In this document: positions 1 through 64,000 of the stretch, piece after piece
Layout: each line of letters opens with the position of its first letter
Numbering within the stretch: the stretch's first letter is position 1
From: Candidatus Nanopelagicales bacterium
GTDB lineage: Bacteria > Actinomycetota > Actinomycetes > S36-B12
Assembly (NCBI GenBank): GCA_044336815.1
Contig: JBIIOU010000001.1
Coordinates: 1,208-65,207 of the forward strand
Length of the DNA stretch: 64,000 nt
Direction of reading: 5' to 3'
Notes under the pieces: model-generated
Told to the model about the DNA's origin: nothing
Seen by the model: the letters and a program-made list of their open reading frames with translations, nothing else
Databases searched by the model: none
Made by a program: the position numbers and the translations under genes

Positions 1-20
1 CAGGAGGGATACGAGGTCAC

Positions 21-893
21 ATGGCCCTGACTCCCGCCCACCCGTTTGCGGCAGCGGCGTTGGCCGTTGCCTCCGGCCTAATCCTGACCGCATGCGGTGG
101 CACCGGTGCCACGTCCACAACAGTTTCCGCACCGGCGGTTGACGGGGCTGCCCTGCCTGCGCATGTACATAATCTCGCGTATAACGGCGACACCCTGCTA
201 TTCGGCACCCACGAGGGGTTGTGGGAGCAGGCACCCGGGCAGGCTCCCAAGGCCGTCTCTCAGGAAGCCTTCGACGTCATGGGATTCACCAAAAACGGTG
301 ACCGATGGCTCGCCTCAGGCCACCCCGCGGCCGGCAGCACTGCGCCAGGTGACCTCGGCCTCCTTGAGTCGACCGACGAGGGGGTGACCTGGAGCCCGGT
401 CGCACTTTCCGGGTAGGTTGACTTCCACCGACTTGTCGCTGCCGGCGACCAACTGTTCGGCATCAACTCCGCGGACAACGCCCTGCTTCGATCCGATGAT
501 GGGGGCCGCTCATGGACCTCGGCCGGTGCCGTTCCGCTGTTCGACCTCGCCGTGGCTCCGGATAACCCCGACACCTTGCTGGGGACGACAGCCGACGGGC
601 CGGTTATCAGCACCGACGCAGGAACCACGTTCGAGGCTGCGCCCGCACCTGCGCTGATCGCATTTCTTTCATTGACCCCTCGCGCGCTGGTAGGCGTCGC
701 AGCCGATGGGCAGGTACTGGAATCCACCGATCGGGGCGCCAACTGGCAAGCCAAGGGTCAGGTCGCCGGCCCTCCCGCCGCCGTGGCCGCCGACGGCAGC
801 CGGGTTGCCGTGCTGGCGGGCGGAGTTGTGTACGAGTCCACCGACAACGGGGCCACCTTCACCCAGCGGGTCACCGGGATTACCGGTCACTGA
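21..893 (+). pseudogene. BNR/Asp-box repeat beta-propeller lipoprotein (sialidase-/Ycf48-like fold) interrupted by one in-frame TAG at 414-416
   Basis: ORFs 21..416 and 552..893 are in the same frame. My hand translation across the stop is continuous and protein-like (...VTWSPVALSG*VDFHRLVAAGDQLFGINSADNALLRSDDGGRSWTSAGAVPLFDLAVAPDNPD...). There are five SxDxGxxW/F Asp-box-like motifs (STDEGVTW, SDDGGRSW, STDAGTTF, STDRGANW, STDNGATF). N-terminal lipobox LILTAC. Confidence 0.6.
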
Positions 894-956
894 CGAGGAG
901 GGCCGCCCGTCGCCCGCTTGCTTTGTGCCGTCCAGCTCCCTCTTGCCGGTAAAACG

Positions 957-1067
957 AGGTCTTCATCGAATCTTGACACAAGATTGGCGAGTCCATGGCA
1001 ATGCCACCCGCATAATAAAGGGGAAGGTGGCGCCACCAAGTTGGAGCGGACGAAGACGATAGGAGAG
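957..1067 (+). promoter_or_regulatory. Structured 5' leader of the NlpC/P60 gene; possible ydaO-class (c-di-AMP) riboswitch, unconfirmed
   Basis: A closing helix GTCTTC (959-964) / GAAGAC (1052-1057) encloses three elements: a perfect hairpin AATCTTG-aca-CAAGATT (969-985), a GGC-aat-GCC hairpin (~997-1005) and the palindrome GGTGGCGCCACC (1026-1037). AATC-hairpin-GGCGAGTCCA loosely resembles the AAUC-hairpin-GAGCGGGGGACCCA part of ydaO RNAs. The SD AGGAGAG (1061-1067) follows immediately, 7 nt before GTG 1075. Confidence 0.3.
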
Positions 1068-1074
1068 TTGCGCA

Positions 1075-2151
1075 GTGTTTCAACCCCGTCTCGGCCGTCG
1101 TTTCGTCTCCGCGGTCGCGGTGAGCATCCTGGCCTTCACCGCTGTTGCCCTCGGTTCCTCTTCGGGAATGGCAGCTCCGCAGGTCGATCTTCGGGAGGTC
1201 GAGGCGCAGGTCCGCGATCTGGAGATGCAGGCGGGCGCAGCACATGAGGAGGCTTCGCGGGCAGCTGATCGGCTGAGCGCCGTTCGGCAAAAGTTGGATT
1301 CGGTGCAGGGGCGACTCCTGAGCCAACGTAAGGAGTTGAATCAGACTCAGGCCGTGCTGGAAGATCTCGCGCGCTCCTTATATGCATCGGGCGGGATCGA
1401 CCCAGCCCTCGGGTTGTTACTGGCCGAGGATCCCGTTGAGTTCCTTGCGCAGGCCTCGGTGATGGGCCAGGTGGCTTCGAGCCAGGCCGGGCTGATCCGG
1501 CAGGCACAAACGGGACGGCTACGCCTTGCCCAGACGGAAGCCGAAGCAGCCGACCAGGAGGCGCAGGCCAAGGAACTTGAGGCTGAAATGAGCGCAGCCG
1601 AGGCGCGCGTCACCGAACGACTCGGGCAGGCGCAGTCCGTTCTGGGCAACCTCCGAGCGGAGGAGAGGCAACGGCTCGCCCGATTGCAGGCCGAGCGTCT
1701 AGAGCAGCAACGAGAGGAAGCAAGCCAAGCCGCCGGGACCTTCACCTCAGGTTCGGCCACTTCGGGCGGCGGCTATAGCGTTTCATCGCGCGCTCAGGCC
1801 GCAGTCAAGTACGCGCTGGCGCAAGTCGGTGAGCCGTACTCCTTTAGCGCCCGTCCGCCGAACTCGTGGGACTGCTCGAAACTAACCGCGGCCGCTTGGG
1901 CACAGTCTGGTGTTGGGCTAACCGCCCTGAGCTACACGCAGTGGGACCAGACGAAACGCGTACCCGTGTCGGAGATTCAGCCCGGGGACCTGGTCTTCTA
2001 CTTCGGCAGTGATGTCCATCATGTGGCGATCTACATAGGCAACGGCAAGATGGTGAGCGCCTCCAACCCCTCAGATGGCGTCGAGATCACCAACTTCCTC
2101 GGCCCCTGGTATGGGGAGCGATTCTCCGGCGTGGGCCGCGTTATCGGCTGA
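1075..2151 (+). CDS. Secreted NlpC/P60 (C40) peptidoglycan endopeptidase with long N-terminal coiled-coil (RipA-like architecture)
   Basis: Signal peptide. Gln/Glu/Ala/Arg-rich coiled-coil region. C-terminal NlpC/P60 core with catalytic Cys in SWDCSKLT and His in VHHVAIYIGNGKMV. GTG start with SD. Confidence 0.9.
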   Translation: MFQPRLGRRFVSAVAVSILAFTAVALGSSSGMAAPQVDLREVEAQVRDLEMQAGAAHEEASRAADRLSAVRQKLDSVQGRLLSQRKELNQTQAVLEDLARSLYASGGIDPALGLLLAEDPVEFLAQASVMGQVASSQAGLIRQAQTGRLRLAQTEAEAADQEAQAKELEAEMSAAEARVTERLGQAQSVLGNLRAEERQRLARLQAERLEQQREEASQAAGTFTSGSATSGGGYSVSSRAQAAVKYALAQVGEPYSFSARPPNSWDCSKLTAAAWAQSGVGLTALSYTQWDQTKRVPVSEIQPGDLVFYFGSDVHHVAIYIGNGKMVSASNPSDGVEITNFLGPWYGERFSGVGRVIG

Positions 2152-2197
2152 TGATCGCCCGCGGTGTCTCGAGCTTGCAGGACACCTCAGGGATGAT

Positions 2198-3145
2198 GTG
2201 ACGGTGATATTTCGCTGGCGGCTCTTGGTCTCTGTAGGGCTAGTAGGTCTACTTATTGCGAGTGCACCTGTAGCAGTATTTGCGAGCACCCCTGCCGGCT
2301 GGCAAGACGTGCGCCTTGAGACTCGTACCGTAAGTGCCGCTGGCACCACATTTGCCTGGGCCGAGTTAGGTACTGGGCCGACACTTCTGCTGCTGAACGG
2401 CACCGGATCACCGATGTCAGAGTGGGATCCGAAACTACTGGCTGCGTTGGCGAAGAACCGTCGGGTGATCGTGTTTGACTATCCGGGCTTGGGGCTTTCG
2501 GGCCCGGCACCGTCGAAGTGGGAGTTTTCGGCCGCCGCCGATTGGGTAAATGATTTCCTGGCGAAGGTCTCACCGGGGGAACCTGTTGATGTACTCGGGT
2601 GGTCGATGGGCGGTTTTGTTGCACAGCAACTAGCCGTCCGCCACGCCACTTCAATTAGGAGTTTGGTGCTCGCGGCAACAAATCCCGGCGGTGATTCAGC
2701 GGTGCTCGGGCCCCTTTGGGTTCAGGAGGCTGATAGTAATTCTGAAGGCAGTATTAAGTCGTATTTGGAAACTAATTACCCAGCCACCAAAGTTGCTCAA
2801 TCGCGTGGCCGCGCATTTGTTAGCCGACTCGTTTCCGCAAATGAAGATGGCTCGTACCCGGATGTGTCCGTGCCGACTAGAACCTACAACGCGATGGTGG
2901 CGGCCGAGGATCCTTGGCTTCAGAGCAACGCAAATGCGAACTCTTTGCGGGCGATAAGAATTCGAACATTAGTTATCACCGGGGCTAAAGATGTCATTAC
3001 CCCGCCGGCCAATAGTCGTTATATAGCAGGGGCGATGCCCAATGCGAAATTGATTTTGATTCCAAGAGCCGGGCACTCGTTCCTTTTTCAAGAACCTAAT
3101 GCAGTGGCGTCGTCAGTTGCCAAGTTCTTGGATTCAGAATCTTGA
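2198..3145 (+). CDS. Alpha/beta-fold hydrolase with N-terminal membrane anchor/signal
   Basis: GWSMGG nucleophile elbow and C-terminal GHSF histidine region. Hydrophobic N-terminus LLVSVGLVGLLIASAPVAVFA. The ORF-track start 2075 overlaps the upstream gene, so I prefer GTG 2198 (or 2204) after AGGGA. The start is uncertain. Confidence 0.8.
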   Translation: MTVIFRWRLLVSVGLVGLLIASAPVAVFASTPAGWQDVRLETRTVSAAGTTFAWAELGTGPTLLLLNGTGSPMSEWDPKLLAALAKNRRVIVFDYPGLGLSGPAPSKWEFSAAADWVNDFLAKVSPGEPVDVLGWSMGGFVAQQLAVRHATSIRSLVLAATNPGGDSAVLGPLWVQEADSNSEGSIKSYLETNYPATKVAQSRGRAFVSRLVSANEDGSYPDVSVPTRTYNAMVAAEDPWLQSNANANSLRAIRIRTLVITGAKDVITPPANSRYIAGAMPNAKLILIPRAGHSFLFQEPNAVASSVAKFLDSES

Positions 3146-4032
3146 GCTGCCGAATCTGGGCGACGGCGCACCAGCGCGACGCCAATCGTGGCTAGCGCAA
3201 ACCCGGCAAGTGATAGCGGTAGTAGTTGCTCACTAAAAAGTAGGTAGGCCTCGATCAAAGTCACCGGCGGTACTAAGTAATACAAACTAGATACACCGGT
3301 TGCGGTGCCAACGCGAAGCAGCCAAAACATCAGTAACACCGCGCCAATGGACAGCGCGAAGACCAGCCAGGCCAATGCTCCGAAGAAAGTTGGTGTCCAA
3401 TCAATAACGATGTCCTCGGTGAAGAAGGCGAGCACCGCCAACAAGGTGCCCGCGGCCGCGTACTGCACTGCTGTCCCAGGCAACATGGGAATACTGGCCC
3501 CGTACCGTTTTTGCAACACTGTTGCAGCCGAAGAGGAAATTAGTGCGATAAGTGCGGCGAGCACCGCGAGCGGTGGGTAATCTTCCGGGCTGCCTTGATG
3601 CATCAAGCCGGGAGTTAAAACGATAATCGCTCCGAGTAAACCCAAGGCGATCCCGATCCATTGACGTTGCACTAAATGTTCACCGAGAGCTGGTCCCGCA
3701 AAAACCGCAACCAGTACTGGTTGCAGGCAAACCACTAACGCGGTAACACTGAGCGGTAATCCCATGCCGATGGCGACAAAGACGCCTCCGAGATAACCGG
3801 CATGCAGTAGCACCCCGATCACGGCCGAGCGCCGATAATCGATAGCTTTGCTCGGCCAAGTGGAGCGCAGGAGCGCGGTCAGTAATGCGAGAACAACAGC
3901 GGCGATAGCCAGCCGGATGGCAAGTAGTGCAAATGGTGGTGCGTACGGTAGCCCGTAACGGGCTCCCACGAAGCCGGTGCTCCAAATCAACACGAAGACC
4001 GCTGGCGCAGCAAGAGCCAGCAAGCGTTTCAT
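3088..4032 (-). CDS. EamA/DMT-superfamily transporter
   Basis: About 10 hydrophobic helices in two EamA-like halves. The 3' tail overlaps the convergent hydrolase gene by 58 nt. Confidence 0.85.
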   Translation of the reverse strand: MKRLLALAAPAVFVLIWSTGFVGARYGLPYAPPFALLAIRLAIAAVVLALLTALLRSTWPSKAIDYRRSAVIGVLLHAGYLGGVFVAIGMGLPLSVTALVVCLQPVLVAVFAGPALGEHLVQRQWIGIALGLLGAIIVLTPGLMHQGSPEDYPPLAVLAALIALISSSAATVLQKRYGASIPMLPGTAVQYAAAGTLLAVLAFFTEDIVIDWTPTFFGALAWLVFALSIGAVLLMFWLLRVGTATGVSSLYYLVPPVTLIEAYLLFSEQLLPLSLAGFALATIGVALVRRRPDSAAQDSESKNLATDDATALGS

Positions 4033-4153
4033 AGCCTCAGGCTAGCGGCCCGCGTTAGTCTAAAGTTGGTAGCGTCACGCATCCTTCAGCTCGAGCGTGC
4101 GCGTTGTTAGGGGGACGATGCTCAGGATGGTGAATTGGAACCTGGCTAGCGCG

Positions 4154-4702
4154 ATGCGCACAAGTACTCGCGCGTCAGCGATCGCGACGCTTATATTACT
4201 GGCACTAATGCTTACTGCCTGCGGTCGCGAGGTAAGTGGACAACAAGCTCGTGACAACGAAATGGGCTTGTTAATACTTGCTGATGCAGATCGCGCGCCG
4301 GTGCCGGCGATAACCGGTGAGGCACTTAGCGGCGGCAAAATTGGGATTTCCGAATTTGGTGGCAAAGTAGTTGTGCTGAACGCCTTCGCATCCTGGTGCA
4401 CGCCATGTCAGCAGGAGTTGCCGGTTTTAGCTGCCGCTGAAAAACAATATCCGAATGTGCAATTTCTGGGCCTTGATGTTCAAGACAATGACGAGGCCGC
4501 GCTCGGGTTCCTCGCTGCCGAAGGCGCCACCTATCCGGTGATCAAGGACCCGGCCGGCGACCTGCTAGCTCAGTTCACCATCAACCCGGCCAAGGGCCTA
4601 CCGGTCACGTTTTTCATTGATGAACAAGGAAGGGTGGCTGGGAGAATACTTGGCAAAGTAACTACTGAAAGCTTGGCCGCCGCCATAAAATCCCTCACGT
4701 AA
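4154..4702 (+). CDS. TlpA/ResA-like thiol:disulfide oxidoreductase lipoprotein
   Basis: Thioredoxin-fold motif FASWCTPCQQELP. ATG 4154 gives a canonical lipoprotein signal MRTSTRASAIATLILLALMLTAC. The ORF extends upstream to GTG 4097. Confidence 0.85.
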   Translation: MRTSTRASAIATLILLALMLTACGREVSGQQARDNEMGLLILADADRAPVPAITGEALSGGKIGISEFGGKVVVLNAFASWCTPCQQELPVLAAAEKQYPNVQFLGLDVQDNDEAALGFLAAEGATYPVIKDPAGDLLAQFTINPAKGLPVTFFIDEQGRVAGRILGKVTTESLAAAIKSLT

Positions 4703-4774
4703 TGCAGTAGCTGGCACGACACTTATACTACCTAATTCGCGACACTAAGTTGCGTCAGATGAATGGAGTCAAAC

Positions 4775-5026
4775 ATGGCTGACGAGATTATTGAAATTGG
4801 CGAGGACGTTGAAGTAGACATTGTTCTGGACGAATCGGGTATGCCAATCGGAGCGATTGTTGATGATCTGATCGTCGCGACTGGCGCCGGGGGCACGGTT
4901 GTCGACGAGACAATTGATGTTCTAGACGCTGACGGCAACCTAGTGCTCGAAGACGAAATTGTTTCGGTCTTTGATGCTGACGGTAATTTAGTCGCCGTTG
5001 AAGAGACTATTACCACTATCGACTAA
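4775..5026 (+). CDS. Hyper-acidic small protein of unknown function (83 aa; 24 D/E, no K/R/H)
   Basis: GGAG lies 6 nt upstream of ATG 4775 (ORF-track start ATG 4763). Composition is restricted to D,E,I,V,L,A,G,T,S,N,M,P,F. Internal duplication DADGNLV x2. I recognise no homolog. Confidence 0.55.
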   Translation: MADEIIEIGEDVEVDIVLDESGMPIGAIVDDLIVATGAGGTVVDETIDVLDADGNLVLEDEIVSVFDADGNLVAVEETITTID

Positions 5027-5225
5027 AGCTGCGAAGCCAGTAGTTTGGCGCCATGCCCATAGATAGTGACCCACTAATAAGTGGTGAGCGTTCAAAGATC
5101 CTGGACGAGATGGGTTATGGCGGCCAACTACTATTGTGTGAGCGGTATTAGCCGGTTACGGCAAAGGCGTTATCTTTGATGGAGGTGGTACCGCGAGGTG
5201 CTAGCCATCCGAGACTGGCGGAGCA

Positions 5226-6089
5226 GTGATGCACAGGTTTGATTGCAACGCGCTCGTGAGTCCGATCGCACTCGCCATGGCGATAACGCTCGCCAGCCTC
5301 GGTGCGCAGCCCGCCCAAGCCGACTCGCGTAAACCCGCTGACATGGTGCTAAATTCCTTGCCGGTTTCGGTTGAAATGGCATCGGGCTATTCACGCTCAC
5401 TATTTCGACATTGGACTGATGGTGACGGCAACGGTTGCGATGCCCGCAAGGATGTATTAATTGAAGAAGCTACAGCTGGTCGAGTAGTAGGTTGCACCGT
5501 GGTGGGTGGTGTGTGGCAGTCCGTTTATGACGGCGTTAGCACCTCAAACTCGAGCACTTTCGATGTTGACCATCGGATACCACTTAAAGAGGCTTGGGAT
5601 TCTGGTGCTTGGCGGTGGTCTGCATCGACTCGTGAGGCATTTGCGAATGATCTGGGATTCGCGGATTCACTCATCGCGGTGAGTGCTTCATCCAATAGGT
5701 CAAAGTCCGATCGTGATCCGGCCGAATGGTTACCGAAATACGAGGTATGCACTTATGCAAAAACCTGGATTGCGGTTAAGTACCGGTGGCGGCTCGCGGT
5801 CGATACCACCGAGAAGTCAGCGCTGCAGCGAATTATCGGATCATGCCCAGGGCTCATGCTGGTACCTGACCTAGCGAGTATCAATACAGATCCGAGTGCC
5901 GCCCGCCCGAACTCGTCAGCGCCAGCCCCGACGGAGCCGATGGCTCCCACTGGTGGCGCAACCGACCCGCGCTTTCGCACCTGCGGTGAAGCGATCGCAG
6001 CTCGATACGGACCCTACCTAGTTGGCCGCGACGAGGAATACTCCTGGTACATCGATCGTGACAAAGACGGAGTCGTCTGCGAACGCTAG
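5226..6089 (+). CDS. Secreted DUF1524 (GmrSD C-terminal, HNH-like) nuclease fused to a C-terminal Excalibur calcium-binding domain
   Basis: Signal peptide ending AQPAQA. DUF1524-type motifs DVDHRIPLKEAW and LIAVSASSNRSKSDRDPAEWLP. C-terminal CGEA...YIDRDKDGVVCE matches the Excalibur DxDxDGxxCE signature. Confidence 0.8.
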   Translation: MMHRFDCNALVSPIALAMAITLASLGAQPAQADSRKPADMVLNSLPVSVEMASGYSRSLFRHWTDGDGNGCDARKDVLIEEATAGRVVGCTVVGGVWQSVYDGVSTSNSSTFDVDHRIPLKEAWDSGAWRWSASTREAFANDLGFADSLIAVSASSNRSKSDRDPAEWLPKYEVCTYAKTWIAVKYRWRLAVDTTEKSALQRIIGSCPGLMLVPDLASINTDPSAARPNSSAPAPTEPMAPTGGATDPRFRTCGEAIAARYGPYLVGRDEEYSWYIDRDKDGVVCER

Positions 6090-6379
6090 CCCTCGTCGGG
6101 GCGCAGTTTGCGAAGTGACATCACCAAGGCCACAATCCAGCCGACAAGTGTCCAACCAAGTAGTAAATCGACCAAGCCAACACTGACGTGGGTGCGGAGA
6201 TTTCGAACCGCAGCAATGGCCCACGGCAACATGTAGCCAGCGGTGAGGATTGCTAGCACTACCGAAAGTACTTTCGTAAAGGTACTTGTTTGGTAGCGAT
6301 CGCTCACCTCGATATAGATACGTTGCTCGGAGGATGACGAATCCGAGGAGCCCGGCGGTGGCATCATTGAGTCGCTCAT
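6086..6379 (-). CDS. Superinfection-immunity (Imm_superinfect-like) family small membrane protein
   Basis: Two TM segments carrying the family-typical pattern LPWAIAAVRN...LLLGWTLVGWIVALVMS. Its stop codon shares the tetranucleotide CTAG (6086-6089) with the nuclease gene. Confidence 0.7.
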   Translation of the reverse strand: MSDSMMPPPGSSDSSSSEQRIYIEVSDRYQTSTFTKVLSVVLAILTAGYMLPWAIAAVRNLRTHVSVGLVDLLLGWTLVGWIVALVMSLRKLRPDEG

Positions 6380-6474
6380 ATGGAAAACATTAGCTTGTAC
6401 TGACGAGACTCGCCGCCCGGGTCGAGTGATCCGGCGATTCGCTCAAAGAATTTATCGGCTTCTCCGCAGCCCGC

Positions 6475-7161
6475 TTAGTAAATGTAGACGCGGGTGCCGC
6501 GCCCTGCTCTCTTGAACAGCCACTTGGCCTTATTTAGGTCGCGCAAATTGACGCAGCCATGCGAGCCGCCGAGATATCCATCGGAATGGAAATACGGGGA
6601 GTAGTGGACGGCTTGATCCCCGTCATAAAATAGCGCAAACGGCATCGGGGTTTGATAACGCGAAGATACGTGATCGCGGCTCTGCCAATAGACCCGGTAG
6701 GAACCAGGTGAAGTTCTTTGGCCCGAGACACCAAACCTTGCGTCGGCACTCATCTGTACCTTGCCGTCGACGACATAGCGAACTAGCTTTTGCTCAAGTG
6801 AGATGCAAATAGTGGTAACCTCGGCGCAAGCGATTGGTAGTTCACCGCGCGGCTCGCTGAGTATTCGGAGCTTAATCCAAGTTGCGCCATCGACTACCCC
6901 GGTTGGGTTGATGAAGAACTTGGTTTGGAACTCCTTCACATTGCCAGTCGTGCTGGTGCCGAAAAATGATGCGCCATATTCACCTTTGTCAATGGGGTAA
7001 CCAAGCCATCCGAGGCGGTCCTGCAGCAAGGTGATCATCGGTCCCGTTTGCTGCTCACTTAGTGGAAGCGCGCCCGCGGTCGAGTCGGCTGCGCTTGCGG
7101 GAGCGGGGAGGACAATCGCGAGTACTAGCCCGGTTAATAGCAATACGCCGAACTTATGCAC
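6475..7161 (-). CDS. L,D-transpeptidase (peptidoglycan-binding domain + YkuD catalytic domain)
   Basis: Signal peptide. PG_binding_1-like LQDRLGWLGY. Catalytic SHGCVNL motif. Confidence 0.9.
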   Translation of the reverse strand: MHKFGVLLLTGLVLAIVLPAPASAADSTAGALPLSEQQTGPMITLLQDRLGWLGYPIDKGEYGASFFGTSTTGNVKEFQTKFFINPTGVVDGATWIKLRILSEPRGELPIACAEVTTICISLEQKLVRYVVDGKVQMSADARFGVSGQRTSPGSYRVYWQSRDHVSSRYQTPMPFALFYDGDQAVHYSPYFHSDGYLGGSHGCVNLRDLNKAKWLFKRAGRGTRVYIY

Positions 7162-7201
7162 GAGACAACGTTACGGGGTGGGGATCTGGCAGGATCAAGG
7201 C

Positions 7202-8698
7202 ATGACCTACACCTCGGTGAATCCAGCCGCGTTCAGCGAAGTTATTGCTACTTTGTCACTTGCTAGCGCGGCCGAGGTCGTCGAAAACTGCCGGATAGCC
7301 CACGATGCCCAGCTCGGTTGGGCAGCTGTCCCTGCGCCGGCGCGCGGCCGAGTGATCGCTCAGGTTGGGCGCCTTGTGGAGGCAAATAAAGAGGCTCTCG
7401 CCAGCCTTGTTGCCCGCGAGATCGGCAAGGTCTACGCGGAGGCTCTCGGTGAGGTGCAGGAAGTAATCGATACCTGCGATTTCTTCTTGGGTGAAGGCCG
7501 CCGTATGTACGGCCAGACCATCCCAAGTGAAATGCCCGATAAACAGTTGTTCACTTTCCGAAATCCAGTTGGTTCAGTCGTGATAATCACGGCCGCGAAT
7601 TTCCCCGCGGCCGTACCATCTTGGTATTTCATCCCTGCGTTACTCACCGGCAACTCGGTGGTATGGAAACCCGCCGAGCAAGCGGGTGCTATTGCCCTGG
7701 CGATTACTGAACTCCTGCACGCTGGGGGAGTGCCTAAGGATGTGCTGCGGGTAGTAATCGCAGATGGTGAGGCAACTTTTGCTGGGCTCGAGGCGGCTCT
7801 TGACGCAGGATTTGTTGACAAGATCGGATTCACTGGATCAACAGCGGTGGGCCGCAAACTTGGTGAACTCGCTGGGAGGCATTTGCAATCACCGTGCCTA
7901 GAGTTAGGTGGCAAGAACCCGATGGTGGTTATGCCCGACGCAGACATTGATCTAGTAGTCGAAGGGGCATTGTTTGCTGGGTTCGGCACAGCTGGCCAGC
8001 GTTGCACCTCACTCGGCACTCTCTGGTTGCATCGATCAATTCACGATACGGTTTTGGCGAGATACGCTGACGCGGTCTCGAATGCGGCTGTCGGTGATCC
8101 GTTTGCCGACGTACTTTATGGGCCTGTGATTGATGAGAAGTATTTAGTCGATCACCTACGAAATCTGGAGTTGATTCAGTCTCACCACCGTGTTCTTGGT
8201 TCCACCGGCGTCGGGCAAATTACCAAGACCAACCCAAGGGCGGGGTTCGTCGGCGACCCTATGACGGGGTGGTTCGCGCACCCAACCATCGTTGCTGGGG
8301 TGCGCCCTGGAGATGCGCTTTACGAGAATGAGACTTTTGGCCCATTGGTAGGCGTGGGCGTTTTCGATTCGCTGGACGAGGCTATTGAGTTAGCGAACGG
8401 ACACGGTTACGGGTTATCAAGTGCGCTCTATTCCAATGATCCAAAGACGATTTGGCGGTTCCGCGAGGGCATCAGTGCCGGCATGCTTTCGATAAATAAT
8501 TCGACGTCGGGTGCAGAAGCCCATTTGCCGTTTGGTGGCAACGGTAAAAGCGGTAACGGCTCTAGGCAAAGTGGTATTTGGGTGCTAGACCAGTTCACCC
8601 GATGGCAAGCAATGAATTGGGATTACAGCGGGAAATTGCAAAAGGCACAGATGGACGTAATTGATCTACCGCATGATCCAGACTTTAAAATCACCTAG
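7202..8698 (+). CDS. Aldehyde dehydrogenase family protein (ALDH7/piperideine-6-carboxylate dehydrogenase-like)
   Basis: ELGGKNP and FGTAGQRCTS catalytic motifs; C-terminal SGAEAHLPFGGNGKSGNGSRQSG. ATG 7202 is chosen because the ORF-track extension (7031) runs antisense into the L,D-transpeptidase gene. Confidence 0.85.
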   Translation: MTYTSVNPAAFSEVIATLSLASAAEVVENCRIAHDAQLGWAAVPAPARGRVIAQVGRLVEANKEALASLVAREIGKVYAEALGEVQEVIDTCDFFLGEGRRMYGQTIPSEMPDKQLFTFRNPVGSVVIITAANFPAAVPSWYFIPALLTGNSVVWKPAEQAGAIALAITELLHAGGVPKDVLRVVIADGEATFAGLEAALDAGFVDKIGFTGSTAVGRKLGELAGRHLQSPCLELGGKNPMVVMPDADIDLVVEGALFAGFGTAGQRCTSLGTLWLHRSIHDTVLARYADAVSNAAVGDPFADVLYGPVIDEKYLVDHLRNLELIQSHHRVLGSTGVGQITKTNPRAGFVGDPMTGWFAHPTIVAGVRPGDALYENETFGPLVGVGVFDSLDEAIELANGHGYGLSSALYSNDPKTIWRFREGISAGMLSINNSTSGAEAHLPFGGNGKSGNGSRQSGIWVLDQFTRWQAMNWDYSGKLQKAQMDVIDLPHDPDFKIT

Positions 8699-8706
8699 TC
8701 CTGCGT

Positions 8707-10257
8707 TTAGGCGCGCGACTCAAACATCCCAAATAGCGCGGCGATACCAAGTACCGAACGTGGTGAATACGCGGCTCGCCAGAGCCCACCATGGTTTGCT
8801 CCCTGTACGAAAAGCTCCATTGGGTTTTGCAATTCGGTAGCGGGATTCGCCGTAGCACTCGGATTTCTTAGGTCGTGCACCAACAATGCGGCCATCAAAG
8901 TGGTTGAAGTTGCTGGCTCGAAGACTTCTATGCCGAATCTTCCTGCGCCAGCATACGCGGAAGCGAGAGCACGACTCTTTACTACAGATTGTGTCCGCGT
9001 TGCGGGGGCTAGATTGATTGATACCGGTGTACCGGTCGAACGTGCTACCAATGCACGCCATCTTTGGAGGCGCTTTGCGAGTGCATAGTTGGCGCCCTGC
9101 TGCGAGATTAAGGAGTCGTTAAGCCCGACTTCTGTGCCGTCACCGGCGAAAATAGTTTGTTGGTAATTAGGCTCAAACTGTTTGAGGGTGCGCAGAGGAG
9201 TCTGGAGCAGCCCACTAAGGCCTCGGGCATCCCAGCGCCGACGTGATTCAAGGACAACTTCGAGGGGAACCATAAAAGTGTCGGTGGGTGTGGCGAGGTA
9301 GGCAAGGGAAATGTCACGGCTGCTACCGAGTAAGTCGGCAACCACTGCGTCGGCCGCCATTGACAGGAGCACATGTTGTGATCCGTCAGCGTATGCGTAT
9401 GTACCAAGCACGAATGGTTGCCTGATTTCAGCGAGCCAAGTACGAACTTCAGGGGCGCGGGTAAGCAAATTCGCCCCGGCTACATTGGCGATCGCGAGAT
9501 CATCTTCTGGGTGTACCAAGCCATCTACAACTAGCGGCGGGTTGCCGTCAGCATCGAGCTCAATTGGAATTCGTATTGAACCGGCCGTGCTTCGGGCAAT
9601 GTCAATGAGCCGCTGCCAAATTGCGGGCCGTTGCAGGTCGACCGCGTGCACGGTCGCTCCCCAACGCAGGAGTGATCTGATTGGGCCCATTTCGGCTCCG
9701 GCGCCTAACAGCGCGATGTCGACCCCACGCAGATCGAGCCAATCTGGGTTATCCAGCACCAGGTGAATGGCTTCACCGAAACTTGGTTCGGCAATGCCAT
9801 CGTCGACCCATTTGTCGACTTGGTCTCGCAAGTGCCTGCCAAATAGCCGCCTCCCGTGATAGGGCAACGACAGGTCGGACTCCAACTGTGCTGCACCTTG
9901 AACCTGTACCGAGCCAAAGCCAGAGGCAGAAAATGTCGCCATTGCTTCGCCTAAGTTCAACTCCTGGCCATCGCGGCCAAAGCGAAAACGCCGATGCGCA
10001 GAGTCCAAGCCGTCACTTGAGACCTGCAACGCAGCGGCAGGTGTCATGGTTGCCGCCGCGACGATGTCACGTATTGGAGTTAGGTATCCCGATCGCCAAT
10101 CGCGGGTGTGCTCAATGCGCTCGGCAAGTGATGAATCCACTCCGCGAACACAATCAGCGAAGATCGCCCGCCCGGTTGCGCTTGTGCTGCGTTTGCCATC
10201 ACCGCCCGCAGGGAAGCAAACCCCCTCGGGAGTTTGGTAGTCTGAGTTCACTGGCAC
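8707..10257 (-). CDS. Uncharacterised ~516-aa protein with a central Rossmann-type nucleotide (NAD or SAM)-binding signature
   Basis: DIALLGAGAEMGPIRSLLRWGATVHAVDL is a GxGxxG ... acidic residue at the end of beta-2. GTG 10257 lies 13 nt downstream of the decarboxylase stop. The ORF-track start 10545 would overlap that gene by 275 nt. I recognise no family. Confidence 0.55.
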   Translation of the reverse strand: MPVNSDYQTPEGVCFPAGGDGKRSTSATGRAIFADCVRGVDSSLAERIEHTRDWRSGYLTPIRDIVAAATMTPAAALQVSSDGLDSAHRRFRFGRDGQELNLGEAMATFSASGFGSVQVQGAAQLESDLSLPYHGRRLFGRHLRDQVDKWVDDGIAEPSFGEAIHLVLDNPDWLDLRGVDIALLGAGAEMGPIRSLLRWGATVHAVDLQRPAIWQRLIDIARSTAGSIRIPIELDADGNPPLVVDGLVHPEDDLAIANVAGANLLTRAPEVRTWLAEIRQPFVLGTYAYADGSQHVLLSMAADAVVADLLGSSRDISLAYLATPTDTFMVPLEVVLESRRRWDARGLSGLLQTPLRTLKQFEPNYQQTIFAGDGTEVGLNDSLISQQGANYALAKRLQRWRALVARSTGTPVSINLAPATRTQSVVKSRALASAYAGAGRFGIEVFEPATSTTLMAALLVHDLRNPSATANPATELQNPMELFVQGANHGGLWRAAYSPRSVLGIAALFGMFESRA

Positions 10258-10270
10258 AACTGCAGAATAC

Positions 10271-11695
10271 CTATTTGGTTGGCGGGTGATCGTGCGGCCC
10301 AATGGAGCCGAGTTCGTCTGCGACCTCGAGGGTGATGTCGACGTCCGCCATCGTTGTTCGGAAATTGGTAAAACAGGGCCGCAGCCAAACCTGTCCATCG
10401 ATAGTTGCTGGTGAGATGTAGACCCGGCCGTCACGCTGCATCCGAGCGCAAACATCGAGATTGTGCGCATCAAGGTCGGTGCAACCTGGCAACACATGTC
10501 GAAACGGCACAATTGACAATTGCGGTGGTGACGCCAGTACTTCAAAGCGTGGGTGGGCGCTGGCTGAACGATAAAGGTGCTGTGCTTGCTCGCAATTCTC
10601 GGCTATTGCCGCTCGAAATGCTTGGGCACCGTGAACGCGCAGCGCCAGCCATAACTTCATGGCACGCAGGGGCCGTGAGTACTCCAAAGTTATGTCGACC
10701 GCATTCAATTCGTCATCCTCGTGTGGGATGTATGCCTCATCATGGGCAAAGGTGCGCGCAAGGGTTTGCGCATCACGAACCAAGACTGCACTGCAGGCTT
10801 TAGGGACGAACATCCACTTATGTGCGTCGACGCTCACTGAGTCAGCGCGCGAAAGTCCAGCGAAGAGCGGTGCGGTTAGCGGTGCGCTGGCGGCGGGTAG
10901 GCCGTAGGCGCCATCGACATGGAGCCAAATACCGAATGACTCGCAGATATCCGCAAGGGCGGCAATTGGGTCCACAGATCCGGTCAGCGTGGTGCCGGCG
11001 GTGGCAATGACAGCAACCGGCGTAACCCCGTTTGCCAAGTCGAGTGCGATCGCTGCGTGAAGTGCCTCAGGTTGCATACGCCGTTGCACGTCAATCGGGA
11101 TATCGCGAACCGCATTGCGTCCAAAACCCAAAAGTTCAGCCGCACGAGTAATTGAATAGTGGGCTTCGGCTGAGCAATAGATCGCGGGTCGAGTGTCACT
11201 TAGCCCAGTTGTGCGGGAACCAGGGAGTGCCCGTTCGCGGGCGGCAGCGAGCGCGGTGATATTGCTGATGGTGCCACCACTGGTGAATGAACCCAAGCGC
11301 GCGGGGAACCCCAAGAAATCAGCCAGCCAGCCGATGGTCTGGGCTTCCAGGCGCGTTGCAGCCCGGGCGTCTAGTGCCAAATTAATGTCGTATGAGTGGG
11401 CGAGGAGATCTGCCAGCGCACCAATCTCGAGTCCGCTTGAGCCGATATAGGCCAAATATCTGGGGCGTGATTGGGCTAGTGAGGCGTCGAGGACATCACC
11501 CGCGGCATCTAGGCTTTCAATGACATTGCTGCCTTGCTCAGATAGCGGTTTGCGTAGTTCATTGATGAGGAGTTCGCTGATTTCGGTCTCAGATTCACGT
11601 GGACTATCGAAATCTCGCCACGCATGGGCAACGAGCGCCGCGGCGTGCTCAAGTGCAGCTTCCCGACTTGCCCCTAATGAGAGCGAATCCTTCAT
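10271..11695 (-). CDS. Group II pyridoxal-phosphate-dependent amino-acid decarboxylase
   Basis: PLP-lysine motif SVSVDAHKWMFVPKACS. Overall DABA/aromatic/glutamate decarboxylase-like layout. Its start overlaps the upstream gene stop (ATGA, 11692-11695). Confidence 0.9.
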   Translation of the reverse strand: MKDSLSLGASREAALEHAAALVAHAWRDFDSPRESETEISELLINELRKPLSEQGSNVIESLDAAGDVLDASLAQSRPRYLAYIGSSGLEIGALADLLAHSYDINLALDARAATRLEAQTIGWLADFLGFPARLGSFTSGGTISNITALAAARERALPGSRTTGLSDTRPAIYCSAEAHYSITRAAELLGFGRNAVRDIPIDVQRRMQPEALHAAIALDLANGVTPVAVIATAGTTLTGSVDPIAALADICESFGIWLHVDGAYGLPAASAPLTAPLFAGLSRADSVSVDAHKWMFVPKACSAVLVRDAQTLARTFAHDEAYIPHEDDELNAVDITLEYSRPLRAMKLWLALRVHGAQAFRAAIAENCEQAQHLYRSASAHPRFEVLASPPQLSIVPFRHVLPGCTDLDAHNLDVCARMQRDGRVYISPATIDGQVWLRPCFTNFRTTMADVDITLEVADELGSIGPHDHPPTK

Positions 11696-12867
11696 CGTTC
11701 CAGCAAATGCTTACGGTAAGGAGCCAGTTCTGCGGTGCGGTCAACGCCGACAACCCCGACCAGGCCGCTTTCATCTGAATACTCAACTATGCAGGCGTCG
11801 TCCGCAGTGCCTTCAACTATCTGGATTGAAGTTGCTAGCCCTGGCATTCCGAATGACTGAAGTTTGTATTGGTACTGGTCGGACCAAAAAGAAGGCATGG
11901 CGGCAAAAGGTGCTTGATCTGGTTGTTCACCGCGTAGAAGTGAGGCGAGTGAGGCACCGGCGCGCCGGCCGGTCTCGGTCGGGATATTCCAATGTTCGAT
12001 GCGCCTGGGGATGTTGCCGAAGAGCGCGTTCGGATGTCGGGCAATGTCGCCGACGGCAACCACTGGCACCTCGGCAGCAACCACCATCGCTTGGTCGACG
12101 AGTAGCCCGTCGGTGAGATCAAGGCCGTTGCCTTCAAGCCACTCCACATTACAAACCGAGCCGACAGCTTCAACAACAACCGACGCGGGTAGCTCGGTGC
12201 CGTCATCGAGTAACACGGAGGTAATGTGCTCTCCTCCAAGGAACGACTGCACGGTTCGGCCGAGGTGGAAGTTCACCCCATGGTGCTCATGGCGTGAACT
12301 CATGCCCATCCCAAGTTCAGCACCCAGCGGTCGCACCATCGGCTGCTCATCAATTGCGACGATATGTACCTCGGCGCCCAGGCCACGTGCCGTCGCCGCC
12401 ACTTCGCACCCAATAAAACCCGCTCCCATAATTACCGCGGTGCGCCCCGGTACTAGGTAGTTGCGCAGGTTCATTGCATCGTGGGCGGTTCGCAGCACGT
12501 GACGACCATTTTCGGGGCCTGCGATAGGCAACCGGCGTGGGCGAATCCCTGAAGCGATGACAAGACCGTCAAATGACAAGTGGGTGCCATCGGCCAAGGT
12601 GACGGTCCGTGCGGCAAAGTCACTTGCGATCGCCGGTGAACCTAGTCGCCAGTCGACGTCGGCGACCGATGGCTTACGGCGAAACTCAAGTTCAGCAACG
12701 TGAACACCCGCTGATAGCGCCTCCTTTGAAAGGGGCGGCCGGTTGTACGGCATTGCTGGCTCATCGCCGACAACGGTGATGGCACCTTCGAAACCGGCAC
12801 CACGAAGGGCCTCGGCTGCTCTTAAGCCACCAAGGCCGGCACCTACTACGAGTACTTTGGCAGTCAT
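11692..12867 (-). CDS. FAD/NAD(P)H-dependent oxidoreductase of the ferredoxin (putidaredoxin/rubredoxin) reductase family
   Basis: Two dinucleotide-binding motifs (VLVVGAGLGGLRAAEAL; AVIMGAGFIGCEVAA) and a C-terminal reductase dimerisation region. Confidence 0.85.
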   Translation of the reverse strand: MTAKVLVVGAGLGGLRAAEALRGAGFEGAITVVGDEPAMPYNRPPLSKEALSAGVHVAELEFRRKPSVADVDWRLGSPAIASDFAARTVTLADGTHLSFDGLVIASGIRPRRLPIAGPENGRHVLRTAHDAMNLRNYLVPGRTAVIMGAGFIGCEVAATARGLGAEVHIVAIDEQPMVRPLGAELGMGMSSRHEHHGVNFHLGRTVQSFLGGEHITSVLLDDGTELPASVVVEAVGSVCNVEWLEGNGLDLTDGLLVDQAMVVAAEVPVVAVGDIARHPNALFGNIPRRIEHWNIPTETGRRAGASLASLLRGEQPDQAPFAAMPSFWSDQYQYKLQSFGMPGLATSIQIVEGTADDACIVEYSDESGLVGVVGVDRTAELAPYRKHLLER

Positions 12868-12901
12868 AACATTGAAATTATTGTCTAGCCGATAGCGATG
12901 C

Positions 12902-12925
12902 CTTGCGGTGGGTCTTGCGGTGGGT
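12902..12925. repeat. Perfect 12-bp tandem direct repeat CTTGCGGTGGGT x2 in the divergent intergenic region
   Basis: Read directly: 12902-12913 and 12914-12925 are identical. Confidence 0.9.
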
Positions 12926-13111
12926 TCGCATCGACTCAGGTGAGTGTTGTCCGTCTAGCTTGCCGCAACCAAGGCAATGACCACGATGCCCTCTGGATGG
13001 AGTGTGGCGGAGCGTCGGTTACGATGAAGTGTGATGAGGCTGGGCGTCGTTTAACCGAAGTCACCGACCGTGGTACCCGTGAAATAACGCATTGGGAGAC
13101 AGTAAATTACC

Positions 13112-13966
13112 TTGACCACATCTAATCGCTACATCTTGACTATCAAGTGCCCAGACCAGGCGGGAATTATTCATCGGGTTTCGGGTGCCCTGATGGCGGT
13201 CGGTGGCAATGTACTGGAGCAGGCGCAGTTCACCGATGAGGATTCAGGTTTTTTCTGCATGCGCACTAAGTTCGAAACACTCAGGGGAGACCTAGAAGCA
13301 TTGACTTCGGTAGTGGTCGACCACGTCAAGAGCCTTGAGCCCGAGTTGACCCTTCGCCGTGAGGCCGATCATCTCCGGGCAATAATTCTTGTTTCAAAGC
13401 ACGACCACTGCTTGCTGGATCTGCTTTACCGATTTGGCAATGGTGAGATGCCTATTGATATTCCAGTGATTGTTTCGAATCATGAGGACTGTCGCGAGAT
13501 TGCTGACAGGTACCACATCCCTTATGTGCACTTGCCGATTACTCCAGATAACAAGGCTGAGCAAGAAGCTAAACTGTTAGACCTGATTGCTGAGCACGTG
13601 ATTGATGTCGTTGTTCTGGCTCGATACATGCAAGTACTATCCGGTGATTTCTGCGACAAGATGCCGGGACGAATAATTAATATTCACCACTCTTTCCTGC
13701 CGGGGTTCAAAGGTGCTCGCCCATACCAGCAAGCGCATGAGCGTGGCGTGAAACTGATTGGAGCCACCGCACACTTTGTCACGGGCGATCTAGACGAGGG
13801 ACCGATCATCGAGCAGAGCGTCGAGCGAGTAAGTCACGCGAATACAGCCGCTGATTTAGTGGAAATCGGACGCGATGTAGAGCGTGTGGTCTTATCCAGA
13901 GCGGTGCGCTTGTTCGCCGAAGACCGAATAATTCTTACCGGTCAGCGAACCGTCGTATTTTCCTAG
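13112..13966 (+). CDS. purU: Formyltetrahydrofolate deformylase
   Basis: N-terminal ACT domain (ILTIKCPDQAGIIHRVSGAL) plus a formyltransferase core (INIHHSFLPGFKGARPYQQA, ATAHFVTGDLDEGPII). TTG start. Confidence 0.9.
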   Translation: MTTSNRYILTIKCPDQAGIIHRVSGALMAVGGNVLEQAQFTDEDSGFFCMRTKFETLRGDLEALTSVVVDHVKSLEPELTLRREADHLRAIILVSKHDHCLLDLLYRFGNGEMPIDIPVIVSNHEDCREIADRYHIPYVHLPITPDNKAEQEAKLLDLIAEHVIDVVVLARYMQVLSGDFCDKMPGRIINIHHSFLPGFKGARPYQQAHERGVKLIGATAHFVTGDLDEGPIIEQSVERVSHANTAADLVEIGRDVERVVLSRAVRLFAEDRIILTGQRTVVFS

Positions 13967-14026
13967 CACTAATGCACTTTCAATGCCGACTGTCTGATCT
14001 TTGCTTAGGAATTAGGAGGGTGAAAA

Positions 14027-15181
14027 GTGAGTGAAATTTCTCCGCTCCTCGATGGCATAGTCGTGGTTTCAGTTGAGCAAGCGATCTCCGCACCGTTCGC
14101 GACGAGGCAACTCGCAGACCTGGGCGCGACTGTTATCAAGGTTGAACGCACCGAAGGTGATTTCGCACGCCACTATGATTCGGTGGTCGAAGGAAATTCG
14201 GCATTCTTCGTATGGGCAAACGTTGGTAAGCAGTCGATCGTTATCGATATGCGCAACCCCGATGACCATGAACTCTTGAAGGCACTAATCGCGGGCTCTG
14301 ACGTATTTATTCATAACATGTCGCCAAGTGCGGCGAAAGGCAGAGGGCTTGACGCTGACACCTTGCGCGCTGAAAAACCAAACTTGATTGTGTGCGAAAT
14401 ATCTGGATATGGCCCAGATGGACCACGAAGTGAAGATAAAGCGTACGACTTAGCTATACAGGCGGAGGCTGGTGCTTTCTCCGTCACCGGCGATGAGAAC
14501 ATGAGCAAGGTTGGTTTCTCGGTGGCAGACATTGCCGCAGGCATGTATGCACTTACTAGCATTCTGGCCTCACTTGTGCGCCGTGATAGGACGGGTGAAG
14601 GTGCCTCCATCCATGTATCCATGCTTGAGGCGCTTGCCGAATGGCTTTCCGCTCCGCTATACGCCGCGGCATACGGTGTCGGCCAGCCTCCGCGGACGGG
14701 CCGTAGGCATCACGCGATAGCGCCTTACGGCACCTTTCACTTGAGTGATGACCGCACTATTTTGATCGCTGTGCAAAGCGACGGAGAGTGGCGGTCATTG
14801 GCCACATCATTATTGGAAGATCCCGCTCTTGGTATAGACCCAAGATTTTTGACCAACAGTAATCGCCTTGCAAATGTTGAGCAGTTGGAATCGCTGATCA
14901 GCGAAAAGTTGGCATCGATTTCAGGAGCGGAGGCGATGGATCGCCTACGCGACGGCCGCATCGCTGTGGCGCGGGTAAATGACCTCACCGGTGTCTGGGC
15001 GCATGAGCAACTTCGCGCACGCGGGCATTTTCACGAGGTGCAGACCGAGCATGGTCCGGTTGAGTTACTTGACCCACCATTTGACATTAGTGGCTGGGTT
15101 CGGCCCCCGAGCGGTGTACCGGGGTTGGGCGAACATGACCCAACGGTTCTGTCCGCCATTATCGAACGCGGCCGCAAGTAG
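14027..15181 (+). CDS. Family III CoA-transferase (CaiB/BaiF family)
   Basis: N-terminal LDGIVVVSVEQAISAPFATRQLADLGATVIKVE is typical of the family. SD AGGAGGG before GTG 14027. Confidence 0.85.
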   Translation: MSEISPLLDGIVVVSVEQAISAPFATRQLADLGATVIKVERTEGDFARHYDSVVEGNSAFFVWANVGKQSIVIDMRNPDDHELLKALIAGSDVFIHNMSPSAAKGRGLDADTLRAEKPNLIVCEISGYGPDGPRSEDKAYDLAIQAEAGAFSVTGDENMSKVGFSVADIAAGMYALTSILASLVRRDRTGEGASIHVSMLEALAEWLSAPLYAAAYGVGQPPRTGRRHHAIAPYGTFHLSDDRTILIAVQSDGEWRSLATSLLEDPALGIDPRFLTNSNRLANVEQLESLISEKLASISGAEAMDRLRDGRIAVARVNDLTGVWAHEQLRARGHFHEVQTEHGPVELLDPPFDISGWVRPPSGVPGLGEHDPTVLSAIIERGRK

Positions 15182-15245
15182 GCCTGCAAATCACGTTCTG
15201 CATTTATTCTTAGTGGCTAAATTGCTTCAACTGTTTAGGTAGATG

Positions 15246-16400
15246 TCAGTAGGACTTGGGTAACCCAAGAACATGTTGGCCGAGATATGCGAGCACCAGA
15301 TTGTTGTTAATTGGTGCTACTTGGTACAACCGGGTCTCCCTGAATTTTCGTTCAATGTCATATTCGACGGCGAAACCGAACCCGCCGTGGGTATCCATTG
15401 CGGCATTAGCGGCAGCCCATGATGCTTCGGAGGCAAGTAATTTCGCCATATTTGCCTCACTCGCGCAAGATTTACCGGCATCGTATTTTGCAGCAGCGTC
15501 AAAGCGCACTAGGTCGGCTGCTCTTAGTTGAGCGTACGCCTTGGCAAGGGGGAACTGGACACCCTGATTCGAGCCGATCTGCCGATCGAAAATAATTCGC
15601 TCATTCGCGTATGCCACAGCCTTTTCTAGCAGGTACCTACCGTCGCCTATGCATTCTGAAGCGATCAGGATGCGTTCAGCGTTCATGCCATCAAGGATGT
15701 ACCGAAACCCTTTCCCGGCCTCGCCAATCAGGGCATCAGCAGGGATTACCACATTATCGAAGAAGACCTCGGTGGTGCTGTGGTTGATCATGGTCTTGAT
15801 CGGCTTAATGGTGATGCCGTCGACTTTGCGCATGTCTATTAAAAAGGTTGACAGGCCTTCGGTGGGCTTCGCGCACTCGTCGTACGGGGTAGTTCGGGCC
15901 AGCAGCAACATGAGATCCGAATAAAGCGCGCGTGACGTCCATATCTTCTGCCCGTTGACGCGCCAGCCTTCGGGCACCTTTTCGGCTTTGGTACTAATGC
16001 GAGTTGTCTCGGACCCAGCCCCTGGCTCGGTAACACCGAATGCCTGCAGGCGCAGGCGGCCGGCCGCGATCTCTGGCAGGTACTGCTGTTTTTGTTCGGC
16101 ACTGCCGTGACGCAATACGGTGCCCATTACGTACATCTGCGCGTGGCAAGCAGCTGGGTTGCCACCAGAGGCGGATATCTCTTCGAGGATTACCGATGCC
16201 TCGGTCAAAGTGGCACCGCCGCCGCCATACTGCTCGGGGATCAAGGCACCGAGGAATCCGGCCGCGGTGATGGCTGCTACAAACTCGGTTGGGTAAGTGT
16301 CGGGTTCTAGGCCGCGCCAATATTCGCCCGTGAAGTTAGCGCAAACCTGCCGCACACCTGACCGGAGATCTTCATGCCCAGTGTCTTCGGTCCATTTCAC
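15246..16400 (-). CDS. Acyl-CoA dehydrogenase
   Basis: ACAD N/M/C domain pattern (EQYGGGG, TEPGAGSE, C-terminal YEGTN-like region QVAPINNN). GTG 16400 gives about 384 aa. The longer ORF-track version (to 16679) overlaps the upstream transporter gene. Confidence 0.85.
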   Translation of the reverse strand: MKWTEDTGHEDLRSGVRQVCANFTGEYWRGLEPDTYPTEFVAAITAAGFLGALIPEQYGGGGATLTEASVILEEISASGGNPAACHAQMYVMGTVLRHGSAEQKQQYLPEIAAGRLRLQAFGVTEPGAGSETTRISTKAEKVPEGWRVNGQKIWTSRALYSDLMLLLARTTPYDECAKPTEGLSTFLIDMRKVDGITIKPIKTMINHSTTEVFFDNVVIPADALIGEAGKGFRYILDGMNAERILIASECIGDGRYLLEKAVAYANERIIFDRQIGSNQGVQFPLAKAYAQLRAADLVRFDAAAKYDAGKSCASEANMAKLLASEASWAAANAAMDTHGGFGFAVEYDIERKFRETRLYQVAPINNNLVLAYLGQHVLGLPKSY

Positions 16401-16447
16401 GGTGCTATTTGTACCATGGTGGCTCGAGTGGGGTATGAAAAAGTCAA

Positions 16448-17350
16448 TTATCTGGATCGCTCCGCCAGCACAACGCCAAACAACACTATTAGCGCGCCGA
16501 TTATTTGGACCGGTGTCATTACCTCGCCCAGGGCAAGCCAAGCGATGGCGATAGCGATCAGCGGCTCGATCATTCCGATCACTGAGGCTTGGGAGGCGCG
16601 GATATGCCGCATTGAGTGGACAACTAATAGGAAAGGCACGGTGGTGCCAAGAACGATGAGATAGGTGAGAAGCACCCATATCGGGAACGCGTCATCATCG
16701 GTACCAAGTGGGTAGCCGATCCCGGTGAGACTCGCCCATGGAAACGACCACCAAGGTTGCACAATCGCCCAAAAAGCAGCCGAAGCTCCAAAGCCCCACA
16801 TGGTAAGTGAGACGGCGTCGCGCGGCTGGGCGGACCGCAGTTGCTTATCGGCGAGGACGTAGTAGATAGCGAGTGCGATCGCGGCCCCGAAGCCGGCGGT
16901 GACTCCGACCGCACTGAGCGTGAACCCAAGCCAGACTTGAGCGACCATTGCCAACCCGGTTAAAGCGAGGACGAGGGCTATCCAGACTGATTTTCGGGTC
17001 GCTTGTTTCATGCCGAATCGAAACCAGATCGCCACCATAATTGGCGCCGTGAACTCAATCAACAGGGCGACGCCGACGGGCAGGGTCTGGAGTGCGACGA
17101 AATAGAGGTACTGGGTCATGCCAACGCCAATTACCCCGTAGACAAGTAGTACCGGCAGTTCCTTCTTGGTTATTCGCAGAGCGGCGGGTCGCGTGATTGC
17201 TACCAGAACTAACAGAATCAGAAACGCAGAACTCACCCGAATCTGTGACAACCGCGTAGCTTCAATACCGGTAAGCAGTAGGGACTTAGAGACCGTCCCG
17301 TTTAATGCGAAAAGAAATGCTGCCGCCAGATAAAGCAAATACCCGGTCAT
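16448..17350 (-). CDS. EamA/DMT-superfamily transporter
   Basis: Ten hydrophobic helices. ATG 17350 (MTGYLLYLAAAFLFALNG) avoids overlap with glgA. Confidence 0.8.
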   Translation of the reverse strand: MTGYLLYLAAAFLFALNGTVSKSLLLTGIEATRLSQIRVSSAFLILLVLVAITRPAALRITKKELPVLLVYGVIGVGMTQYLYFVALQTLPVGVALLIEFTAPIMVAIWFRFGMKQATRKSVWIALVLALTGLAMVAQVWLGFTLSAVGVTAGFGAAIALAIYYVLADKQLRSAQPRDAVSLTMWGFGASAAFWAIVQPWWSFPWASLTGIGYPLGTDDDAFPIWVLLTYLIVLGTTVPFLLVVHSMRHIRASQASVIGMIEPLIAIAIAWLALGEVMTPVQIIGALIVLFGVVLAERSR

Positions 17351-17403
17351 CGGGTGCTGCTGCTTCGCTGGTGTGATCCCGGTCAGTGGTTCAGCAAGAT
17401 CGC

Positions 17404-18567
17404 TCACCGATTCAGCACCTGCTGATAAATAGCCACGGTGCGTTCGGCGATGGCGGCCCACCCAAAATCTGATTGGGCGCGGCTGCGACCGGCTGCACCC
17501 ATCGCATTGGCTCGGGATGGGTCGGCAACAAGTGAGTTCACCGCTGCTGCGAAGTCACGTTCAAATCCAGCAGGGTCAAGGGCTTCATATGAAACAAGCA
17601 GGCCGGTTTGGCCGTCAACCACAACTTCTGGGATCCCGCCGACCGCACTGGCAACCACCGCCGTTTGGCAAGCCATGGCCTCTAGGTTGACGATACCGAG
17701 GGGTTCGTAGATGGAAGGGCAAACAAAAGCTAGAGCACTGGAAAAAAGTTTGATCAACGTAGGTATGGCGACTTGTTCCTTTAGCCAAACCACACTGTCG
17801 TCACCGCGTGCTGCCCGGAGCTGCTCAACAGCCTGTGCGGTCTGCGCGGCGATTTCTTCGGTGTCTGGGGACGAGGCGGCCAAGACCAGCACTAAATCAT
17901 CGGAAAAACTGCGGGCCGCGTTGAGCAGATGCACGAGGCCCTTTTGATGCGTTATGCGTCCGACGAAAAGCACATATGGACGGGTGACGTCGATGCCTAG
18001 CTCAGTAAGAGCGATGGGGTCTGGGGTAGGTGAGTAGAGATCAGTGTCGATGCCATTGTGAATGACGTGGACGTTGGCTGGGTCGACAAAAGGGTAGGTG
18101 CTGAGTACATCGGAGCGCATGCCATTGCTGACGGCGATAATGGCATCGGCACCGGCGTAGGCGGTGCTCTCAACCCACGACGAAACTCGGTAGCCGCCGC
18201 CGAGTTGCTCTTGCTTCCAGGGGCGACGTGGTTCAAGGGAGTGAGCGGTCAGAACATGGGGCACGCCGTGCAGCAGGGCGCCCGTGTGCCCGGCAAAATT
18301 CGTGTACCAGGTGTGAGAGTGCAGTAGGTCCAACCCAGCGGTGGCGGCGGCCATTTCGAGGTCGACCCCGAGCACCCCAAGTGCCGGGTTTTCCGCAATG
18401 AGTGCGGCGGGCACCTGGTGGGCGGTGGCATCGGGGCGATCGGGCCCAAAACAATGTACCTCGACATCAACCAAGGGCCGTAAGTGCGCCACTAATTGGT
18501 CCACGTGTACCCCGGCGCCCCCGTAGATCTCCGGGGGCCACTCGCGGGTCAGCATTCCCACCTTCAT
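17404..18567 (-). CDS. glgA: Actinobacterial GT4 glycogen synthase / maltose-1-phosphate synthase (GlgA/GlgM family)
   Basis: MKVGMLTREWPPEIYGGAGVHV N-terminus and GT-B C-terminal EPLGIVNLEAMA motif. It is divergent from glgC, as in mycobacteria. Confidence 0.85.
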   Translation of the reverse strand: MKVGMLTREWPPEIYGGAGVHVDQLVAHLRPLVDVEVHCFGPDRPDATAHQVPAALIAENPALGVLGVDLEMAAATAGLDLLHSHTWYTNFAGHTGALLHGVPHVLTAHSLEPRRPWKQEQLGGGYRVSSWVESTAYAGADAIIAVSNGMRSDVLSTYPFVDPANVHVIHNGIDTDLYSPTPDPIALTELGIDVTRPYVLFVGRITHQKGLVHLLNAARSFSDDLVLVLAASSPDTEEIAAQTAQAVEQLRAARGDDSVVWLKEQVAIPTLIKLFSSALAFVCPSIYEPLGIVNLEAMACQTAVVASAVGGIPEVVVDGQTGLLVSYEALDPAGFERDFAAAVNSLVADPSRANAMGAAGRSRAQSDFGWAAIAERTVAIYQQVLNR

Positions 18568-18651
18568 GACATGAGCATAGGGACTCCGTGAGAACAATCG
18601 TGTCACGCACTTGAGTGAGATCTTCACACGTAAGCGGGTTAAGGTTCGATC

Positions 18652-19875
18652 GTGAGCTCAGGCCCGCACGTCCTCGCCATGGTGCTTGCTGGTGGCGCCG
18701 GTAAACGACTGATGCCACTGACGGCCGACCGAGCGAAGCCAGCGGTGCCCTTTGGTGGCTCCTATCGCCTAATCGATTTCGTACTTTCCAACCTCATTAA
18801 CGCTGGCCTGCGTCGAGTATGCGTACTGACCCAGTACAAGTCACACTCACTGGACCGCCACGTGACTACCACCTGGCGTATGTCGACTCTGCTTGGGGAT
18901 TACGTAACGCCGGTGCCGGCGCAGCAACGCCTTGGACCACGTTGGTATACCGGTAGTGCCGACGCAATATTCCAAAGCTTGAATTTGGTTTATGACGAGC
19001 AGCCTGACTACGTAGTCGTGTTTGGCGCTGATCACGTCTACCGCATGGATCCAATGCAAATGATCGAGGCGCATATTGCCGGAGGTGCTGGAGTGACGGT
19101 GGCTGGCATTCGCATGTCGAAATCGCAGGCGAGCCAGTTTGGTGTCATTGAAGCAGCACCCGATGGCCGCCACATCAAACGTTTCGCAGAGAAGCCGATT
19201 AGTCCGCCGACCATACCCGGCGACGATGAAAATTGCTATGTCTCCATGGGTAACTATGTTTTTTCAACGGATGTGCTCCTAGAAGCTTTGCGAATTGATG
19301 CGGCTGATAGTTCTTCGATTCATGACATGGGAACAAATATCATCCCGATGCTTACCGCCGAAGGCTTGGCGCAAGTTTATGACTTCGCTGCGAATACCGT
19401 ACCGGGTGAGACCGATCGCGATAAGGGCTACTGGCGAGACGTAGGTAGCCTCGACAGTTACCACGATGCGCATATGGATCTTGTATCAGTGCATCCGATT
19501 TTCAATTTGTACAACCGGCGTTGGCCGATTCTCACAAATCTGCCTTCGCTGCCGCCAGCAAAATTTGTTGAGGGAGGCAATGCCCACGATTCCATGGTAG
19601 GCGCCGGCACTGTTATTTCGGGTGCTCACGTTCGGGCTTCGGTTATTTCATCGAGTGTAACTATCGGCACGGGTGCTTATGTGGAAGGCAGTGTGATCAT
19701 GCCCGGCGTGCGCATTGGCCGCGACGCAGTTGTGCGGAGGGCGATCCTTGACAAGAATGTTGTCATTCCCGATGGCGCCCAGGTTGGGGTAGATCTTGAG
19801 CGCGATCGCGGGCTATACACCGTCAGCGATGCTGGCGTCGTTGCCCTCGGCAAAGGGGTCACAGCTGAGCGCTAG
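18652..19875 (+). CDS. glgC: Glucose-1-phosphate adenylyltransferase
   Basis: [30 protein letters not shown]-terminus and a C-terminal left-handed beta-helix region. Confidence 0.92.
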
Positions 19876-19919
19876 TGGTGCATTTTTTGAAGTCCAGACC
19901 GTGAGAGACTTAGGAAATC

Positions 19920-21242
19920 ATGAGTATCGACTCTAGGTGGCGGCCAGCGGCGGCGCTATTAGCCTTTATCTGCTCGGTGGGCTCACTCATCGCACCAGGG
20001 GTACAAGCGGCGCAAGCGGCGGCACCGCTCGTCGCTCCTCGAATCATCGGGGGCACCCCGACCACCATTAACGTGGTTCCGTGGCAGGTGCTCTTGGTCG
20101 CGGGAGGCAAACTCTGCGGTGGCTCAATTATTTCAAGTACCTGGATCTTGACGGCGGCCCATTGCGTTAACGGCATAAACCCCTCACAAGTTGCTGTGTA
20201 TAGCGGCATCTCAAATAATTCGCAGCGCGCTTCGGTTGCACCGATTGGTGCGGTAACTATTGCGGTGCACCCAGGGTTTGCGCTACCTGCATATGGCAAT
20301 GACGTCGCACTTATCTCCCTGAATTCTCCTATTGTGACCGGGCCGAATTCGCAGGTAATAGCGCTGCCAATAGCGCAGGATCCAGCCACCTGGCCCCCTG
20401 TTGGTACCGAGGCCACCATTAGTGGGTGGGGGGTTACTAGTTTTAACGCATCTTCCACAAGTGACCAGCTGCTGAAAGCCACGGTGCAGGTGCTGGCACC
20501 GCCGGCTGCCGCATGCGGTGAATACGGCAACGGCTTTGACGGTTTGTTATCACTTTGCGCCGGCATTCAAGCCGGTGGGGTTGATACCTGTCAGGGTGAT
20601 AGCGGTGGGCCACTGGTAATCAGTGTCGGCGGTGTACCGCTGTTGGCGGGCGTAACGAGTGTCGGTTTTGAGTGTGCGCGGGCAAACTACCCGGGCATTT
20701 ATTCACGCACGAGTACCTTCATCCCGTGGATCCGCGGATTTGTCGATATACCTGTGACAGCTCCGATCCCACCCGCGAATGTGCAAGTCGCCGCGGTCGC
20801 TGGGGCTCAAGCGGTGGTCAGCTGGACAGCGTCGGTCAATAACGGGGGTGCGGCAGTGGCCTCGTATACCGCACTTGCTGAGCCGGGTGGCGCAATGTGC
20901 ACAACCACCGAAGTTACCTGTGCGGTCACGGGGCTAGTGCCAGGAAAGACTTACGCGTTCACCGTAAGTGCGTCAAACTCTATAGGTCAGGGGCAGCCAT
21001 CGGTCGCATCTGCTCCTGTTGTCGCAGTTTCCGGAACATCAACCGTTGGCCGCACGGTGAAAGTCAAAACTGTGGTTAAGTGGGCTGGCCTTAAGTATTC
21101 GTCAGGTGCAAAACTAAGTACTTCATCCGCCAAGATTTGCAAGGTTTCCAAATCGGGAGTTCTAATGCGCTCGGCCGGTACTTGTGTAATTGCAGTTCAG
21201 TCAGGCGGTAAGCGAGGCACCGCATTCATTGGAGTTTTGTAG
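19920..21242 (+). CDS. Secreted trypsin-like S1 serine protease with fibronectin type III domain and Lys-rich C-terminal domain
   Basis: Signal peptide. IIGG, TAAHC, NDVALISL and CQGDSGGPL triad motifs. FN3-like PPANVQVAAV...GKTYAFTVSASN. Confidence 0.88.
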   Translation: MSIDSRWRPAAALLAFICSVGSLIAPGVQAAQAAAPLVAPRIIGGTPTTINVVPWQVLLVAGGKLCGGSIISSTWILTAAHCVNGINPSQVAVYSGISNNSQRASVAPIGAVTIAVHPGFALPAYGNDVALISLNSPIVTGPNSQVIALPIAQDPATWPPVGTEATISGWGVTSFNASSTSDQLLKATVQVLAPPAAACGEYGNGFDGLLSLCAGIQAGGVDTCQGDSGGPLVISVGGVPLLAGVTSVGFECARANYPGIYSRTSTFIPWIRGFVDIPVTAPIPPANVQVAAVAGAQAVVSWTASVNNGGAAVASYTALAEPGGAMCTTTEVTCAVTGLVPGKTYAFTVSASNSIGQGQPSVASAPVVAVSGTSTVGRTVKVKTVVKWAGLKYSSGAKLSTSSAKICKVSKSGVLMRSAGTCVIAVQSGGKRGTAFIGVL

Positions 21243-21247
21243 CCAAT

Positions 21248-22165
21248 CTACCCTTCGGCAGCGTTGTGGCGCTCTACGGCCACTACTCGAGGGCGTTCAT
21301 CTTCATGAAAAACTCGATGCACGACAAGGAAACTACCAGGTGAAAGTTTGGCGTCCAAGACACTTGGATCAACATCCAGATCCAATGCGCTAGTTAACAC
21401 ATCCAAAAGCGCCGGTAGTACAGGTCGATGCGAGCATATAACGGTAGCTTGTGAGTGCAATGAAAGCTGCTTCATGCGTTCACGCGCACTCTTCTCGTCC
21501 TGCTCGAACCCTGATTCGCTGAGATCGCGCTCTTGCTGTACATCTGTACCCAAAAGTTTCGCGAGTGCTTTAACCGTCTCAAGGCAGCGGGCGGCGTCGG
21601 ATGAGTGCACTGATTCAATAGCGAATGCATTTAGTAACGGAGCCAAAGTTTTTGCCTGCGATTTGCCCTTGCCGGTAAGTGGGCGAGAGGCGTCATGGGC
21701 ACCTTTAAAATCTGCACGTTTAACTGCCTGTGCATGGCGCAAGAAAATTAGCGGGACGGTTGGCTGGAGCGCGGCCGCGGCCTCAACGGTGTCTGCATCG
21801 TGCTCGTATGTCAGGCGGTGCCGAGCCTGCGCTACGGGCAGCCACTGGATTTCATCTACTTCATCATTTGGCATGAACGGTTCGTTGCTTCGGGCTGTCG
21901 CCACCCAATACCGCACCTCCTTCGGGCGACCGAGTGCGTTGTAGGTCAACGTGGGAAGTGGTGCTCCTAGCCGAGGCAGGTAACTGGACTCCTCCATGCA
22001 CTCGCGTACGGCTGCAGCAAGTACATGTTCTCCGGGGTCAACTTTGCCTTTGGGCAGCGACCAGTCTTGGCGACGCGGCCGGTGCACGATCAGGACTTCA
22101 CGGTGGTCGGGCGCCCCCCGCAGTAGTACGACCCCTGCGGCGCGGACCAGGTCTTCGCTTGCCAC
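21248..22165 (-). CDS. mutT1: NUDIX hydrolase fused to a histidine-phosphatase (SixA-like) domain, MutT1-type
   Basis: Nudix box GKVDPGEHVLAAAVRECMEES. C-terminal RHA motif (LIFLRHAQA). Located next to ppk, as I recall for M. tuberculosis ppk1-mutT1. Confidence 0.8.
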   Translation of the reverse strand: MASEDLVRAAGVVLLRGAPDHREVLIVHRPRRQDWSLPKGKVDPGEHVLAAAVRECMEESSYLPRLGAPLPTLTYNALGRPKEVRYWVATARSNEPFMPNDEVDEIQWLPVAQARHRLTYEHDADTVEAAAALQPTVPLIFLRHAQAVKRADFKGAHDASRPLTGKGKSQAKTLAPLLNAFAIESVHSSDAARCLETVKALAKLLGTDVQQERDLSESGFEQDEKSARERMKQLSLHSQATVICSHRPVLPALLDVLTSALDLDVDPSVLDAKLSPGSFLVVHRVFHEDERPRVVAVERHNAAEG

Positions 22166-22169
22166 CTAG

Positions 22170-23699
22170 CTAAACCAACCCTGAATACTTCGCTGCCTTG
22201 CGGACTTTAGGCCAGAGCTCTACGAATTCATCTCGGTAGTCCATTTCGCGATCTACCTCATATGCGTACAACCGCCCGAGCATGAATGCTGTTGGACCGT
22301 CCGACTTTCCGGATATCTCCAGAAGCAAATGTTGTGCGATGTAGGTGTCCTGATGGTTACCGAGGACTTCGGTGACATCCGCCAGTGCGCGACCGAATGC
22401 CGCTGCCTCTGGACCAAAAATTGGTGACACGGCTTCGACCGCATATCGCGCCCGTTTCGCTTTTATTCGAGCGCGGTGCCATGCGGGGCTGGGGGTAACT
22501 AATTGGAGTCCGCCTACGGATTTGCGTAATGCCGACCACTCACGCGTCACGAGGTTAGGAAGTACCTCTTCGCAGGGCAAGTATGCGTCATCCAAAACTT
22601 GTGGCTCACGCGCTGCGGCTACTAAGTCTTCTAGCAAATATTCATGTCGGTCGCTACGAAGTGCAGCAAGGGCACCCGCGCGGGCGCTCTTTAATCGCGC
22701 ATTAAGCCATGCCGTTATTGCGGATGGGGCTAATTCATCGCTGGGGTCAAGAACCCTAGCGTCTTTTACCAGGCGCTTAAGTAGAACTTCGGTATCGCGA
22801 ATTGCACCGAGCTCTTGAGCCATCCACGCAAGCTCTTCGGTCAAAGTAGAGGCCCATTCCGCTTCGAGAAGCGGACCAAATGTGCGGAGCGTGCTGCGAA
22901 GTCTGCGCGCAGCAACGCGCATTTGGTGGACGGAGTCCTCGGTATCACGTCGCACGCCGACATCCGCGAAAAGTAAATGCCGAGCGTGATCGCCGATTAT
23001 CGAGCGGATGGCGTCAATGGCAACCCCCTCGCGGGTGGTCATCGCGCTCACCGGGATATCGGGGGGCGAGGTAGCGCGAGCGCCAAGTGCGCTAGCAGCC
23101 TTACTTGCTGAGCCGGGAACAGCACCGGCGCTAATAAATGCGTTGGCGATTACGTCCATTAAGGCAAGTGCGTTTTGGTCTTCGGCGTTCAGCGTCTCGA
23201 CTTCGATTTCTCGGAAGCTCGTCGTTGTCTGGTTGGCGGTTTCCGAAACCAAAACCTGGTCATCGACGATTTCAATAACTGAGGTACCGTTGGAATCGGA
23301 CACGAGATATGGCGTGCGTATTGTGGTGACCGTTACCACCGGCAGCAACTGCGCATCGCGCACCAGCGGCGAAACGATGTCAGCGAGGGTAGCTGGTACT
23401 ACGCCAGGTGCACCAGCGTCTAGTGGCAGCCTAACCTCATCCCGCGAGGACTCATCAGCTTTGGCCACGGGCAGTTTCAGATGCCAGCCGGCATCGTCAC
23501 CACCAACACGTCGGCGCAAGGTGATGCGCCATCTGAATAGGCGAAGCTCTGGGGTGTCGTAGTAGACGGCGGTCATTTCGAATGGGTTGCCTGGCTCCCA
23601 GGTGGTGATTACGCCACTGCTAACCAGATCCGGAAAGGTGAACTGCGCAGGCACGCGCAATTTACGCTCCACTTCACGGTGGACCGTAGGAGTTGTCAT
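22170..23699 (-). CDS. CYTH (triphosphate tunnel) + CHAD domain protein
   Basis: N-terminal EVERKLRV (ExExK) CYTH signature. Long helical Arg/His-rich CHAD-like C-terminal half. Its start overlaps the ppk stop (ATGA 23696-23699). Confidence 0.8.
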
Positions 23700-25807
23700 G
23701 GAGCCCCTAGATTCCCAGCAATAAGGGTTTCCTGGAAGTCAAGAAGTGTGGTGCCATCGGCGCTGCGGGTTCGGCGTGTCCACGAGCCATCGGCGTGCAG
23801 ATCCCAAGCCGAAGTACCGGCGTCAAATGCAAGGTCGAATAACGTGTTGATCTCACCAACATGCTCAGGATCGCGCAACTGCACCAATGCTTCCACCCGG
23901 CGATCAAGGTTGCGGTGCATCATGTCAGCAGAACCTATCCAGATCTCAGGTATTCCGCCATTGTCGAACCCATAGCAGCGTGAATGCTCGAGGAATCGGC
24001 CGAGGATGCTGATCACTCGGATATTCTCACTAAGCTGAGGTACTCCTGGTCGCAACGAGCAGATGCCTCGCACCCACACTTCAATGGGCACCCCTGCTCC
24101 TGATGCTCGGTACAGCGCATCGACCACTCGCTCGTCGACAAGTGCATTTACTTTGAATCTAATACGTGCCGGGCGTCCTTGGGCATGGTGTTCGATTTCG
24201 CGGTCAATACGATCCAACAATCCTGAACGAACGGAATGGGGCGCGACAAGTAAACGGTCATACTGGGTGTTCATTGAATAACCGGACAACACATTGAAAA
24301 GGTTTGCTACGTCGTCGCCAACGGTAGTGCTGCAAGTCAATAAGCCAAAATCTTCATATAAGCGCGCCGTCTTCGGATGGTAATTCCCGGTGCCGATATG
24401 GCAGTAGCGACGCAACTGGTCACCGTCATTTCGAACCACCATTGATAACTTGCTGTGGGTCTTTAGGCCTACGAGACCATAAACGACATGTACTCCAGCT
24501 TCCTCAAGCTTGCGGCTCCACGCGATGTTATTTTCTTCATCGAAGCGAGCCTTGATTTCAACGATGGCAAGAACTTGCTTGCCCTCCTGGGCGGCGGTGA
24601 TCAACGCGTCGACGATCGGTGAGTCGCCGCTGGTGCGATAAAGAGTCTGCTTAATGGCAAGGACGTTCGGATCAATCGCTGCTTGTTCAAGAAATAGTTG
24701 CACGCTCGTTGAGAATGAGTCATATGGGTGATGAAGTAAAATATCACGCTCGCGAATACAGGCCAAGACGTCGGGCGCGGATGAAGATTCAACACCGGCG
24801 AGTTGGCGTGAGGTCTTGGAAACATATTTGCGGAGCTTCAGGTCGTCACGATCAAGTGCGTACAGATCCCAAAGGCCGGTTAGGTCAAGTGGACCAGGTA
24901 TCCGGAAGACTTCATGTTCGTTGACATCGAGTTCACTCATCAGCAATTCAAGTACGTGTGGGTCCATCGACTGTTCGACTTCTAGGCGAACGGGTGGGCC
25001 GAATCTGCGACGCATGAGCTCGCGCTCAAGTGCGAGCAGCAGGTTTTCCGCGTCATCCTCTTCGACTTCAACATCTTCATTGCGTGTGACTCGAAAAGAG
25101 TGATTTTGCAAAATCTGCATACCGGGGAAGAGGTCGTCAAGGTGCGCACCCATTACATCTTCAAGGGGAACAAATCGTTGTGGTGCGACCTTCACGAACC
25201 GAGGCAATGACGGCGGTACTTTCACGCGGGCGAACAACTCGGTGCCACTGACAGGATTACGCACCACCACCGCCAGGTTCAACGAGAGACCGCTGATGTA
25301 AGGGAATGGATGCGAAGGGTCCACGGCAAGTGGTGTGAGAACCGGGAATACCTGCGCATCAAAGAATCTATTCATCTCGGCGCGTTCATTTTCGGTAAGG
25401 TCTTGCCAACGAAGCAACTCGATGCCGGCGGCTAATAGGCCTGGTAACACATCCGAGTGAAAGACTTGGGCTTGCTCTCGCTGCATCGCGTGGGCGCGTT
25501 CCCAGATATCTTCCAGAACTTCACGCGGAGTGTGGCCATTTGCGGCCCTAACCGCGATGCCGGTGGCAATGCGCCGCTTGAGTCCTGCGACCCGAACCAT
25601 GAAGAACTCATCTAAGTTGCTGGCAAAAATGGCGAGGAATTTAGCGCGCTCCAATACTGGGAGCCGGTCGTCCTCAGATAACTCAAGTACCCGCTGGTTG
25701 AAGGCGAGCCAAGACAACTCGCGGTCGAGGAAGCGGTCAACACTGGCCGTTGGGTCCGAGCCAGCCTCAGTTGCTTGATTAGCGAGGTTCTCCTGGCTGG
25801 TTGTCAT
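23696..25807 (-). CDS. ppk: Polyphosphate kinase 1
   Basis: [23 protein letters not shown]-terminus. PLD-like C-domains with conserved His regions (THSKLSMV). Confidence 0.93.
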
Positions 25808-25840
25808 GCCTAGATCGTCGCATAGTCAGGTGAACAATTG

Positions 25841-26791
25841 CTATTGAGTATGCCGTTGGTACAGCACATCGGTGTCCCAGCGGGTGAACCCCAGGCTGGA
25901 ATAAAGCTTAAGGGCGGGGCCGTTGGTGGCATCTACGTAAAGCATGGCCTGATTTAAACCTAGATCGCGAAGGTGCTGAAGGCCGATTATGGTGATGGCC
26001 CGGCCTAATCCGGTGCCTTGCCACGTCGGGTCGACGCCAACCACGTACACCTCTCCGAGCGCTTCGTGTGCATGAGCTTCGTGTGCCTGAGATGCCTGCC
26101 CGGTCGCCCCATGTACTTTCGTCCAGTGAAAGCCAGCGATTTCGCCGGAGTCATCTGCGATGGCAAGGATGAATCCGTCGGTTGAAAACCATGGCTCACC
26201 CATCCGGCTTTCAAGATCAGCAATGAGCCACCCACCTTGCTCGGGGTGGTTGGCAAAGGCTCGGCTGTTTAGTTCGAGCCAAGCCTGAGCATCGAGGTCG
26301 GGGCTGAAAGTGCGAAGGCTAATGCCCGGCGGTAAAACGGGGGTGCTTAGCGGTGTCCGCAGGGACCGACGCATCTGCCATAGCACTCGGGTGTTGATGA
26401 AGTTCATTGAACGCGCAAGTTCAATCGCGGCTAACTGTTCGCCATGTGCCCATAAACGAAGCCTTTTATCGGGCACAGTACTAAGCATCGACTGTACGAG
26501 CTCACGACCAATTCCGATACGTCGGTGAGCTGGATGGACGGCTAGTTCGGCGCTTGGCCCAGCAACACCGTCGGTTGCATCTAGATGTGCGTATCCAACA
26601 AGAACGCCGCTCTGGCGCATCAAGAAGTGTTGATCGTGATGGTCGCCGCCATGGCTTACATGAAGCCACACATGCTCGGACAATGGATGCAGGCCGTCAG
26701 CCTGCAGCACAACGGCAACCAGTTCGCTGATTTCTTCGACTTCAGCATCAGTCAGATGTGAAGTGACGGATAATTGATTAGACGGGTTCAC
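25841..26791 (-). CDS. mshD: Mycothiol synthase (tandem GNAT acetyltransferase)
   Basis: Two GNAT repeats (RRIGIGRELV; QGTGLGRAIT). Located next to glnR, as in mycobacteria. Confidence 0.85.
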   Translation of the reverse strand: MNPSNQLSVTSHLTDAEVEEISELVAVVLQADGLHPLSEHVWLHVSHGGDHHDQHFLMRQSGVLVGYAHLDATDGVAGPSAELAVHPAHRRIGIGRELVQSMLSTVPDKRLRLWAHGEQLAAIELARSMNFINTRVLWQMRRSLRTPLSTPVLPPGISLRTFSPDLDAQAWLELNSRAFANHPEQGGWLIADLESRMGEPWFSTDGFILAIADDSGEIAGFHWTKVHGATGQASQAHEAHAHEALGEVYVVGVDPTWQGTGLGRAITIIGLQHLRDLGLNQAMLYVDATNGPALKLYSSLGFTRWDTDVLYQRHTQ

Positions 26792-26800
26792 GCACTCGGC

Positions 26801-27538
26801 TCACGAATGGGATGAACTTAGATCAACTGTGGATTCCAAAGTCGCGAGGGTTGAGTCGCCGGTGCGTTGCGGTACGAATCGGTAACCAACATTTCGAACG
26901 GTACCGATGAGCGCCTCATCTTCAACACCGAGTTTTGCGCGAAGACGACGCACGTGTACATCAACGGTGCGCGTGCCACCGAAATAGTCGTAGCCCCAGA
27001 CTTCTTGCAATAGCAGTGCACGGGTGAATACCCGACCAGCGTGTTGAGCTAAGTACTTTAATAGTTCAAATTCTTTAAACGTGAGATCGAGAGTGCGCCC
27101 ACGCAGTTTGGCTGTATAGGTTGCCTCATCGATCATGAGTTCGCCGCTGCGGATTTCTTCTGGCTCACCCGCGGGCACGCCCTTGACTTCTTGGACCCGA
27201 GAGATGGCCAGACGCAAGCGGGCTTCAAGTTCAGCGGGTGAAGTGCTGTCGACGAGTACTTCGTCCATTCCCCAGTCCCACTGAATCGCCGATAGCCCGC
27301 CCTCGGTGGTTACCAAGATCACGGGCACGCCGACGCCGGTCTGACGGATAAGGCGGGTGAGCCCTCGGACGGCCGGAAGATCGCGCCGGCCATCAATTAT
27401 TAAGACATCGCAATCGGGTGCGGAAAGCAGAGCGGTGGGCTCGGCGGGCAAGGTGCGCACATGGTGGGCCAGCAGGCTGAGGGCAGGCAGCACCTCAGAA
27501 GACGGCTCCATAGCTCGGGTGAGCAGTACCAAGCGCAT
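26801..27538 (-). CDS. glnR: Orphan OmpR-type response regulator GlnR (global nitrogen regulator)
   Basis: The N-terminal pattern LLT...[15 protein letters not shown] ... [11 protein letters not shown] ... TEGGL ... [10 protein letters not shown] matches my memory of Streptomyces/Mycobacterium GlnR. C-terminal winged helix ([13 protein letters not shown]). Confidence 0.8.
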
Positions 27539-27570
27539 AGGGGCACCTTATCGTCAGCAAGAATGACGAC

Positions 27571-28380
27571 ATGATCGCGGACCAGCAGGCAACCTTGTTC
27601 GCGGCTGATGGCGTGCGCATTAGCGCCTCCCATTTCGCTGCATCAGATAACAATGCGACCCGCGCTTTCGTGGTGGTGCATGGGTTCACGGGTGGGTGGC
27701 GCCAGGAACGGGTCCAAAAAGTTGTGATTCGGTTGCGCGAGTTCGGTGGAGTTGTTGCGCTGGATATGCGCGGTCATGGAAGATCAGGTGGCACTTCAAC
27801 TTTAGGCATGGATGAAGTTCATGATGTAGCAGCAGCGGTTAGCTGGGCGCGGGATCTTGGGTATCAGCGCGTAGTTTCTGTTGGCTTTTCGATGGGGGGG
27901 TCGGTGGTAGTGCGTGAAGCTGCATTGCACCGCGAGGCAAAGGCCAATGTTGATGCGGTGGTGAGCGTGAGCGGCACCGCGTTCTGGTATTACCGCGGCA
28001 CTCCAGTTATGCGACTTGTACATCGAATGGTGGGATCAAAATCTGGTCGAGCCGCAATGCGCGCTCAGGGTGTTCGCATAGGTTCGGCGCCGTGGCCGAC
28101 ACCTGCGCCCATTTCTCCTGTTGAAGCCGCAGCTAGGTTGGGTAAAATTCCATTGCTGGTGGTTCATGGCACCGTCGATTGCTACTTCCCGGTGGAGCAC
28201 GCGCATGCGCTATATCAAGCAGCACTAGTGGGTGGAAGCACGCAATCTGAGGAATGGATCATTGACGGATTCGGTCACGCTGAATCGGCAATAGCTCTTC
28301 AGACGATTGACGAGATAGGGCAATGGGCTGTTAAACACTGCCAAGGGGAGCATCATCAACTGAGAGTTGATTCATTATGA
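27571..28380 (+). CDS. Alpha/beta-fold hydrolase
   Basis: HGFTGG oxyanion region, GFSMGG nucleophile elbow, C-terminal GFGHAE. Confidence 0.8.
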   Translation: MIADQQATLFAADGVRISASHFAASDNNATRAFVVVHGFTGGWRQERVQKVVIRLREFGGVVALDMRGHGRSGGTSTLGMDEVHDVAAAVSWARDLGYQRVVSVGFSMGGSVVVREAALHREAKANVDAVVSVSGTAFWYYRGTPVMRLVHRMVGSKSGRAAMRAQGVRIGSAPWPTPAPISPVEAAARLGKIPLLVVHGTVDCYFPVEHAHALYQAALVGGSTQSEEWIIDGFGHAESAIALQTIDEIGQWAVKHCQGEHHQLRVDSL

Positions 28381-28811
28381 AGGGTTTGTACCTAGTTCTT
28401 GCCATTCTTGTTTTGGCCTCTGCCTTTGGGCTTTGGTATCGCGCAAATAATGGACGTATGCGAACGGCGGATATGCGCACGGCGGGGGCTGATGAGCACG
28501 GCGGTGAAACGTTAGATGCGCAAACGATCGGGGTGGCCTTGGGCACTCGTGCCACATTCGTGCAGTTCTCATCCGCTTTTTGCCAGCCCTGTCGAGCCAC
28601 GAGACAAATTCTCGGGGAAGTTAGCGGCATGGTCGAGGGAGTCGCGCATGTCGATATTGATGCGGAATCAAACCTTGAGCTGGTTAGGGCACTCGATATT
28701 AGGCGCACGCCAACCGTGTTGGTGCTGGATAGTGCGGGGCGCATCCGCAAGCGCGCTAGTGGATTACCGAGAAAAGCTGATGTAATTGCCGCTCTAGGCG
28801 ACCTGGATTAG
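28377..28811 (+). CDS. Membrane-anchored thioredoxin-like protein (ThiX-like)
   Basis: N-terminal TM helix. CxxC motif in FSSAFCQPCRATRQIL. ATGA overlap with the upstream gene. Confidence 0.8.
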   Translation: MKGLYLVLAILVLASAFGLWYRANNGRMRTADMRTAGADEHGGETLDAQTIGVALGTRATFVQFSSAFCQPCRATRQILGEVSGMVEGVAHVDIDAESNLELVRALDIRRTPTVLVLDSAGRIRKRASGLPRKADVIAALGDLD

Positions 28812-28889
28812 TCTGCAAAAGATTTGCAATTAGGCCTGAGTACTTAATAATAAAGGCAGGGTCGTGCCCACCGGAACGGCCAATACCTT

Positions 28890-29387
28890 ATGTTTATGAC
28901 GATTTCAGCCGGCGCAAACGCAGGCCTAACCTCAAAAACTAAATCCGGGCCTTGCACTCGGGTCAGCATTGATCCGCGTGGACCCAGGTTCGGCGGAGGT
29001 ATCACAACTGTGGTGCTGGCCATCGCGCTAATTACCATGGGCACCGCATTTGGTACTGCAGTTCTCGCCTGGCAAACGATTGTTTTTGCCTTGGGGGCCT
29101 TCATCGGATTACGTGCGCAGCCTTATGGCTGGCTATTTCGAACTTTCATTCAGCCACGGCTTCCCGCCCCGGCTGAGTTAGAAGATTCGGCACCACCGCG
29201 GTTTGCTCAACTAGTTGGTTTTGGGTTCTTGGCCGTGGCGCTCGTAACGGCTTTACTCGGTGTCACTTTGGTCTCGACTGTTGCGGTGGCGTTCGCGCTC
29301 GTTGCGGCTTTCCTAAATGCTGCGTTCAATTTCTGCCTGGGCTGCGAGGTTTTCATTCTCGGCAAGCGCTTAACACGGTCAAACTGA
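28890..29387 (+). CDS. DUF4395-family membrane protein
   Basis: DPRGPRFGGGITTVVL, APPRFAQLVGFGF and the C-terminal FNFCLGCEVF are the family hallmarks as I remember them. Confidence 0.75.
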   Translation: MFMTISAGANAGLTSKTKSGPCTRVSIDPRGPRFGGGITTVVLAIALITMGTAFGTAVLAWQTIVFALGAFIGLRAQPYGWLFRTFIQPRLPAPAELEDSAPPRFAQLVGFGFLAVALVTALLGVTLVSTVAVAFALVAAFLNAAFNFCLGCEVFILGKRLTRSN

Positions 29388-29388
29388 A

Positions 29389-29763
29389 TCAATAAGTGAG
29401 TGCCTGCACGCCGGGTTGGATAGCTTCCTCGACAAAGACTGCGGCACCGGCAATTCGGATACCGGGTATTAGGTCTTCTGGGCTAATCCCACGACGTTGT
29501 GCGCATTGGGTGCAAACGGTGACGGATCCGGCGGCCAAAATCCCGGAGAGCAGATCTGCCAGTGGTGCTGCATGCTCGAGGACAAACTCTTCGGCACGCC
29601 CCGGTAGTGCGAACCAAGCGGCTTCACCCGTTAGCCAAAGTGAGATACCAACACCAGATGCAGCAGCCACTGCGGCCACGGTAAAGCCTTGCGAACAGCG
29701 TTCTGGGGCATCGGCACCGACCATGACTTTGATCAGCAATTGACGTGACGTGGATTCACTCAT
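29389..29763 (-). CDS. DsrE/DsrF-like sulfur-relay family protein
   Basis: About 124 aa from ATG 29763 (MSESTSRQLLIKVMVGADAPERC...). Conserved Cys-containing TVCTQCAQRRG near the C-terminus. Confidence 0.65.
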   Translation of the reverse strand: MSESTSRQLLIKVMVGADAPERCSQGFTVAAVAAASGVGISLWLTGEAAWFALPGRAEEFVLEHAAPLADLLSGILAAGSVTVCTQCAQRRGISPEDLIPGIRIAGAAVFVEEAIQPGVQALTY

Positions 29764-29899
29764 GGGTAGTAGGCTGCCGCATATGCTTGAGGCCCTCTCC
29801 GCCGCCCTGCTCATCGCGGCCACCTTGCTAATTGCCGGTGGTTCTAGTTTCCTCGTCTACCGCCTGATTAGCGGGCCCGTGACGGGCGGCGAGTAACCC

Positions 29900-30448
29900 G
29901 TGGCCGCGACACCAGTTGGCGTGCTACCTCCAGAGCTACTGCCTCTTTCGTGGCTGCTTGGGAGTTGGGTTGGCGTTGGTACCGGCCAATACCCGACCAT
30001 CGAAGATTTTCGTTTTGGCCAAGAGATTTCATTCGCTTTCGATGGTCGCCCGTTTCTTTCCTACTGGTCACGAAGTTGGCTACTTGATGATGACGGTAAC
30101 CGGGTGCGTCCGCTCGGAACCGAAGCGGGATTCTGGCGCCCCCGCCCAAATAATCGACTGGAAGTACAACTGGCACACCCGACTGGTTTTGCCGAAGTTT
30201 GGTACGGCCAAATTGAGGTTACTGGCATAGAGGACGCCGTTATCACCGGTGCTAGGGCCGAATTGCGAACTGACGTCGTTGCGCGCACCGAAAGCGCGAA
30301 AGAGTACACCGATGGCCAACGGCTTTATGGTCTAGTGGGAGGCCAATTGCTATGGACATTTGACATGGCAGCAATGGGCCAAAGCATGACCAATCACCTA
30401 GCGGCTACTTTGTTCCAAGTTAGCGAAGGAGATCTCGGTGGCGAGTGA
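29900..30448 (+). CDS. FABP-family / nitrobindin-like haem-binding beta-barrel protein (Rv0813c-like)
   Basis: LSWLLGSWVGVGTGQYPTIEDFRFGQEISF is the typical N-terminal signature. Confidence 0.75.
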   Translation: MAATPVGVLPPELLPLSWLLGSWVGVGTGQYPTIEDFRFGQEISFAFDGRPFLSYWSRSWLLDDDGNRVRPLGTEAGFWRPRPNNRLEVQLAHPTGFAEVWYGQIEVTGIEDAVITGARAELRTDVVARTESAKEYTDGQRLYGLVGGQLLWTFDMAAMGQSMTNHLAATLFQVSEGDLGGE

Positions 30449-30887
30449 AGATTGGGATCGACGCCTGCACGAGCACGGTTTTCGCATTACCCCGCAGCGC
30501 CAATTAGTCCTTGAAGCGGTCGAGCGGTTACAGCATGGGACACCTGAAACTATTTTGGTCGAAGTTCAGCGAACCGCTACCGGGGTAAACCTATCAACGG
30601 TTTATCGCACCCTCGAGGTCCTAGAGAGTGTCGGACTAGTTACCCATGCACATATTGGGCACGGGGCCCCGACCTACCACGCGGTTGATGAAGAACTTCA
30701 CATCCACCTGGTGTGCGATCGCTGCTCTGCGGTCGTCAGCGTCCCCGCCGCTGTTGCATCAACTTTTGTCGAGCGCCTGCGAAGTGAACAAGGTTTCACC
30801 ACGGATATCTCGCATATGGCGATACATGGGCACTGCGCAAAGTGTGAAGGCAAGTCAGGTGAAGATTTAACGGACGACGAATTGTGA
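30438..30887 (+). CDS. Fur-family metalloregulator
   Basis: Winged-helix N-domain (ITPQRQLVLEAV). His cluster HAHIGHG. Cys pairs CDRC ... CAKC. It overlaps the upstream gene by 11 nt. Confidence 0.85.
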   Translation: MASEDWDRRLHEHGFRITPQRQLVLEAVERLQHGTPETILVEVQRTATGVNLSTVYRTLEVLESVGLVTHAHIGHGAPTYHAVDEELHIHLVCDRCSAVVSVPAAVASTFVERLRSEQGFTTDISHMAIHGHCAKCEGKSGEDLTDDEL

Positions 30888-31861
30888 CTTCATTGGGTTT
30901 GCCGCACGCGGTCGCCGGCCCCGCCGGCACCGCCGACGAGTCAATCGCTTGGCATTTCGGGGATCCGCATCGTGAGCAGCGGTTACTCGTTGAAGGCATT
31001 GGCATCGTAGACATCTCAAATCGCGGAGTTGTCACGGTGACAGGCCCCGATCGCTTGACTTGGTTACACACGCTAACAACCCAGTACCTTGAAAACCTCC
31101 AGCCGCATGAGTCGGCGCTCGTCCTAATTTTAAGCCCACACGGTCATGTAGAGCATGAACTGCACCTGGTTGACGACGGCGAGACCTCGTGGCTAATTGT
31201 TGAGCCGGGCACTGCGGATTCGCTAGAAAAATATTTGATATCAATGCAATTCATGTTGCGCGTAGAAATTAGCAATGTCACTTCGCAATTCGCAGTGGTG
31301 TGGGAGCCAATTGCTGCAGTAGATCCGCTGCACCCGACCTGGCTGGTTCCCGAGCCTTTTGCCGGTCGCGGACTGCTCGGTCGTGAGGTTATTATCCCGC
31401 GCGCAGATTTGAATTCGCGGCTCGAGAAGGCCCCGGCGCAATCCGGCAGTTGGGCGCTAGAGGCCTTGCGGGTGGCGGCAACCATGCCAAGGATGGGTGC
31501 TGAGACTGATCACAAGACCCTGCCGCACGAGGTGGGATGGATTGGCTCGGCGGTACACCTACAAAAGGGCTGTTACCGCGGTCAGGAGACTGTTGCGCGG
31601 GTACAAAATCTGGGTAAGCCGCCACGGCGCCTAGTTCTGCTACATCTTGATGGTTCGGCTGAAATTCTTCCCGGCCACGGTGCGCCAGTCTTTGCGGGCG
31701 ATAAAGAGGTGGGTTGGGTTGGCACCGGAGCCCGTCATTATGAATTTGGTCCGGTGGCTACCGCCATAGTTAAACGAAATGTTCCCATTGAGGCGGTACT
31801 CACAATTCATACCGACGAGGGCGAAGTACCCGCGGCCCAGGAAAATTATTTGACAATTTAG
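30884..31861 (+). CDS. ygfZ: Folate-binding YgfZ-family protein (Fe-S cluster maintenance)
   Basis: Signature KGCYRGQE. GcvT-like fold pattern. GTGA overlap with fur. Confidence 0.85.
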   Translation: MTSLGLPHAVAGPAGTADESIAWHFGDPHREQRLLVEGIGIVDISNRGVVTVTGPDRLTWLHTLTTQYLENLQPHESALVLILSPHGHVEHELHLVDDGETSWLIVEPGTADSLEKYLISMQFMLRVEISNVTSQFAVVWEPIAAVDPLHPTWLVPEPFAGRGLLGREVIIPRADLNSRLEKAPAQSGSWALEALRVAATMPRMGAETDHKTLPHEVGWIGSAVHLQKGCYRGQETVARVQNLGKPPRRLVLLHLDGSAEILPGHGAPVFAGDKEVGWVGTGARHYEFGPVATAIVKRNVPIEAVLTIHTDEGEVPAAQENYLTI

Positions 31862-31895
31862 GTTTAAGACTGGATCGGCTGGGTATACCTAGGAC

Positions 31896-33935
31896 ATGTT
31901 CTCAACTACAGATACCCGAATTCATCGCAATACCGCAATTTCGCTCGTATTGGGCGTAATTCTCACCACCTTGGCCGCGGCCGGGGTTGGGGTGATTGCT
32001 GCCCCTACCGCATCGGCAGCTAGCGGATTGCCGGCCTTGCCACTGTCAACAAGTGGCAGCAAAATCGTTGATGCCACCGGGGCAACCATTACTTTGCAAG
32101 GCGTCAACTGGTTTGGTTTCGAAACCGCCAACCACGCACCCCACGGCTTATGGAGCCGCGACTACAAGGAAATGCTGGCGCAGATCAAAGCCCAAGGCTT
32201 CAACACCATCCGGATGCCGTTCTCTTTGCAGGCGATGGCGGCTTCAACAACCAGCGGCATTGATTATGCGAACGGGCGAAATGCGGCTCTTGCCGGCAAG
32301 ACCCCGCAACAGGTGATGGATGTAATCATTGATGAAGCCGCGAATCAAGGTTTGATGATCATTCTCGACAACCACTCGCAAGCTGATGACGGCTTTATGT
32401 ATGACCTTTGGTACGGGCAGAACGGTTATACCGAGGCCAATTGGGTCGCCACCTGGCAGGCGCTCGCCAAACGCTATGTGAATAAGCCCAATGTCATCGC
32501 GGCTGACCTGAAGAACGAACCCCATGGTTCGGCTACTTGGGGGACCGGTGGTGCTACCGACTGGCGCCGTGCTGCAGAACTCGCTGGCAATGCCGTGCTT
32601 GCCCAGAACCCCAACATGTTGATTATTGTTGAAGGTATTGAGGGTCAAGTTGCTGGCGGGCAAAAACTTGATAGACATTGGTGGGGCGGCAACCTTGAGG
32701 GCGCGCGCGCGCATCCGGTGCGCCTATCAAAGTCGAATAAGCTTGTTTACTCACCACATGAGTACGGCCCGGGAGTATTCGCCCAGCCCTGGTTCTCTGA
32801 TCCGAATCAAGCATCAATCTTGGCCGACCGTTGGACAAAGGGATTCGGTTATCTGGCGGACTCGGGCACTGCACCGATTTTGATCGGTGAGTTTGGTGCC
32901 AAGAACGTCGGTTTGGACACCACTGAAGGTCGATGGATCAGACAGTTCGCGGACTACCTAGGGCGCAAGAATATGAGCTGGACGTTCTGGTCATGGAATC
33001 CTAACTCCGGTGATACCGGTGGTGTGCTGTTGGACGATTGGAAGACGATAAACACCGCCAAGATGGCCTTGCTACGTTCGTTGATAAATAAAGAGGCCAT
33101 TGCATTTGACGGCACGGTGACTCCATTGCCGACCCCATCTGCAACAGCCACGCCAACGGCTACACCGACAGCAACTCCGACGGCTTCACCGACCGCAGCT
33201 CCGTCAAATCCGGGGATCACCAAAGGGGTGATTACGTCAAAAATCGTTACTGACTCATCGTGGGCTGGTGGCTGGTGCGGGAAACTCGGCGTTCAAAATG
33301 GCACCACTAATCGGATCATCATCGACAGAATCGAGTTCGACCTTTCTGCCGGTGGGACAATTTCGACATCGTGGAACGGCACCTTTGTGCGGTCGGGTAA
33401 TCACGTGATTGTCACCCCACCAAGTTGGGCCAGCGCTAATGCCGGTACCGCCTTCACCGATACCGGGGTTTGTGTGACCGGTGCTGCTCCGGCGGCGGTA
33501 ACGGCAACAACGCGTACGGTCGGTGGCGCGACACCGGCACCGACGGTTACTCCGACACCGACGGTTACTCCGGTACCGACGGCTACTCCGGTACCTACAC
33601 CCACACCCACGGCCTCGACTGGTTCAGTCATCGCGGTCACCATGGTGAAGGATTCGACCTGGGATGGCGGCTACTGCCGCAGTGTGCAAACCAAGAACAC
33701 TGGGTCACAAGCCATTAACGGTTGGGCACTGCGTTTTAGCTTGCCGACGTCGGCAGTTATCTCGCAGTCTTGGAGTGGCACGCTTACCCGATCTGGTACC
33801 GCAGTAACAGTGAATCCGGCTGCTTGGGCGGCTCAGCTGGCACCTGGCCAAACGGTTACCTCATTTGGTTTTTGTGTTACCACAGCGAGTAACACAAATG
33901 GTTCGGCAGAGCCAGCGGGGGTATCCGCGAGTTAG
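31896..33935 (+). CDS. Secreted GH5 endoglucanase with two C-terminal CBM2 cellulose-binding modules joined by Pro/Thr linkers
   Basis: Signal peptide. GH5 motifs GVNWFGFET, LKNEPHG (acid/base) and IGEFG (nucleophile). Two CBM2-like modules (W..G...C ... FGFC) follow the PT-rich linkers. Confidence 0.88.
   Translation: MFSTTDTRIHRNTAISLVLGVILTTLAAAGVGVIAAPTASAASGLPALPLSTSGSKIVDATGATITLQGVNWFGFETANHAPHGLWSRDYKEMLAQIKAQGFNTIRMPFSLQAMAASTTSGIDYANGRNAALAGKTPQQVMDVIIDEAANQGLMIILDNHSQADDGFMYDLWYGQNGYTEANWVATWQALAKRYVNKPNVIAADLKNEPHGSATWGTGGATDWRRAAELAGNAVLAQNPNMLIIVEGIEGQVAGGQKLDRHWWGGNLEGARAHPVRLSKSNKLVYSPHEYGPGVFAQPWFSDPNQASILADRWTKGFGYLADSGTAPILIGEFGAKNVGLDTTEGRWIRQFADYLGRKNMSWTFWSWNPNSGDTGGVLLDDWKTINTAKMALLRSLINKEAIAFDGTVTPLPTPSATATPTATPTATPTASPTAAPSNPGITKGVITSKIVTDSSWAGGWCGKLGVQNGTTNRIIIDRIEFDLSAGGTISTSWNGTFVRSGNHVIVTPPSWASANAGTAFTDTGVCVTGAAPAAVTATTRTVGGATPAPTVTPTPTVTPVPTATPVPTPTPTASTGSVIAVTMVKDSTWDGGYCRSVQTKNTGSQAINGWALRFSLPTSAVISQSWSGTLTRSGTAVTVNPAAWAAQLAPGQTVTSFGFCVTTASNTNGSAEPAGVSAS
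33541..33594 (+). repeat. 18-bp tandem repeat x3 encoding the second Pro/Thr linker of the cellulase
   Basis: CGACGGTTACTCCGACAC / CGACGGTTACTCCGGTAC / CGACGGCTACTCCGGTAC read directly. In frame (PTVTPT-like units). Confidence 0.85.
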
Positions 33936-33976
33936 TGCAGTAGTTCAGTGGCAGGTGTCGCTGGTCAGGGCGTCCG

Positions 33977-34456
33977 TTAACCGTCAACTTCGACGGTAAT
34001 AGTAAATGGGCCGTCGTTGACCAGCGACACTTGCATATCGGCGCCAAAGCGCCCGGTAGCAACGTCAACACCCCGGTCGCGCAGCGTCTGAATAAATACA
34101 TCAATGAGTGGCTCGGCCACCGGACGCGGTGCCGCTTGATCCCAAGTGGGCCGGCGCCCCTTTTTGGTTTCTGCGTACAAAGTGAATTGACTTATGACAA
34201 GGACTGGCAGCTTTAGATCTGACGCCGAAAGTTCGCGGCTCGCATCAGCTGGCAGCTCGACCCCAACAGCCCTCGCGTGCTCATGCGAGAAGAGTCGCAT
34301 GTCATAAATCTTGTCGGCTAGTGCCGTGGCCGCTGCCTTAGTGTCGGAATGAGTTACCCCAATCAAGATCACCAGGCCCGGCCCGACAATTGCACCGACC
34401 ACTTCGCCGTCGACGCTCACTTGGCCGCCAGCTGCTCGTTGCACCACCGCTTTCAT
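33977..34456 (-). CDS. dtd: D-aminoacyl-tRNA deacylase
   Basis: MKAVVQRA N-terminus, GLVILIGV and SQFTLYA motifs. Confidence 0.88.
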   Translation of the reverse strand: MKAVVQRAAGGQVSVDGEVVGAIVGPGLVILIGVTHSDTKAAATALADKIYDMRLFSHEHARAVGVELPADASRELSASDLKLPVLVISQFTLYAETKKGRRPTWDQAAPRPVAEPLIDVFIQTLRDRGVDVATGRFGADMQVSLVNDGPFTITVEVDG

Positions 34457-34574
34457 GGGGGACAGCGTGCCATTAGTCGGGCAGGGCTGGGCTGGCGCGG
34501 GCTAGTGAGGGTGCGCTAGCCCCCGTTAGCACCCGCGTTTGCAAATGCAAGCACTTTGGGTGCATACTGCAGTT

Positions 34575-34949
34575 ATGGCGAGAATCGATGTGAGTGGGAT
34601 CGGCGGGTTCATCCGCGAGCAGCGCGACCAGGCGCAGATGTCAGTGCGTCAGTTGGCAAAGGCCGCAGAAGTCTCCAATCCGTACCTCAGTCAGGTCGAA
34701 CGAGGCCTACGCAAGCCCAGCGCCGAGATCCTGAGCCGGATCGCACAGGGACTGCGGATTTCCGCGGAGACCTTGTACGTACGGGCGGGCATATTGGCTC
34801 AGCGCGAGGGGGATGAGGTCGTCACCACTGCGATCGCCTCAGACGCCACCCTCACCGAGCGGCAGCGAGCGACGCTGTTGCAGATCTACGCCGCTTTTCA
34901 GTCTGAGAACCAGGCGCAAGTAACACCACGAGAGGATGAGGAATCATGA
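34575..34949 (+). CDS. XRE-family helix-turn-helix transcriptional regulator (Rv0474-like)
   Basis: IGGFIREQRDQAQMSVRQLAKAAEVSNPYLSQVERGLRKPSAEIL is an HTH_3 domain. ATG 34575 is preferred over the upstream ORF-track start. Confidence 0.85.
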   Translation: MARIDVSGIGGFIREQRDQAQMSVRQLAKAAEVSNPYLSQVERGLRKPSAEILSRIAQGLRISAETLYVRAGILAQREGDEVVTTAIASDATLTERQRATLLQIYAAFQSENQAQVTPREDEES

Positions 34950-35263
34950 CAAGTAAGGAATACGTACCGGCCAAGAAGGTAGCGGCTGCCGCTAAGGCCA
35001 CCACGTCAAAGGTCGCACATTCGGCTAAGGCGAGTCTGCCATTTGATCTTCCCAAGTTCGATCTACCTAAGTTCGATCTACCTAAGTTCGATCTACCTAA
35101 GTTCGATCTACCTAAGTTTGAGCTTCCCAAGGTTGATCTTTTAAACCTGAATCTCAGCTCGATGGCAACAAGTGCTCGCACGCGGGTAGAGACCAAGACC
35201 GCGGACGTACGCAACTCGGTGAATCACGGCGTTACTTTGCTGCGCGAGGCAGTTGGTATCTAA
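34946..35263 (+). CDS. Small Lys/Ala-rich protein with tandem (F/V)(D/E)LPK pentapeptide repeats, unknown function
   Basis: ATGA overlap with the XRE gene. N-terminus PAKKVAAAAKATTSKVAHSAKAS, followed by FDLPK x5, FELPK and VDLLN. Confidence 0.65.
   Translation: MTSKEYVPAKKVAAAAKATTSKVAHSAKASLPFDLPKFDLPKFDLPKFDLPKFDLPKFELPKVDLLNLNLSSMATSARTRVETKTADVRNSVNHGVTLLREAVGI
35042..35146 (+). repeat. 15-bp tandem repeat, about 7 copies (4 perfect copies at 35057-35116)
   Basis: TTCGATCTACCTAAG is repeated head-to-tail. The flanking copies are degenerate (TTTGATCTTCCCAAG, TTTGAGCTTCCCAAG, GTTGATCTTTTAAAC). Confidence 0.95.
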
Positions 35264-35348
35264 GAAAAGTAGATTCAGTAAAGGACGGGCTCGAGCCACT
35301 TGGCACGGGCCCGCCCTTCGTCTGACGGCCCTGTAATAACGTTCTCCT

Positions 35349-35630
35349 ATGTTCGGTGCCGTGCAGGACTTAGTGATGCTCGCGCTATGGGTGATTACCT
35401 TTGGCGTAAAAGCTTTTGCTTTCGTTGATTGCCTGCGCCGGCGCCCCGATGCATTTCCAGCGGTTGGCCGCCAGACCAAAGTGCTTTGGATGATCCTCAC
35501 CGGCTTAGCGGCACTTACCGGTGTATTGCCACAGCTAACCCTGACAATCTTTGGCATTGCCGGCATCGTGATCGCCTTAATTTATCTCTTCGATATCCGA
35601 CCGCGAATCATCGATATCACCAGGCGCTAA
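35349..35630 (+). CDS. DUF2516-family small membrane protein (Rv0476-like)
   Basis: Three hydrophobic segments. VKAFAFVDCLRRRPDAFPA...K.LW pattern. Confidence 0.7.
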   Translation: MFGAVQDLVMLALWVITFGVKAFAFVDCLRRRPDAFPAVGRQTKVLWMILTGLAALTGVLPQLTLTIFGIAGIVIALIYLFDIRPRIIDITRR

Positions 35631-35717
35631 TTCGCCCGGGACGGCTTTTTAAAGCCCGTATTGCATAGCAGGCTACAAATTTAGGCTTTGACAGTATTCA
35701 AAATCTTGGGCCCAGCG

Positions 35718-36479
35718 CTATTTCTTGCCCTGCGCTGCAACTGCCGCGGCCGCGGTAATGGCGGCATCTGGGTCTAGGTATTGGCCACCGGGCACGATTG
35801 GCTTTAGGTCATCATCTAGTCGGTACACAAGTGGGATACCGGTGGGGATGTTGAGCGAGGCAATGTCGTGGTCTGAAATTCCGTCAAGGTGCTTAACCAT
35901 GGCACGCAGTGAGTTACCGTGCGCAGCGACCATCACGGTCATTCCAGCGCGAAGATGTTCGGCGACGATGACATCCTGCCAGTAGGGCATCAAGCGCTCA
36001 ACAACATCGGACAAGCATTCGGTGGCTGGCAGCGCCTCTGGAGGTAGCGCAGAGTACCGCGCGTCACCGGTTTGGGCCCATTTGTCATGTGGGTCAATCG
36101 GCGGCGGCGGGACGTTGTAGGAGCGCCGCCACAGCATGAATTGCTCTTCGCCATATTGCTCGAGGGTTTCCTTCTTGTTCTTACCCTGCAGTGCTCCGTA
36201 GTGACGCTCATTTAATCGCCAATTTCGAGCCACCGGTATCCAAAGCCGATCGCACGCATCGAGGGCAAGCTGCGAAGTCTTGATCGCGCGCTGCAGAACT
36301 GAAGTGTGGACAATATCGGGAAAAATGCCAGCTTCTGCTAGTAACTCGCCACCCCGTGTGGCCTCAGCCCGACCCTTGTCGGTTAGATCTACATCGACCC
36401 ACCCGGTGAATAAGTTCTCGGCATTCCAGACGCTCTCACCGTGGCGCAGCAGGATCAGGGTGTAGGGGGCATTGCTCAT
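35718..36479 (-). CDS. gpmA: 2,3-bisphosphoglycerate-dependent phosphoglycerate mutase
   Basis: [25 protein letters not shown] catalytic motif. Full-length match to the dPGM pattern. Confidence 0.93.
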
Positions 36480-36499
36480 GGGTACATCCTGCCGGATAG

Positions 36500-37009
36500 C
36501 TAGTTTGGGCCGCGCGCCTGATCGACTTCGGTCAAGTGAGCGAAGGCCGCAAGATTTGCCGTGGACTCACCGCGGGAGATTCGCCAGGCCCATTCACGTT
36601 TAATGGAAGCGGCAAATCCAAGTTCGAGGATGGTGTTGAATGCGCCGTCAGAATACTCAAGGACCGAGCCGAGCACTCGATCGAGTTCAGCAGAGGTAAT
36701 GGAATTTAGGGGTATCCGACCCGTTAGGTAGATGTCACCGAGGTGGTCGACGGCAAACGAGACGGCATACATACGCCTATTGCGTTCGAGTAGCCACCGA
36801 TAAACGCCTTCGTGATTATCTTCAGGGTTGCGTGAGACAAATGCATTTACGGTTACTGCATGGGAGCCAACCGTCAAGGACATATTGGTTTGTAGTTTGT
36901 GTTCCCCCGGCAAAGTGATCACAAATGTGTCTGGGCCAGATTGCTCATAGGTAAGTTCGCACGATTTGAGATATTGGCCAATGAAGGTGATGGGTTCGGT
37001 GTTTGTCAT
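36500..37009 (-). CDS. YbjN-domain protein (Rv0487-like)
   Basis: Size, and its position between mshA and gpmA. Sequence pattern of sensory-transduction-regulator/YbjN-like proteins. Confidence 0.6.
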
Positions 37010-37025
37010 AGTTCGCCCATAGTTC

Positions 37026-38315
37026 TTATCCGGGAAGTGCGGTAAGTTGGGTTGAAGATTGCCTGTTGGCTAGCGCTGCACGATACGTAGCGATTAGTCC
37101 GGTGGTGGTTGCGCTCCACCCAAAGGTTGATGCGTGCATCCGGGCGCCGACCGAAAGTTCATGTAGGCGTTCTGGGTTGCTGATTAGGGCCCCAATTGCC
37201 TGTGAATATTCGACTGGATCGTGGCTGCTGATCAGCACGCCACTCACGCCGTCGGCAACGGCGGTGCGAAGCCCCCCGACACTTGATGCAACAACCGGAG
37301 TTGCGCAGGCTTGCGCCTCGACCGCTACGAGTCCGAAGGACTCGGAGTATGAGGGCACTACGGCAATATCAGCAGCGCGATACCAGTCGGCGAGGGTTTG
37401 CCGGTCACCTGGCGGCTCAAAGCGGATTAGGTCGGTGATACCTAACTCATTCGCGAGATCAGCTAGGGCGGTCGGCTGCTCAAGCCCGCTGCCTGATGGC
37501 CCGCCGCAAATCGTGATTACTAACCGATCGCGAAGCGCCGGGTCAGCGTGTACCAGATGGGCTACCGCTTTGATCAAAATGTCTGGGGCTTTAAGTGGTT
37601 GAATTCGGCCCACGAACAAGAGAACGACTTGATCTTGTCGCAATCCGAATCGGGAACGTGCGTGCATTTTGTCCCCCGGGGTAAATACATCTAGATCGAC
37701 ACCAGGGTGGACAACATCTACGCGATGCGGATCTGCTCCGTACAAAGTAATCAGCTGGTCTGCTTCATCAATCGTATTGGCAATAAGGCGATCGGCGGCG
37801 GCTATGACTTGTTCCTCGCCGATTATCCGCATTGTAGGTTCCGGAGTATCGCCATCGGCTAGTTCGGCGTTCTTTACTTTCGCCATCGTGTGCATTGAAT
37901 GTACGAGTGGCACATTCCACCTGTCTGCGGCTAGCCAGCCGACTTGCCCAGATAGCCAATAGTGCGAGTGAATTAAATCGAACCAACCTTCTGGGTGTGC
38001 TGCCTCAACACGCATCACACCAGCCGAAACGGCGCACAGCTGGGCTGGCAGATCTTGCTTGAGTAAACCCTCGTAGGGGCCGGCAGTAATGTGGCGGACT
38101 TTCACACCCGGCATAAAGTCGATGACAGGGGCTAGGTCGGAGGAGGTGGCACGGGTGAAAATTTCAACCTCGATACCGCTCTCTGCCAATCGGCGCGCGG
38201 TCTCAACCACGTAGACATTCATGCCACCTGCGTCGCCGGTGCCGGGTTGATCAAGTGGCGAAGTGTGGATGGAGAGCACTGCAATGCGTCGTGGTGTTTG
38301 CATGCGGCGTTGCAT
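37026..38315 (-). CDS. mshA: D-inositol-3-phosphate glycosyltransferase (mycothiol biosynthesis)
   Basis: [28 protein letters not shown]-terminus and GT4 C-terminal [12 protein letters not shown]. Confidence 0.92.
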
Positions 38316-38351
38316 TTGCAGTATCTCCCTTCGGCCAGGGGTGAGAAATGG

Positions 38352-39014
38352 TTATGAAGTGATATCTACAGCAACGTACGGTTCGCCGGTTACTACATTT
38401 ATCACGCGTCGCGTGACTGAGACTGCATGGTCGGCGTACCGCTCGTAATACCTAGAGAGCAGGGTGACATCTATCGCCGCTTCTACCCCGTGCGCCCAAG
38501 AGGGTGAGAGCACGATAGTAAAGAGTTCACGGTGGCGAAAATCCATTTCAGCATCGTGGAGCGCGATCTCACTCGCCAAGGAAACATCTTTTGTGGCGAT
38601 CACTGCGCCGGATTTAGAGACAATGGCCTCAGCTACACCACCCATTATCGCGAAGGTCGCGCGGAGGTCTTGGGGTACTGCTGCATTTGGGTATCGCATT
38701 CTTGCTTGCTTAGCTACGTGTTCGGCGAGATCTCCCATGCGCTCGAGTGAGGCTGCAATTCGCAGAGCACCGATAATCGAGCGCAACTCACTTCCCGTTG
38801 ACCGCTTATCTTCCAATAGTTCAAGGCATCGATCCTCTACGGCGCTGCACAGGGTGTCGATGTTGGCGTCGGCCTGGATTACCTTCTCAGCCAACGATAG
38901 ATCCGCGTCGAGCAGCGATTGAGTCGCTAAGTTCATGGCTGAACCAACCAGAGTCGTTATGGCCACGAGGTCGTTATTAACCAGCGTAAGAGGCCTTGGG
39001 CTGGCGGTTGGCAT
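38352..39014 (-). CDS. phoU: Phosphate-signalling accessory protein PhoU
   Basis: Two PhoU repeats (ERMGDLAEHV; ERYADHAVSV). Confidence 0.9.
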   Translation of the reverse strand: MPTASPRPLTLVNNDLVAITTLVGSAMNLATQSLLDADLSLAEKVIQADANIDTLCSAVEDRCLELLEDKRSTGSELRSIIGALRIAASLERMGDLAEHVAKQARMRYPNAAVPQDLRATFAIMGGVAEAIVSKSGAVIATKDVSLASEIALHDAEMDFRHRELFTIVLSPSWAHGVEAAIDVTLLSRYYERYADHAVSVTRRVINVVTGEPYVAVDITS

Positions 39015-39053
39015 CGCTATCCCTCCTAGGCCGAGGCGGCTCCCGGCGTGTCC

Positions 39054-39084
39054 GGAGACCCAGCGTAAGGGGTCTCTTTGATTT
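39054..39084 (+). other. Terminator-like hairpin in the phoU/senX3 divergent spacer
   Basis: GAGACCC (39055-39061) pairs with GGGTCTC (39070-39076) around an 8-nt loop, followed by TTTGATTT. The function is unclear because no + strand gene ends here. Confidence 0.4.
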
Positions 39085-39166
39085 GCGCCGCAATGGTGAA
39101 CTACAGGCGACGAAAAGGTTAAATATTCGCGTCCGAGGTTAATGCTGCACGAACTAACGACGACCG

Positions 39167-40360
39167 GTGGCCGCCTTATTCGTTTCTTGGACGATTTCGG
39201 CCTATCCTGCGAGGGTGGCAGGTCAACGTGTGGCTCCGGTTGCGGGTACCCCGCGCCTGGCGACGGCTGCCCATCGCGATGCGCTAACGGGCCTTCCCGA
39301 GGAAGTCGTGCGGGTACTTAGCGTGCTCCCATCCGCATCGATTGTTGTGGCCCCCGATGGCACGGTGCTTCGAGCTAGTTCCCGCAGCATGGCACTTGGC
39401 CTGGTGAGTCGAAATTTAGTCACAATCCCCGATATCTCGCATCTGATTGAGCGGGTGATGGAGGACAACACCCCGCGCGAGCAAGAAATGCGAGTGCGTC
39501 GGCCACCTCTTGGTCGTGAACTACTCGAGTTGCGAGTGCGGGTGGCGGCCCTGGGCACCGGCGCCCTGCTCGTTTTAATTGATGACTTGGCCGAGGAACG
39601 CAAAGTTGATGCGGTGCGCCGCGATTTCGTAGCCAATGTGAGTCATGAGTTGAAGACGCCCGTCGGGGCCCTTGCGCTCCTGGCCGAAGCGGTGCTCGCA
39701 GCAAGTGATGACGCCGTGCAGGTGCGGCATTTTGCTGAGCGGATGCAAATTGAGGCCGGGCGACTCGGGAATTTAATTCAGGACGTAATCGACCTCTCCC
39801 GATTGCAAGGAGATGATCCACTCACTCACGCCCAGGTAATCAACGTCGATGAGATTGTCAATCGTGCGATCGAAGAGGTCCGCACCATAGCTGCCAGTAG
39901 CGAAATCGAGTTCATCGAATCCATAAATAGCGATGGCGCCGTTTACGGCGACCTCAGCCAAATCCAGACAGCGGTTCGCAACCTGCTGGCTAATGCCATT
40001 GCGTATTCGCCCAGTTCAACGAAAGTCGCTGTTGATACGCGAGTGGTTGGAGGCCTAATCGAGATCATCGTCAAGGATCAAGGGATCGGGATCCCTTCAC
40101 ATGAGCTTGATCGCGTATTCGAGAGGTTCTACCGCGTCGACCCGGCTCGCTCGCGCGTAACCGGTGGCACTGGCCTTGGGTTGGCGATCGTGAAGCACGT
40201 CTGCCAAAACCATGGCGGCGAATGCACCGTGTGGTCCGAAGTTGGCGTCGGCTCGAGTTTCACCCTGCGACTGCCGGCGTATATTGTTCAACATTCTGGA
40301 TCGACGGATGATTTCGAATGGAATGCCGTGGCGATTCCCGAAGAAGAGGTGAGTTCGTGA
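39167..40360 (+). CDS. senX3: Phosphate-responsive sensor histidine kinase SenX3
   Basis: H-box VSHELKTPVGAL, plus N, G1 and G2 ATPase boxes (GTGLGLAIVKH). Paired with regX3. The start (GTG 39167) is uncertain. Confidence 0.85.
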   Translation: MAALFVSWTISAYPARVAGQRVAPVAGTPRLATAAHRDALTGLPEEVVRVLSVLPSASIVVAPDGTVLRASSRSMALGLVSRNLVTIPDISHLIERVMEDNTPREQEMRVRRPPLGRELLELRVRVAALGTGALLVLIDDLAEERKVDAVRRDFVANVSHELKTPVGALALLAEAVLAASDDAVQVRHFAERMQIEAGRLGNLIQDVIDLSRLQGDDPLTHAQVINVDEIVNRAIEEVRTIAASSEIEFIESINSDGAVYGDLSQIQTAVRNLLANAIAYSPSSTKVAVDTRVVGGLIEIIVKDQGIGIPSHELDRVFERFYRVDPARSRVTGGTGLGLAIVKHVCQNHGGECTVWSEVGVGSSFTLRLPAYIVQHSGSTDDFEWNAVAIPEEEVSS

Positions 40361-41037
40361 CTCGGATATTGGTCGTAGAAGATGAGGAGTCATTCTCGGA
40401 GGCGCTTTCGTTCATGCTGCGCCGCGAAGGCTACGAGGTAGCGGTTGCAGGTGATGGGCACAAGGCATTAGAAGAGTTTGATAAAAATGGTGCCGACCTG
40501 ATCCTGCTGGATCTCATGCTGCCGGGAGTTTCAGGCACCGAGGTGTGCCGACAAATACGTACCAAGTCACTGGTGCCGATTATTATGGTTACCGCAAAGG
40601 ATGGCGAAGTCGACAAAGTTGTTGGGCTCGAACTTGGCGCCGATGACTATGTGACCAAACCATTCTCTTCGCGTGAGCTACTTGCCCGGGTTCGCGCGGT
40701 TCTGCGCCGTCAAGGTGACTTTGAAGAAATGCTCCCGCTGGTGGTTGAGGCGGGGCCGGTGCGATTGGATATCGATCGTCACATTGTCAGTGTGCGCGGT
40801 GAGATGGTCGCAATGCCCCTTAAAGAGTTCGACCTCCTTGAAGTTCTGGTCCGCAACAGTGGACGAGTGATAACTCGGTCGCAGTTAATCGACAGGGTGT
40901 GGGGCCATGACTATGTCGGTGACACCAAAACCCTAGATGTGCACGTGAAGAGACTTCGGGCCAAGATTGAAGAAGATCCAGCCAACCCTGTGCACTTACT
41001 AACGGTTCGTGGCCTCGGCTACAAGATGGAGAACTAG
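40357..41037 (+). CDS. regX3: OmpR-family response regulator RegX3
   Basis: VTRILVVEDEESFSEAL, phospho-acceptor context LILLDLMLPG, and a winged helix LDVHVKRLRAKIE. GTGA overlap with the senX3 stop. Confidence 0.9.
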   Translation: MTRILVVEDEESFSEALSFMLRREGYEVAVAGDGHKALEEFDKNGADLILLDLMLPGVSGTEVCRQIRTKSLVPIIMVTAKDGEVDKVVGLELGADDYVTKPFSSRELLARVRAVLRRQGDFEEMLPLVVEAGPVRLDIDRHIVSVRGEMVAMPLKEFDLLEVLVRNSGRVITRSQLIDRVWGHDYVGDTKTLDVHVKRLRAKIEEDPANPVHLLTVRGLGYKMEN

Positions 41038-41570
41038 CTAGCCGGTGGCAAAGTCGCCGGGTTAGGTGCGACCCCTTGGTAAATTCCGGCCGGTGGCACG
41101 GTTAAAACGTTTATATCCACGATGCCTGCGTCGCGGAATTGTATTTTCACGGGCACATACGTGCTGACCGGTGCTGTGAAGTCGTACGAATTGATCCAAA
41201 CCGAACTGTTGAATCCAAATGAGATTGCTGCCCCGGCGGCAAGTTCGCCACCACCGGGTGTGACATAAACCGGCAGTTTATTGATCTCAAGGCCAATAAG
41301 TGAGTCAGCGGTGTCTCCTTGATTGACCAAGGTGGTCAGGAGGGTCGCGGTGCTAGAGCCATCGGGGCCAAGAACCAACGTGGCATTTTCGATACGAATC
41401 TGCCCAATCTGAGCCTGCGTGCCATCACCGGAGTTAGTGAGGCTCTGCTCATTGGTATTTGCCTTAAACCCGCTGTAGCACCCGCTTAAGGTGCTTGAGA
41501 GGGCGAATGCGATCGTCGCTAAGACCAAGGCAGGGCGGGTGGTGCGCGTCAGGCGCGAAGAAGGGGTCAC
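41034..41570 (-). CDS. Lipoprotein of unknown function (LpqE-like position next to carD)
   Basis: Signal plus lipobox LSGC. Its stop shares CTAG (41034-41037) with regX3. Confidence 0.65.
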
Positions 41571-41645
41571 AGGCAGGAGGGTAGCGGAGCAAATCGGCTG
41601 GTTGCGCGCGTGGTATTCTTAGCGCCTTCGAGAGGGGCTTTTTCA

Positions 41646-42128
41646 ATGGCGTTCAGCGTCGGTGACACCGTCGTCTATCCACATCACGGGGCGGCACTCA
41701 TTGAGGCTGTTGAGATCCGGACGATAAAAGGCGAGGACCGTGAGTACCTGGTTTTGCGGGTAGCTCAGGGCGATTTGACCGTTCGCGTTCCCTCCGACAA
41801 CGTTGATTTAGTCGGTGTAAGAGATGTCGTAAACGCCGAGGGCCTAGAGCGTGTATTTAACGTTCTGCGACAGCCGTATACCGAAGAGCCAACCAACTGG
41901 TCACGGCGTTATAAGGCAAATCTTGAAAAACTGGCCTCAGGCGATGTCATCAAGGTGGCCGAGGTGGTCCGCGATCTTTGGCGCCGTGAACGCGAGCGTG
42001 GTTTGTCCGCTGGCGAGAAGCGCATGCTGGCCAAAGCGCGGCAGATCCTGGTGAGTGAACTTGCCCTTGCTGAGAAGACTAATGAGGACAATGCCGAGGC
42101 GATCCTCGACGAGGTCCTCGCTTCTTAG
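41646..42128 (+). CDS. carD: RNA-polymerase-binding transcription factor CarD
   Basis: [23 protein letters not shown] ... the CarD_CdnL_TRCF domain plus a helical C-domain. Confidence 0.92.
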
Positions 42129-42143
42129 CCGGTGGTGATTTAG

Positions 42144-42851
42144 GTGGGGCGCACCGCTGCGCTAGTGCCGGCTGCAGGTCGGGGTGAGCGACTTGGCCCA
42201 GGTACTCCAAAAGCCCTCCGGCAACTTGCGGGTGTGCCGATGTTTGTGCACGCCGTCACCGCGCTCACGGAGTCGCGCGCGGTCGATCTAGTGATTGTTG
42301 CCGTGCCGGCTGAAAGTGTTGACGAAGTTAGTGCATTGCTGGTGCAGAAGCAGTTCAACGCCGATGTCAGTGTCGTTGCGGGCGGCGACACTCGACCAGA
42401 GTCCGTTGCTCGGGCCTTGATTGGTCTTCCCGCAGACGTTGATGTGGTGCTAGTTCACGATGCAGCCCGCCCCCTGGTGCCGCCGGAGTTGGTAAGTGCT
42501 GTTGTTGCAGCGGTACGGCAAGGCCACCAAGCGGTGGTGCCAGGTGTGCCAATGGTCGATACCGTAAAAGAGGTGAACACTAAGTCGGATGTAATCGCGA
42601 CACCACCGCGGTCATCACTTCGCGCTATCCAAACACCACAGGGCTTCGCGCGCGAGGTTCTGCAGGCGGCGCATGCCGCTTTGGATATCGATGAGACTGT
42701 AATCACTGACGATGCTGGCATGGTCGAGCGCATGGGAGTAACTGTTCACGTTATTGCTGGGCACGAGGAAGCTTTCAAAGTCACGCGGCCGATAGATCTA
42801 ATTTTGGCCGAAGCGATCATTGCGAAAAGACGGGCTTCGGGTGCCATCTAG
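42144..42851 (+). CDS. ispD: 2-C-methyl-D-erythritol 4-phosphate cytidylyltransferase
   Basis: [13 protein letters not shown] motif. Adjacent to carD and ispF. Confidence 0.9.
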
Positions 42852-43341
42852 TCATCGAGACTTGTCGATCCCTCTGGTGGGCATCGGGGTTGACGTACAT
42901 GCATTCGATTCAAGCAGGCCGCTATGGCTTGCAGGTTTGTTTTGGCCTGATGCGGTTGGCCTAAGCGGGCATTCAGATGCCGATGTCGCAGCTCATGCAA
43001 TTTGTGATGCCCTTTTGGGTGCTGCCGGCCTAGGTGATCTGGGATCAGTATTCGGCACAGAGGATCCGAAGTACTCGGCCGCATCTGGGGTTACCTTGTT
43101 ATCGGAGGTCGCTGGGTTGGTGCGTAAATCAGGATTCGCTATCGGCAACGCCAGCGTGCAAATTATCGGCAACCAACCGCGCGTAAGTGTTAGGCGTCAA
43201 GAAGCCCAGGATGTGCTTTCGGCAGCGATCGGTGCCCCGGTGCATGTCTCCGGCACCACCACCGATGGCCTTGGGCTAACCGGCCGCGGTGAAGGGTTGG
43301 CGGCGATGGCCATTGCCAGTGTCGCATCATCTAATACCTAG
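42841..43341 (+). CDS. ispF: 2-C-methyl-D-erythritol 2,4-cyclodiphosphate synthase
   Basis: [10 protein letters not shown] and GHSDADV motifs. The start is ambiguous (GTG 42841, TTG 42862 or GTG 42877). Confidence 0.88.
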
Positions 43342-43357
43342 ATCTAGACTGCTAAAT

Positions 43358-43759
43358 ATGACAACTCAAATCCCTGATTCGGTAAAGCCGTGGTTTGACG
43401 CCCCTGAGTTCGCGACAATCGCCACGATGCTCCCTGATGGCCAGCCGCACCTTTCGGTGGTGTGGGTTGAGCGCGACGGCGATGAACTCCTGGTCTCAAC
43501 GGTTAAGGGTCGCAGAAAGCACCTAAATATCGAGAAGAACTCCAAGGTAACTTTGTTGGTCTACCCCAAAGAGGCCCCGTACTCATATGTCGAGGTTCGT
43601 GGCACTGCCACCATGACCGAAGAGGGCGGCCGTGAGCTGATCGACCGGGCCGCGAAGGCTTATATGGACCTTGATCGCTACCCAATGGACGACGGCACCG
43701 ATAACGTGCGGGTGGTCGTTCGTATTACTCCAAAAAAGATCGTCACGCTGCTGCGGTAG
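43358..43759 (+). CDS. PPOX-class (pyridoxamine 5'-phosphate oxidase-like) probable F420-dependent enzyme
   Basis: ATIATMLPDGQPHLSVVWVERDGDELLVSTVKGRRKHLNIEKNSKVTL is typical of the split-barrel family. ATG 43358. Confidence 0.75.
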   Translation: MTTQIPDSVKPWFDAPEFATIATMLPDGQPHLSVVWVERDGDELLVSTVKGRRKHLNIEKNSKVTLLVYPKEAPYSYVEVRGTATMTEEGGRELIDRAAKAYMDLDRYPMDDGTDNVRVVVRITPKKIVTLLR

Positions 43760-43762
43760 CCT

Positions 43763-45178
43763 TTGCCCGTGCCCTCTTCCCTCTCTTTTTATGACACTGC
43801 CACGCGTTCGGTGCGTGAGTTCGTGCCTATCGCCCCTGGCAAGGTCGGTGTTTATCTATGCGGCGCCACCGTTCAGGCGCCGCCCCATGTTGGCCACATC
43901 CGCAGCGGGGTCGCATTTGACGTGTTGCGTCGGTGGCTAACGGCCCGAGGATTTGACGTCACGTTCATTCGTAATGTCACCGACATTGACGACAAGATCA
44001 TCCATAACGCTGGCCATGATGATGTGCCGTATTGGGTGGTAGCGATGCGCAACGAACGCGCATTCAATCGCGCATACGACACGCTTGGGTGCTTGCCGCC
44101 AACATATGAGCCCCGAGCCACCGGCCACATCCCCGAAATGATTCAAATGATGCAGCGGCTGATCGAAGTGGGTCATGGGTATGCGATGAACGGCGACGTT
44201 TATTTTGATGTGCGCGCATTTGAAGGTTACGGCAAATTAAGTGGGCAACGCATCGACGATATGTTGGCGTCTCCTGATTCAGAGGCGCAGATCAAACGTG
44301 ATGCCCGCGATTTTGCTATGTGGAAATCGGCCAAGCCAGGGGAGCCGTACTGGGATACCCCATGGGGCCCCGGCCGCCCTGGTTGGCATATTGAGTGTTC
44401 AGCAATGGCAGAGAAGTACCTAGGCTCGCATTTTGACATCCACGGTGGCGGCCTAGACCTTATTTTCCCGCATCACGAAAATGAGATCGCGCAGTCGAAG
44501 GCTGCAGGTGATCAATTCGCAAATTACTGGCTGCACAATGCCTGGGTTACGACCGCCGGCGAGAAGATGAGCAAGTCACTTGGTAACTCATTGCTGGTCG
44601 ACGAAGTTGTGAAGAGAGTTCGCCCGATCGAATTGCGCTACTACTTGGTGGGCGCTCATTACCGATCAATGCTTGAGTACTCCGACGATTCTGTTAACGA
44701 TGCTGGGCAGGGTTTTCGCCGCATTGAAGGCTTCCTGCAACGTAGCCACGAGTTCCTTGGCGGCGATCCGATACTCCTTTTGCCAAATCCAGAGGCGCGG
44801 CCAGCGGCATTTGGGGCAGCGATGGACGACGACTTATCGGTGCCGCAGGCATTTGCTGTCTTGCACGAGACGGTGCGAAATGGAAACGCAGCCCTAACAG
44901 AGAAGAACGCGGGTTTGGTTGGTGATGCTTTCTATGCGACTATTGCCATGCTCGAAGTGCTCGGGCTCAACCCTTGGTCTGAGCCGTGGGTGGGAGCGGG
45001 CCATACCGATACTGAATCGGTAATCGATGCGCTGGTGCAGGTGGCTCTGCAGCAAAGGCAAGAAGCTCGGGCGCGCAAGGATTTTGCGGCGTCTGATGCC
45101 ATCCGCGATGGGCTTGATGCCATCGGTATTCGCATCGAGGACACCCCCCAAGGTGCCCGCTGGACTTTGGAGCAGTAG
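43763..45178 (+). CDS. cysS: Cysteine--tRNA ligase
   Basis: HIGH-type motif PHVGHIRS and KMSKS present. TTG 43763 (or GTG 43769) start. Confidence 0.93.
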   Translation: MPVPSSLSFYDTATRSVREFVPIAPGKVGVYLCGATVQAPPHVGHIRSGVAFDVLRRWLTARGFDVTFIRNVTDIDDKIIHNAGHDDVPYWVVAMRNERAFNRAYDTLGCLPPTYEPRATGHIPEMIQMMQRLIEVGHGYAMNGDVYFDVRAFEGYGKLSGQRIDDMLASPDSEAQIKRDARDFAMWKSAKPGEPYWDTPWGPGRPGWHIECSAMAEKYLGSHFDIHGGGLDLIFPHHENEIAQSKAAGDQFANYWLHNAWVTTAGEKMSKSLGNSLLVDEVVKRVRPIELRYYLVGAHYRSMLEYSDDSVNDAGQGFRRIEGFLQRSHEFLGGDPILLLPNPEARPAAFGAAMDDDLSVPQAFAVLHETVRNGNAALTEKNAGLVGDAFYATIAMLEVLGLNPWSEPWVGAGHTDTESVIDALVQVALQQRQEARARKDFAASDAIRDGLDAIGIRIEDTPQGARWTLEQ

Positions 45179-45180
45179 TC

Positions 45181-46131
45181 ATGGCCGGTAATTCACAACG
45201 TCGTGGCGCGATGCGAAATGACGGCAGTAAAAAGGGTGCCACGGTTGGCTCGGGTGGGCAGCGCCGAAAGCAATTAAAGGGCAAAGGCCCAACGCCAAAG
45301 GCTGTTGAACGTCCACATCATCCAGCCGGGCGTAAGGAGCGCGCCTCGGTTCGGATTCAAGATACGGCTAAAAAGACTGCGCGCCCATCTAGTGGCCGGA
45401 CGCGAGACACAGCTGACCTTCTTATCGGCCGCAACTCAGTTGTTGAAGCCTTGCGTGCGAAAGTGCCGGCGAAGGCACTTTATGTTCAGATAAAGATGGA
45501 TGCCGATGATCGCCTGCGTGAGGCTTTGCGCTTAGCGGTTGCGCAAAACGTACCGATGTTTGAGATTTCTAGAACCGATCTCGACGTGATGACCCACGAC
45601 GCGGTGCATCAAGGTTTGGTTCTCACGATGCCGCCATATGACTATGCCGACCTTGCATCGGTTAGTGGTGGCACGCTCCTTGTTGCACTTGATGGTGTTA
45701 CTGACCCGCGCAACCTTGGCGCAGTGGCGCGCTCGGCGGCAGCTTTTGGGGCCGATGGCATCGTTATCCCCACGAGGCGTGCGGCCGGTATTAGCGCAGG
45801 AGCCTGGAAGACATCAGCCGGTGCGTTGGCGCGAGTACCGGTTGCTCAGGTACCGAACCTGACTCGTGCTCTGCAGGCATTGCAGAAGAAAGGCTTCACG
45901 GTTATCGGGTTAGCCGCTGATGGGGCTACCTCTCTAGCTGGGTTACCCGCCGATACCCTGACCGATCGAGTTGTCATCGTGATTGGGGCTGAAGGCGAAG
46001 GCCTTTCGCGCTTAGTAGGGGAGACCTGTGATTGGCTAGCACGAATCGACATGAGTAGTGACACGGAATCACTTAATGCGTCGGTGGCAGCTGGTATTGC
46101 ACTACACGCGGTCTACGCAGCTAGGGTTTAG
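45181..46131 (+). CDS. rlmB: 23S rRNA (guanosine-2'-O)-methyltransferase, TrmH/SpoU family
   Basis: Basic N-terminal tail, a SpoU substrate-binding domain, and SPOUT motifs (DPRNLGAVARSA; IGAEGEGLS; ESLNASVAAGIAL). Confidence 0.88.
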   Translation: MAGNSQRRGAMRNDGSKKGATVGSGGQRRKQLKGKGPTPKAVERPHHPAGRKERASVRIQDTAKKTARPSSGRTRDTADLLIGRNSVVEALRAKVPAKALYVQIKMDADDRLREALRLAVAQNVPMFEISRTDLDVMTHDAVHQGLVLTMPPYDYADLASVSGGTLLVALDGVTDPRNLGAVARSAAAFGADGIVIPTRRAAGISAGAWKTSAGALARVPVAQVPNLTRALQALQKKGFTVIGLAADGATSLAGLPADTLTDRVVIVIGAEGEGLSRLVGETCDWLARIDMSSDTESLNASVAAGIALHAVYAARV

Positions 46132-46169
46132 CACTTCACGCGGTCTAGGCCGCTTTAGGTCAGCACTTC

Positions 46170-47357
46170 TCACTTGTCGACAATAACTTCGTCTGGTAGT
46201 GGGTTTTTAACTTTCTTGCCGAGCGCGTTAGCTATGAGCGGGAACACCAGTACTGAAAGGGCTCCCGCGCCAACCAACCCGGCGGCATTCTTGGGCAGCA
46301 TTGCGCCTGATTCAACTTCTAGAGTCGTAATCGCAACGATCATCGGCAGTCCGGTAGCAACCAATAGCGCAAATCGGCCGCGCTGAAAAACATCCGGGAT
46401 CATTTTTCGGTAGATAAAGAACTGGGGTAGTCCGCGAACCAGTAGCAGCAGAACAAAGAACACCAAGAGGGTAATCGGATTTTGGATGATCGAGATGATG
46501 TCAAGATTGGCCCCGGATACGATGAAGAAAATCGGAATGAAGAATCCGAATGCGATGCCATCAATTCGATTGTGAAGTTTTGACTCCTCACTCGGAGGCG
46601 CGACACGGCGTACGATGATGCCGGCGATGAACGCACCCAGAACTGCATCAAGGCCAAAGTCTGATGCCATGGTTAACAGGAACACGAGAAGCAGCATGGT
46701 GATGCGCACTGCGGTTTGTGAGCTAGTGCTATATCCACGATGTAACACCGCCTGAAGTCTCGGGCTCGTCAACCGACTTGGTAATGCGCCAATAAGAAGT
46801 GCAAGGATTGCAAAACCTGCTAACGAGATAAGCGCGACAAATGAAGACTGCGCCCCGAACAAAAACGCGATGGCGATAATCGGGGCGAACTCCCCCCAGG
46901 CTCCGGCGCCCATGAAGAGGAGTCCAAAGCGAGTTTTTGATTCACCGGCATCTCGTAAGAGTGGCAGTAGCGTACCTAAAGCGGTTGTAGTCAGGGCAAT
47001 AGCAATACCCAAATAGTCTTGGATAAAGCCCAGGGCATAAAGGCCCCCGGTCACTAGACCCGCAAGCAGAATTGATGTACCCCACCCAATTGCGGCCAAC
47101 CGCCCATTCTTGCCCGAGACGGCACGGCGTTCGAGTTCATTGCCAGCGACGAAGAAGAGCAGACCTAGGCCCATCTCAGAGAGCAAATTGATCGCTGAAT
47201 CCACTTTAATCAAGCCGAGGGCCTGGGGGCCAAAAATGATGCCACCGGCTAGGAGTAGCACCACCTCGGCTACCCGAATACGCGTGAGTCCAACTATTAG
47301 CGGTACCACGGCGGAGATCGCAACGATAACAAGGAGTGAGGACAAATCCGATTGCAT
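46170..47357 (-). CDS. Cation:proton antiporter (CPA1/CPA2 Na+/H+ exchanger family)
   Basis: About 12 hydrophobic helices. ATG 47357 is preferred, because the ORF-track start 47399 would lie 6 nt from the divergent gene. Confidence 0.8.
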   Translation of the reverse strand: MQSDLSSLLVIVAISAVVPLIVGLTRIRVAEVVLLLAGGIIFGPQALGLIKVDSAINLLSEMGLGLLFFVAGNELERRAVSGKNGRLAAIGWGTSILLAGLVTGGLYALGFIQDYLGIAIALTTTALGTLLPLLRDAGESKTRFGLLFMGAGAWGEFAPIIAIAFLFGAQSSFVALISLAGFAILALLIGALPSRLTSPRLQAVLHRGYSTSSQTAVRITMLLLVFLLTMASDFGLDAVLGAFIAGIIVRRVAPPSEESKLHNRIDGIAFGFFIPIFFIVSGANLDIISIIQNPITLLVFFVLLLLVRGLPQFFIYRKMIPDVFQRGRFALLVATGLPMIVAITTLEVESGAMLPKNAAGLVGAGALSVLVFPLIANALGKKVKNPLPDEVIVDK

Positions 47358-47405
47358 AGTGGGGGAATCTACGGCACGGCCTCGTACCCGTGAGACCATT
47401 GCGGA

Positions 47406-48128
47406 ATGTCGGCCTACATGTCAGCCCCCGTGGTTGGTGTCTCGGTGTACTTCGAGCAGGCCAAGTGGGGGGCCTGGGATATTCAAGCCGCTGCCCTCCC
47501 GCACTGGTACGTAGACCTCTTCCAAGGTGCCGGTGCGAGCATCGTGTTGTTGCCTCCGGCTAGCAATGCTGACGCACTTGATCGCCTTGATGGATTAGTT
47601 CTGGTTGGTGGCGCCGATGTTGATTCGCGGCGCTATGGTGCGACACCTCATTCAAGTGCGGATGCTCCACGAGAGTCAAGGGATGAATCCGAGACCGTGC
47701 TCTACCGAGGCGCTCGTGAGCGGGGGATGCCGGTGCTAGGTATTTGCCGCGGGTTGCAGATCATGGCCGTGGCCCATGGCGGTACGTTAATTCAAAATTT
47801 ACCCGACTTGGGGTTAGCAACTGTGCACCGTGAGGTACCGGGCCAGTTCGTTGACCACGACGCCACCTTCGCTGCCGGCTCGCTCATCGCGCAAGTGATG
47901 GGAACCACTGCTACCACTGTCAACTCTTCGCACCACCAGGGCATCGATAGCCCCGGCGACTTAACGGTGACCGGGTGGGCCGCTGATGGCACTATTGAGG
48001 TTTGTGAGGACACCGGCGCAGACTTTTGTCTCGGTGTGCAATGGCACCCCGAACACCCGAATCGACGGATTGCCGACGCCAATTTGATCGGCACCTTCTT
48101 GGCCGCGGCCGAGAGGTACCGCACCTAA
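47406..48128 (+). CDS. Gamma-glutamyl-gamma-aminobutyrate hydrolase-family amidase (PuuD-like, peptidase C26)
   Basis: GICRGLQ nucleophile motif, SSHHQ, and QWHPE. Confidence 0.85.
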   Translation: MSAYMSAPVVGVSVYFEQAKWGAWDIQAAALPHWYVDLFQGAGASIVLLPPASNADALDRLDGLVLVGGADVDSRRYGATPHSSADAPRESRDESETVLYRGARERGMPVLGICRGLQIMAVAHGGTLIQNLPDLGLATVHREVPGQFVDHDATFAAGSLIAQVMGTTATTVNSSHHQGIDSPGDLTVTGWAADGTIEVCEDTGADFCLGVQWHPEHPNRRIADANLIGTFLAAAERYRT

Positions 48129-48182
48129 CCTAAAACTGTTGCACCGCGCCCCGCCCCATCCCAGGCCTACCGGAGTGGGCGT

Positions 48183-48962
48183 CTAGAGCGGGGTGACGTA
48201 AGCCCCGGAGATACCACCGTCAACCAAAAAATTGGAGGCGGTGATGAAAGTAGAGTCATCGCTAGCCAAGAAGGCAACCGCTGCTGCGATTTCATGTGGC
48301 TCGCCGAATCGCCCGAACGGTATATGCACCAAGCGGCGCGCTGCGCGTTCTGGATCTTTGGCGAATAACTCAATCAGCAACGGGGTGTTGACCGGACCGG
48401 GCGAAAGTGCATTGACTCGCACTCCCGAGCGCGCAAATTGCACACCGAGTTCGCGGCTCATAGCTAGCACGCCACCTTTTGATGCGGTGTAAGAAATTTG
48501 CGAAGTGGCGGCGGCCATGGTGGCGACAAAGGAGGCCGTGTTGATAATCGACCCTTTACCTTGCTCGAGCATGTAGGGCAGAACAGCCTTACAGCATAAG
48601 AAGACAGATGTCAGGTTCACCTCTTGCACGCGCCGCCAGGCATCGATCCCTGTCTCGAGGATGGAATCGTCATCGGGTGGCGAAATGCCTGCGTTATTAA
48701 AAGCGATATCGATGCTGCCGTAGGTGTCCTTGGCGGCTTTAAACATGGCAGCAACTTGATCGGCATCGGTGACGTCGGTCTTGATAAATAGTCCGCCGAC
48801 TTCAGCAGCGGCCGCCTCGCCGGTAGTTGGGTCTAGGTCACCGATTACTACCTGGGCGCCTTCGTCGGCAAGTCGTCGAACGGTGGCCAAGCCAATCCCG
48901 CTTGCCCCACCGGTGATGACCGCTACGCGGCCTTCAAGTCGTCGACATTTGCTCTCACTCAT
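48183..48962 (-). CDS. Short-chain dehydrogenase/reductase (SDR)
   Basis: TGGASGIG cofactor motif, NNAG, and the YTASK catalytic motif. Confidence 0.88.
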   Translation of the reverse strand: MSESKCRRLEGRVAVITGGASGIGLATVRRLADEGAQVVIGDLDPTTGEAAAAEVGGLFIKTDVTDADQVAAMFKAAKDTYGSIDIAFNNAGISPPDDDSILETGIDAWRRVQEVNLTSVFLCCKAVLPYMLEQGKGSIINTASFVATMAAATSQISYTASKGGVLAMSRELGVQFARSGVRVNALSPGPVNTPLLIELFAKDPERAARRLVHIPFGRFGEPHEIAAAVAFLASDDSTFITASNFLVDGGISGAYVTPL

Positions 48963-49006
48963 GATTCCTCAATTCCTTGTCGGTAGTCCCACTAGCGGTT
49001 GCTGAA

Positions 49007-50365
49007 TTAATCTTCGGTGCTCAAGAACACGTTTTTGGTTTCAGTGAACGCATCGAGTGCATCCGGTCCGAGTTCACGACCTAGGCCAGAGCGCTTGAAA
49101 CCACCAAATGGGGTCCAGTATCTGACCGAGGAGTGGGAGTTGACCGACAGGTTGCCAGCTTCGATACCGCGGGCTACCCGGAGTGCGCGACCGACGTCGC
49201 GGGTCCAAATTGACCCTGACAGACCAAATTCGGAGTCATTTGCCAAAGCGATGCCGTCGGCCTCATCCTCAAAAGCGGTGACGACAACAACCGGGCCGAA
49301 AATCTCTTCGCGAAAGGCCCGCGCATCAGCTGCTACCGGAGCGAGCACGGTGGGGGCGAACCAGTACCCGGGCCCTGTTGGGCAACTGCCCCGGAAGGCC
49401 ACTGGTGCATCACTTGGTACGTACGACGAAACGGTGTCATGTTGCGCCCGTGAGATAAGTGGCCCCATCTCCGTTTGCTCAAGTGTTGGATCGCCAACTA
49501 CCACGCCCTTGACGGCAGTTTCAAAAAGCCCCATGAAACGATCGAAGACCGATCGCTGAACCAAAATGCGGGAGCGAGCGCAGCAATCCTGGCCCGCATT
49601 ATCGAACACCCCATAAGGGGCTGTCGCCGCAGCTTTTTCGATATCGGCGTCGGCGAAAATAATATTGGCGCTCTTGCCACCGAGTTCTAGGGTTACCGGC
49701 TTAATCTGTGGTGCGCAACCGGCCATAACCGCAGCGCCCACTGATGTTGAGCCGGTGAAAACTACTTTGCGAACGAGCGGGTTGTCGACAAACCGCTGGC
49801 CAACGATCGAGCCTTTCCCGGGTAGCACGATGAAGACGTCCTCGGGGATACCTGCCTCAAGTGCGAGCTCACCGAGCCTGATCGCGGTAAGGGGAGTCAA
49901 TTCAGCTGGTTTCAAAACCACGGTGCATCCTGCGGCCAAGGCGGGAGCAAAACCCCAACCGGCAATCGGCATCGGGAAATTCCAGGGGACTATGACACCA
50001 ACTACACCGATCGGCTCCTTGAAAGTAATGTCAACACCACCTGGCACTGGGATCTGCTGGCCAAAAAGGCGCTCAGGGGCACCGGAGTAGTAGTTCAGGA
50101 CGTTCGCGACGTTATTCGCTTCCCAGCGGGCGTTACCTATCGTGTGACCGGAGTTCTTGACCTCAAGTTGAGCAAGTTCTTCAGCGTGCTCGCGCACCAC
50201 ATCTGAAAATCTGCGCAGCAGGTTTGCGCGATCACCCGGAGCTACGCCTCGCCAAGATTCAAATGCCGCGTTAGCGCGCGCAATTGCCTGATCGGCTTCG
50301 TCGGCTGAGGTGGCGGCTACGTTAGCAACAATCTCTTCAGTGGCCGGGTTAATTACGGCGTGCAT
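49007..50365 (-). CDS. Aldehyde dehydrogenase (gamma-glutamyl-aminoaldehyde / aminobutyraldehyde DH-like)
   Basis: ELGGKSA and GQDCCA catalytic motifs. Confidence 0.88.
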
Positions 50366-50407
50366 TTCATCTCCCGAGTAGTGAATTCTGTGTTGATAGT
50401 GCTGGGC

Positions 50408-51772
50408 TTAGAGTCGCTCGAAACTGCGGTACCGCTCCCAGTCGGTCACGGCCTTGCCAAATGCAGCAAGTTCTACTTTTGCCATGTTGGTGTAGTGAGC
50501 CTGCACTGCGGCACCGAAAGTCTCAGTGATCCAAGGTGAAGACTCCCATAGTTTCAGTGAGTCGCGCATGTCAGAAGCCACGTGGGCGGAATCACTGGAG
50601 TAGGCATTACCTTCGAACTCCGGCTCCAGCGGCAAGTTGCGCTCGATGCCATCAAGGCCGGCGGCGATCATCCCGGCGACGGCAAGATAGGGATTTACAT
50701 CACCGCCTGGAACTCGGTTCTCAAGGCGAAGTGATTGGCCGTGGCCGACGAGCCGGAAAGCGCAGGTGCGGTTATCGCGACCCCAACGCACCGCGGTCGG
50801 CGCGAATGAACCTGGCACGAAGCGTTTGTACGAGTTGATCTGGGGAGCATAAAGAAGTGTCAGTTCGTCAATGTGTGCTAATTGGCCAGCGATGAAGGCT
50901 TTACCCAAGGCCGACATGCCTGACGGGTCATTATCATCAGCCATCACCATCGAGCCATCGTTACCGCGGAAAGAAAGATGGATGTGACATGAGCTGCCTT
51001 CCCGCTCATTGAATTTCGCCATGAAGGTTAGAGATACCCCTTCTTGAGCGGCAATCTCCTTGGCCCCGGTCTTGTAAACCACATGGTTGTCGCAGGTGGC
51101 TAGCGCATCTGTGTACTTGAAAGCTATCTCGTGCTGGCCCAGATTACATTCACCTTTTGCGCTTTCAACAGTCATACCTGCCGCGGTCATTTCATTACGG
51201 ATGCGGCGAAGTAAGGGTTCAACCCTTGCGGTACCGAGCATCGAGTAGTCAACGTTATAAAGATTTGCCGGAGTGAGATCGCGGTAGCCGCTCTCCCATG
51301 CCTCCTCGTAGGAATCCAGAAAAACAATGAACTCAAGTTCGGTGCCAACAAATGCGCCCATGCCGGCATCGGCAAGTCGGGCAAGTTGCCCTCGCAGGAT
51401 TTGCCGGGGTGAGGCAACCACGTCAGAGCCGTCCTCCCAAAGCACATCGCACAGCACCCCGACGGTGCCTGGCTGCCAGGGCTGGTAATGCAAGGTGCCA
51501 AGGTCGGGGCGCATCACTAGGTCGCCGTACCCCGTCTCCCAAGATGACATCTCGTAGCCGTTGACGGTGTTCATGTCAACATCAACGGCAAGAAGGTAGT
51601 TGCACCCTTCGGTGCCGTGGCCGAGTATTTCGTCAACAAAAAAATGTGCATGGATGCGCTTACCCTGCAGGCGCCCTTGCATATCGGTGATTGCAACCGC
51701 CACCGTGTCGATGGTGCCAGCATCGACTTCGCGTTTGAGTGTTTCAACATCAAGTCGGGCAATGCGAGCCAT
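50408..51772 (-). CDS. Glutamine-synthetase-like gamma-glutamyl-amine synthetase (GlnA3/GlnA4/PuuA type)
   Basis: GS catalytic domain pattern (GSSCHIHLS, NRTCAFR, ENRVPGGDVNPY). Clustered with PuuD-like, ALDH and SDR genes. Confidence 0.85.
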   Translation of the reverse strand: MARIARLDVETLKREVDAGTIDTVAVAITDMQGRLQGKRIHAHFFVDEILGHGTEGCNYLLAVDVDMNTVNGYEMSSWETGYGDLVMRPDLGTLHYQPWQPGTVGVLCDVLWEDGSDVVASPRQILRGQLARLADAGMGAFVGTELEFIVFLDSYEEAWESGYRDLTPANLYNVDYSMLGTARVEPLLRRIRNEMTAAGMTVESAKGECNLGQHEIAFKYTDALATCDNHVVYKTGAKEIAAQEGVSLTFMAKFNEREGSSCHIHLSFRGNDGSMVMADDNDPSGMSALGKAFIAGQLAHIDELTLLYAPQINSYKRFVPGSFAPTAVRWGRDNRTCAFRLVGHGQSLRLENRVPGGDVNPYLAVAGMIAAGLDGIERNLPLEPEFEGNAYSSDSAHVASDMRDSLKLWESSPWITETFGAAVQAHYTNMAKVELAAFGKAVTDWERYRSFERL

Positions 51773-51922
51773 TTGCTACCTCCGGGTCGCGATCATCACT
51801 CAGGACCCCAACCCTGCCCTATGAAGGACCCCCTTTGTGTCCCGGCCCCCAAATTAGTCATCGCCGAAGAAGGTATTTAGCTCGATGGTGACCTACGCTG
51901 CCATTTATGGACGAGGTATCAG

Positions 51923-52849
51923 GTGGTTGACCCATTCGCTGAGCTGCCACCATCAGATGCTGCTCGGATAGTGAAATTATCCTGCGTCCGAAATGCCAGC
52001 TCCGCCGAGGTTTTGGCCGGCGGGATCACCAATCGCAACTACAAAGTGACAACGCCGGCAGGGATTGTCGTGGTTCGGCTCTCCGACGTCGGGTCATCAG
52101 CGCTCGCGATTGATCGAGACAATGAGCACCTGAATTCAATCTCCGCCGCAGTCTGCGGAGCCGGAGCACCCGTGATTGAGTATGTGCCCGAGGCTGGTGC
52201 CTTGGTTGTCGGCTGGATTGACGGGCGAACCTTTACCGAAGCTGATGTGCGTAACCCGGTGAACTTGCCGAGAATCGCTGCGGCATGTCGGGTACTGCAC
52301 GCTGGCCCACGCTTTGTCAGTGATTTCAATATGTTCGATATCCAGGCGCGTTATTTGTCGCTGGTGCAAGCAGAGGGGTATCGATTACCCGCACGGTATC
52401 TGGATCTCATGCCAGCGTTTGCGCGCATGCGAGCGGCGATGGAGGTGCACCCAGAGCCTGCGGTGCCGTGCAATAACGATCTGCTAGCAGCAAATTTCAT
52501 TGATGGGGGCGAAAAGCTGTGGCTCATCGACTACGAATACTCGGGAAACAACGAAGCAAGCTTTGAGCTCGGCAATATCTGGAGTGAATCCACCCTGCCT
52601 TTAAATTTGTTGGAAGTGCTCGTAGAAAGTTACTGGGGGCAGAATTTGCCTGGTAAGACGGCCCGGGCCCGCCTTTGGGGGCTGGCATCTCAGTACGGCT
52701 GGACCTTATGGGCGGCTATCCAAACATCGATCAGCCCGATCGATTTTGATTATTGGGCCTGGGGGATGGAAAAGTATGACCGGGCGGTCGCGGAGTTCGA
52801 AAGTCCCGGTTTTGAGCGGCTATTGCTTGACGTTGCCACCGGCCACTAG
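51923..52849 (+). CDS. Choline/ethanolamine-kinase-family phosphotransferase (APH fold)
   Basis: Brenner-type motif CNNDLLAANFI and the kinase motif LIDYEYSGNN. Confidence 0.8.
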   Translation: MVDPFAELPPSDAARIVKLSCVRNASSAEVLAGGITNRNYKVTTPAGIVVVRLSDVGSSALAIDRDNEHLNSISAAVCGAGAPVIEYVPEAGALVVGWIDGRTFTEADVRNPVNLPRIAAACRVLHAGPRFVSDFNMFDIQARYLSLVQAEGYRLPARYLDLMPAFARMRAAMEVHPEPAVPCNNDLLAANFIDGGEKLWLIDYEYSGNNEASFELGNIWSESTLPLNLLEVLVESYWGQNLPGKTARARLWGLASQYGWTLWAAIQTSISPIDFDYWAWGMEKYDRAVAEFESPGFERLLLDVATGH

Positions 52850-52999
52850 CGAAATGGGTGCCTAGTCCTTGGGCGTGTCTAAGTTGCCGGGAACCAATTG
52901 TGGGAGGACACTCAGCCGCAATGGTGTCCCTCTCGCGGGGGTCGCAAGGTGCGAAATCCTCGCGAAATGACATTGCCCGCGTTACTGAGGAGGACAACG

Positions 53000-54667
53000 G
53001 TGGCCGATCAATCAACAATGAGTGCTGATGAAAAGCGTCTTGCAGAGCTTGGATACAAGCAAGAGTTGAACCGAAATTGGTCAGGTTTCTCCAATTTCGC
53101 GATCTCTTTCTCGATTATTTCCATCCTAGCCGGCTGTTTCACAACCTTCGGCCAAGCCTGGAATAACGGTGGCCCGATTGCCATTTCAGTTGGCTGGCCG
53201 CTCATTGCCGCATTCATCCTGGTTATCGGGTTCACCTTGTCAGAGCTCGTCTCGGCTTACCCAACCTCCGGGGGCATCTATTGGTGGGCTTCGAAGATGG
53301 GTGGCCCGAAGGCCGGTTACTACACCGGTTGGCTGAATCTGATTGGGCTGCTGGCCGTAATTGCCTCGGTGTCATACGGATGCGCCACCTTCTTTGATCT
53401 AGCGCTGATGTCACTGAGCGAGTCCTGGGCAGCCGGCTATTCGTTGCAGCGAGTGTTCATCATGTTCGTCGTTGTTTTGGCGATTGTGGTCATCTTGAAT
53501 ATTTGGGGTGGCACTCTCATGAACAAGATCAACAATGTTTCGGTGTGGTGGCATGTTTTCGGTGCGGCGATCATCGTCTTGATTCTGATCGTCCTGCCTG
53601 AGAATCACATGAGCTTCAGCGACGTGTTCTCAATGCGAGTCAATAACTCAGGCGGTCTCAACGGTGGAACTACAGATGGCATCGGGTTCTGGTTCTATGT
53701 ACTTCCGCTGGGCTTCTTACTTACCCAGTACACAATTACCGGCTTCGATGCCTCCGCACACCTTTCTGAGGAGACCGAAGGTGCGTCCAGTGGTGCTGCC
53801 AAAGGTATCTGGAAGTCGATCTTCTACTCCGCAATTGGCGGTTGGGTGCTACTGCTCGCATTCTTGTTCGCAGTTCAGGACGCTGATGCCGTGACCGCAG
53901 GTGGTGGTGGCGTCGCCGTTATCCTTGCTCAGGCGCTAGATGCAAAAGTTGCCGGTATCGTGTTGTTGATCTCGGCATTCGGGCAACTTTTCTGCTCGAC
54001 CGCCTGCATGACCAGTACCTCGCGCATGACTTACGCCTTTAGCCGTGACGGTGCAGTGCCGGGTGCAAAATACTGGGCATCTCTCAACAAGAAAAAGATA
54101 CCGGCCAATGCCGTTGTAATGGCGGCCGTTGTCGCGGCCGTCATTACCTTGCCGGCACTTCTTGAGGTAAACATCGGGTCCGAGGAAGCGCCGATAATCG
54201 TCCCAACAGCGTTCTACGCTGTTGTTTCGGTCGCTGTCATCGGCCTGTTCCTCTCCTTCCTAATCCCAATCTTCCTGCGCTGGCGGATGGGGTCGAAGTT
54301 CGAACAAGGTCCATGGAACCTTGGCAACAAGTGGAAGTGGATGGCACCGCTTGCGATAATCGAGATTGCTGTTGTGTCGGTTTACTTCATCTTGCCCTTT
54401 ACTCCAGCTGGCACACCGGGCTGGCTCCGCTGGCTCAACGGTTCACCGAGTGCGGAGGAGGTGCCGTTCGACTGGAAGTTCGTGAACTACGCGCCGATCC
54501 TAACTATTGGCGCGCTGATACTGCTGTGGATCGGCTGGCATGTGTCGGCCAAGAAGTGGTTCACCGGCCCCAAGATGACGATTGACCTACCTGCTGGTGT
54601 TTCATCGGCCGATGAAATCGGCCTTGAACACGAGAATAAGGGCTTTCACCAGCCACCACAGGGCTAA
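53000..54667 (+). CDS. APC-superfamily amino acid/amine permease
   Basis: 12+ TM helices. N-terminal LNRNWSGFSNFAISFSIISILAG. GTG 53000 lies 5 nt after GAGGAGGA (alternative ATG 53018). Confidence 0.85.
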   Translation: MADQSTMSADEKRLAELGYKQELNRNWSGFSNFAISFSIISILAGCFTTFGQAWNNGGPIAISVGWPLIAAFILVIGFTLSELVSAYPTSGGIYWWASKMGGPKAGYYTGWLNLIGLLAVIASVSYGCATFFDLALMSLSESWAAGYSLQRVFIMFVVVLAIVVILNIWGGTLMNKINNVSVWWHVFGAAIIVLILIVLPENHMSFSDVFSMRVNNSGGLNGGTTDGIGFWFYVLPLGFLLTQYTITGFDASAHLSEETEGASSGAAKGIWKSIFYSAIGGWVLLLAFLFAVQDADAVTAGGGGVAVILAQALDAKVAGIVLLISAFGQLFCSTACMTSTSRMTYAFSRDGAVPGAKYWASLNKKKIPANAVVMAAVVAAVITLPALLEVNIGSEEAPIIVPTAFYAVVSVAVIGLFLSFLIPIFLRWRMGSKFEQGPWNLGNKWKWMAPLAIIEIAVVSVYFILPFTPAGTPGWLRWLNGSPSAEEVPFDWKFVNYAPILTIGALILLWIGWHVSAKKWFTGPKMTIDLPAGVSSADEIGLEHENKGFHQPPQG

Positions 54668-54675
54668 GGGTTAGC

Positions 54676-54725
54676 AAATTCGGCGGGTGGGCACATACAA
54701 GTGTCCACCCGCCGAATTTATTTTG
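54676..54725. terminator. Bidirectional rho-independent terminator
   Basis: AAATTCGGCGGGTGGGCAC (54676-54694) pairs with GTGTCCACCCGCCGAATTT (54701-54719) in 18 of 19 positions around a 6-nt loop, followed by ATTTTG. It sits between convergent genes. Confidence 0.85.
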
Positions 54726-55101
54726 CCGCGAGGTTTTTGAGCGACGCCATCACTAATTCGGCATCAATGGAGTCGACAAGCTCGCAGCCATTTAGCAACT
54801 CGATGGCTCGGGCAGCCACTTCCCGACTGCCTTTTGGGTTACCACGAGCCTGGTGGGTAAGTGCTGCTCCCCACTGGGCTAACGCCCGCCAGTAGTCGCG
54901 CTCGCCGGGTGGGCAGCAGCGCCAGCGCTGTTCGAAAACTTCATGGGCGTGAAATGGCAAATCTAAGTTCAGGTAGTAAGTCGCTTCATCCCACGCAGTT
55001 TCACTTGAAATGTCGTCACGTTTCGGCACAGTGGCAACTATTTGATGCTCAGGTGCGTCGAAAGCCAGTGGTCGGCCGTAACGATCACGCGGGCGTGTCA
55101 T
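54718..55101 (-). CDS. DUF309-domain protein
   Basis: FHAHEVFEQRW ... WRALAQWGAALTHQARGNPKGS matches the DUF309 pattern. Confidence 0.7.
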   Translation of the reverse strand: MTRPRDRYGRPLAFDAPEHQIVATVPKRDDISSETAWDEATYYLNLDLPFHAHEVFEQRWRCCPPGERDYWRALAQWGAALTHQARGNPKGSREVAARAIELLNGCELVDSIDAELVMASLKNLAAK

Positions 55102-55106
55102 CGAAA

Positions 55107-56018
55107 CTACTTATGCTGTTCGGCAAGCCAAGGAAGAATAACCGCGTTGAAGTCTTCTGGGGATTCCTCGTGCGGAAAATGCCCAGTTTGCATGGCTTTG
55201 AATTCGTAGTTTGCACTGACGTACTTATCACTGCCGTTGCAACTTTCTATAAGCACCATCGGGTCCTGAGCTCCGTGAATCTGCAGCACATTCATGTCGA
55301 TTGGCGCAGACATGGCTGACATGTACCGCAGGCCATCTGGGCGCAGCAGTGAGCGAACCGACCAACGGTGGTACTCAATCGCAGTGTGGGCGGTGGGCCA
55401 GCGCAAGAATGCCGCGCGGTACATATCACCAGCCTCATCAACCCACTGCGGTGAAGCCGACCACTTAGTTAGTAGCTCGCTAATGCGTTCAGCGTCGGCC
55501 TTCATGAATGAATTCTCGGGCAAGAATGGCAATTGGAAACCTGCTAGGTAACCCAATTTACGAAGTTGGCGCGGCCGCAGTGCTGCTCGGCGCATAACCC
55601 GTGGATGCGGTGCGGATACGGTGACGATGCCACGGACCGCATCGGGTTGGGTTACTGCCATGGACCATGCGATCAAGCCACCCCAGCCATGACCGATGAC
55701 AATTGCGTCTGATTCACCTAGGCAACGAATTACACCGGCAACGTCAGCCGAAAGACTGATGGGGTCGTAGCCGTGCGGGGTGTGATCTGAGCCCCCGTAG
55801 CCGCGCAAGTCCATCGCGATGGCGTGGTAACCGGCCGCCGCCAGGGCGGTTACCTGCTTACGCCAAGTCCACCAATAGGTCGGAAACCCATGTAAGAGAA
55901 CCACCGCGGGGCCAACACCTGCCTCAACAACGTGAAAGCGTGCACCGTGGGCCGGCACATCACGATGGGTCCAGGGCCCTGGTACCCGGATGGCTTGATC
56001 AGGATCAAGAATTGGCAC
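55107..56018 (-). CDS. Epoxide-hydrolase-like alpha/beta hydrolase with Gly in place of the nucleophile
   Basis: HGFPTYWWTWRKQ (the HGFP..W..W motif of epoxide hydrolases / haloalkane dehalogenases). The elbow reads GHGWGG where GHDWGG is expected. C-terminal GHFPHEE. Confidence 0.8.
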   Translation of the reverse strand: MPILDPDQAIRVPGPWTHRDVPAHGARFHVVEAGVGPAVVLLHGFPTYWWTWRKQVTALAAAGYHAIAMDLRGYGGSDHTPHGYDPISLSADVAGVIRCLGESDAIVIGHGWGGLIAWSMAVTQPDAVRGIVTVSAPHPRVMRRAALRPRQLRKLGYLAGFQLPFLPENSFMKADAERISELLTKWSASPQWVDEAGDMYRAAFLRWPTAHTAIEYHRWSVRSLLRPDGLRYMSAMSAPIDMNVLQIHGAQDPMVLIESCNGSDKYVSANYEFKAMQTGHFPHEESPEDFNAVILPWLAEQHK

Positions 56019-56021
56019 AGT

Positions 56022-56429
56022 TCAGGTGCCGGAACTCTCGGGGTCGGCCGCACCCAATGCACTTGCGGTTTTGCCAAGTTCGTCAATTGTGGTCATCGTG
56101 CCGCTGCGCACTTGGAGAAGTTTCTTGCGCGCGATCAGGCCGGTAATGACGGCGCCGAGAATCAGCAGCATTGCCACGATCAAGAATCCAAGCCAAGTCT
56201 GCAGGCCGAGCTGCACTAGGCCGTAAGCGAGTGAAACTAGCAAGAAGATGGTGGCGAGTGAGATCAGTGATAGAGCCGCAATACCGAGGGCGGCCCCGGC
56301 CCCGATGCGTGAACCCGCCTTGCTGATTTCGTCCTTGGCCAATGCCAACTGCGCCAATGCCAACCGCTGGGCATCAGAAACCACCTTGCTAACCAGCTCG
56401 GTGATACTCGGTTCGGTCTTAGCTGCCAT
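56022..56429 (-). CDS. Actinobacterial holin-X / phage-holin-family-like small membrane protein
   Basis: An amphipathic N-terminus followed by two TM helices (GAALGIAALSLISLATIFLLVSLAY; WLGFLIVAMLLILGAVITGLI). Confidence 0.65.
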   Translation of the reverse strand: MAAKTEPSITELVSKVVSDAQRLALAQLALAKDEISKAGSRIGAGAALGIAALSLISLATIFLLVSLAYGLVQLGLQTWLGFLIVAMLLILGAVITGLIARKKLLQVRSGTMTTIDELGKTASALGAADPESSGT

Positions 56430-56449
56430 GGTGATCCTCCGGGTAGAGG

Positions 56450-57736
56450 CTACCGGTCGGGCTCCTGCTGGTAAACATCCGGGATTCCGTCGCCGTCCTC
56501 ATCGCGCTCCTCTTCAGCCCTAAGGGCCGCATAATGGCGATTCCTACTGATAAGCACCACCGAAGCCAAGGTTGCGGCCACCGCGGAGGCGGTCAGGACG
56601 GCAGTCTTCGCTGAGTCGAGCTGCGCCGTGTCGCTGGTGAAGGCGAGTTCGGTTATCAGTAGGGCCACCGTGAATCCAATCCCTGCCAGCAGTCCGACGG
56701 CGAAAATATCGCGCCATGCAATACCTGGTGCTAGGGAAGCCCGGGTGAAGCGCGCGGTCAGCCAGGCAAGCGAGAAGACCCCGATGGGCTTTCCAATGAC
56801 GAGGCCTACCAAAACACCCAGGGCCACTGGGGTGGAAAGTGCATCGGTGAAACCAAGGGAGCGGAGATCAACACCAGCCGCAAAGAACGCGAAAATAGGC
56901 ACTGCAAAACCTGCGCTCACTGGGTGGATGCGGTGGTTGAGTCGGTCAGCTGGAGGCGACACCTCACCAGGATCGGTGCGAACGCGTGTCAGCAGCCCGA
57001 AGACAACACCGGCGACGGTGGCGTGCACCCCGCTCTCGTGCATGCAGTAGCAGCCGAGTAACGCCAGCGGCACATATAGGAACGGCGTGCTGATACGCAT
57101 CCGCTGTGCAATCGCATAGATGGCGAAGGTAGCAACTGCTGCTATTAGCCACAGAGGCTCGAACTTGTCTGAGTAGAAGATTGCGATAACAGCTATTGCA
57201 CCTAGATCATCAACCACGGCGAGGGTTAGCAAGAATGCGCGTAGTGCAACTGGCAATCTGCGCCCAACGATGGCTAGTACTGCGAGTGCGAATGCAATAT
57301 CGGTGGCCATCGGGATGCCCCATCCGCTGGTCGCACCTTTGGGGTTGGCGGCATTGATGCTCACGAAGATCAATGCGGGAACCAGCATTCCGCCTAAAGC
57401 CGCGGCAACAGGCACCACCGCTTGCGCGGGTTTGGAAAGCGAACCTAGTACTAGTTCATGTTTAAGTTCAAGACCAACAATGAAGAAGAAGATAGCGAGT
57501 AGCCCATCGGCTGCCCAGACGCTAAGCGGGAGATTTAGATTGAGCGCGGATGGTCCTATTCGGTACTCGACCAAATCAGCATAGGAGTCACCCCAAGGAG
57601 AATTAGCCCAGATCAGGGCAACCGCCGCTGCGATGAGAAGCAGTACACCGCCCACGGTTTCGTTACGTAGTTGCTCAAGAATCCAGCCGCGCTCGCGAAG
57701 CGAAGGACGCGCGAGGAAATCTTCGGGCGTGGTCAT
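56450..57736 (-). CDS. nhaA: Na+/H+ antiporter NhaA
   Basis: The NhaA pattern including VVDDLGAIAVIAIFY. Confidence 0.9.
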   Translation of the reverse strand: MTTPEDFLARPSLRERGWILEQLRNETVGGVLLLIAAAVALIWANSPWGDSYADLVEYRIGPSALNLNLPLSVWAADGLLAIFFFIVGLELKHELVLGSLSKPAQAVVPVAAALGGMLVPALIFVSINAANPKGATSGWGIPMATDIAFALAVLAIVGRRLPVALRAFLLTLAVVDDLGAIAVIAIFYSDKFEPLWLIAAVATFAIYAIAQRMRISTPFLYVPLALLGCYCMHESGVHATVAGVVFGLLTRVRTDPGEVSPPADRLNHRIHPVSAGFAVPIFAFFAAGVDLRSLGFTDALSTPVALGVLVGLVIGKPIGVFSLAWLTARFTRASLAPGIAWRDIFAVGLLAGIGFTVALLITELAFTSDTAQLDSAKTAVLTASAVAATLASVVLISRNRHYAALRAEEERDEDGDGIPDVYQQEPDR

Positions 57737-57746
57737 TCGCTAATTA

Positions 57747-59714
57747 TCAGTCCTCGCTCTTATTGGCATTAAGGCCGGCGGCGATGAGGGTCATCACTGC
57801 TGGGTCAGCGAGTGTGGTGGAGTCACCGACATCGCGCTGTTCGGCGACATCGCGCAGCAGCCGGCGCATGATTTTCCCGGAGCGCGTCTTAGGTAATTCA
57901 GCAACGATCAGAATTTGTCGCGGTTTGGCGATGGCCCCAATCTCGTGCGCGACATGGTCGCGCAACTCTTTGACAACCGAGGTGCGACCGGCGCCATCTT
58001 CAGCCACCCCGCTTTTGAGTATCACAAAGGCGACGATGCCTTGCCCGGTCGTGGCATCGGCAGCCCCGACGACAGCAGATTCAGCGACTTTTGGATGTGA
58101 GCCGAGCGCAGCTTCAACCTCGGTAGTTGAGATGCGATGCCCAGATATATTCATCACATCATCGACTCGACCGAGGAGGCGAATTGCGCCGTCATGGTCA
58201 AGGCGAGCACCGTCGCCGGCAAAGTACACATCGGGAAAGTGTTGCCAGTAGGCCTCCCGATAACGCTCAGGATCGCGCCAAATGCCACGCATCATTGATG
58301 GCCAAGGCTCTGTGAGTATTAAGTAGCCCGTGGTGCCTTCACCGGTTGGTACGCCATGATCATCGACAACAGCAGTACCGATTCCGGGAAGTGCTGTCAT
58401 CGCCGACCCGGGCTTGCAAGTAGTGACTCCCGGCAGCGGCGAAATCATGATGGCGCCGGTTTCGGTCTGCCACCACGTGTCGACGATCGGGCAGCGACCA
58501 CCGCCGATTATTTCGTGGTACCACAGCCACGCCTCGGGGTTGATGGGCTCACCAACTGATCCGAGTAGGCGAAGCGAAGAGAGGTCTTTACCGTTAGGAA
58601 ACTCATCTCCCCACTTCATAAAAGTGCGAATGGCGGTTGGAGCGGTGTAGAGGATTGACACTTTGTGACGCTCAACGACATCCCACCAACGATCGTGTTT
58701 CGGAGTATCCGGGGTGCCCTCGTAGACAACTTGGGTTACCCGATTCGCCAGCGGGCCATAGACCACGTAGGAGTGGCCGGTAATCCAACCGACGTCGGCG
58801 GTGCACCAGTAGACGTCGGTGTCAGGCTTAAGATCAAAAACGGCATGGTGGGTATATGCGGTCTGTGTTAAGTAGCCACCCGTGGTGTGCAGAATTCCTT
58901 TTGGGGCACCGGTCGTGCCAGATGTGTAGAGAATGAAAAGCGGGTGCTCACTGTCGAAGGCTTCAGGGGTGTGCTCTGTGGCCTGACGTTCAACGATCTC
59001 GTGCCACCAAACATCGCGTGAAGTATCCCATTGGACGTCAATGCCCGTGCGCTTCACAACGAGCACATGATCAACCGTAGGCGTGTTGGTGACCGCTTCG
59101 TCAACCGCTGGCTTCAAAGGCATGATGCTGCCGCGTCGGTGTTGACCATCGGAAGTAATAACAAGTTTTGCCTCGGCGTCGTTGATGCGGCTTTCAAGTG
59201 CATGGGCTGAGAAGCCACCGAAAATCACCGAGTGTGGCGCACCAAGACGGGCGCAGGCAAGCATCGAAATAATCGCCTCGGGAATCATCGGCAAATAAAT
59301 CGCTACGCGATCACCAGTCTTGATGCCGAGTTCGATTAGCGCATTGGCGGCTTGCGAAACATCGCGCTGCAGTTGCGCATAGGTGATGTCACGTCGATCA
59401 CCTAACTCACCCTCGAATTTTATTGCGACCTGATCGCCGTATCCGGCCTCGACGTGTCGGTCGACGCAGTTGTACGCGACGTTGAGTTTGCCGCCAACGA
59501 ACCATTTAGCAAATGGTGCATCAGACCAGTCAAGAACTTCGTCAAAGGGAGTATCCCAAGATAGGCGCTTTGCTTGGGTTGCCCAAAAATCCAGGCGGTC
59601 AGCAGCTGCTTGGTCATATGCCGATGAGGTGACGTTGGCTTGTGCGACAAAGGCAGCAGGCGGCGCAAAGGAGAGGTTCTCGTGGGCTGAACTTTCTAGG
59701 GTCTGTGAGGGCAT
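57747..59714 (-). CDS. acs: Acetyl-CoA synthetase
   Basis: YTSGTTGAPKG AMP-binding motif, WWQTETG, and C-terminal PKTRSGKIMRR. Confidence 0.95.
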   Translation of the reverse strand: MPSQTLESSAHENLSFAPPAAFVAQANVTSSAYDQAAADRLDFWATQAKRLSWDTPFDEVLDWSDAPFAKWFVGGKLNVAYNCVDRHVEAGYGDQVAIKFEGELGDRRDITYAQLQRDVSQAANALIELGIKTGDRVAIYLPMIPEAIISMLACARLGAPHSVIFGGFSAHALESRINDAEAKLVITSDGQHRRGSIMPLKPAVDEAVTNTPTVDHVLVVKRTGIDVQWDTSRDVWWHEIVERQATEHTPEAFDSEHPLFILYTSGTTGAPKGILHTTGGYLTQTAYTHHAVFDLKPDTDVYWCTADVGWITGHSYVVYGPLANRVTQVVYEGTPDTPKHDRWWDVVERHKVSILYTAPTAIRTFMKWGDEFPNGKDLSSLRLLGSVGEPINPEAWLWYHEIIGGGRCPIVDTWWQTETGAIMISPLPGVTTCKPGSAMTALPGIGTAVVDDHGVPTGEGTTGYLILTEPWPSMMRGIWRDPERYREAYWQHFPDVYFAGDGARLDHDGAIRLLGRVDDVMNISGHRISTTEVEAALGSHPKVAESAVVGAADATTGQGIVAFVILKSGVAEDGAGRTSVVKELRDHVAHEIGAIAKPRQILIVAELPKTRSGKIMRRLLRDVAEQRDVGDSTTLADPAVMTLIAAGLNANKSED

Positions 59715-59742
59715 GCTGCATTATTGCGAACCTGAAGGTTAG

Positions 59743-60534
59743 ATGGGGGTCATGGGGGAAATTAGTAGTGGAGTTTCGGGTGTCGACCCATTTGGAATTT
59801 TAGGTCAAGACAAAGAGGTGGCGCAGGTGATGGCGGCCGCGCGCGAGGAGATTGACTCGGTGCTTTGGCGCCGAGATGTTCGCACAAATGCAGCGGCGGT
59901 CGCCCGGGCCTCCGTTGAGCGAGGTGGTCGGGATTCGGCTGCAATTGATGGGGCCGATACCGCGGTGGTTGATGACTCCCCAATGGGCAGGGCACTGGCC
60001 CGGGCAATCGATGTGACGGCCGCGGTGCCCGGTCAGGTGGGGGCTTGGTCCAAGGCACCCTTGCAGGTTATTGCGGCACTGCATGGGATTGCGGCGAATG
60101 GATTCGCAACCGAAGACGAAATGGGAAGGCCGCGGGCCCTAGAAATCGCTGACGACCCGCTGCGCATCGGAAGCCTGCCTGCAGCGGCCCAGGTGGGCCC
60201 CCGGCTCGCCCAACTCGCTGGGTTGGTTATTGCCCCGACCGCCGCTCCCGCAATCCTGGTTGCCGGCATCGTGCACGCCGAGTTACTGACTCTTCGACCC
60301 TTTACCTGGGGTTCTGGTTTGGTCGCCCGTGCTGCTGCTCGATGTGTGCTTGCTGAACGGGCGGTGGACCCGTCCCTGTTCACGATCCCGGAGAACGGGA
60401 TGTTCACCCTTGGTCGCCCGGCTTATGTCGACGCGGTACGCGCTTATGCATCGGGTACAAGGGCCGGTTCATCGGCTTATTTGGTTTGGTTTGCCACCGC
60501 CTGCGCGCTGGGTGCGAAAGCCGTCACCGTCTAA
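59743..60534 (+). CDS. Conserved actinobacterial hypothetical protein (Ala-rich; Rv3662c-like position)
   Basis: An open frame with coding-like composition. It sits beside the HAD/ssd/tadA neighbourhood. I recognise no motif. Confidence 0.5.
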   Translation: MGVMGEISSGVSGVDPFGILGQDKEVAQVMAAAREEIDSVLWRRDVRTNAAAVARASVERGGRDSAAIDGADTAVVDDSPMGRALARAIDVTAAVPGQVGAWSKAPLQVIAALHGIAANGFATEDEMGRPRALEIADDPLRIGSLPAAAQVGPRLAQLAGLVIAPTAAPAILVAGIVHAELLTLRPFTWGSGLVARAAARCVLAERAVDPSLFTIPENGMFTLGRPAYVDAVRAYASGTRAGSSAYLVWFATACALGAKAVTV

Positions 60535-60578
60535 GAGGTTTACCGTCCCCGCGTGTATTCAGTGAGGTTTTCGTGGGC

Positions 60579-60637
60579 GCGCACGTTTTTGTCGTGAAAC
60601 CGACCAAAAATCCGGATTTCACGACTAAAACGTGCGC
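60579..60637. repeat. 21-bp inverted repeat (20/21 pairs) with 17-nt spacer between convergent genes; probable bidirectional terminator or protein-binding palindrome
   Basis: GCGCACGTTTTTGTCGTGAAA (60579-60599) versus TTTCACGACTAAAACGTGCGC (60617-60637). One T:T mismatch. Confidence 0.8.
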
Positions 60638-60678
60638 ACTCAGACCAAATGATTTTGGCGGTTGGAGGTCTCAGGGTT

Positions 60679-61461
60679 TTAGGCGCGGGTGACGCGGCGG
60701 CGGGCGTACCAGGCAATGCCAAGTGCAACGGCACCTAAAGCTACGCCGGCGCCTGCTGCGGCAGCCTGCTTAGTGTCGATAGTTTTGCGCAACGCAACAG
60801 GGGTCGCAAAATCCAACACGGGCCAGTCGCGTTCGGTTGCGACTTTGCGCAATTCAGTATCTGGGTTTACCGCAACGGGGTTGCCGACGAGTTCAAGCAT
60901 GGGTAGGTCTGTTTGTGAGTCGGTGTAAGCGTAGGAGGAGCCGAGGTCGTATTCATGCTCGGCTGCTAGAGCCAGCATCGCTTCGGCTTTGCCTTCACCG
61001 TATGCGTAGAACAAGATCTCGCCGGTGTAGTGGCCATCCTCGACGGCCACTTGAGTGCCGATCGCGATGTCAACCCCGAGCCGCTGTCCTATTGGTTCGA
61101 CCACATCGGTGCCCGATGAAGAGATAATTATGACGTCGTGGCCGCGTGCTTTGTGATCTTCGATTAGTTTTATGGCTTCTTCATAAACCATCGGATCGAC
61201 AATTTCATCGAGAGTTTCAGCGACAATCTGCTTGACTTTGTCGACGTCCCAGCCGGTAACTAACTTAGACATGTAGGTGCGCATCGACTCCATTTGGTCG
61301 TGATCGGCGCCGGAGGCTAAATAGACAAATTGGGCGTAGGCGCTGCGTATGACATCGCTGCGACCGATCAACCCACCTTTATAGAAAGGCCGCGCGAATG
61401 CAAATGAACTAGACCGCGCAAGGATGGTTTTGTCTAGGTCAAAAAAGGCCGCGGTTTTCAC
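60679..61461 (-). CDS. HAD-IB family hydrolase (SerB-like) with C-terminal membrane anchor
   Basis: The DxDxT motif FFDLDKTIL. C-terminal hydrophobic AAAAGAGVALGAVALGIAWYA. Confidence 0.8.
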   Translation of the reverse strand: MKTAAFFDLDKTILARSSSFAFARPFYKGGLIGRSDVIRSAYAQFVYLASGADHDQMESMRTYMSKLVTGWDVDKVKQIVAETLDEIVDPMVYEEAIKLIEDHKARGHDVIIISSSGTDVVEPIGQRLGVDIAIGTQVAVEDGHYTGEILFYAYGEGKAEAMLALAAEHEYDLGSSYAYTDSQTDLPMLELVGNPVAVNPDTELRKVATERDWPVLDFATPVALRKTIDTKQAAAAGAGVALGAVALGIAWYARRRVTRA

Positions 61462-61617
61462 TCCTTGACGGTACCTCGTTTTGGGCCATTGGCGCGGAGG
61501 CCACCACGCCGCATGCGAAAACTACTGGTGAATCGTTGTCCACAGCCCCAAAACTGGCTGTCCACAGCCGGATGTATGTCGCTGGCGCCGCGGGCGGTTG
61601 CCGCCGAGGGTGGACCT

Positions 61618-62691
61618 ATGGAAACTAGGCGCCCCTTACTCATTACTGATGACACCGAACTCACCGAAGAAGTCCTGCGGCTAGCCGCGGCCACCGGAGT
61701 CGATATCCATCTCGCCGCGCATGCTGATTCGGCTCGGGCGCAATGGGCGATCGCTCCGCTGGTTCTTATCGGCGTTGACCGCCTAGCGGAGTTCAGCCAG
61801 ATGCCGAGGCGCCGCGATGTCGTGGTGATTGCCCGAGAACTTGATGGCGGTAGTGAAGCGCCGCCGGTGCCTGACGCAGTGTGGCGCGATGCCATCGCAA
61901 TTGGCGCAGAGCACGTGGTTTCCTTACCCGATGCTGAACGTTGGCTAATTGAGCGACTCGCGGATTCAGGTGAAGGCCCATCAAGGCAAGGCGCGGTGAT
62001 TTGCGTGCTGGGGGCGTGCGGAGGGGCGGGTGCTTCAACTGTAGCGGCAGTAATGGCAAATGCCGCGCAAAATCAGGGCCGACAAACTTTGTTAATAGAT
62101 ACCGACGCAACCGGTGGGGGCATCGACCTACTTCTCGGAGCAGAGCAGGCACCGGGTGCACGTTGGGTAGACCTTGCAGAAGCCCGGGGGCGATTAAGTG
62201 CAACGACCTTGAACGAGGCACTACCCCATGTTGATGGTCTGGCTGTGTTGTCATTTGGCCGCCAGTACGCAGGCCCACTAAATGCTGAGGCACTTGCCTG
62301 CGTACTTGACGCCGGAGTACGCGGCTATGACCTTGTCGTAATTGATTTGGTGCGTTCGATCGATGCTATTGCAACCATCGCCCTGGGCCGCGCAACAAGT
62401 GCGTACGTTGTGGTGCCAAATTCGATTCGCGCCGCCTCGGCAGCAGCTTCGTTATTGCCCGCACTTGATTTCGGTGGTTCGCTCACACTTTTGATGCGTA
62501 AGGCACCGCACGGATTAACCGAAAGTGACATGCAACGGGCATTGGGTCAAGGGTTTTTCGCGACGCTACCCGAGAATTCGGCAATTGCGGCAAGTGCTGA
62601 GCAAGGTGAGTTACCTGGTCCGCGCAATCCATTTTCACGGGTGTGCCTTGAGGCACTGCAAAGTGCGCTCACGCAATTGAGTGTCGCGTGA
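61618..62691 (+). CDS. ssd: Septum-site-determining / CpaE(TadZ)-like ParA-family ATPase (Ssd)
   Basis: Deviant Walker A LGACGGAGASTVAAVMA. ATG 61618 follows GAGGGTGGA. Located upstream of tadA. Confidence 0.75.
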   Translation: METRRPLLITDDTELTEEVLRLAAATGVDIHLAAHADSARAQWAIAPLVLIGVDRLAEFSQMPRRRDVVVIARELDGGSEAPPVPDAVWRDAIAIGAEHVVSLPDAERWLIERLADSGEGPSRQGAVICVLGACGGAGASTVAAVMANAAQNQGRQTLLIDTDATGGGIDLLLGAEQAPGARWVDLAEARGRLSATTLNEALPHVDGLAVLSFGRQYAGPLNAEALACVLDAGVRGYDLVVIDLVRSIDAIATIALGRATSAYVVVPNSIRAASAAASLLPALDFGGSLTLLMRKAPHGLTESDMQRALGQGFFATLPENSAIAASAEQGELPGPRNPFSRVCLEALQSALTQLSVA

Positions 62692-63854
62692 GTACCCCGC
62701 TACTTGATCGTGTGCGGTCGCGATTGATTGAAGCGCACGCGGACGCAACACCTACTCGAGTGGCTTCTGCCCTTCGTGCCGAAGGCGTGGTGCTCGGTGA
62801 TGACGCCGTACTCGGGTTGGTCGAATCACTACGCCAAGAGTTGGTGGGTGCGGGCCCCCTTGAACCGCTGCTGCGTACCGGCGAGGTGACCGATGTGTTG
62901 GTTAACGGCCCTAACAATGTCTGGATAGATCGCGGGAATGGCCTTGAAAGAACCGATGTGGTTTTCCGCTCCGATGACGAAGTGCGCAAGTTAGCGCAAC
63001 GGCTAGCTTCATCTGTTGGGCGTCGACTCGATGACTCCACCCCTTTTGTTGATGCGCGAATGCCCGACGGTACGCGGCTTCATGCGGTTATCCCACCTGT
63101 TGCAGTGGAAGGCACTCTTATCTCAATTCGCGTCCCACAGCGGAGAGCCTTTACCCTCGACGAACTTGTTGCCATCGGAAGTATTGACGCCACGGGGGCG
63201 CAATGGCTGCGGAGCCTAATTGATCAACGTCTGGCATTTGTTATAAGTGGGGGAACTGGTAGCGGTAAGACAACAATTTTGTCCGCGTTACTCGGACTAG
63301 TGTCAGCGGATGAACGCATAGTCATGATCGAAGATTCAGCTGAGTTGATGCCCAATCACCCGCATGCGGTGCGCCTGCAATCGCGGGTAGCAAATGTTGA
63401 AGGCGCAGGTTTGATAACCATGCGCGAATTGGTGCGACAGGCACTGCGGATGCGCCCTGATCGAATTGTGGTCGGCGAGGTGCGCGGCGCTGAAGTTGTT
63501 GAATTATTGACCGCCCTAAACACCGGGCACGAAGGTGGCTGCGGCACGGTGCACGCCAATTCAGCGGCGGATGTGCCGGCTCGTTTGGAGGCGCTCGGGT
63601 TGACAGCCGGCCTCGATCGTCTAGCAGTGCATGCTCTGGTCGCAGCGGGTCTCGATGCGGTGGTACATCTGCAACGTGACTCCAATGGCAAACGTGTTGT
63701 TGAGGGTATCTACGTGTTGACCCGTGGCGCAGATCAATTGGTGCGTGCGGTGCCGGCATTGCGCCGCCACGGAGATCAATTGCTGCCAGAGCCTGGTATT
63801 AGGCAACTAACTGACCGCATTGGGGTTAGTAAGCCCCCGGCCCACGCCCAATGA
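62688..63854 (+). CDS. tadA: TadA/CpaF-family type IV pilus/secretion ATPase
   Basis: Walker A GGTGSGKTT, Asp box, Walker B IVVGEVRG, and His box. GTGA overlap with ssd. Confidence 0.9.
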   Translation: MSTPLLDRVRSRLIEAHADATPTRVASALRAEGVVLGDDAVLGLVESLRQELVGAGPLEPLLRTGEVTDVLVNGPNNVWIDRGNGLERTDVVFRSDDEVRKLAQRLASSVGRRLDDSTPFVDARMPDGTRLHAVIPPVAVEGTLISIRVPQRRAFTLDELVAIGSIDATGAQWLRSLIDQRLAFVISGGTGSGKTTILSALLGLVSADERIVMIEDSAELMPNHPHAVRLQSRVANVEGAGLITMRELVRQALRMRPDRIVVGEVRGAEVVELLTALNTGHEGGCGTVHANSAADVPARLEALGLTAGLDRLAVHALVAAGLDAVVHLQRDSNGKRVVEGIYVLTRGADQLVRAVPALRRHGDQLLPEPGIRQLTDRIGVSKPPAHAQ

Positions 63855-64000
63855 TCTTCGTGAGCGCTCTGCTCATAGGTGTCGCTGTCGCGCTGTTAAT
63901 GCCGGTTGATGTGAGTTGGCGGTTGGCGACATCTGGCCTTGTGGCGGCAGCCCCGCACCGGGTGGATATCACGAGTATTCTTTTGGCGCGCCTTGGGTTC
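63851..64000 (+). CDS. TadB-like (type II secretion F family) membrane protein, 5' fragment running off the window
   Basis: ATGA overlap with the tadA stop. My translation MIFVSALLIGVAVALLMPVDVSWRLATSGLVAAAPHRVDITSILLARLGF is open to the window end. Confidence 0.5.
   Translation, partial: MIFVSALLIGVAVALLMPVDVSWRLATSGLVAAAPHRVDITSILLARLGF

Follow-up and report, generated by a model that had tools for sequence, protein, structure and literature searches.

On balance, we favour reading the three minus-strand genes at positions 8707–12867 of the window (the whole 64-kb stretch of DNA that was analysed) as a mosaic, in which remnant genes of an aromatic-amine catabolic cluster stand head to tail with an unrelated resident gene, X516, whose product is likely an NAD(P)-dependent oxidoreductase of acyl-CoA-type lipids. 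The first two genes, coding for a reductase and a decarboxylase, would be what is left, at the 3′ end, of a catabolic cluster of related freshwater actinobacteria, and X516 is a vertically conserved core gene of Actinomycetota without a fixed operon partner.

The coordinates and domain calls given for these genes in the first-pass annotation proved accurate: the region codes for a ferredoxin-reductase-type FAD/NAD(P)H flavoprotein of 391 aa (11692–12867), a group II PLP-dependent amino-acid decarboxylase of 474 aa (PF00282; 10271–11695) and the 516-aa Rossmann-motif protein X516 of no known family (8707–10257). Its account of the gene packing likewise holds. The reductase stop and the decarboxylase start share an ATGA at 11692–11695, 13 nt separate the TAG at which the decarboxylase ends from GTG 10257 of X516, and a convergent gene for an ALDH7-like aldehyde dehydrogenase stops at 8698, 8 nt from the X516 stop codon (8707–8709). 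An independent gene call in the 91%-identical relative L081 yields identical gene lengths and the same 13-nt gap. Since no terminator-like site was found between the three genes, their co-transcription appears plausible from the sequence. With dN/dS values of 0.05–0.12, all three are intact and under purifying selection, and the reductase and the decarboxylase must therefore still be used for something in this lineage.

The reductase carries an FAD motif (VVGAGLGG, 12826–12849) and an NAD motif (IMGAGFIGCE, 12403–12432), matches the Pfam models Pyr_redox_2 (186.7 bits), Pyr_redox and Reductase_C, and has BphA4, rubredoxin reductase and putidaredoxin reductase as its top PDB sequence matches (165–178 bits). 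In 19 related loci it directly follows a 63-aa Fer4_15 ferredoxin of the P450 type. No ferredoxin, P450 or Rieske gene could be found in the whole 64-kb window. Genes for a P450 and a ferredoxin could sit elsewhere in the genome, beyond the window.

In related Nanopelagicales, the reductase and the decarboxylase stand at the end of a cluster of about 7.6 kb that comprises genes for a glutamine synthetase (GS)-like gamma-glutamyl ligase, a C26 amidotransferase/hydrolase, a P450, a MarR regulator, an HpaE-like aldehyde dehydrogenase, an HpaD-like (LigB) extradiol dioxygenase, an HpaG-like FAH hydrolase and a small ferredoxin. Locus L082, e.g., contains P450, MarR, C26, ALDH, LigB, FAH, Fer4_15, Pyr_redox_2/Reductase_C and Pyridoxal_deC genes followed by X516, and cluster genes are likewise found in L001, L003, L004, L006, L009, L015, L016, L030, L037 and others. 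The combination of P450, ferredoxin and ferredoxin reductase resembles class I P450 electron-transfer systems, that of GS-like ligase and C26 hydrolase resembles amine catabolism via gamma-glutamylation as in the Pseudomonas Ipu (isopropylamine) and Puu (putrescine) pathways, and the ring-cleavage genes recall the homoprotocatechuate (Hpa) meta-cleavage pathway. However, the Hpa- and Puu-like matches all score below the NCBIfam equivalog cut-offs, both for the gamma-glutamylputrescine-synthetase-like ligase and for the ring-cleavage genes, whose best models are HpaE, HpaD and HpaG, and of all these systems the window itself keeps only the reductase and the decarboxylase. A PLP decarboxylase is not known to belong to the Ipu, Puu or Hpa pathways as given in textbooks. 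In the setting of the cluster, electrons from NAD(P)H would pass via the reductase and the ferredoxin to the P450.

In the window, about 7.65 kb comprising all cluster partners have been deleted, so that the reductase now abuts the divergently oriented purU gene for formyltetrahydrofolate deformylase (13112–13966, plus strand; NCBIfam PRK06027, 387 bits versus a cut-off of 223), which bounds the deletion on its other side and is syntenic with L003 and L004. By blastn, positions 13085–13965 of the window correspond to 238–1118 of L004 and positions 11677–12912 to 8768–10002, and positions 12913–13084 have no counterpart there. The remaining intergenic junction (12868–13111) is the site of the missing cluster and contains no ferredoxin ORF.

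The decarboxylase is a full-length match to PF00282 (212.7 bits) with the HK motif of the PLP-binding lysine (SVDAHKW, 10814–10834), as in group II enzymes acting on aromatic L-amino acids, 2,4-diaminobutyrate (DABA), lysine (DfoJ) or cysteine sulfinate, but it remains below every NCBIfam equivalog cut-off. The best model, DABA decarboxylase, reaches 214 bits, far below its cut-off of 900, and was rejected as an equivalog; PanP reaches 167 bits versus 606. Among solved structures, it comes closest to DOPA and tryptophan decarboxylases of bacteria (7xin, 4obu; 190–213 bits), followed by DfoJ, and homologues carry the database name aromatic-L-amino-acid decarboxylase. The enzyme would most likely convert an aromatic amino acid into its amine as the entry step of the pathway.

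Of at least 569 loci with X516 in GTDB species genomes, 80 were compared; by record title, these 80 are from Actinomycetota except for a few metagenome-assembled genome (MAG) records titled Rubrivirga or Bifidobacterium. The first-pass annotation had read the three genes as an operon that, with the nearby aldehyde dehydrogenase, would serve a small pathway for a metabolite derived from an amine or amino acid. In favour of such a unit are the shared strand, the ATGA overlap and 13-nt gap, the absence of terminator-like sites between the genes and the purifying selection described above, as well as the recurrence of the trio in 16 of the 80 loci. However, the three genes are not co-conserved: X516 occurs without both partners in 53 loci, and in the 27 where the reductase adjoins it, directly or via the decarboxylase, the latter is present in 16 (with one frameshifted copy, L030), decayed to a 431-bp remnant in L003 and absent from ten more. 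Conversely, L083 has the decarboxylase together with P450, MarR, GS, C26, ALDH, LigB and FAH genes but neither the reductase nor X516, and in relatives the reductase is accompanied by a ferredoxin and a P450 of its own. In addition, dS between the window and L002/L081 is 0.07–0.15 for the reductase and the decarboxylase in contrast to 0.53–0.66 for X516, which indicates a recombination boundary at the junction of decarboxylase and X516. Nor does the aldehyde dehydrogenase (7202–8698, plus strand; PF00171, 412 bits; best NCBIfam model L-piperidine-6-carboxylate dehydrogenase, 336 bits versus a cut-off of 730), which probably starts at ATG 7202 and thus has about 498 aa instead of the 555 aa of the maximal ORF, qualify as a pathway member: it belongs to a separate convergent pair with a DAO-family oxidase, whose gene lies between it and X516 in L081, L002 and L003 and is missing in the window and in L004. 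A single four-gene pathway is therefore very improbable, although the proposed link to amines or amino acids remains reasonable for the decarboxylase and the reductase.

A narrower association, in which the reductase and X516 form a functional pair in Nanopelagicales, with the flavoprotein supplying or removing reducing equivalents for the X516 reaction or acting on the same substrate, and the decarboxylase is optional, is unlikely. It would account for the observation that in all 27 reductase-bearing loci the next gene downstream of the reductase is X516 or the decarboxylase–X516 pair, irrespective of whether an EamA gene or the Hpa-like cluster is found further upstream, with a gap of 0–118 nt where the decarboxylase is absent (17 nt in L004, L006 and L009), and that this arrangement persists in the window despite the loss of the ferredoxin and the P450 of the reductase. 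However, the 53 loci without an adjacent reductase include all distant actinomycetes sampled, no reductase partner was seen for eukaryotic X516 members in homologue searches, and in 19 loci the reductase directly adjoins a ferredoxin of the kind typical of P450 systems. The adjacency is equally well explained by insertion of the cluster into a slot between EamA and X516. A conserved backbone (gene clusters c5, c4 and c3) of genes for an EamA transporter (16448–17461, minus strand), a GT4 glycosyltransferase (17404–18627, minus strand) and a GlgC-like nucleotidyltransferase (18652–19875, plus strand) directly precedes X516 in many relatives, and some 30 of the 80 loci, among them that of Longivirga aurantiaca (L056), show the order glgC(−), GT4(+), EamA(+) followed by X516(+), either directly or after the reductase/decarboxylase. 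In distant actinomycetes, X516 is instead flanked by genes for PEPCK, GH43, GlnE, a P-type ATPase, MalQ, a DEAD helicase, Usp or a lactate permease.

That X516 belongs to no recognised family, as initially suggested, is borne out by Pfam, NCBIfam and PDB sequence searches, the latter with the single sequence as well as with a profile, all of which gave no match. More than 5400 homologues were found in Actinomycetota and eukaryotes, every one unnamed and without Pfam domains, a profile search returned 2147 clusters at 50% identity, and none of 92 diverse family members matched any Pfam model even at E ≤ 10, including adh_short and KR. The family may be divided into an N-terminal domain, a Rossmann dinucleotide-binding domain and a conserved C-terminal region. 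The N-terminal domain (residues 1–176; 9730–10257), modelled separately with AF2 (pLDDT 82), has no known fold match in the PDB (best Foldseek E 0.42, TM < 0.2). The Rossmann domain contains the nucleotide-binding fingerprint LLGAGAEMGPIRSLLRWGATVHAVDL already recognised in the first-pass annotation (residues 183–208; 9634–9711), with beta1, a G185-x-G-x-x-x-G191-P loop, a helix and beta2 ending in D207; among bacterial and eukaryotic members, G185 is invariant and conservation of A186, P192 and D207 is 89–98%. The C-terminal region carries an H489-G-G-x-W493 motif (8779–8793) that is 90–97% conserved family-wide and falls into a part of the full AF2 model (pLDDT 81, pTM 0.85) where pLDDT is low.

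Comparison of this model with the PDB gave no convincing fold, as no Foldseek match reached E < 1e-3, but it weakly suggests a Rossmann domain of the short-chain dehydrogenase/reductase (SDR) or ketoreductase type. The top matches (E 2.5e-3 or weaker) are the ketoreductase regions of type I fatty acid synthases (FAS) from fungi and mycobacteria and FabG-type SDRs, and in hhalign comparisons with a small SDR profile the fingerprint region pairs with the N-terminus of FabG (Prob 64–80%, E ~1e-5 to 6e-5). X516 shares with SDR ketoacyl reductases (FabG, the type I FAS KR, the eukaryotic 3-ketoacyl-CoA reductase KAR/IFA38) the glycine-rich Rossmann loop and the Asp ending beta2. It also has a candidate YxxxK motif, Y391-A-L-A-K395 (9073–9087), within a conserved Q-G-P-N-Y-x-L-A-K-R-x-Q-x-W-R stretch (Y391 invariant, K395 95% conserved), followed by V-S-x-N-x-A-P-x-T-x-T (8986–9024), which resembles the SDR motif VNxxxPGxxxT. 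However, the X516 loop reads GxGxxxG and not TGxxxGxG, TM-scores against SDRs are just 0.2–0.4, Pfam SDR/KR models fail to detect the protein, and both the 176-residue N-terminal domain and the HGGxW region are additions to the SDR architecture. Moreover, an insertion of about 55 residues would be needed between beta5 and the YxxxK helix: Y391 and K395 coincide with FabG Y151 and K155 only after removal of residues 328–383, the resulting alignment of T323, Y391 and K395 with the SDR triad does not outscore control deletions, and unforced hhalign places Y289 at the position of the catalytic Tyr.

A glycine-rich loop followed by an acidic residue that closes beta2 would also be compatible with binding of SAM, and X516 might accordingly act on lipids as a SAM-dependent methyltransferase or as another enzyme that binds an adenosine nucleotide. 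In line with this, class I methyltransferases are among the weak Foldseek matches (5wcj, 3fuv, 3ssm, 3fpj, 7d8u) and the model shows a short beta5–beta6 hairpin (316–320, 327–331). However, these matches have Foldseek probabilities of 0.1–0.4 as opposed to up to 0.99 for SDR/KR structures, X516 lacks the acidic residue of methyltransferase motif I two positions before the first Gly, and both the SDR profile comparison and the SDR-like appearance of the conserved N-Y-x-x-x-K and V-x-x-N-x-A-P-x-T-x-T motifs speak for an oxidoreductase, so that this alternative is unlikely. For an oxidoreductase, the Asp ending beta2 favours NAD(H) over NADPH as the predicted cofactor.

The family is also widely distributed in eukaryotes, where homologues (35–43% identity) come from, among others, Salpingoeca, Bodo, Neobodo, Thecamonas, Arcella, Seminavis, Triparma, a dinoflagellate and Nowakowskiella. 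Many are fused, in either order, to a very-long-chain 3-hydroxyacyl-CoA dehydratase (PTPLA/HACD, PF04387; E 1e-30 to 1e-47); by a rough count among 271 proteins, PTPLA is N-terminal in about 78 and C-terminal in 14. The unfused eukaryotic members have a hydrophobic tail anchor of about 20 residues after HGGxW, whereas bacterial members end 23–28 residues after this motif.

It has been reported that HACD works in a stable complex with the reductase TECR (PMC13464631). By covalent fusion to HACD or by tail anchoring, X516 of many protists recalls this complex of the ER elongase, and where fused it is physically joined to the dehydratase that acts after KAR in the elongation cycle. TECR, however, is a polytopic, non-Rossmann membrane protein of the steroid-5-alpha-reductase family. 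Furthermore, neither the window nor any of the 80 bacterial loci contains a PTPLA homologue, and the eukaryotic fusion partner is therefore not directly transferable to bacteria. Bacteria with X516 are also not known to have an ELO-type elongase.

In view of the membrane-anchored eukaryotic members and the repeated HACD fusions, X516 would most likely oxidise or reduce an acyl-CoA-type lipid with the help of NAD(P)(H), in a step next to dehydration. The reaction might be the interconversion of 3-oxoacyl and 3-hydroxyacyl forms or, less likely, an enoyl reduction. X516 stands for a large, hitherto undescribed protein family that is common to actinobacteria and many protists.

With respect to gene structure, the three minus-strand genes stand as the first-pass annotation had drawn them: a gene for a ferredoxin-reductase-type flavoprotein of 391 aa (11692-12867), whose TGA stop overlaps the ATG of a gene for a 474-aa decarboxylase (10271-11695) in the sequence ATGA, and, 13 nt from the decarboxylase stop, the GTG at 10257 that begins the gene for a 516-aa protein with a Rossmann motif (8707-10257), hereafter X516. 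Coordinates, overlap and gap were all verified, and in L081, a metagenomic relative with 91% identity, a separate gene call gave lengths and spacing matching those of the window. The reductase, the decarboxylase and X516 are all intact and evolve under purifying selection (dN/dS 0.05-0.12). As a promoter and terminator scan found no terminator-like site between these genes lying on one strand, their co-transcription is plausible from sequence; scanning for tRNAs and against Rfam gave no RNA gene. The window is matched best by sequences of Candidatus Nanopelagicales (acI), actinobacteria of fresh water, and its G + C content is about 56%, except for positions 1-2000, where it is 65%.

This compact arrangement, together with the convergent aldehyde dehydrogenase (ALDH) gene, had been interpreted as a small pathway for an amine or amino-acid-derived metabolite. 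Gene content comparisons do not support this interpretation. When each GTDB species was scanned through a single genome, at least 569 loci with a relative of X516 were found, 80 of which were kept for mapping. The reductase gene adjoins X516 in 27 of these 80 loci, and in 16 of the 27 the decarboxylase gene is present as well, one copy being frameshifted (L030); in L003 it is cut to a 431-bp remnant composed of pieces of residues 1-78 and 308-422, and in 10 it is absent, with the reductase and X516 genes then separated by 0-118 nt. The gap between the latter two measures 17 nt in L004, L006 and L009. In 53 of the 80 loci X516 occurs without either gene and, in turn, the decarboxylase of the related locus L083 lies apart from reductase and X516, among genes for a P450, MarR, a glutamine synthetase (GS), C26, ALDH, LigB and FAH. 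The three genes are thus not co-conserved as one pathway, and an amine operon including the ALDH finds no support either, the reductase and decarboxylase belonging in relatives to a cluster of P450 and Hpa-like (homoprotocatechuate-type ring-cleavage) genes. What is conserved is a backbone of glgC (-), a GT4 glycosyltransferase (+), an EamA transporter (+) and X516 (+), after which a convergent pair coding for a DAO oxidase and an ALDH7-like protein is often found. Conserved operon partners of X516 were also sought in distant actinomycetes (such as Phycicoccus, Pedococcus and Longivirga) and rejected, its neighbours there being unrelated housekeeping genes.

Comparison of the window with L004, a related locus carrying a longer version of this region, shows by blastn that window positions 13085-13965 (purU) correspond to L004 238-1118 and positions 11677-12912 to L004 8768-10002. 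From these match limits, about 7.65 kb are therefore missing in the window between purU and the reductase, comprising the genes for a ligase, an amidotransferase, a P450, MarR, an ALDH, LigB, FAH and a ferredoxin. The intergenic region between purU and the reductase (12868-13111, with 12913-13084 as its unique part) is the scar which this deletion, judged against L003 and L004, has left; within it are two copies of the direct repeat CCCACCGCAAG and a plus-strand ORF of 75 aa (12898-13125) of doubtful reality, and it has no match in Rfam.

The dS between the window and its relatives L002 and L081 is 0.07-0.15 for the reductase and decarboxylase genes as compared to 0.53-0.66 for X516. This jump indicates a recombination boundary at the junction of decarboxylase and X516, and it suggests that the reductase-decarboxylase segment was brought in by recent recombination. 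The reductase-decarboxylase unit and the X516 unit have separate histories. Furthermore, in many relatives EamA is located directly 5' of the reductase or of X516, whereas in the window the region 13112-16679, with purU, a family III CoA-transferase (14027-15181) and an acyl-CoA dehydrogenase (15246-16679), separates the EamA-GT4-glgC backbone from the reductase; the interval between EamA and X516 therefore has the look of a hotspot where genes are gained and lost. Taken as a whole, the three genes are very probably a mosaic and do not constitute a single pathway. In a freshwater actinobacterium with a streamlined genome, the apparent operon would then be something rather ordinary, namely the remnant of a catabolic island next to a core gene, and it illustrates that tightly packed genes can give the false appearance of a pathway.

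The reductase has the FAD and NAD domains and the Reductase_C domain of a BphA4/PdR-type ferredoxin-NAD(P)+ reductase (Pfam Pyr_redox_2, Pyr_redox and Reductase_C with 186.7, 67.4 and 32.3 bits, respectively), and it scores 165-178 bits against BphA4, rubredoxin reductase and putidaredoxin reductase. Neither a cognate ferredoxin nor a terminal oxygenase (P450 or Rieske) is encoded within the 64-kb window, and a search upstream of the reductase found no ferredoxin remnant. In 19 related loci a Fer4_15 ferredoxin gene is located directly upstream of the reductase with a P450 nearby, and around these ferredoxin-reductase pairs genes for a P450, a glutamine-synthetase-like ligase and a C26 hydrolase recur. 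In L082, a locus from a genome of 3.7 Mb, gene calls and Pfam give the order P450, MarR, C26 gamma-glutamyl hydrolase, ALDH, LigB, FAH hydrolase, a 63-aa Fer4_15 ferredoxin, reductase, decarboxylase and X516. Based on this ferredoxin and P450 neighbourhood in relatives and on the context of the decarboxylase in L083, the reductase is therefore read as the NAD(P)H:ferredoxin reductase of a class I P450 system that forms part of the relatives' cluster.

The decarboxylase matches PF00282 over its full length (212.7 bits against a cut-off of 27) and, with the PLP-lysine motif S-V-D-A-H-K293-W, qualifies as a group II PLP-dependent decarboxylase. It reaches no NCBIfam equivalog cut-off, the model for DABA decarboxylase (NF052646) giving 214.1 bits where 900 are required; the closest solved structures are those of bacterial DOPA and tryptophan decarboxylases, and annotation pipelines label its homologues as 'aromatic-L-amino-acid decarboxylase'. 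Roles of the polyamine, siderophore or ectoine type were considered and rejected, as the partner genes are absent and the equivalog cut-offs are not reached. The decarboxylase is likely the entry step of a cluster whose substrate would be an aromatic amine or amino acid. With respect to the other cluster members, the best NCBIfam models are HpaE for the ALDH, HpaD for LigB and HpaG for FAH, and the ligase resembles gamma-glutamylputrescine synthetase, with all four scores below the equivalog cut-offs. The corresponding pathway might combine gamma-glutamylation, P450 oxidation and a homoprotocatechuate-like ring cleavage of an aromatic amine or amino acid. In L083, a fuller version of this cluster spans positions 1-15431, with genes for an amino-acid permease, a Fer2-domain protein and two C26 hydrolases, and with an MppR/acetoacetate-decarboxylase-family protein encoded beside the HpaE/HpaD/HpaG-like genes, ALDH, GS-like ligase, MarR, P450 and decarboxylase.

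On the other side of X516, the convergent ALDH gene (likely start ATG 7202) ends at 8698, 8 nt from the X516 stop codon. Its product scores 336 bits with the equivalog model for L-piperidine-6-carboxylate dehydrogenase (ALDH7), which is below the cut-off of 730 and still the top-ranked model. In L081 (3241-4392), L002 and L003 a gene for a DAO-family FAD oxidase lies between X516 and the ALDH7-like gene; it is absent from L004 and from the window (8699-8706), and it is because of this absence that the ALDH gene ends so close to X516. The DAO oxidase and the ALDH7-like protein look like a catabolic pair of the pipecolate/lysine type. A gene for a TPP-dependent enzyme is found directly 3' of X516 on the same strand in about 12 Nanopelagicales loci (L082, L005, L007, L008, L012, L015, L027, L030, L031, L033, L037 and L051), with a 4-nt overlap in L082 (8442-11632). 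The best NCBIfam model for this enzyme is 5-guanidino-2-oxopentanoate decarboxylase (272 bits against a cut-off of 500), with 2-hydroxyacyl-CoA lyase among the weaker matches. In the window it does not adjoin X516, and a functional link between the two was rejected, since their adjacency looks like local backbone synteny only. Of the remaining neighbours, a plus-strand gene at 5226-6089 codes for a GmrSD_C domain (DUF1524-type HNH nuclease) with a C-terminal Excalibur calcium-binding domain and is kept nearby in many related loci; in L081 it is adjoined by a small gene with an Imm_superinfect domain.

The description of X516 itself as an unknown protein was justified, as single-sequence and profile searches gave no match in Pfam, NCBIfam or among PDB sequences, nor did any of 92 diverse members match Pfam at E ≤ 10. 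More than 5400 homologues exist in a collection of 5.8 billion proteins, all of them unnamed and none with a Pfam domain, and searching 1.84 billion cluster representatives with a profile yielded 2147 clusters. X516, which is kept even in very small Nanopelagicales genomes, is thus a member of an undescribed family of Rossmann proteins. Conserved family-wide are G185-x-G-x-x-x-G-P192, D207, G261, Y289, D303 and P324-T-D, the glycine loop being kept as G185-A-G-x-x-M-G-P192 together with D207; also conserved are S/T323, Q387-G-P-N-Y391-x-x-A-K395-R-x-Q-x-W-R, S413-x-N-x-A-P-x-x-x-T422-x-S, D462 and H489-G-G-x-W493.

A confident AF2 model of X516 (pLDDT 81, pTM 0.85) gave no Foldseek hit in the PDB with E < 1e-3 when the full model was used; the top matches, weak and at the level of the Rossmann fold (E = 2.5e-3 or weaker, TM 0.2-0.4), were to the ketoreductase part of type I fatty acid synthases from fungi and mycobacteria and to SDRs of the FabG type. 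When the first 176 residues were modelled by themselves (pLDDT 82), they matched no known fold (best E 0.42). At the sequence level, the Pfam models adh_short, adh_short_C2 and KR matched neither X516 of the window nor the 92 members at E ≤ 10, and hhalign found nothing with a shallow X516 profile against FabG alone. A profile of 130 X516 sequences aligned to one of 11 SDRs gave E values of about 1e-5 to 6e-5, with the score driven by beta1-loop-helix-beta2 and with X516 175-230 aligned to FabG 2-85 at high per-column confidence. X516 has the N-terminal Rossmann beta-alpha-beta unit with a glycine-rich cofactor loop and the cofactor-selecting residue at the end of beta2 that are expected of an SDR, in agreement with the AF2 secondary structure; its loop reads GxGxxxG as opposed to TGxxxGxG in classical SDRs, and the conserved Asp with which beta2 ends would favour NAD(H). 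On visual inspection, N-Y-x-x-x-K and the V-S-x-N-x-A-P-x-T-x-T after it look similar to the SDR active-site helix and PG motif. However, in hhalign T323, Y391 and K395 align with S138, Y151 and K155 of FabG only if residues 328-383 are removed, with a score no better than that of control deletions, and the unforced alignment places Y289 at the position of the catalytic tyrosine.

A further line of evidence comes from domain fusions. About a quarter of the best 150 X516 cluster representatives measure 630-800 aa and carry, fused to the X516 module, PF04387 (PTPLA, the very-long-chain 3-hydroxyacyl-CoA dehydratase HACD/Phs1). Named sources of such fusions include Salpingoeca, Bodo saltans, Neobodo, Thecamonas trahens, Arcella, Seminavis, Triparma, a dinoflagellate and the chytrid Nowakowskiella, and the fusion exists in both orders, with PTPLA N-terminal in about 78 and C-terminal in 14 cases according to a rough count over 271 proteins. 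Where the eukaryotic proteins carry a name, it derives only from the PTPLA part. Unfused X516 is found in Ectocarpus, Chrysoparadoxa, Creolimax and Vannella; the unfused eukaryotic members end in a hydrophobic tail anchor of about 20 residues, which bacterial X516 lacks. Identity between bacterial and eukaryotic X516 is 35-43%, the latter coming from choanoflagellates, kinetoplastids, amoebozoans, diatoms, brown algae, dinoflagellates and chytrids. With PTPLA domains as queries, tblastn revealed no PTPLA fused to or near X516 in the window or in the 80 bacterial loci (nothing below E 0.8). In the searchable open-access literature, no paper was found that describes the PTPLA/HACD-X516 fusion, the X516 family or the gene trio.

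It is known of HACD that it works together with the reductase TECR in a stable complex (PMC13464631). Most likely, X516 would be an NAD(P)(H)-dependent oxidoreductase, either soluble or peripheral, that acts on an acyl-CoA-type substrate at a step adjoining 3-hydroxyacyl dehydration, with the interconversion of 3-oxo and 3-hydroxy forms as the candidate reaction and enoyl reduction being less likely. Based on the domain fusion and the weak fold and profile similarity, this proposal, taken by itself, is a tentative reading with a nearly even chance of being correct. A more far-reaching version, which we consider rather unlikely, assumes that the family constitutes a so far unrecognised enzyme of acyl-CoA metabolism, a reductase or dehydrogenase of the Rossmann type whose N-terminal domain has a new fold, and which is so ancient that Actinomycetota and most eukaryotic supergroups have it in common. 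In protists this enzyme would be bifunctional with HACD, either serving the elongation cycle as an alternative reductase of ketoacyl- or enoyl-CoA or as a membrane-bound hydratase/dehydrogenase pair, and in actinobacteria it would catalyse a housekeeping lipid reaction.

The X516 family is linked, unexpectedly, with fatty-acid elongation in eukaryotes, and it stands for thousands of sequences without coverage in Pfam, NCBIfam or the PDB. The repeated fusion to HACD provides a concrete and testable hypothesis for X516 as an enzyme of fatty-acyl-CoA metabolism, and the soluble bacterial orthologues, including those of the cultured Phycicoccus, Pedococcus and Longivirga, should lend themselves to biochemistry.
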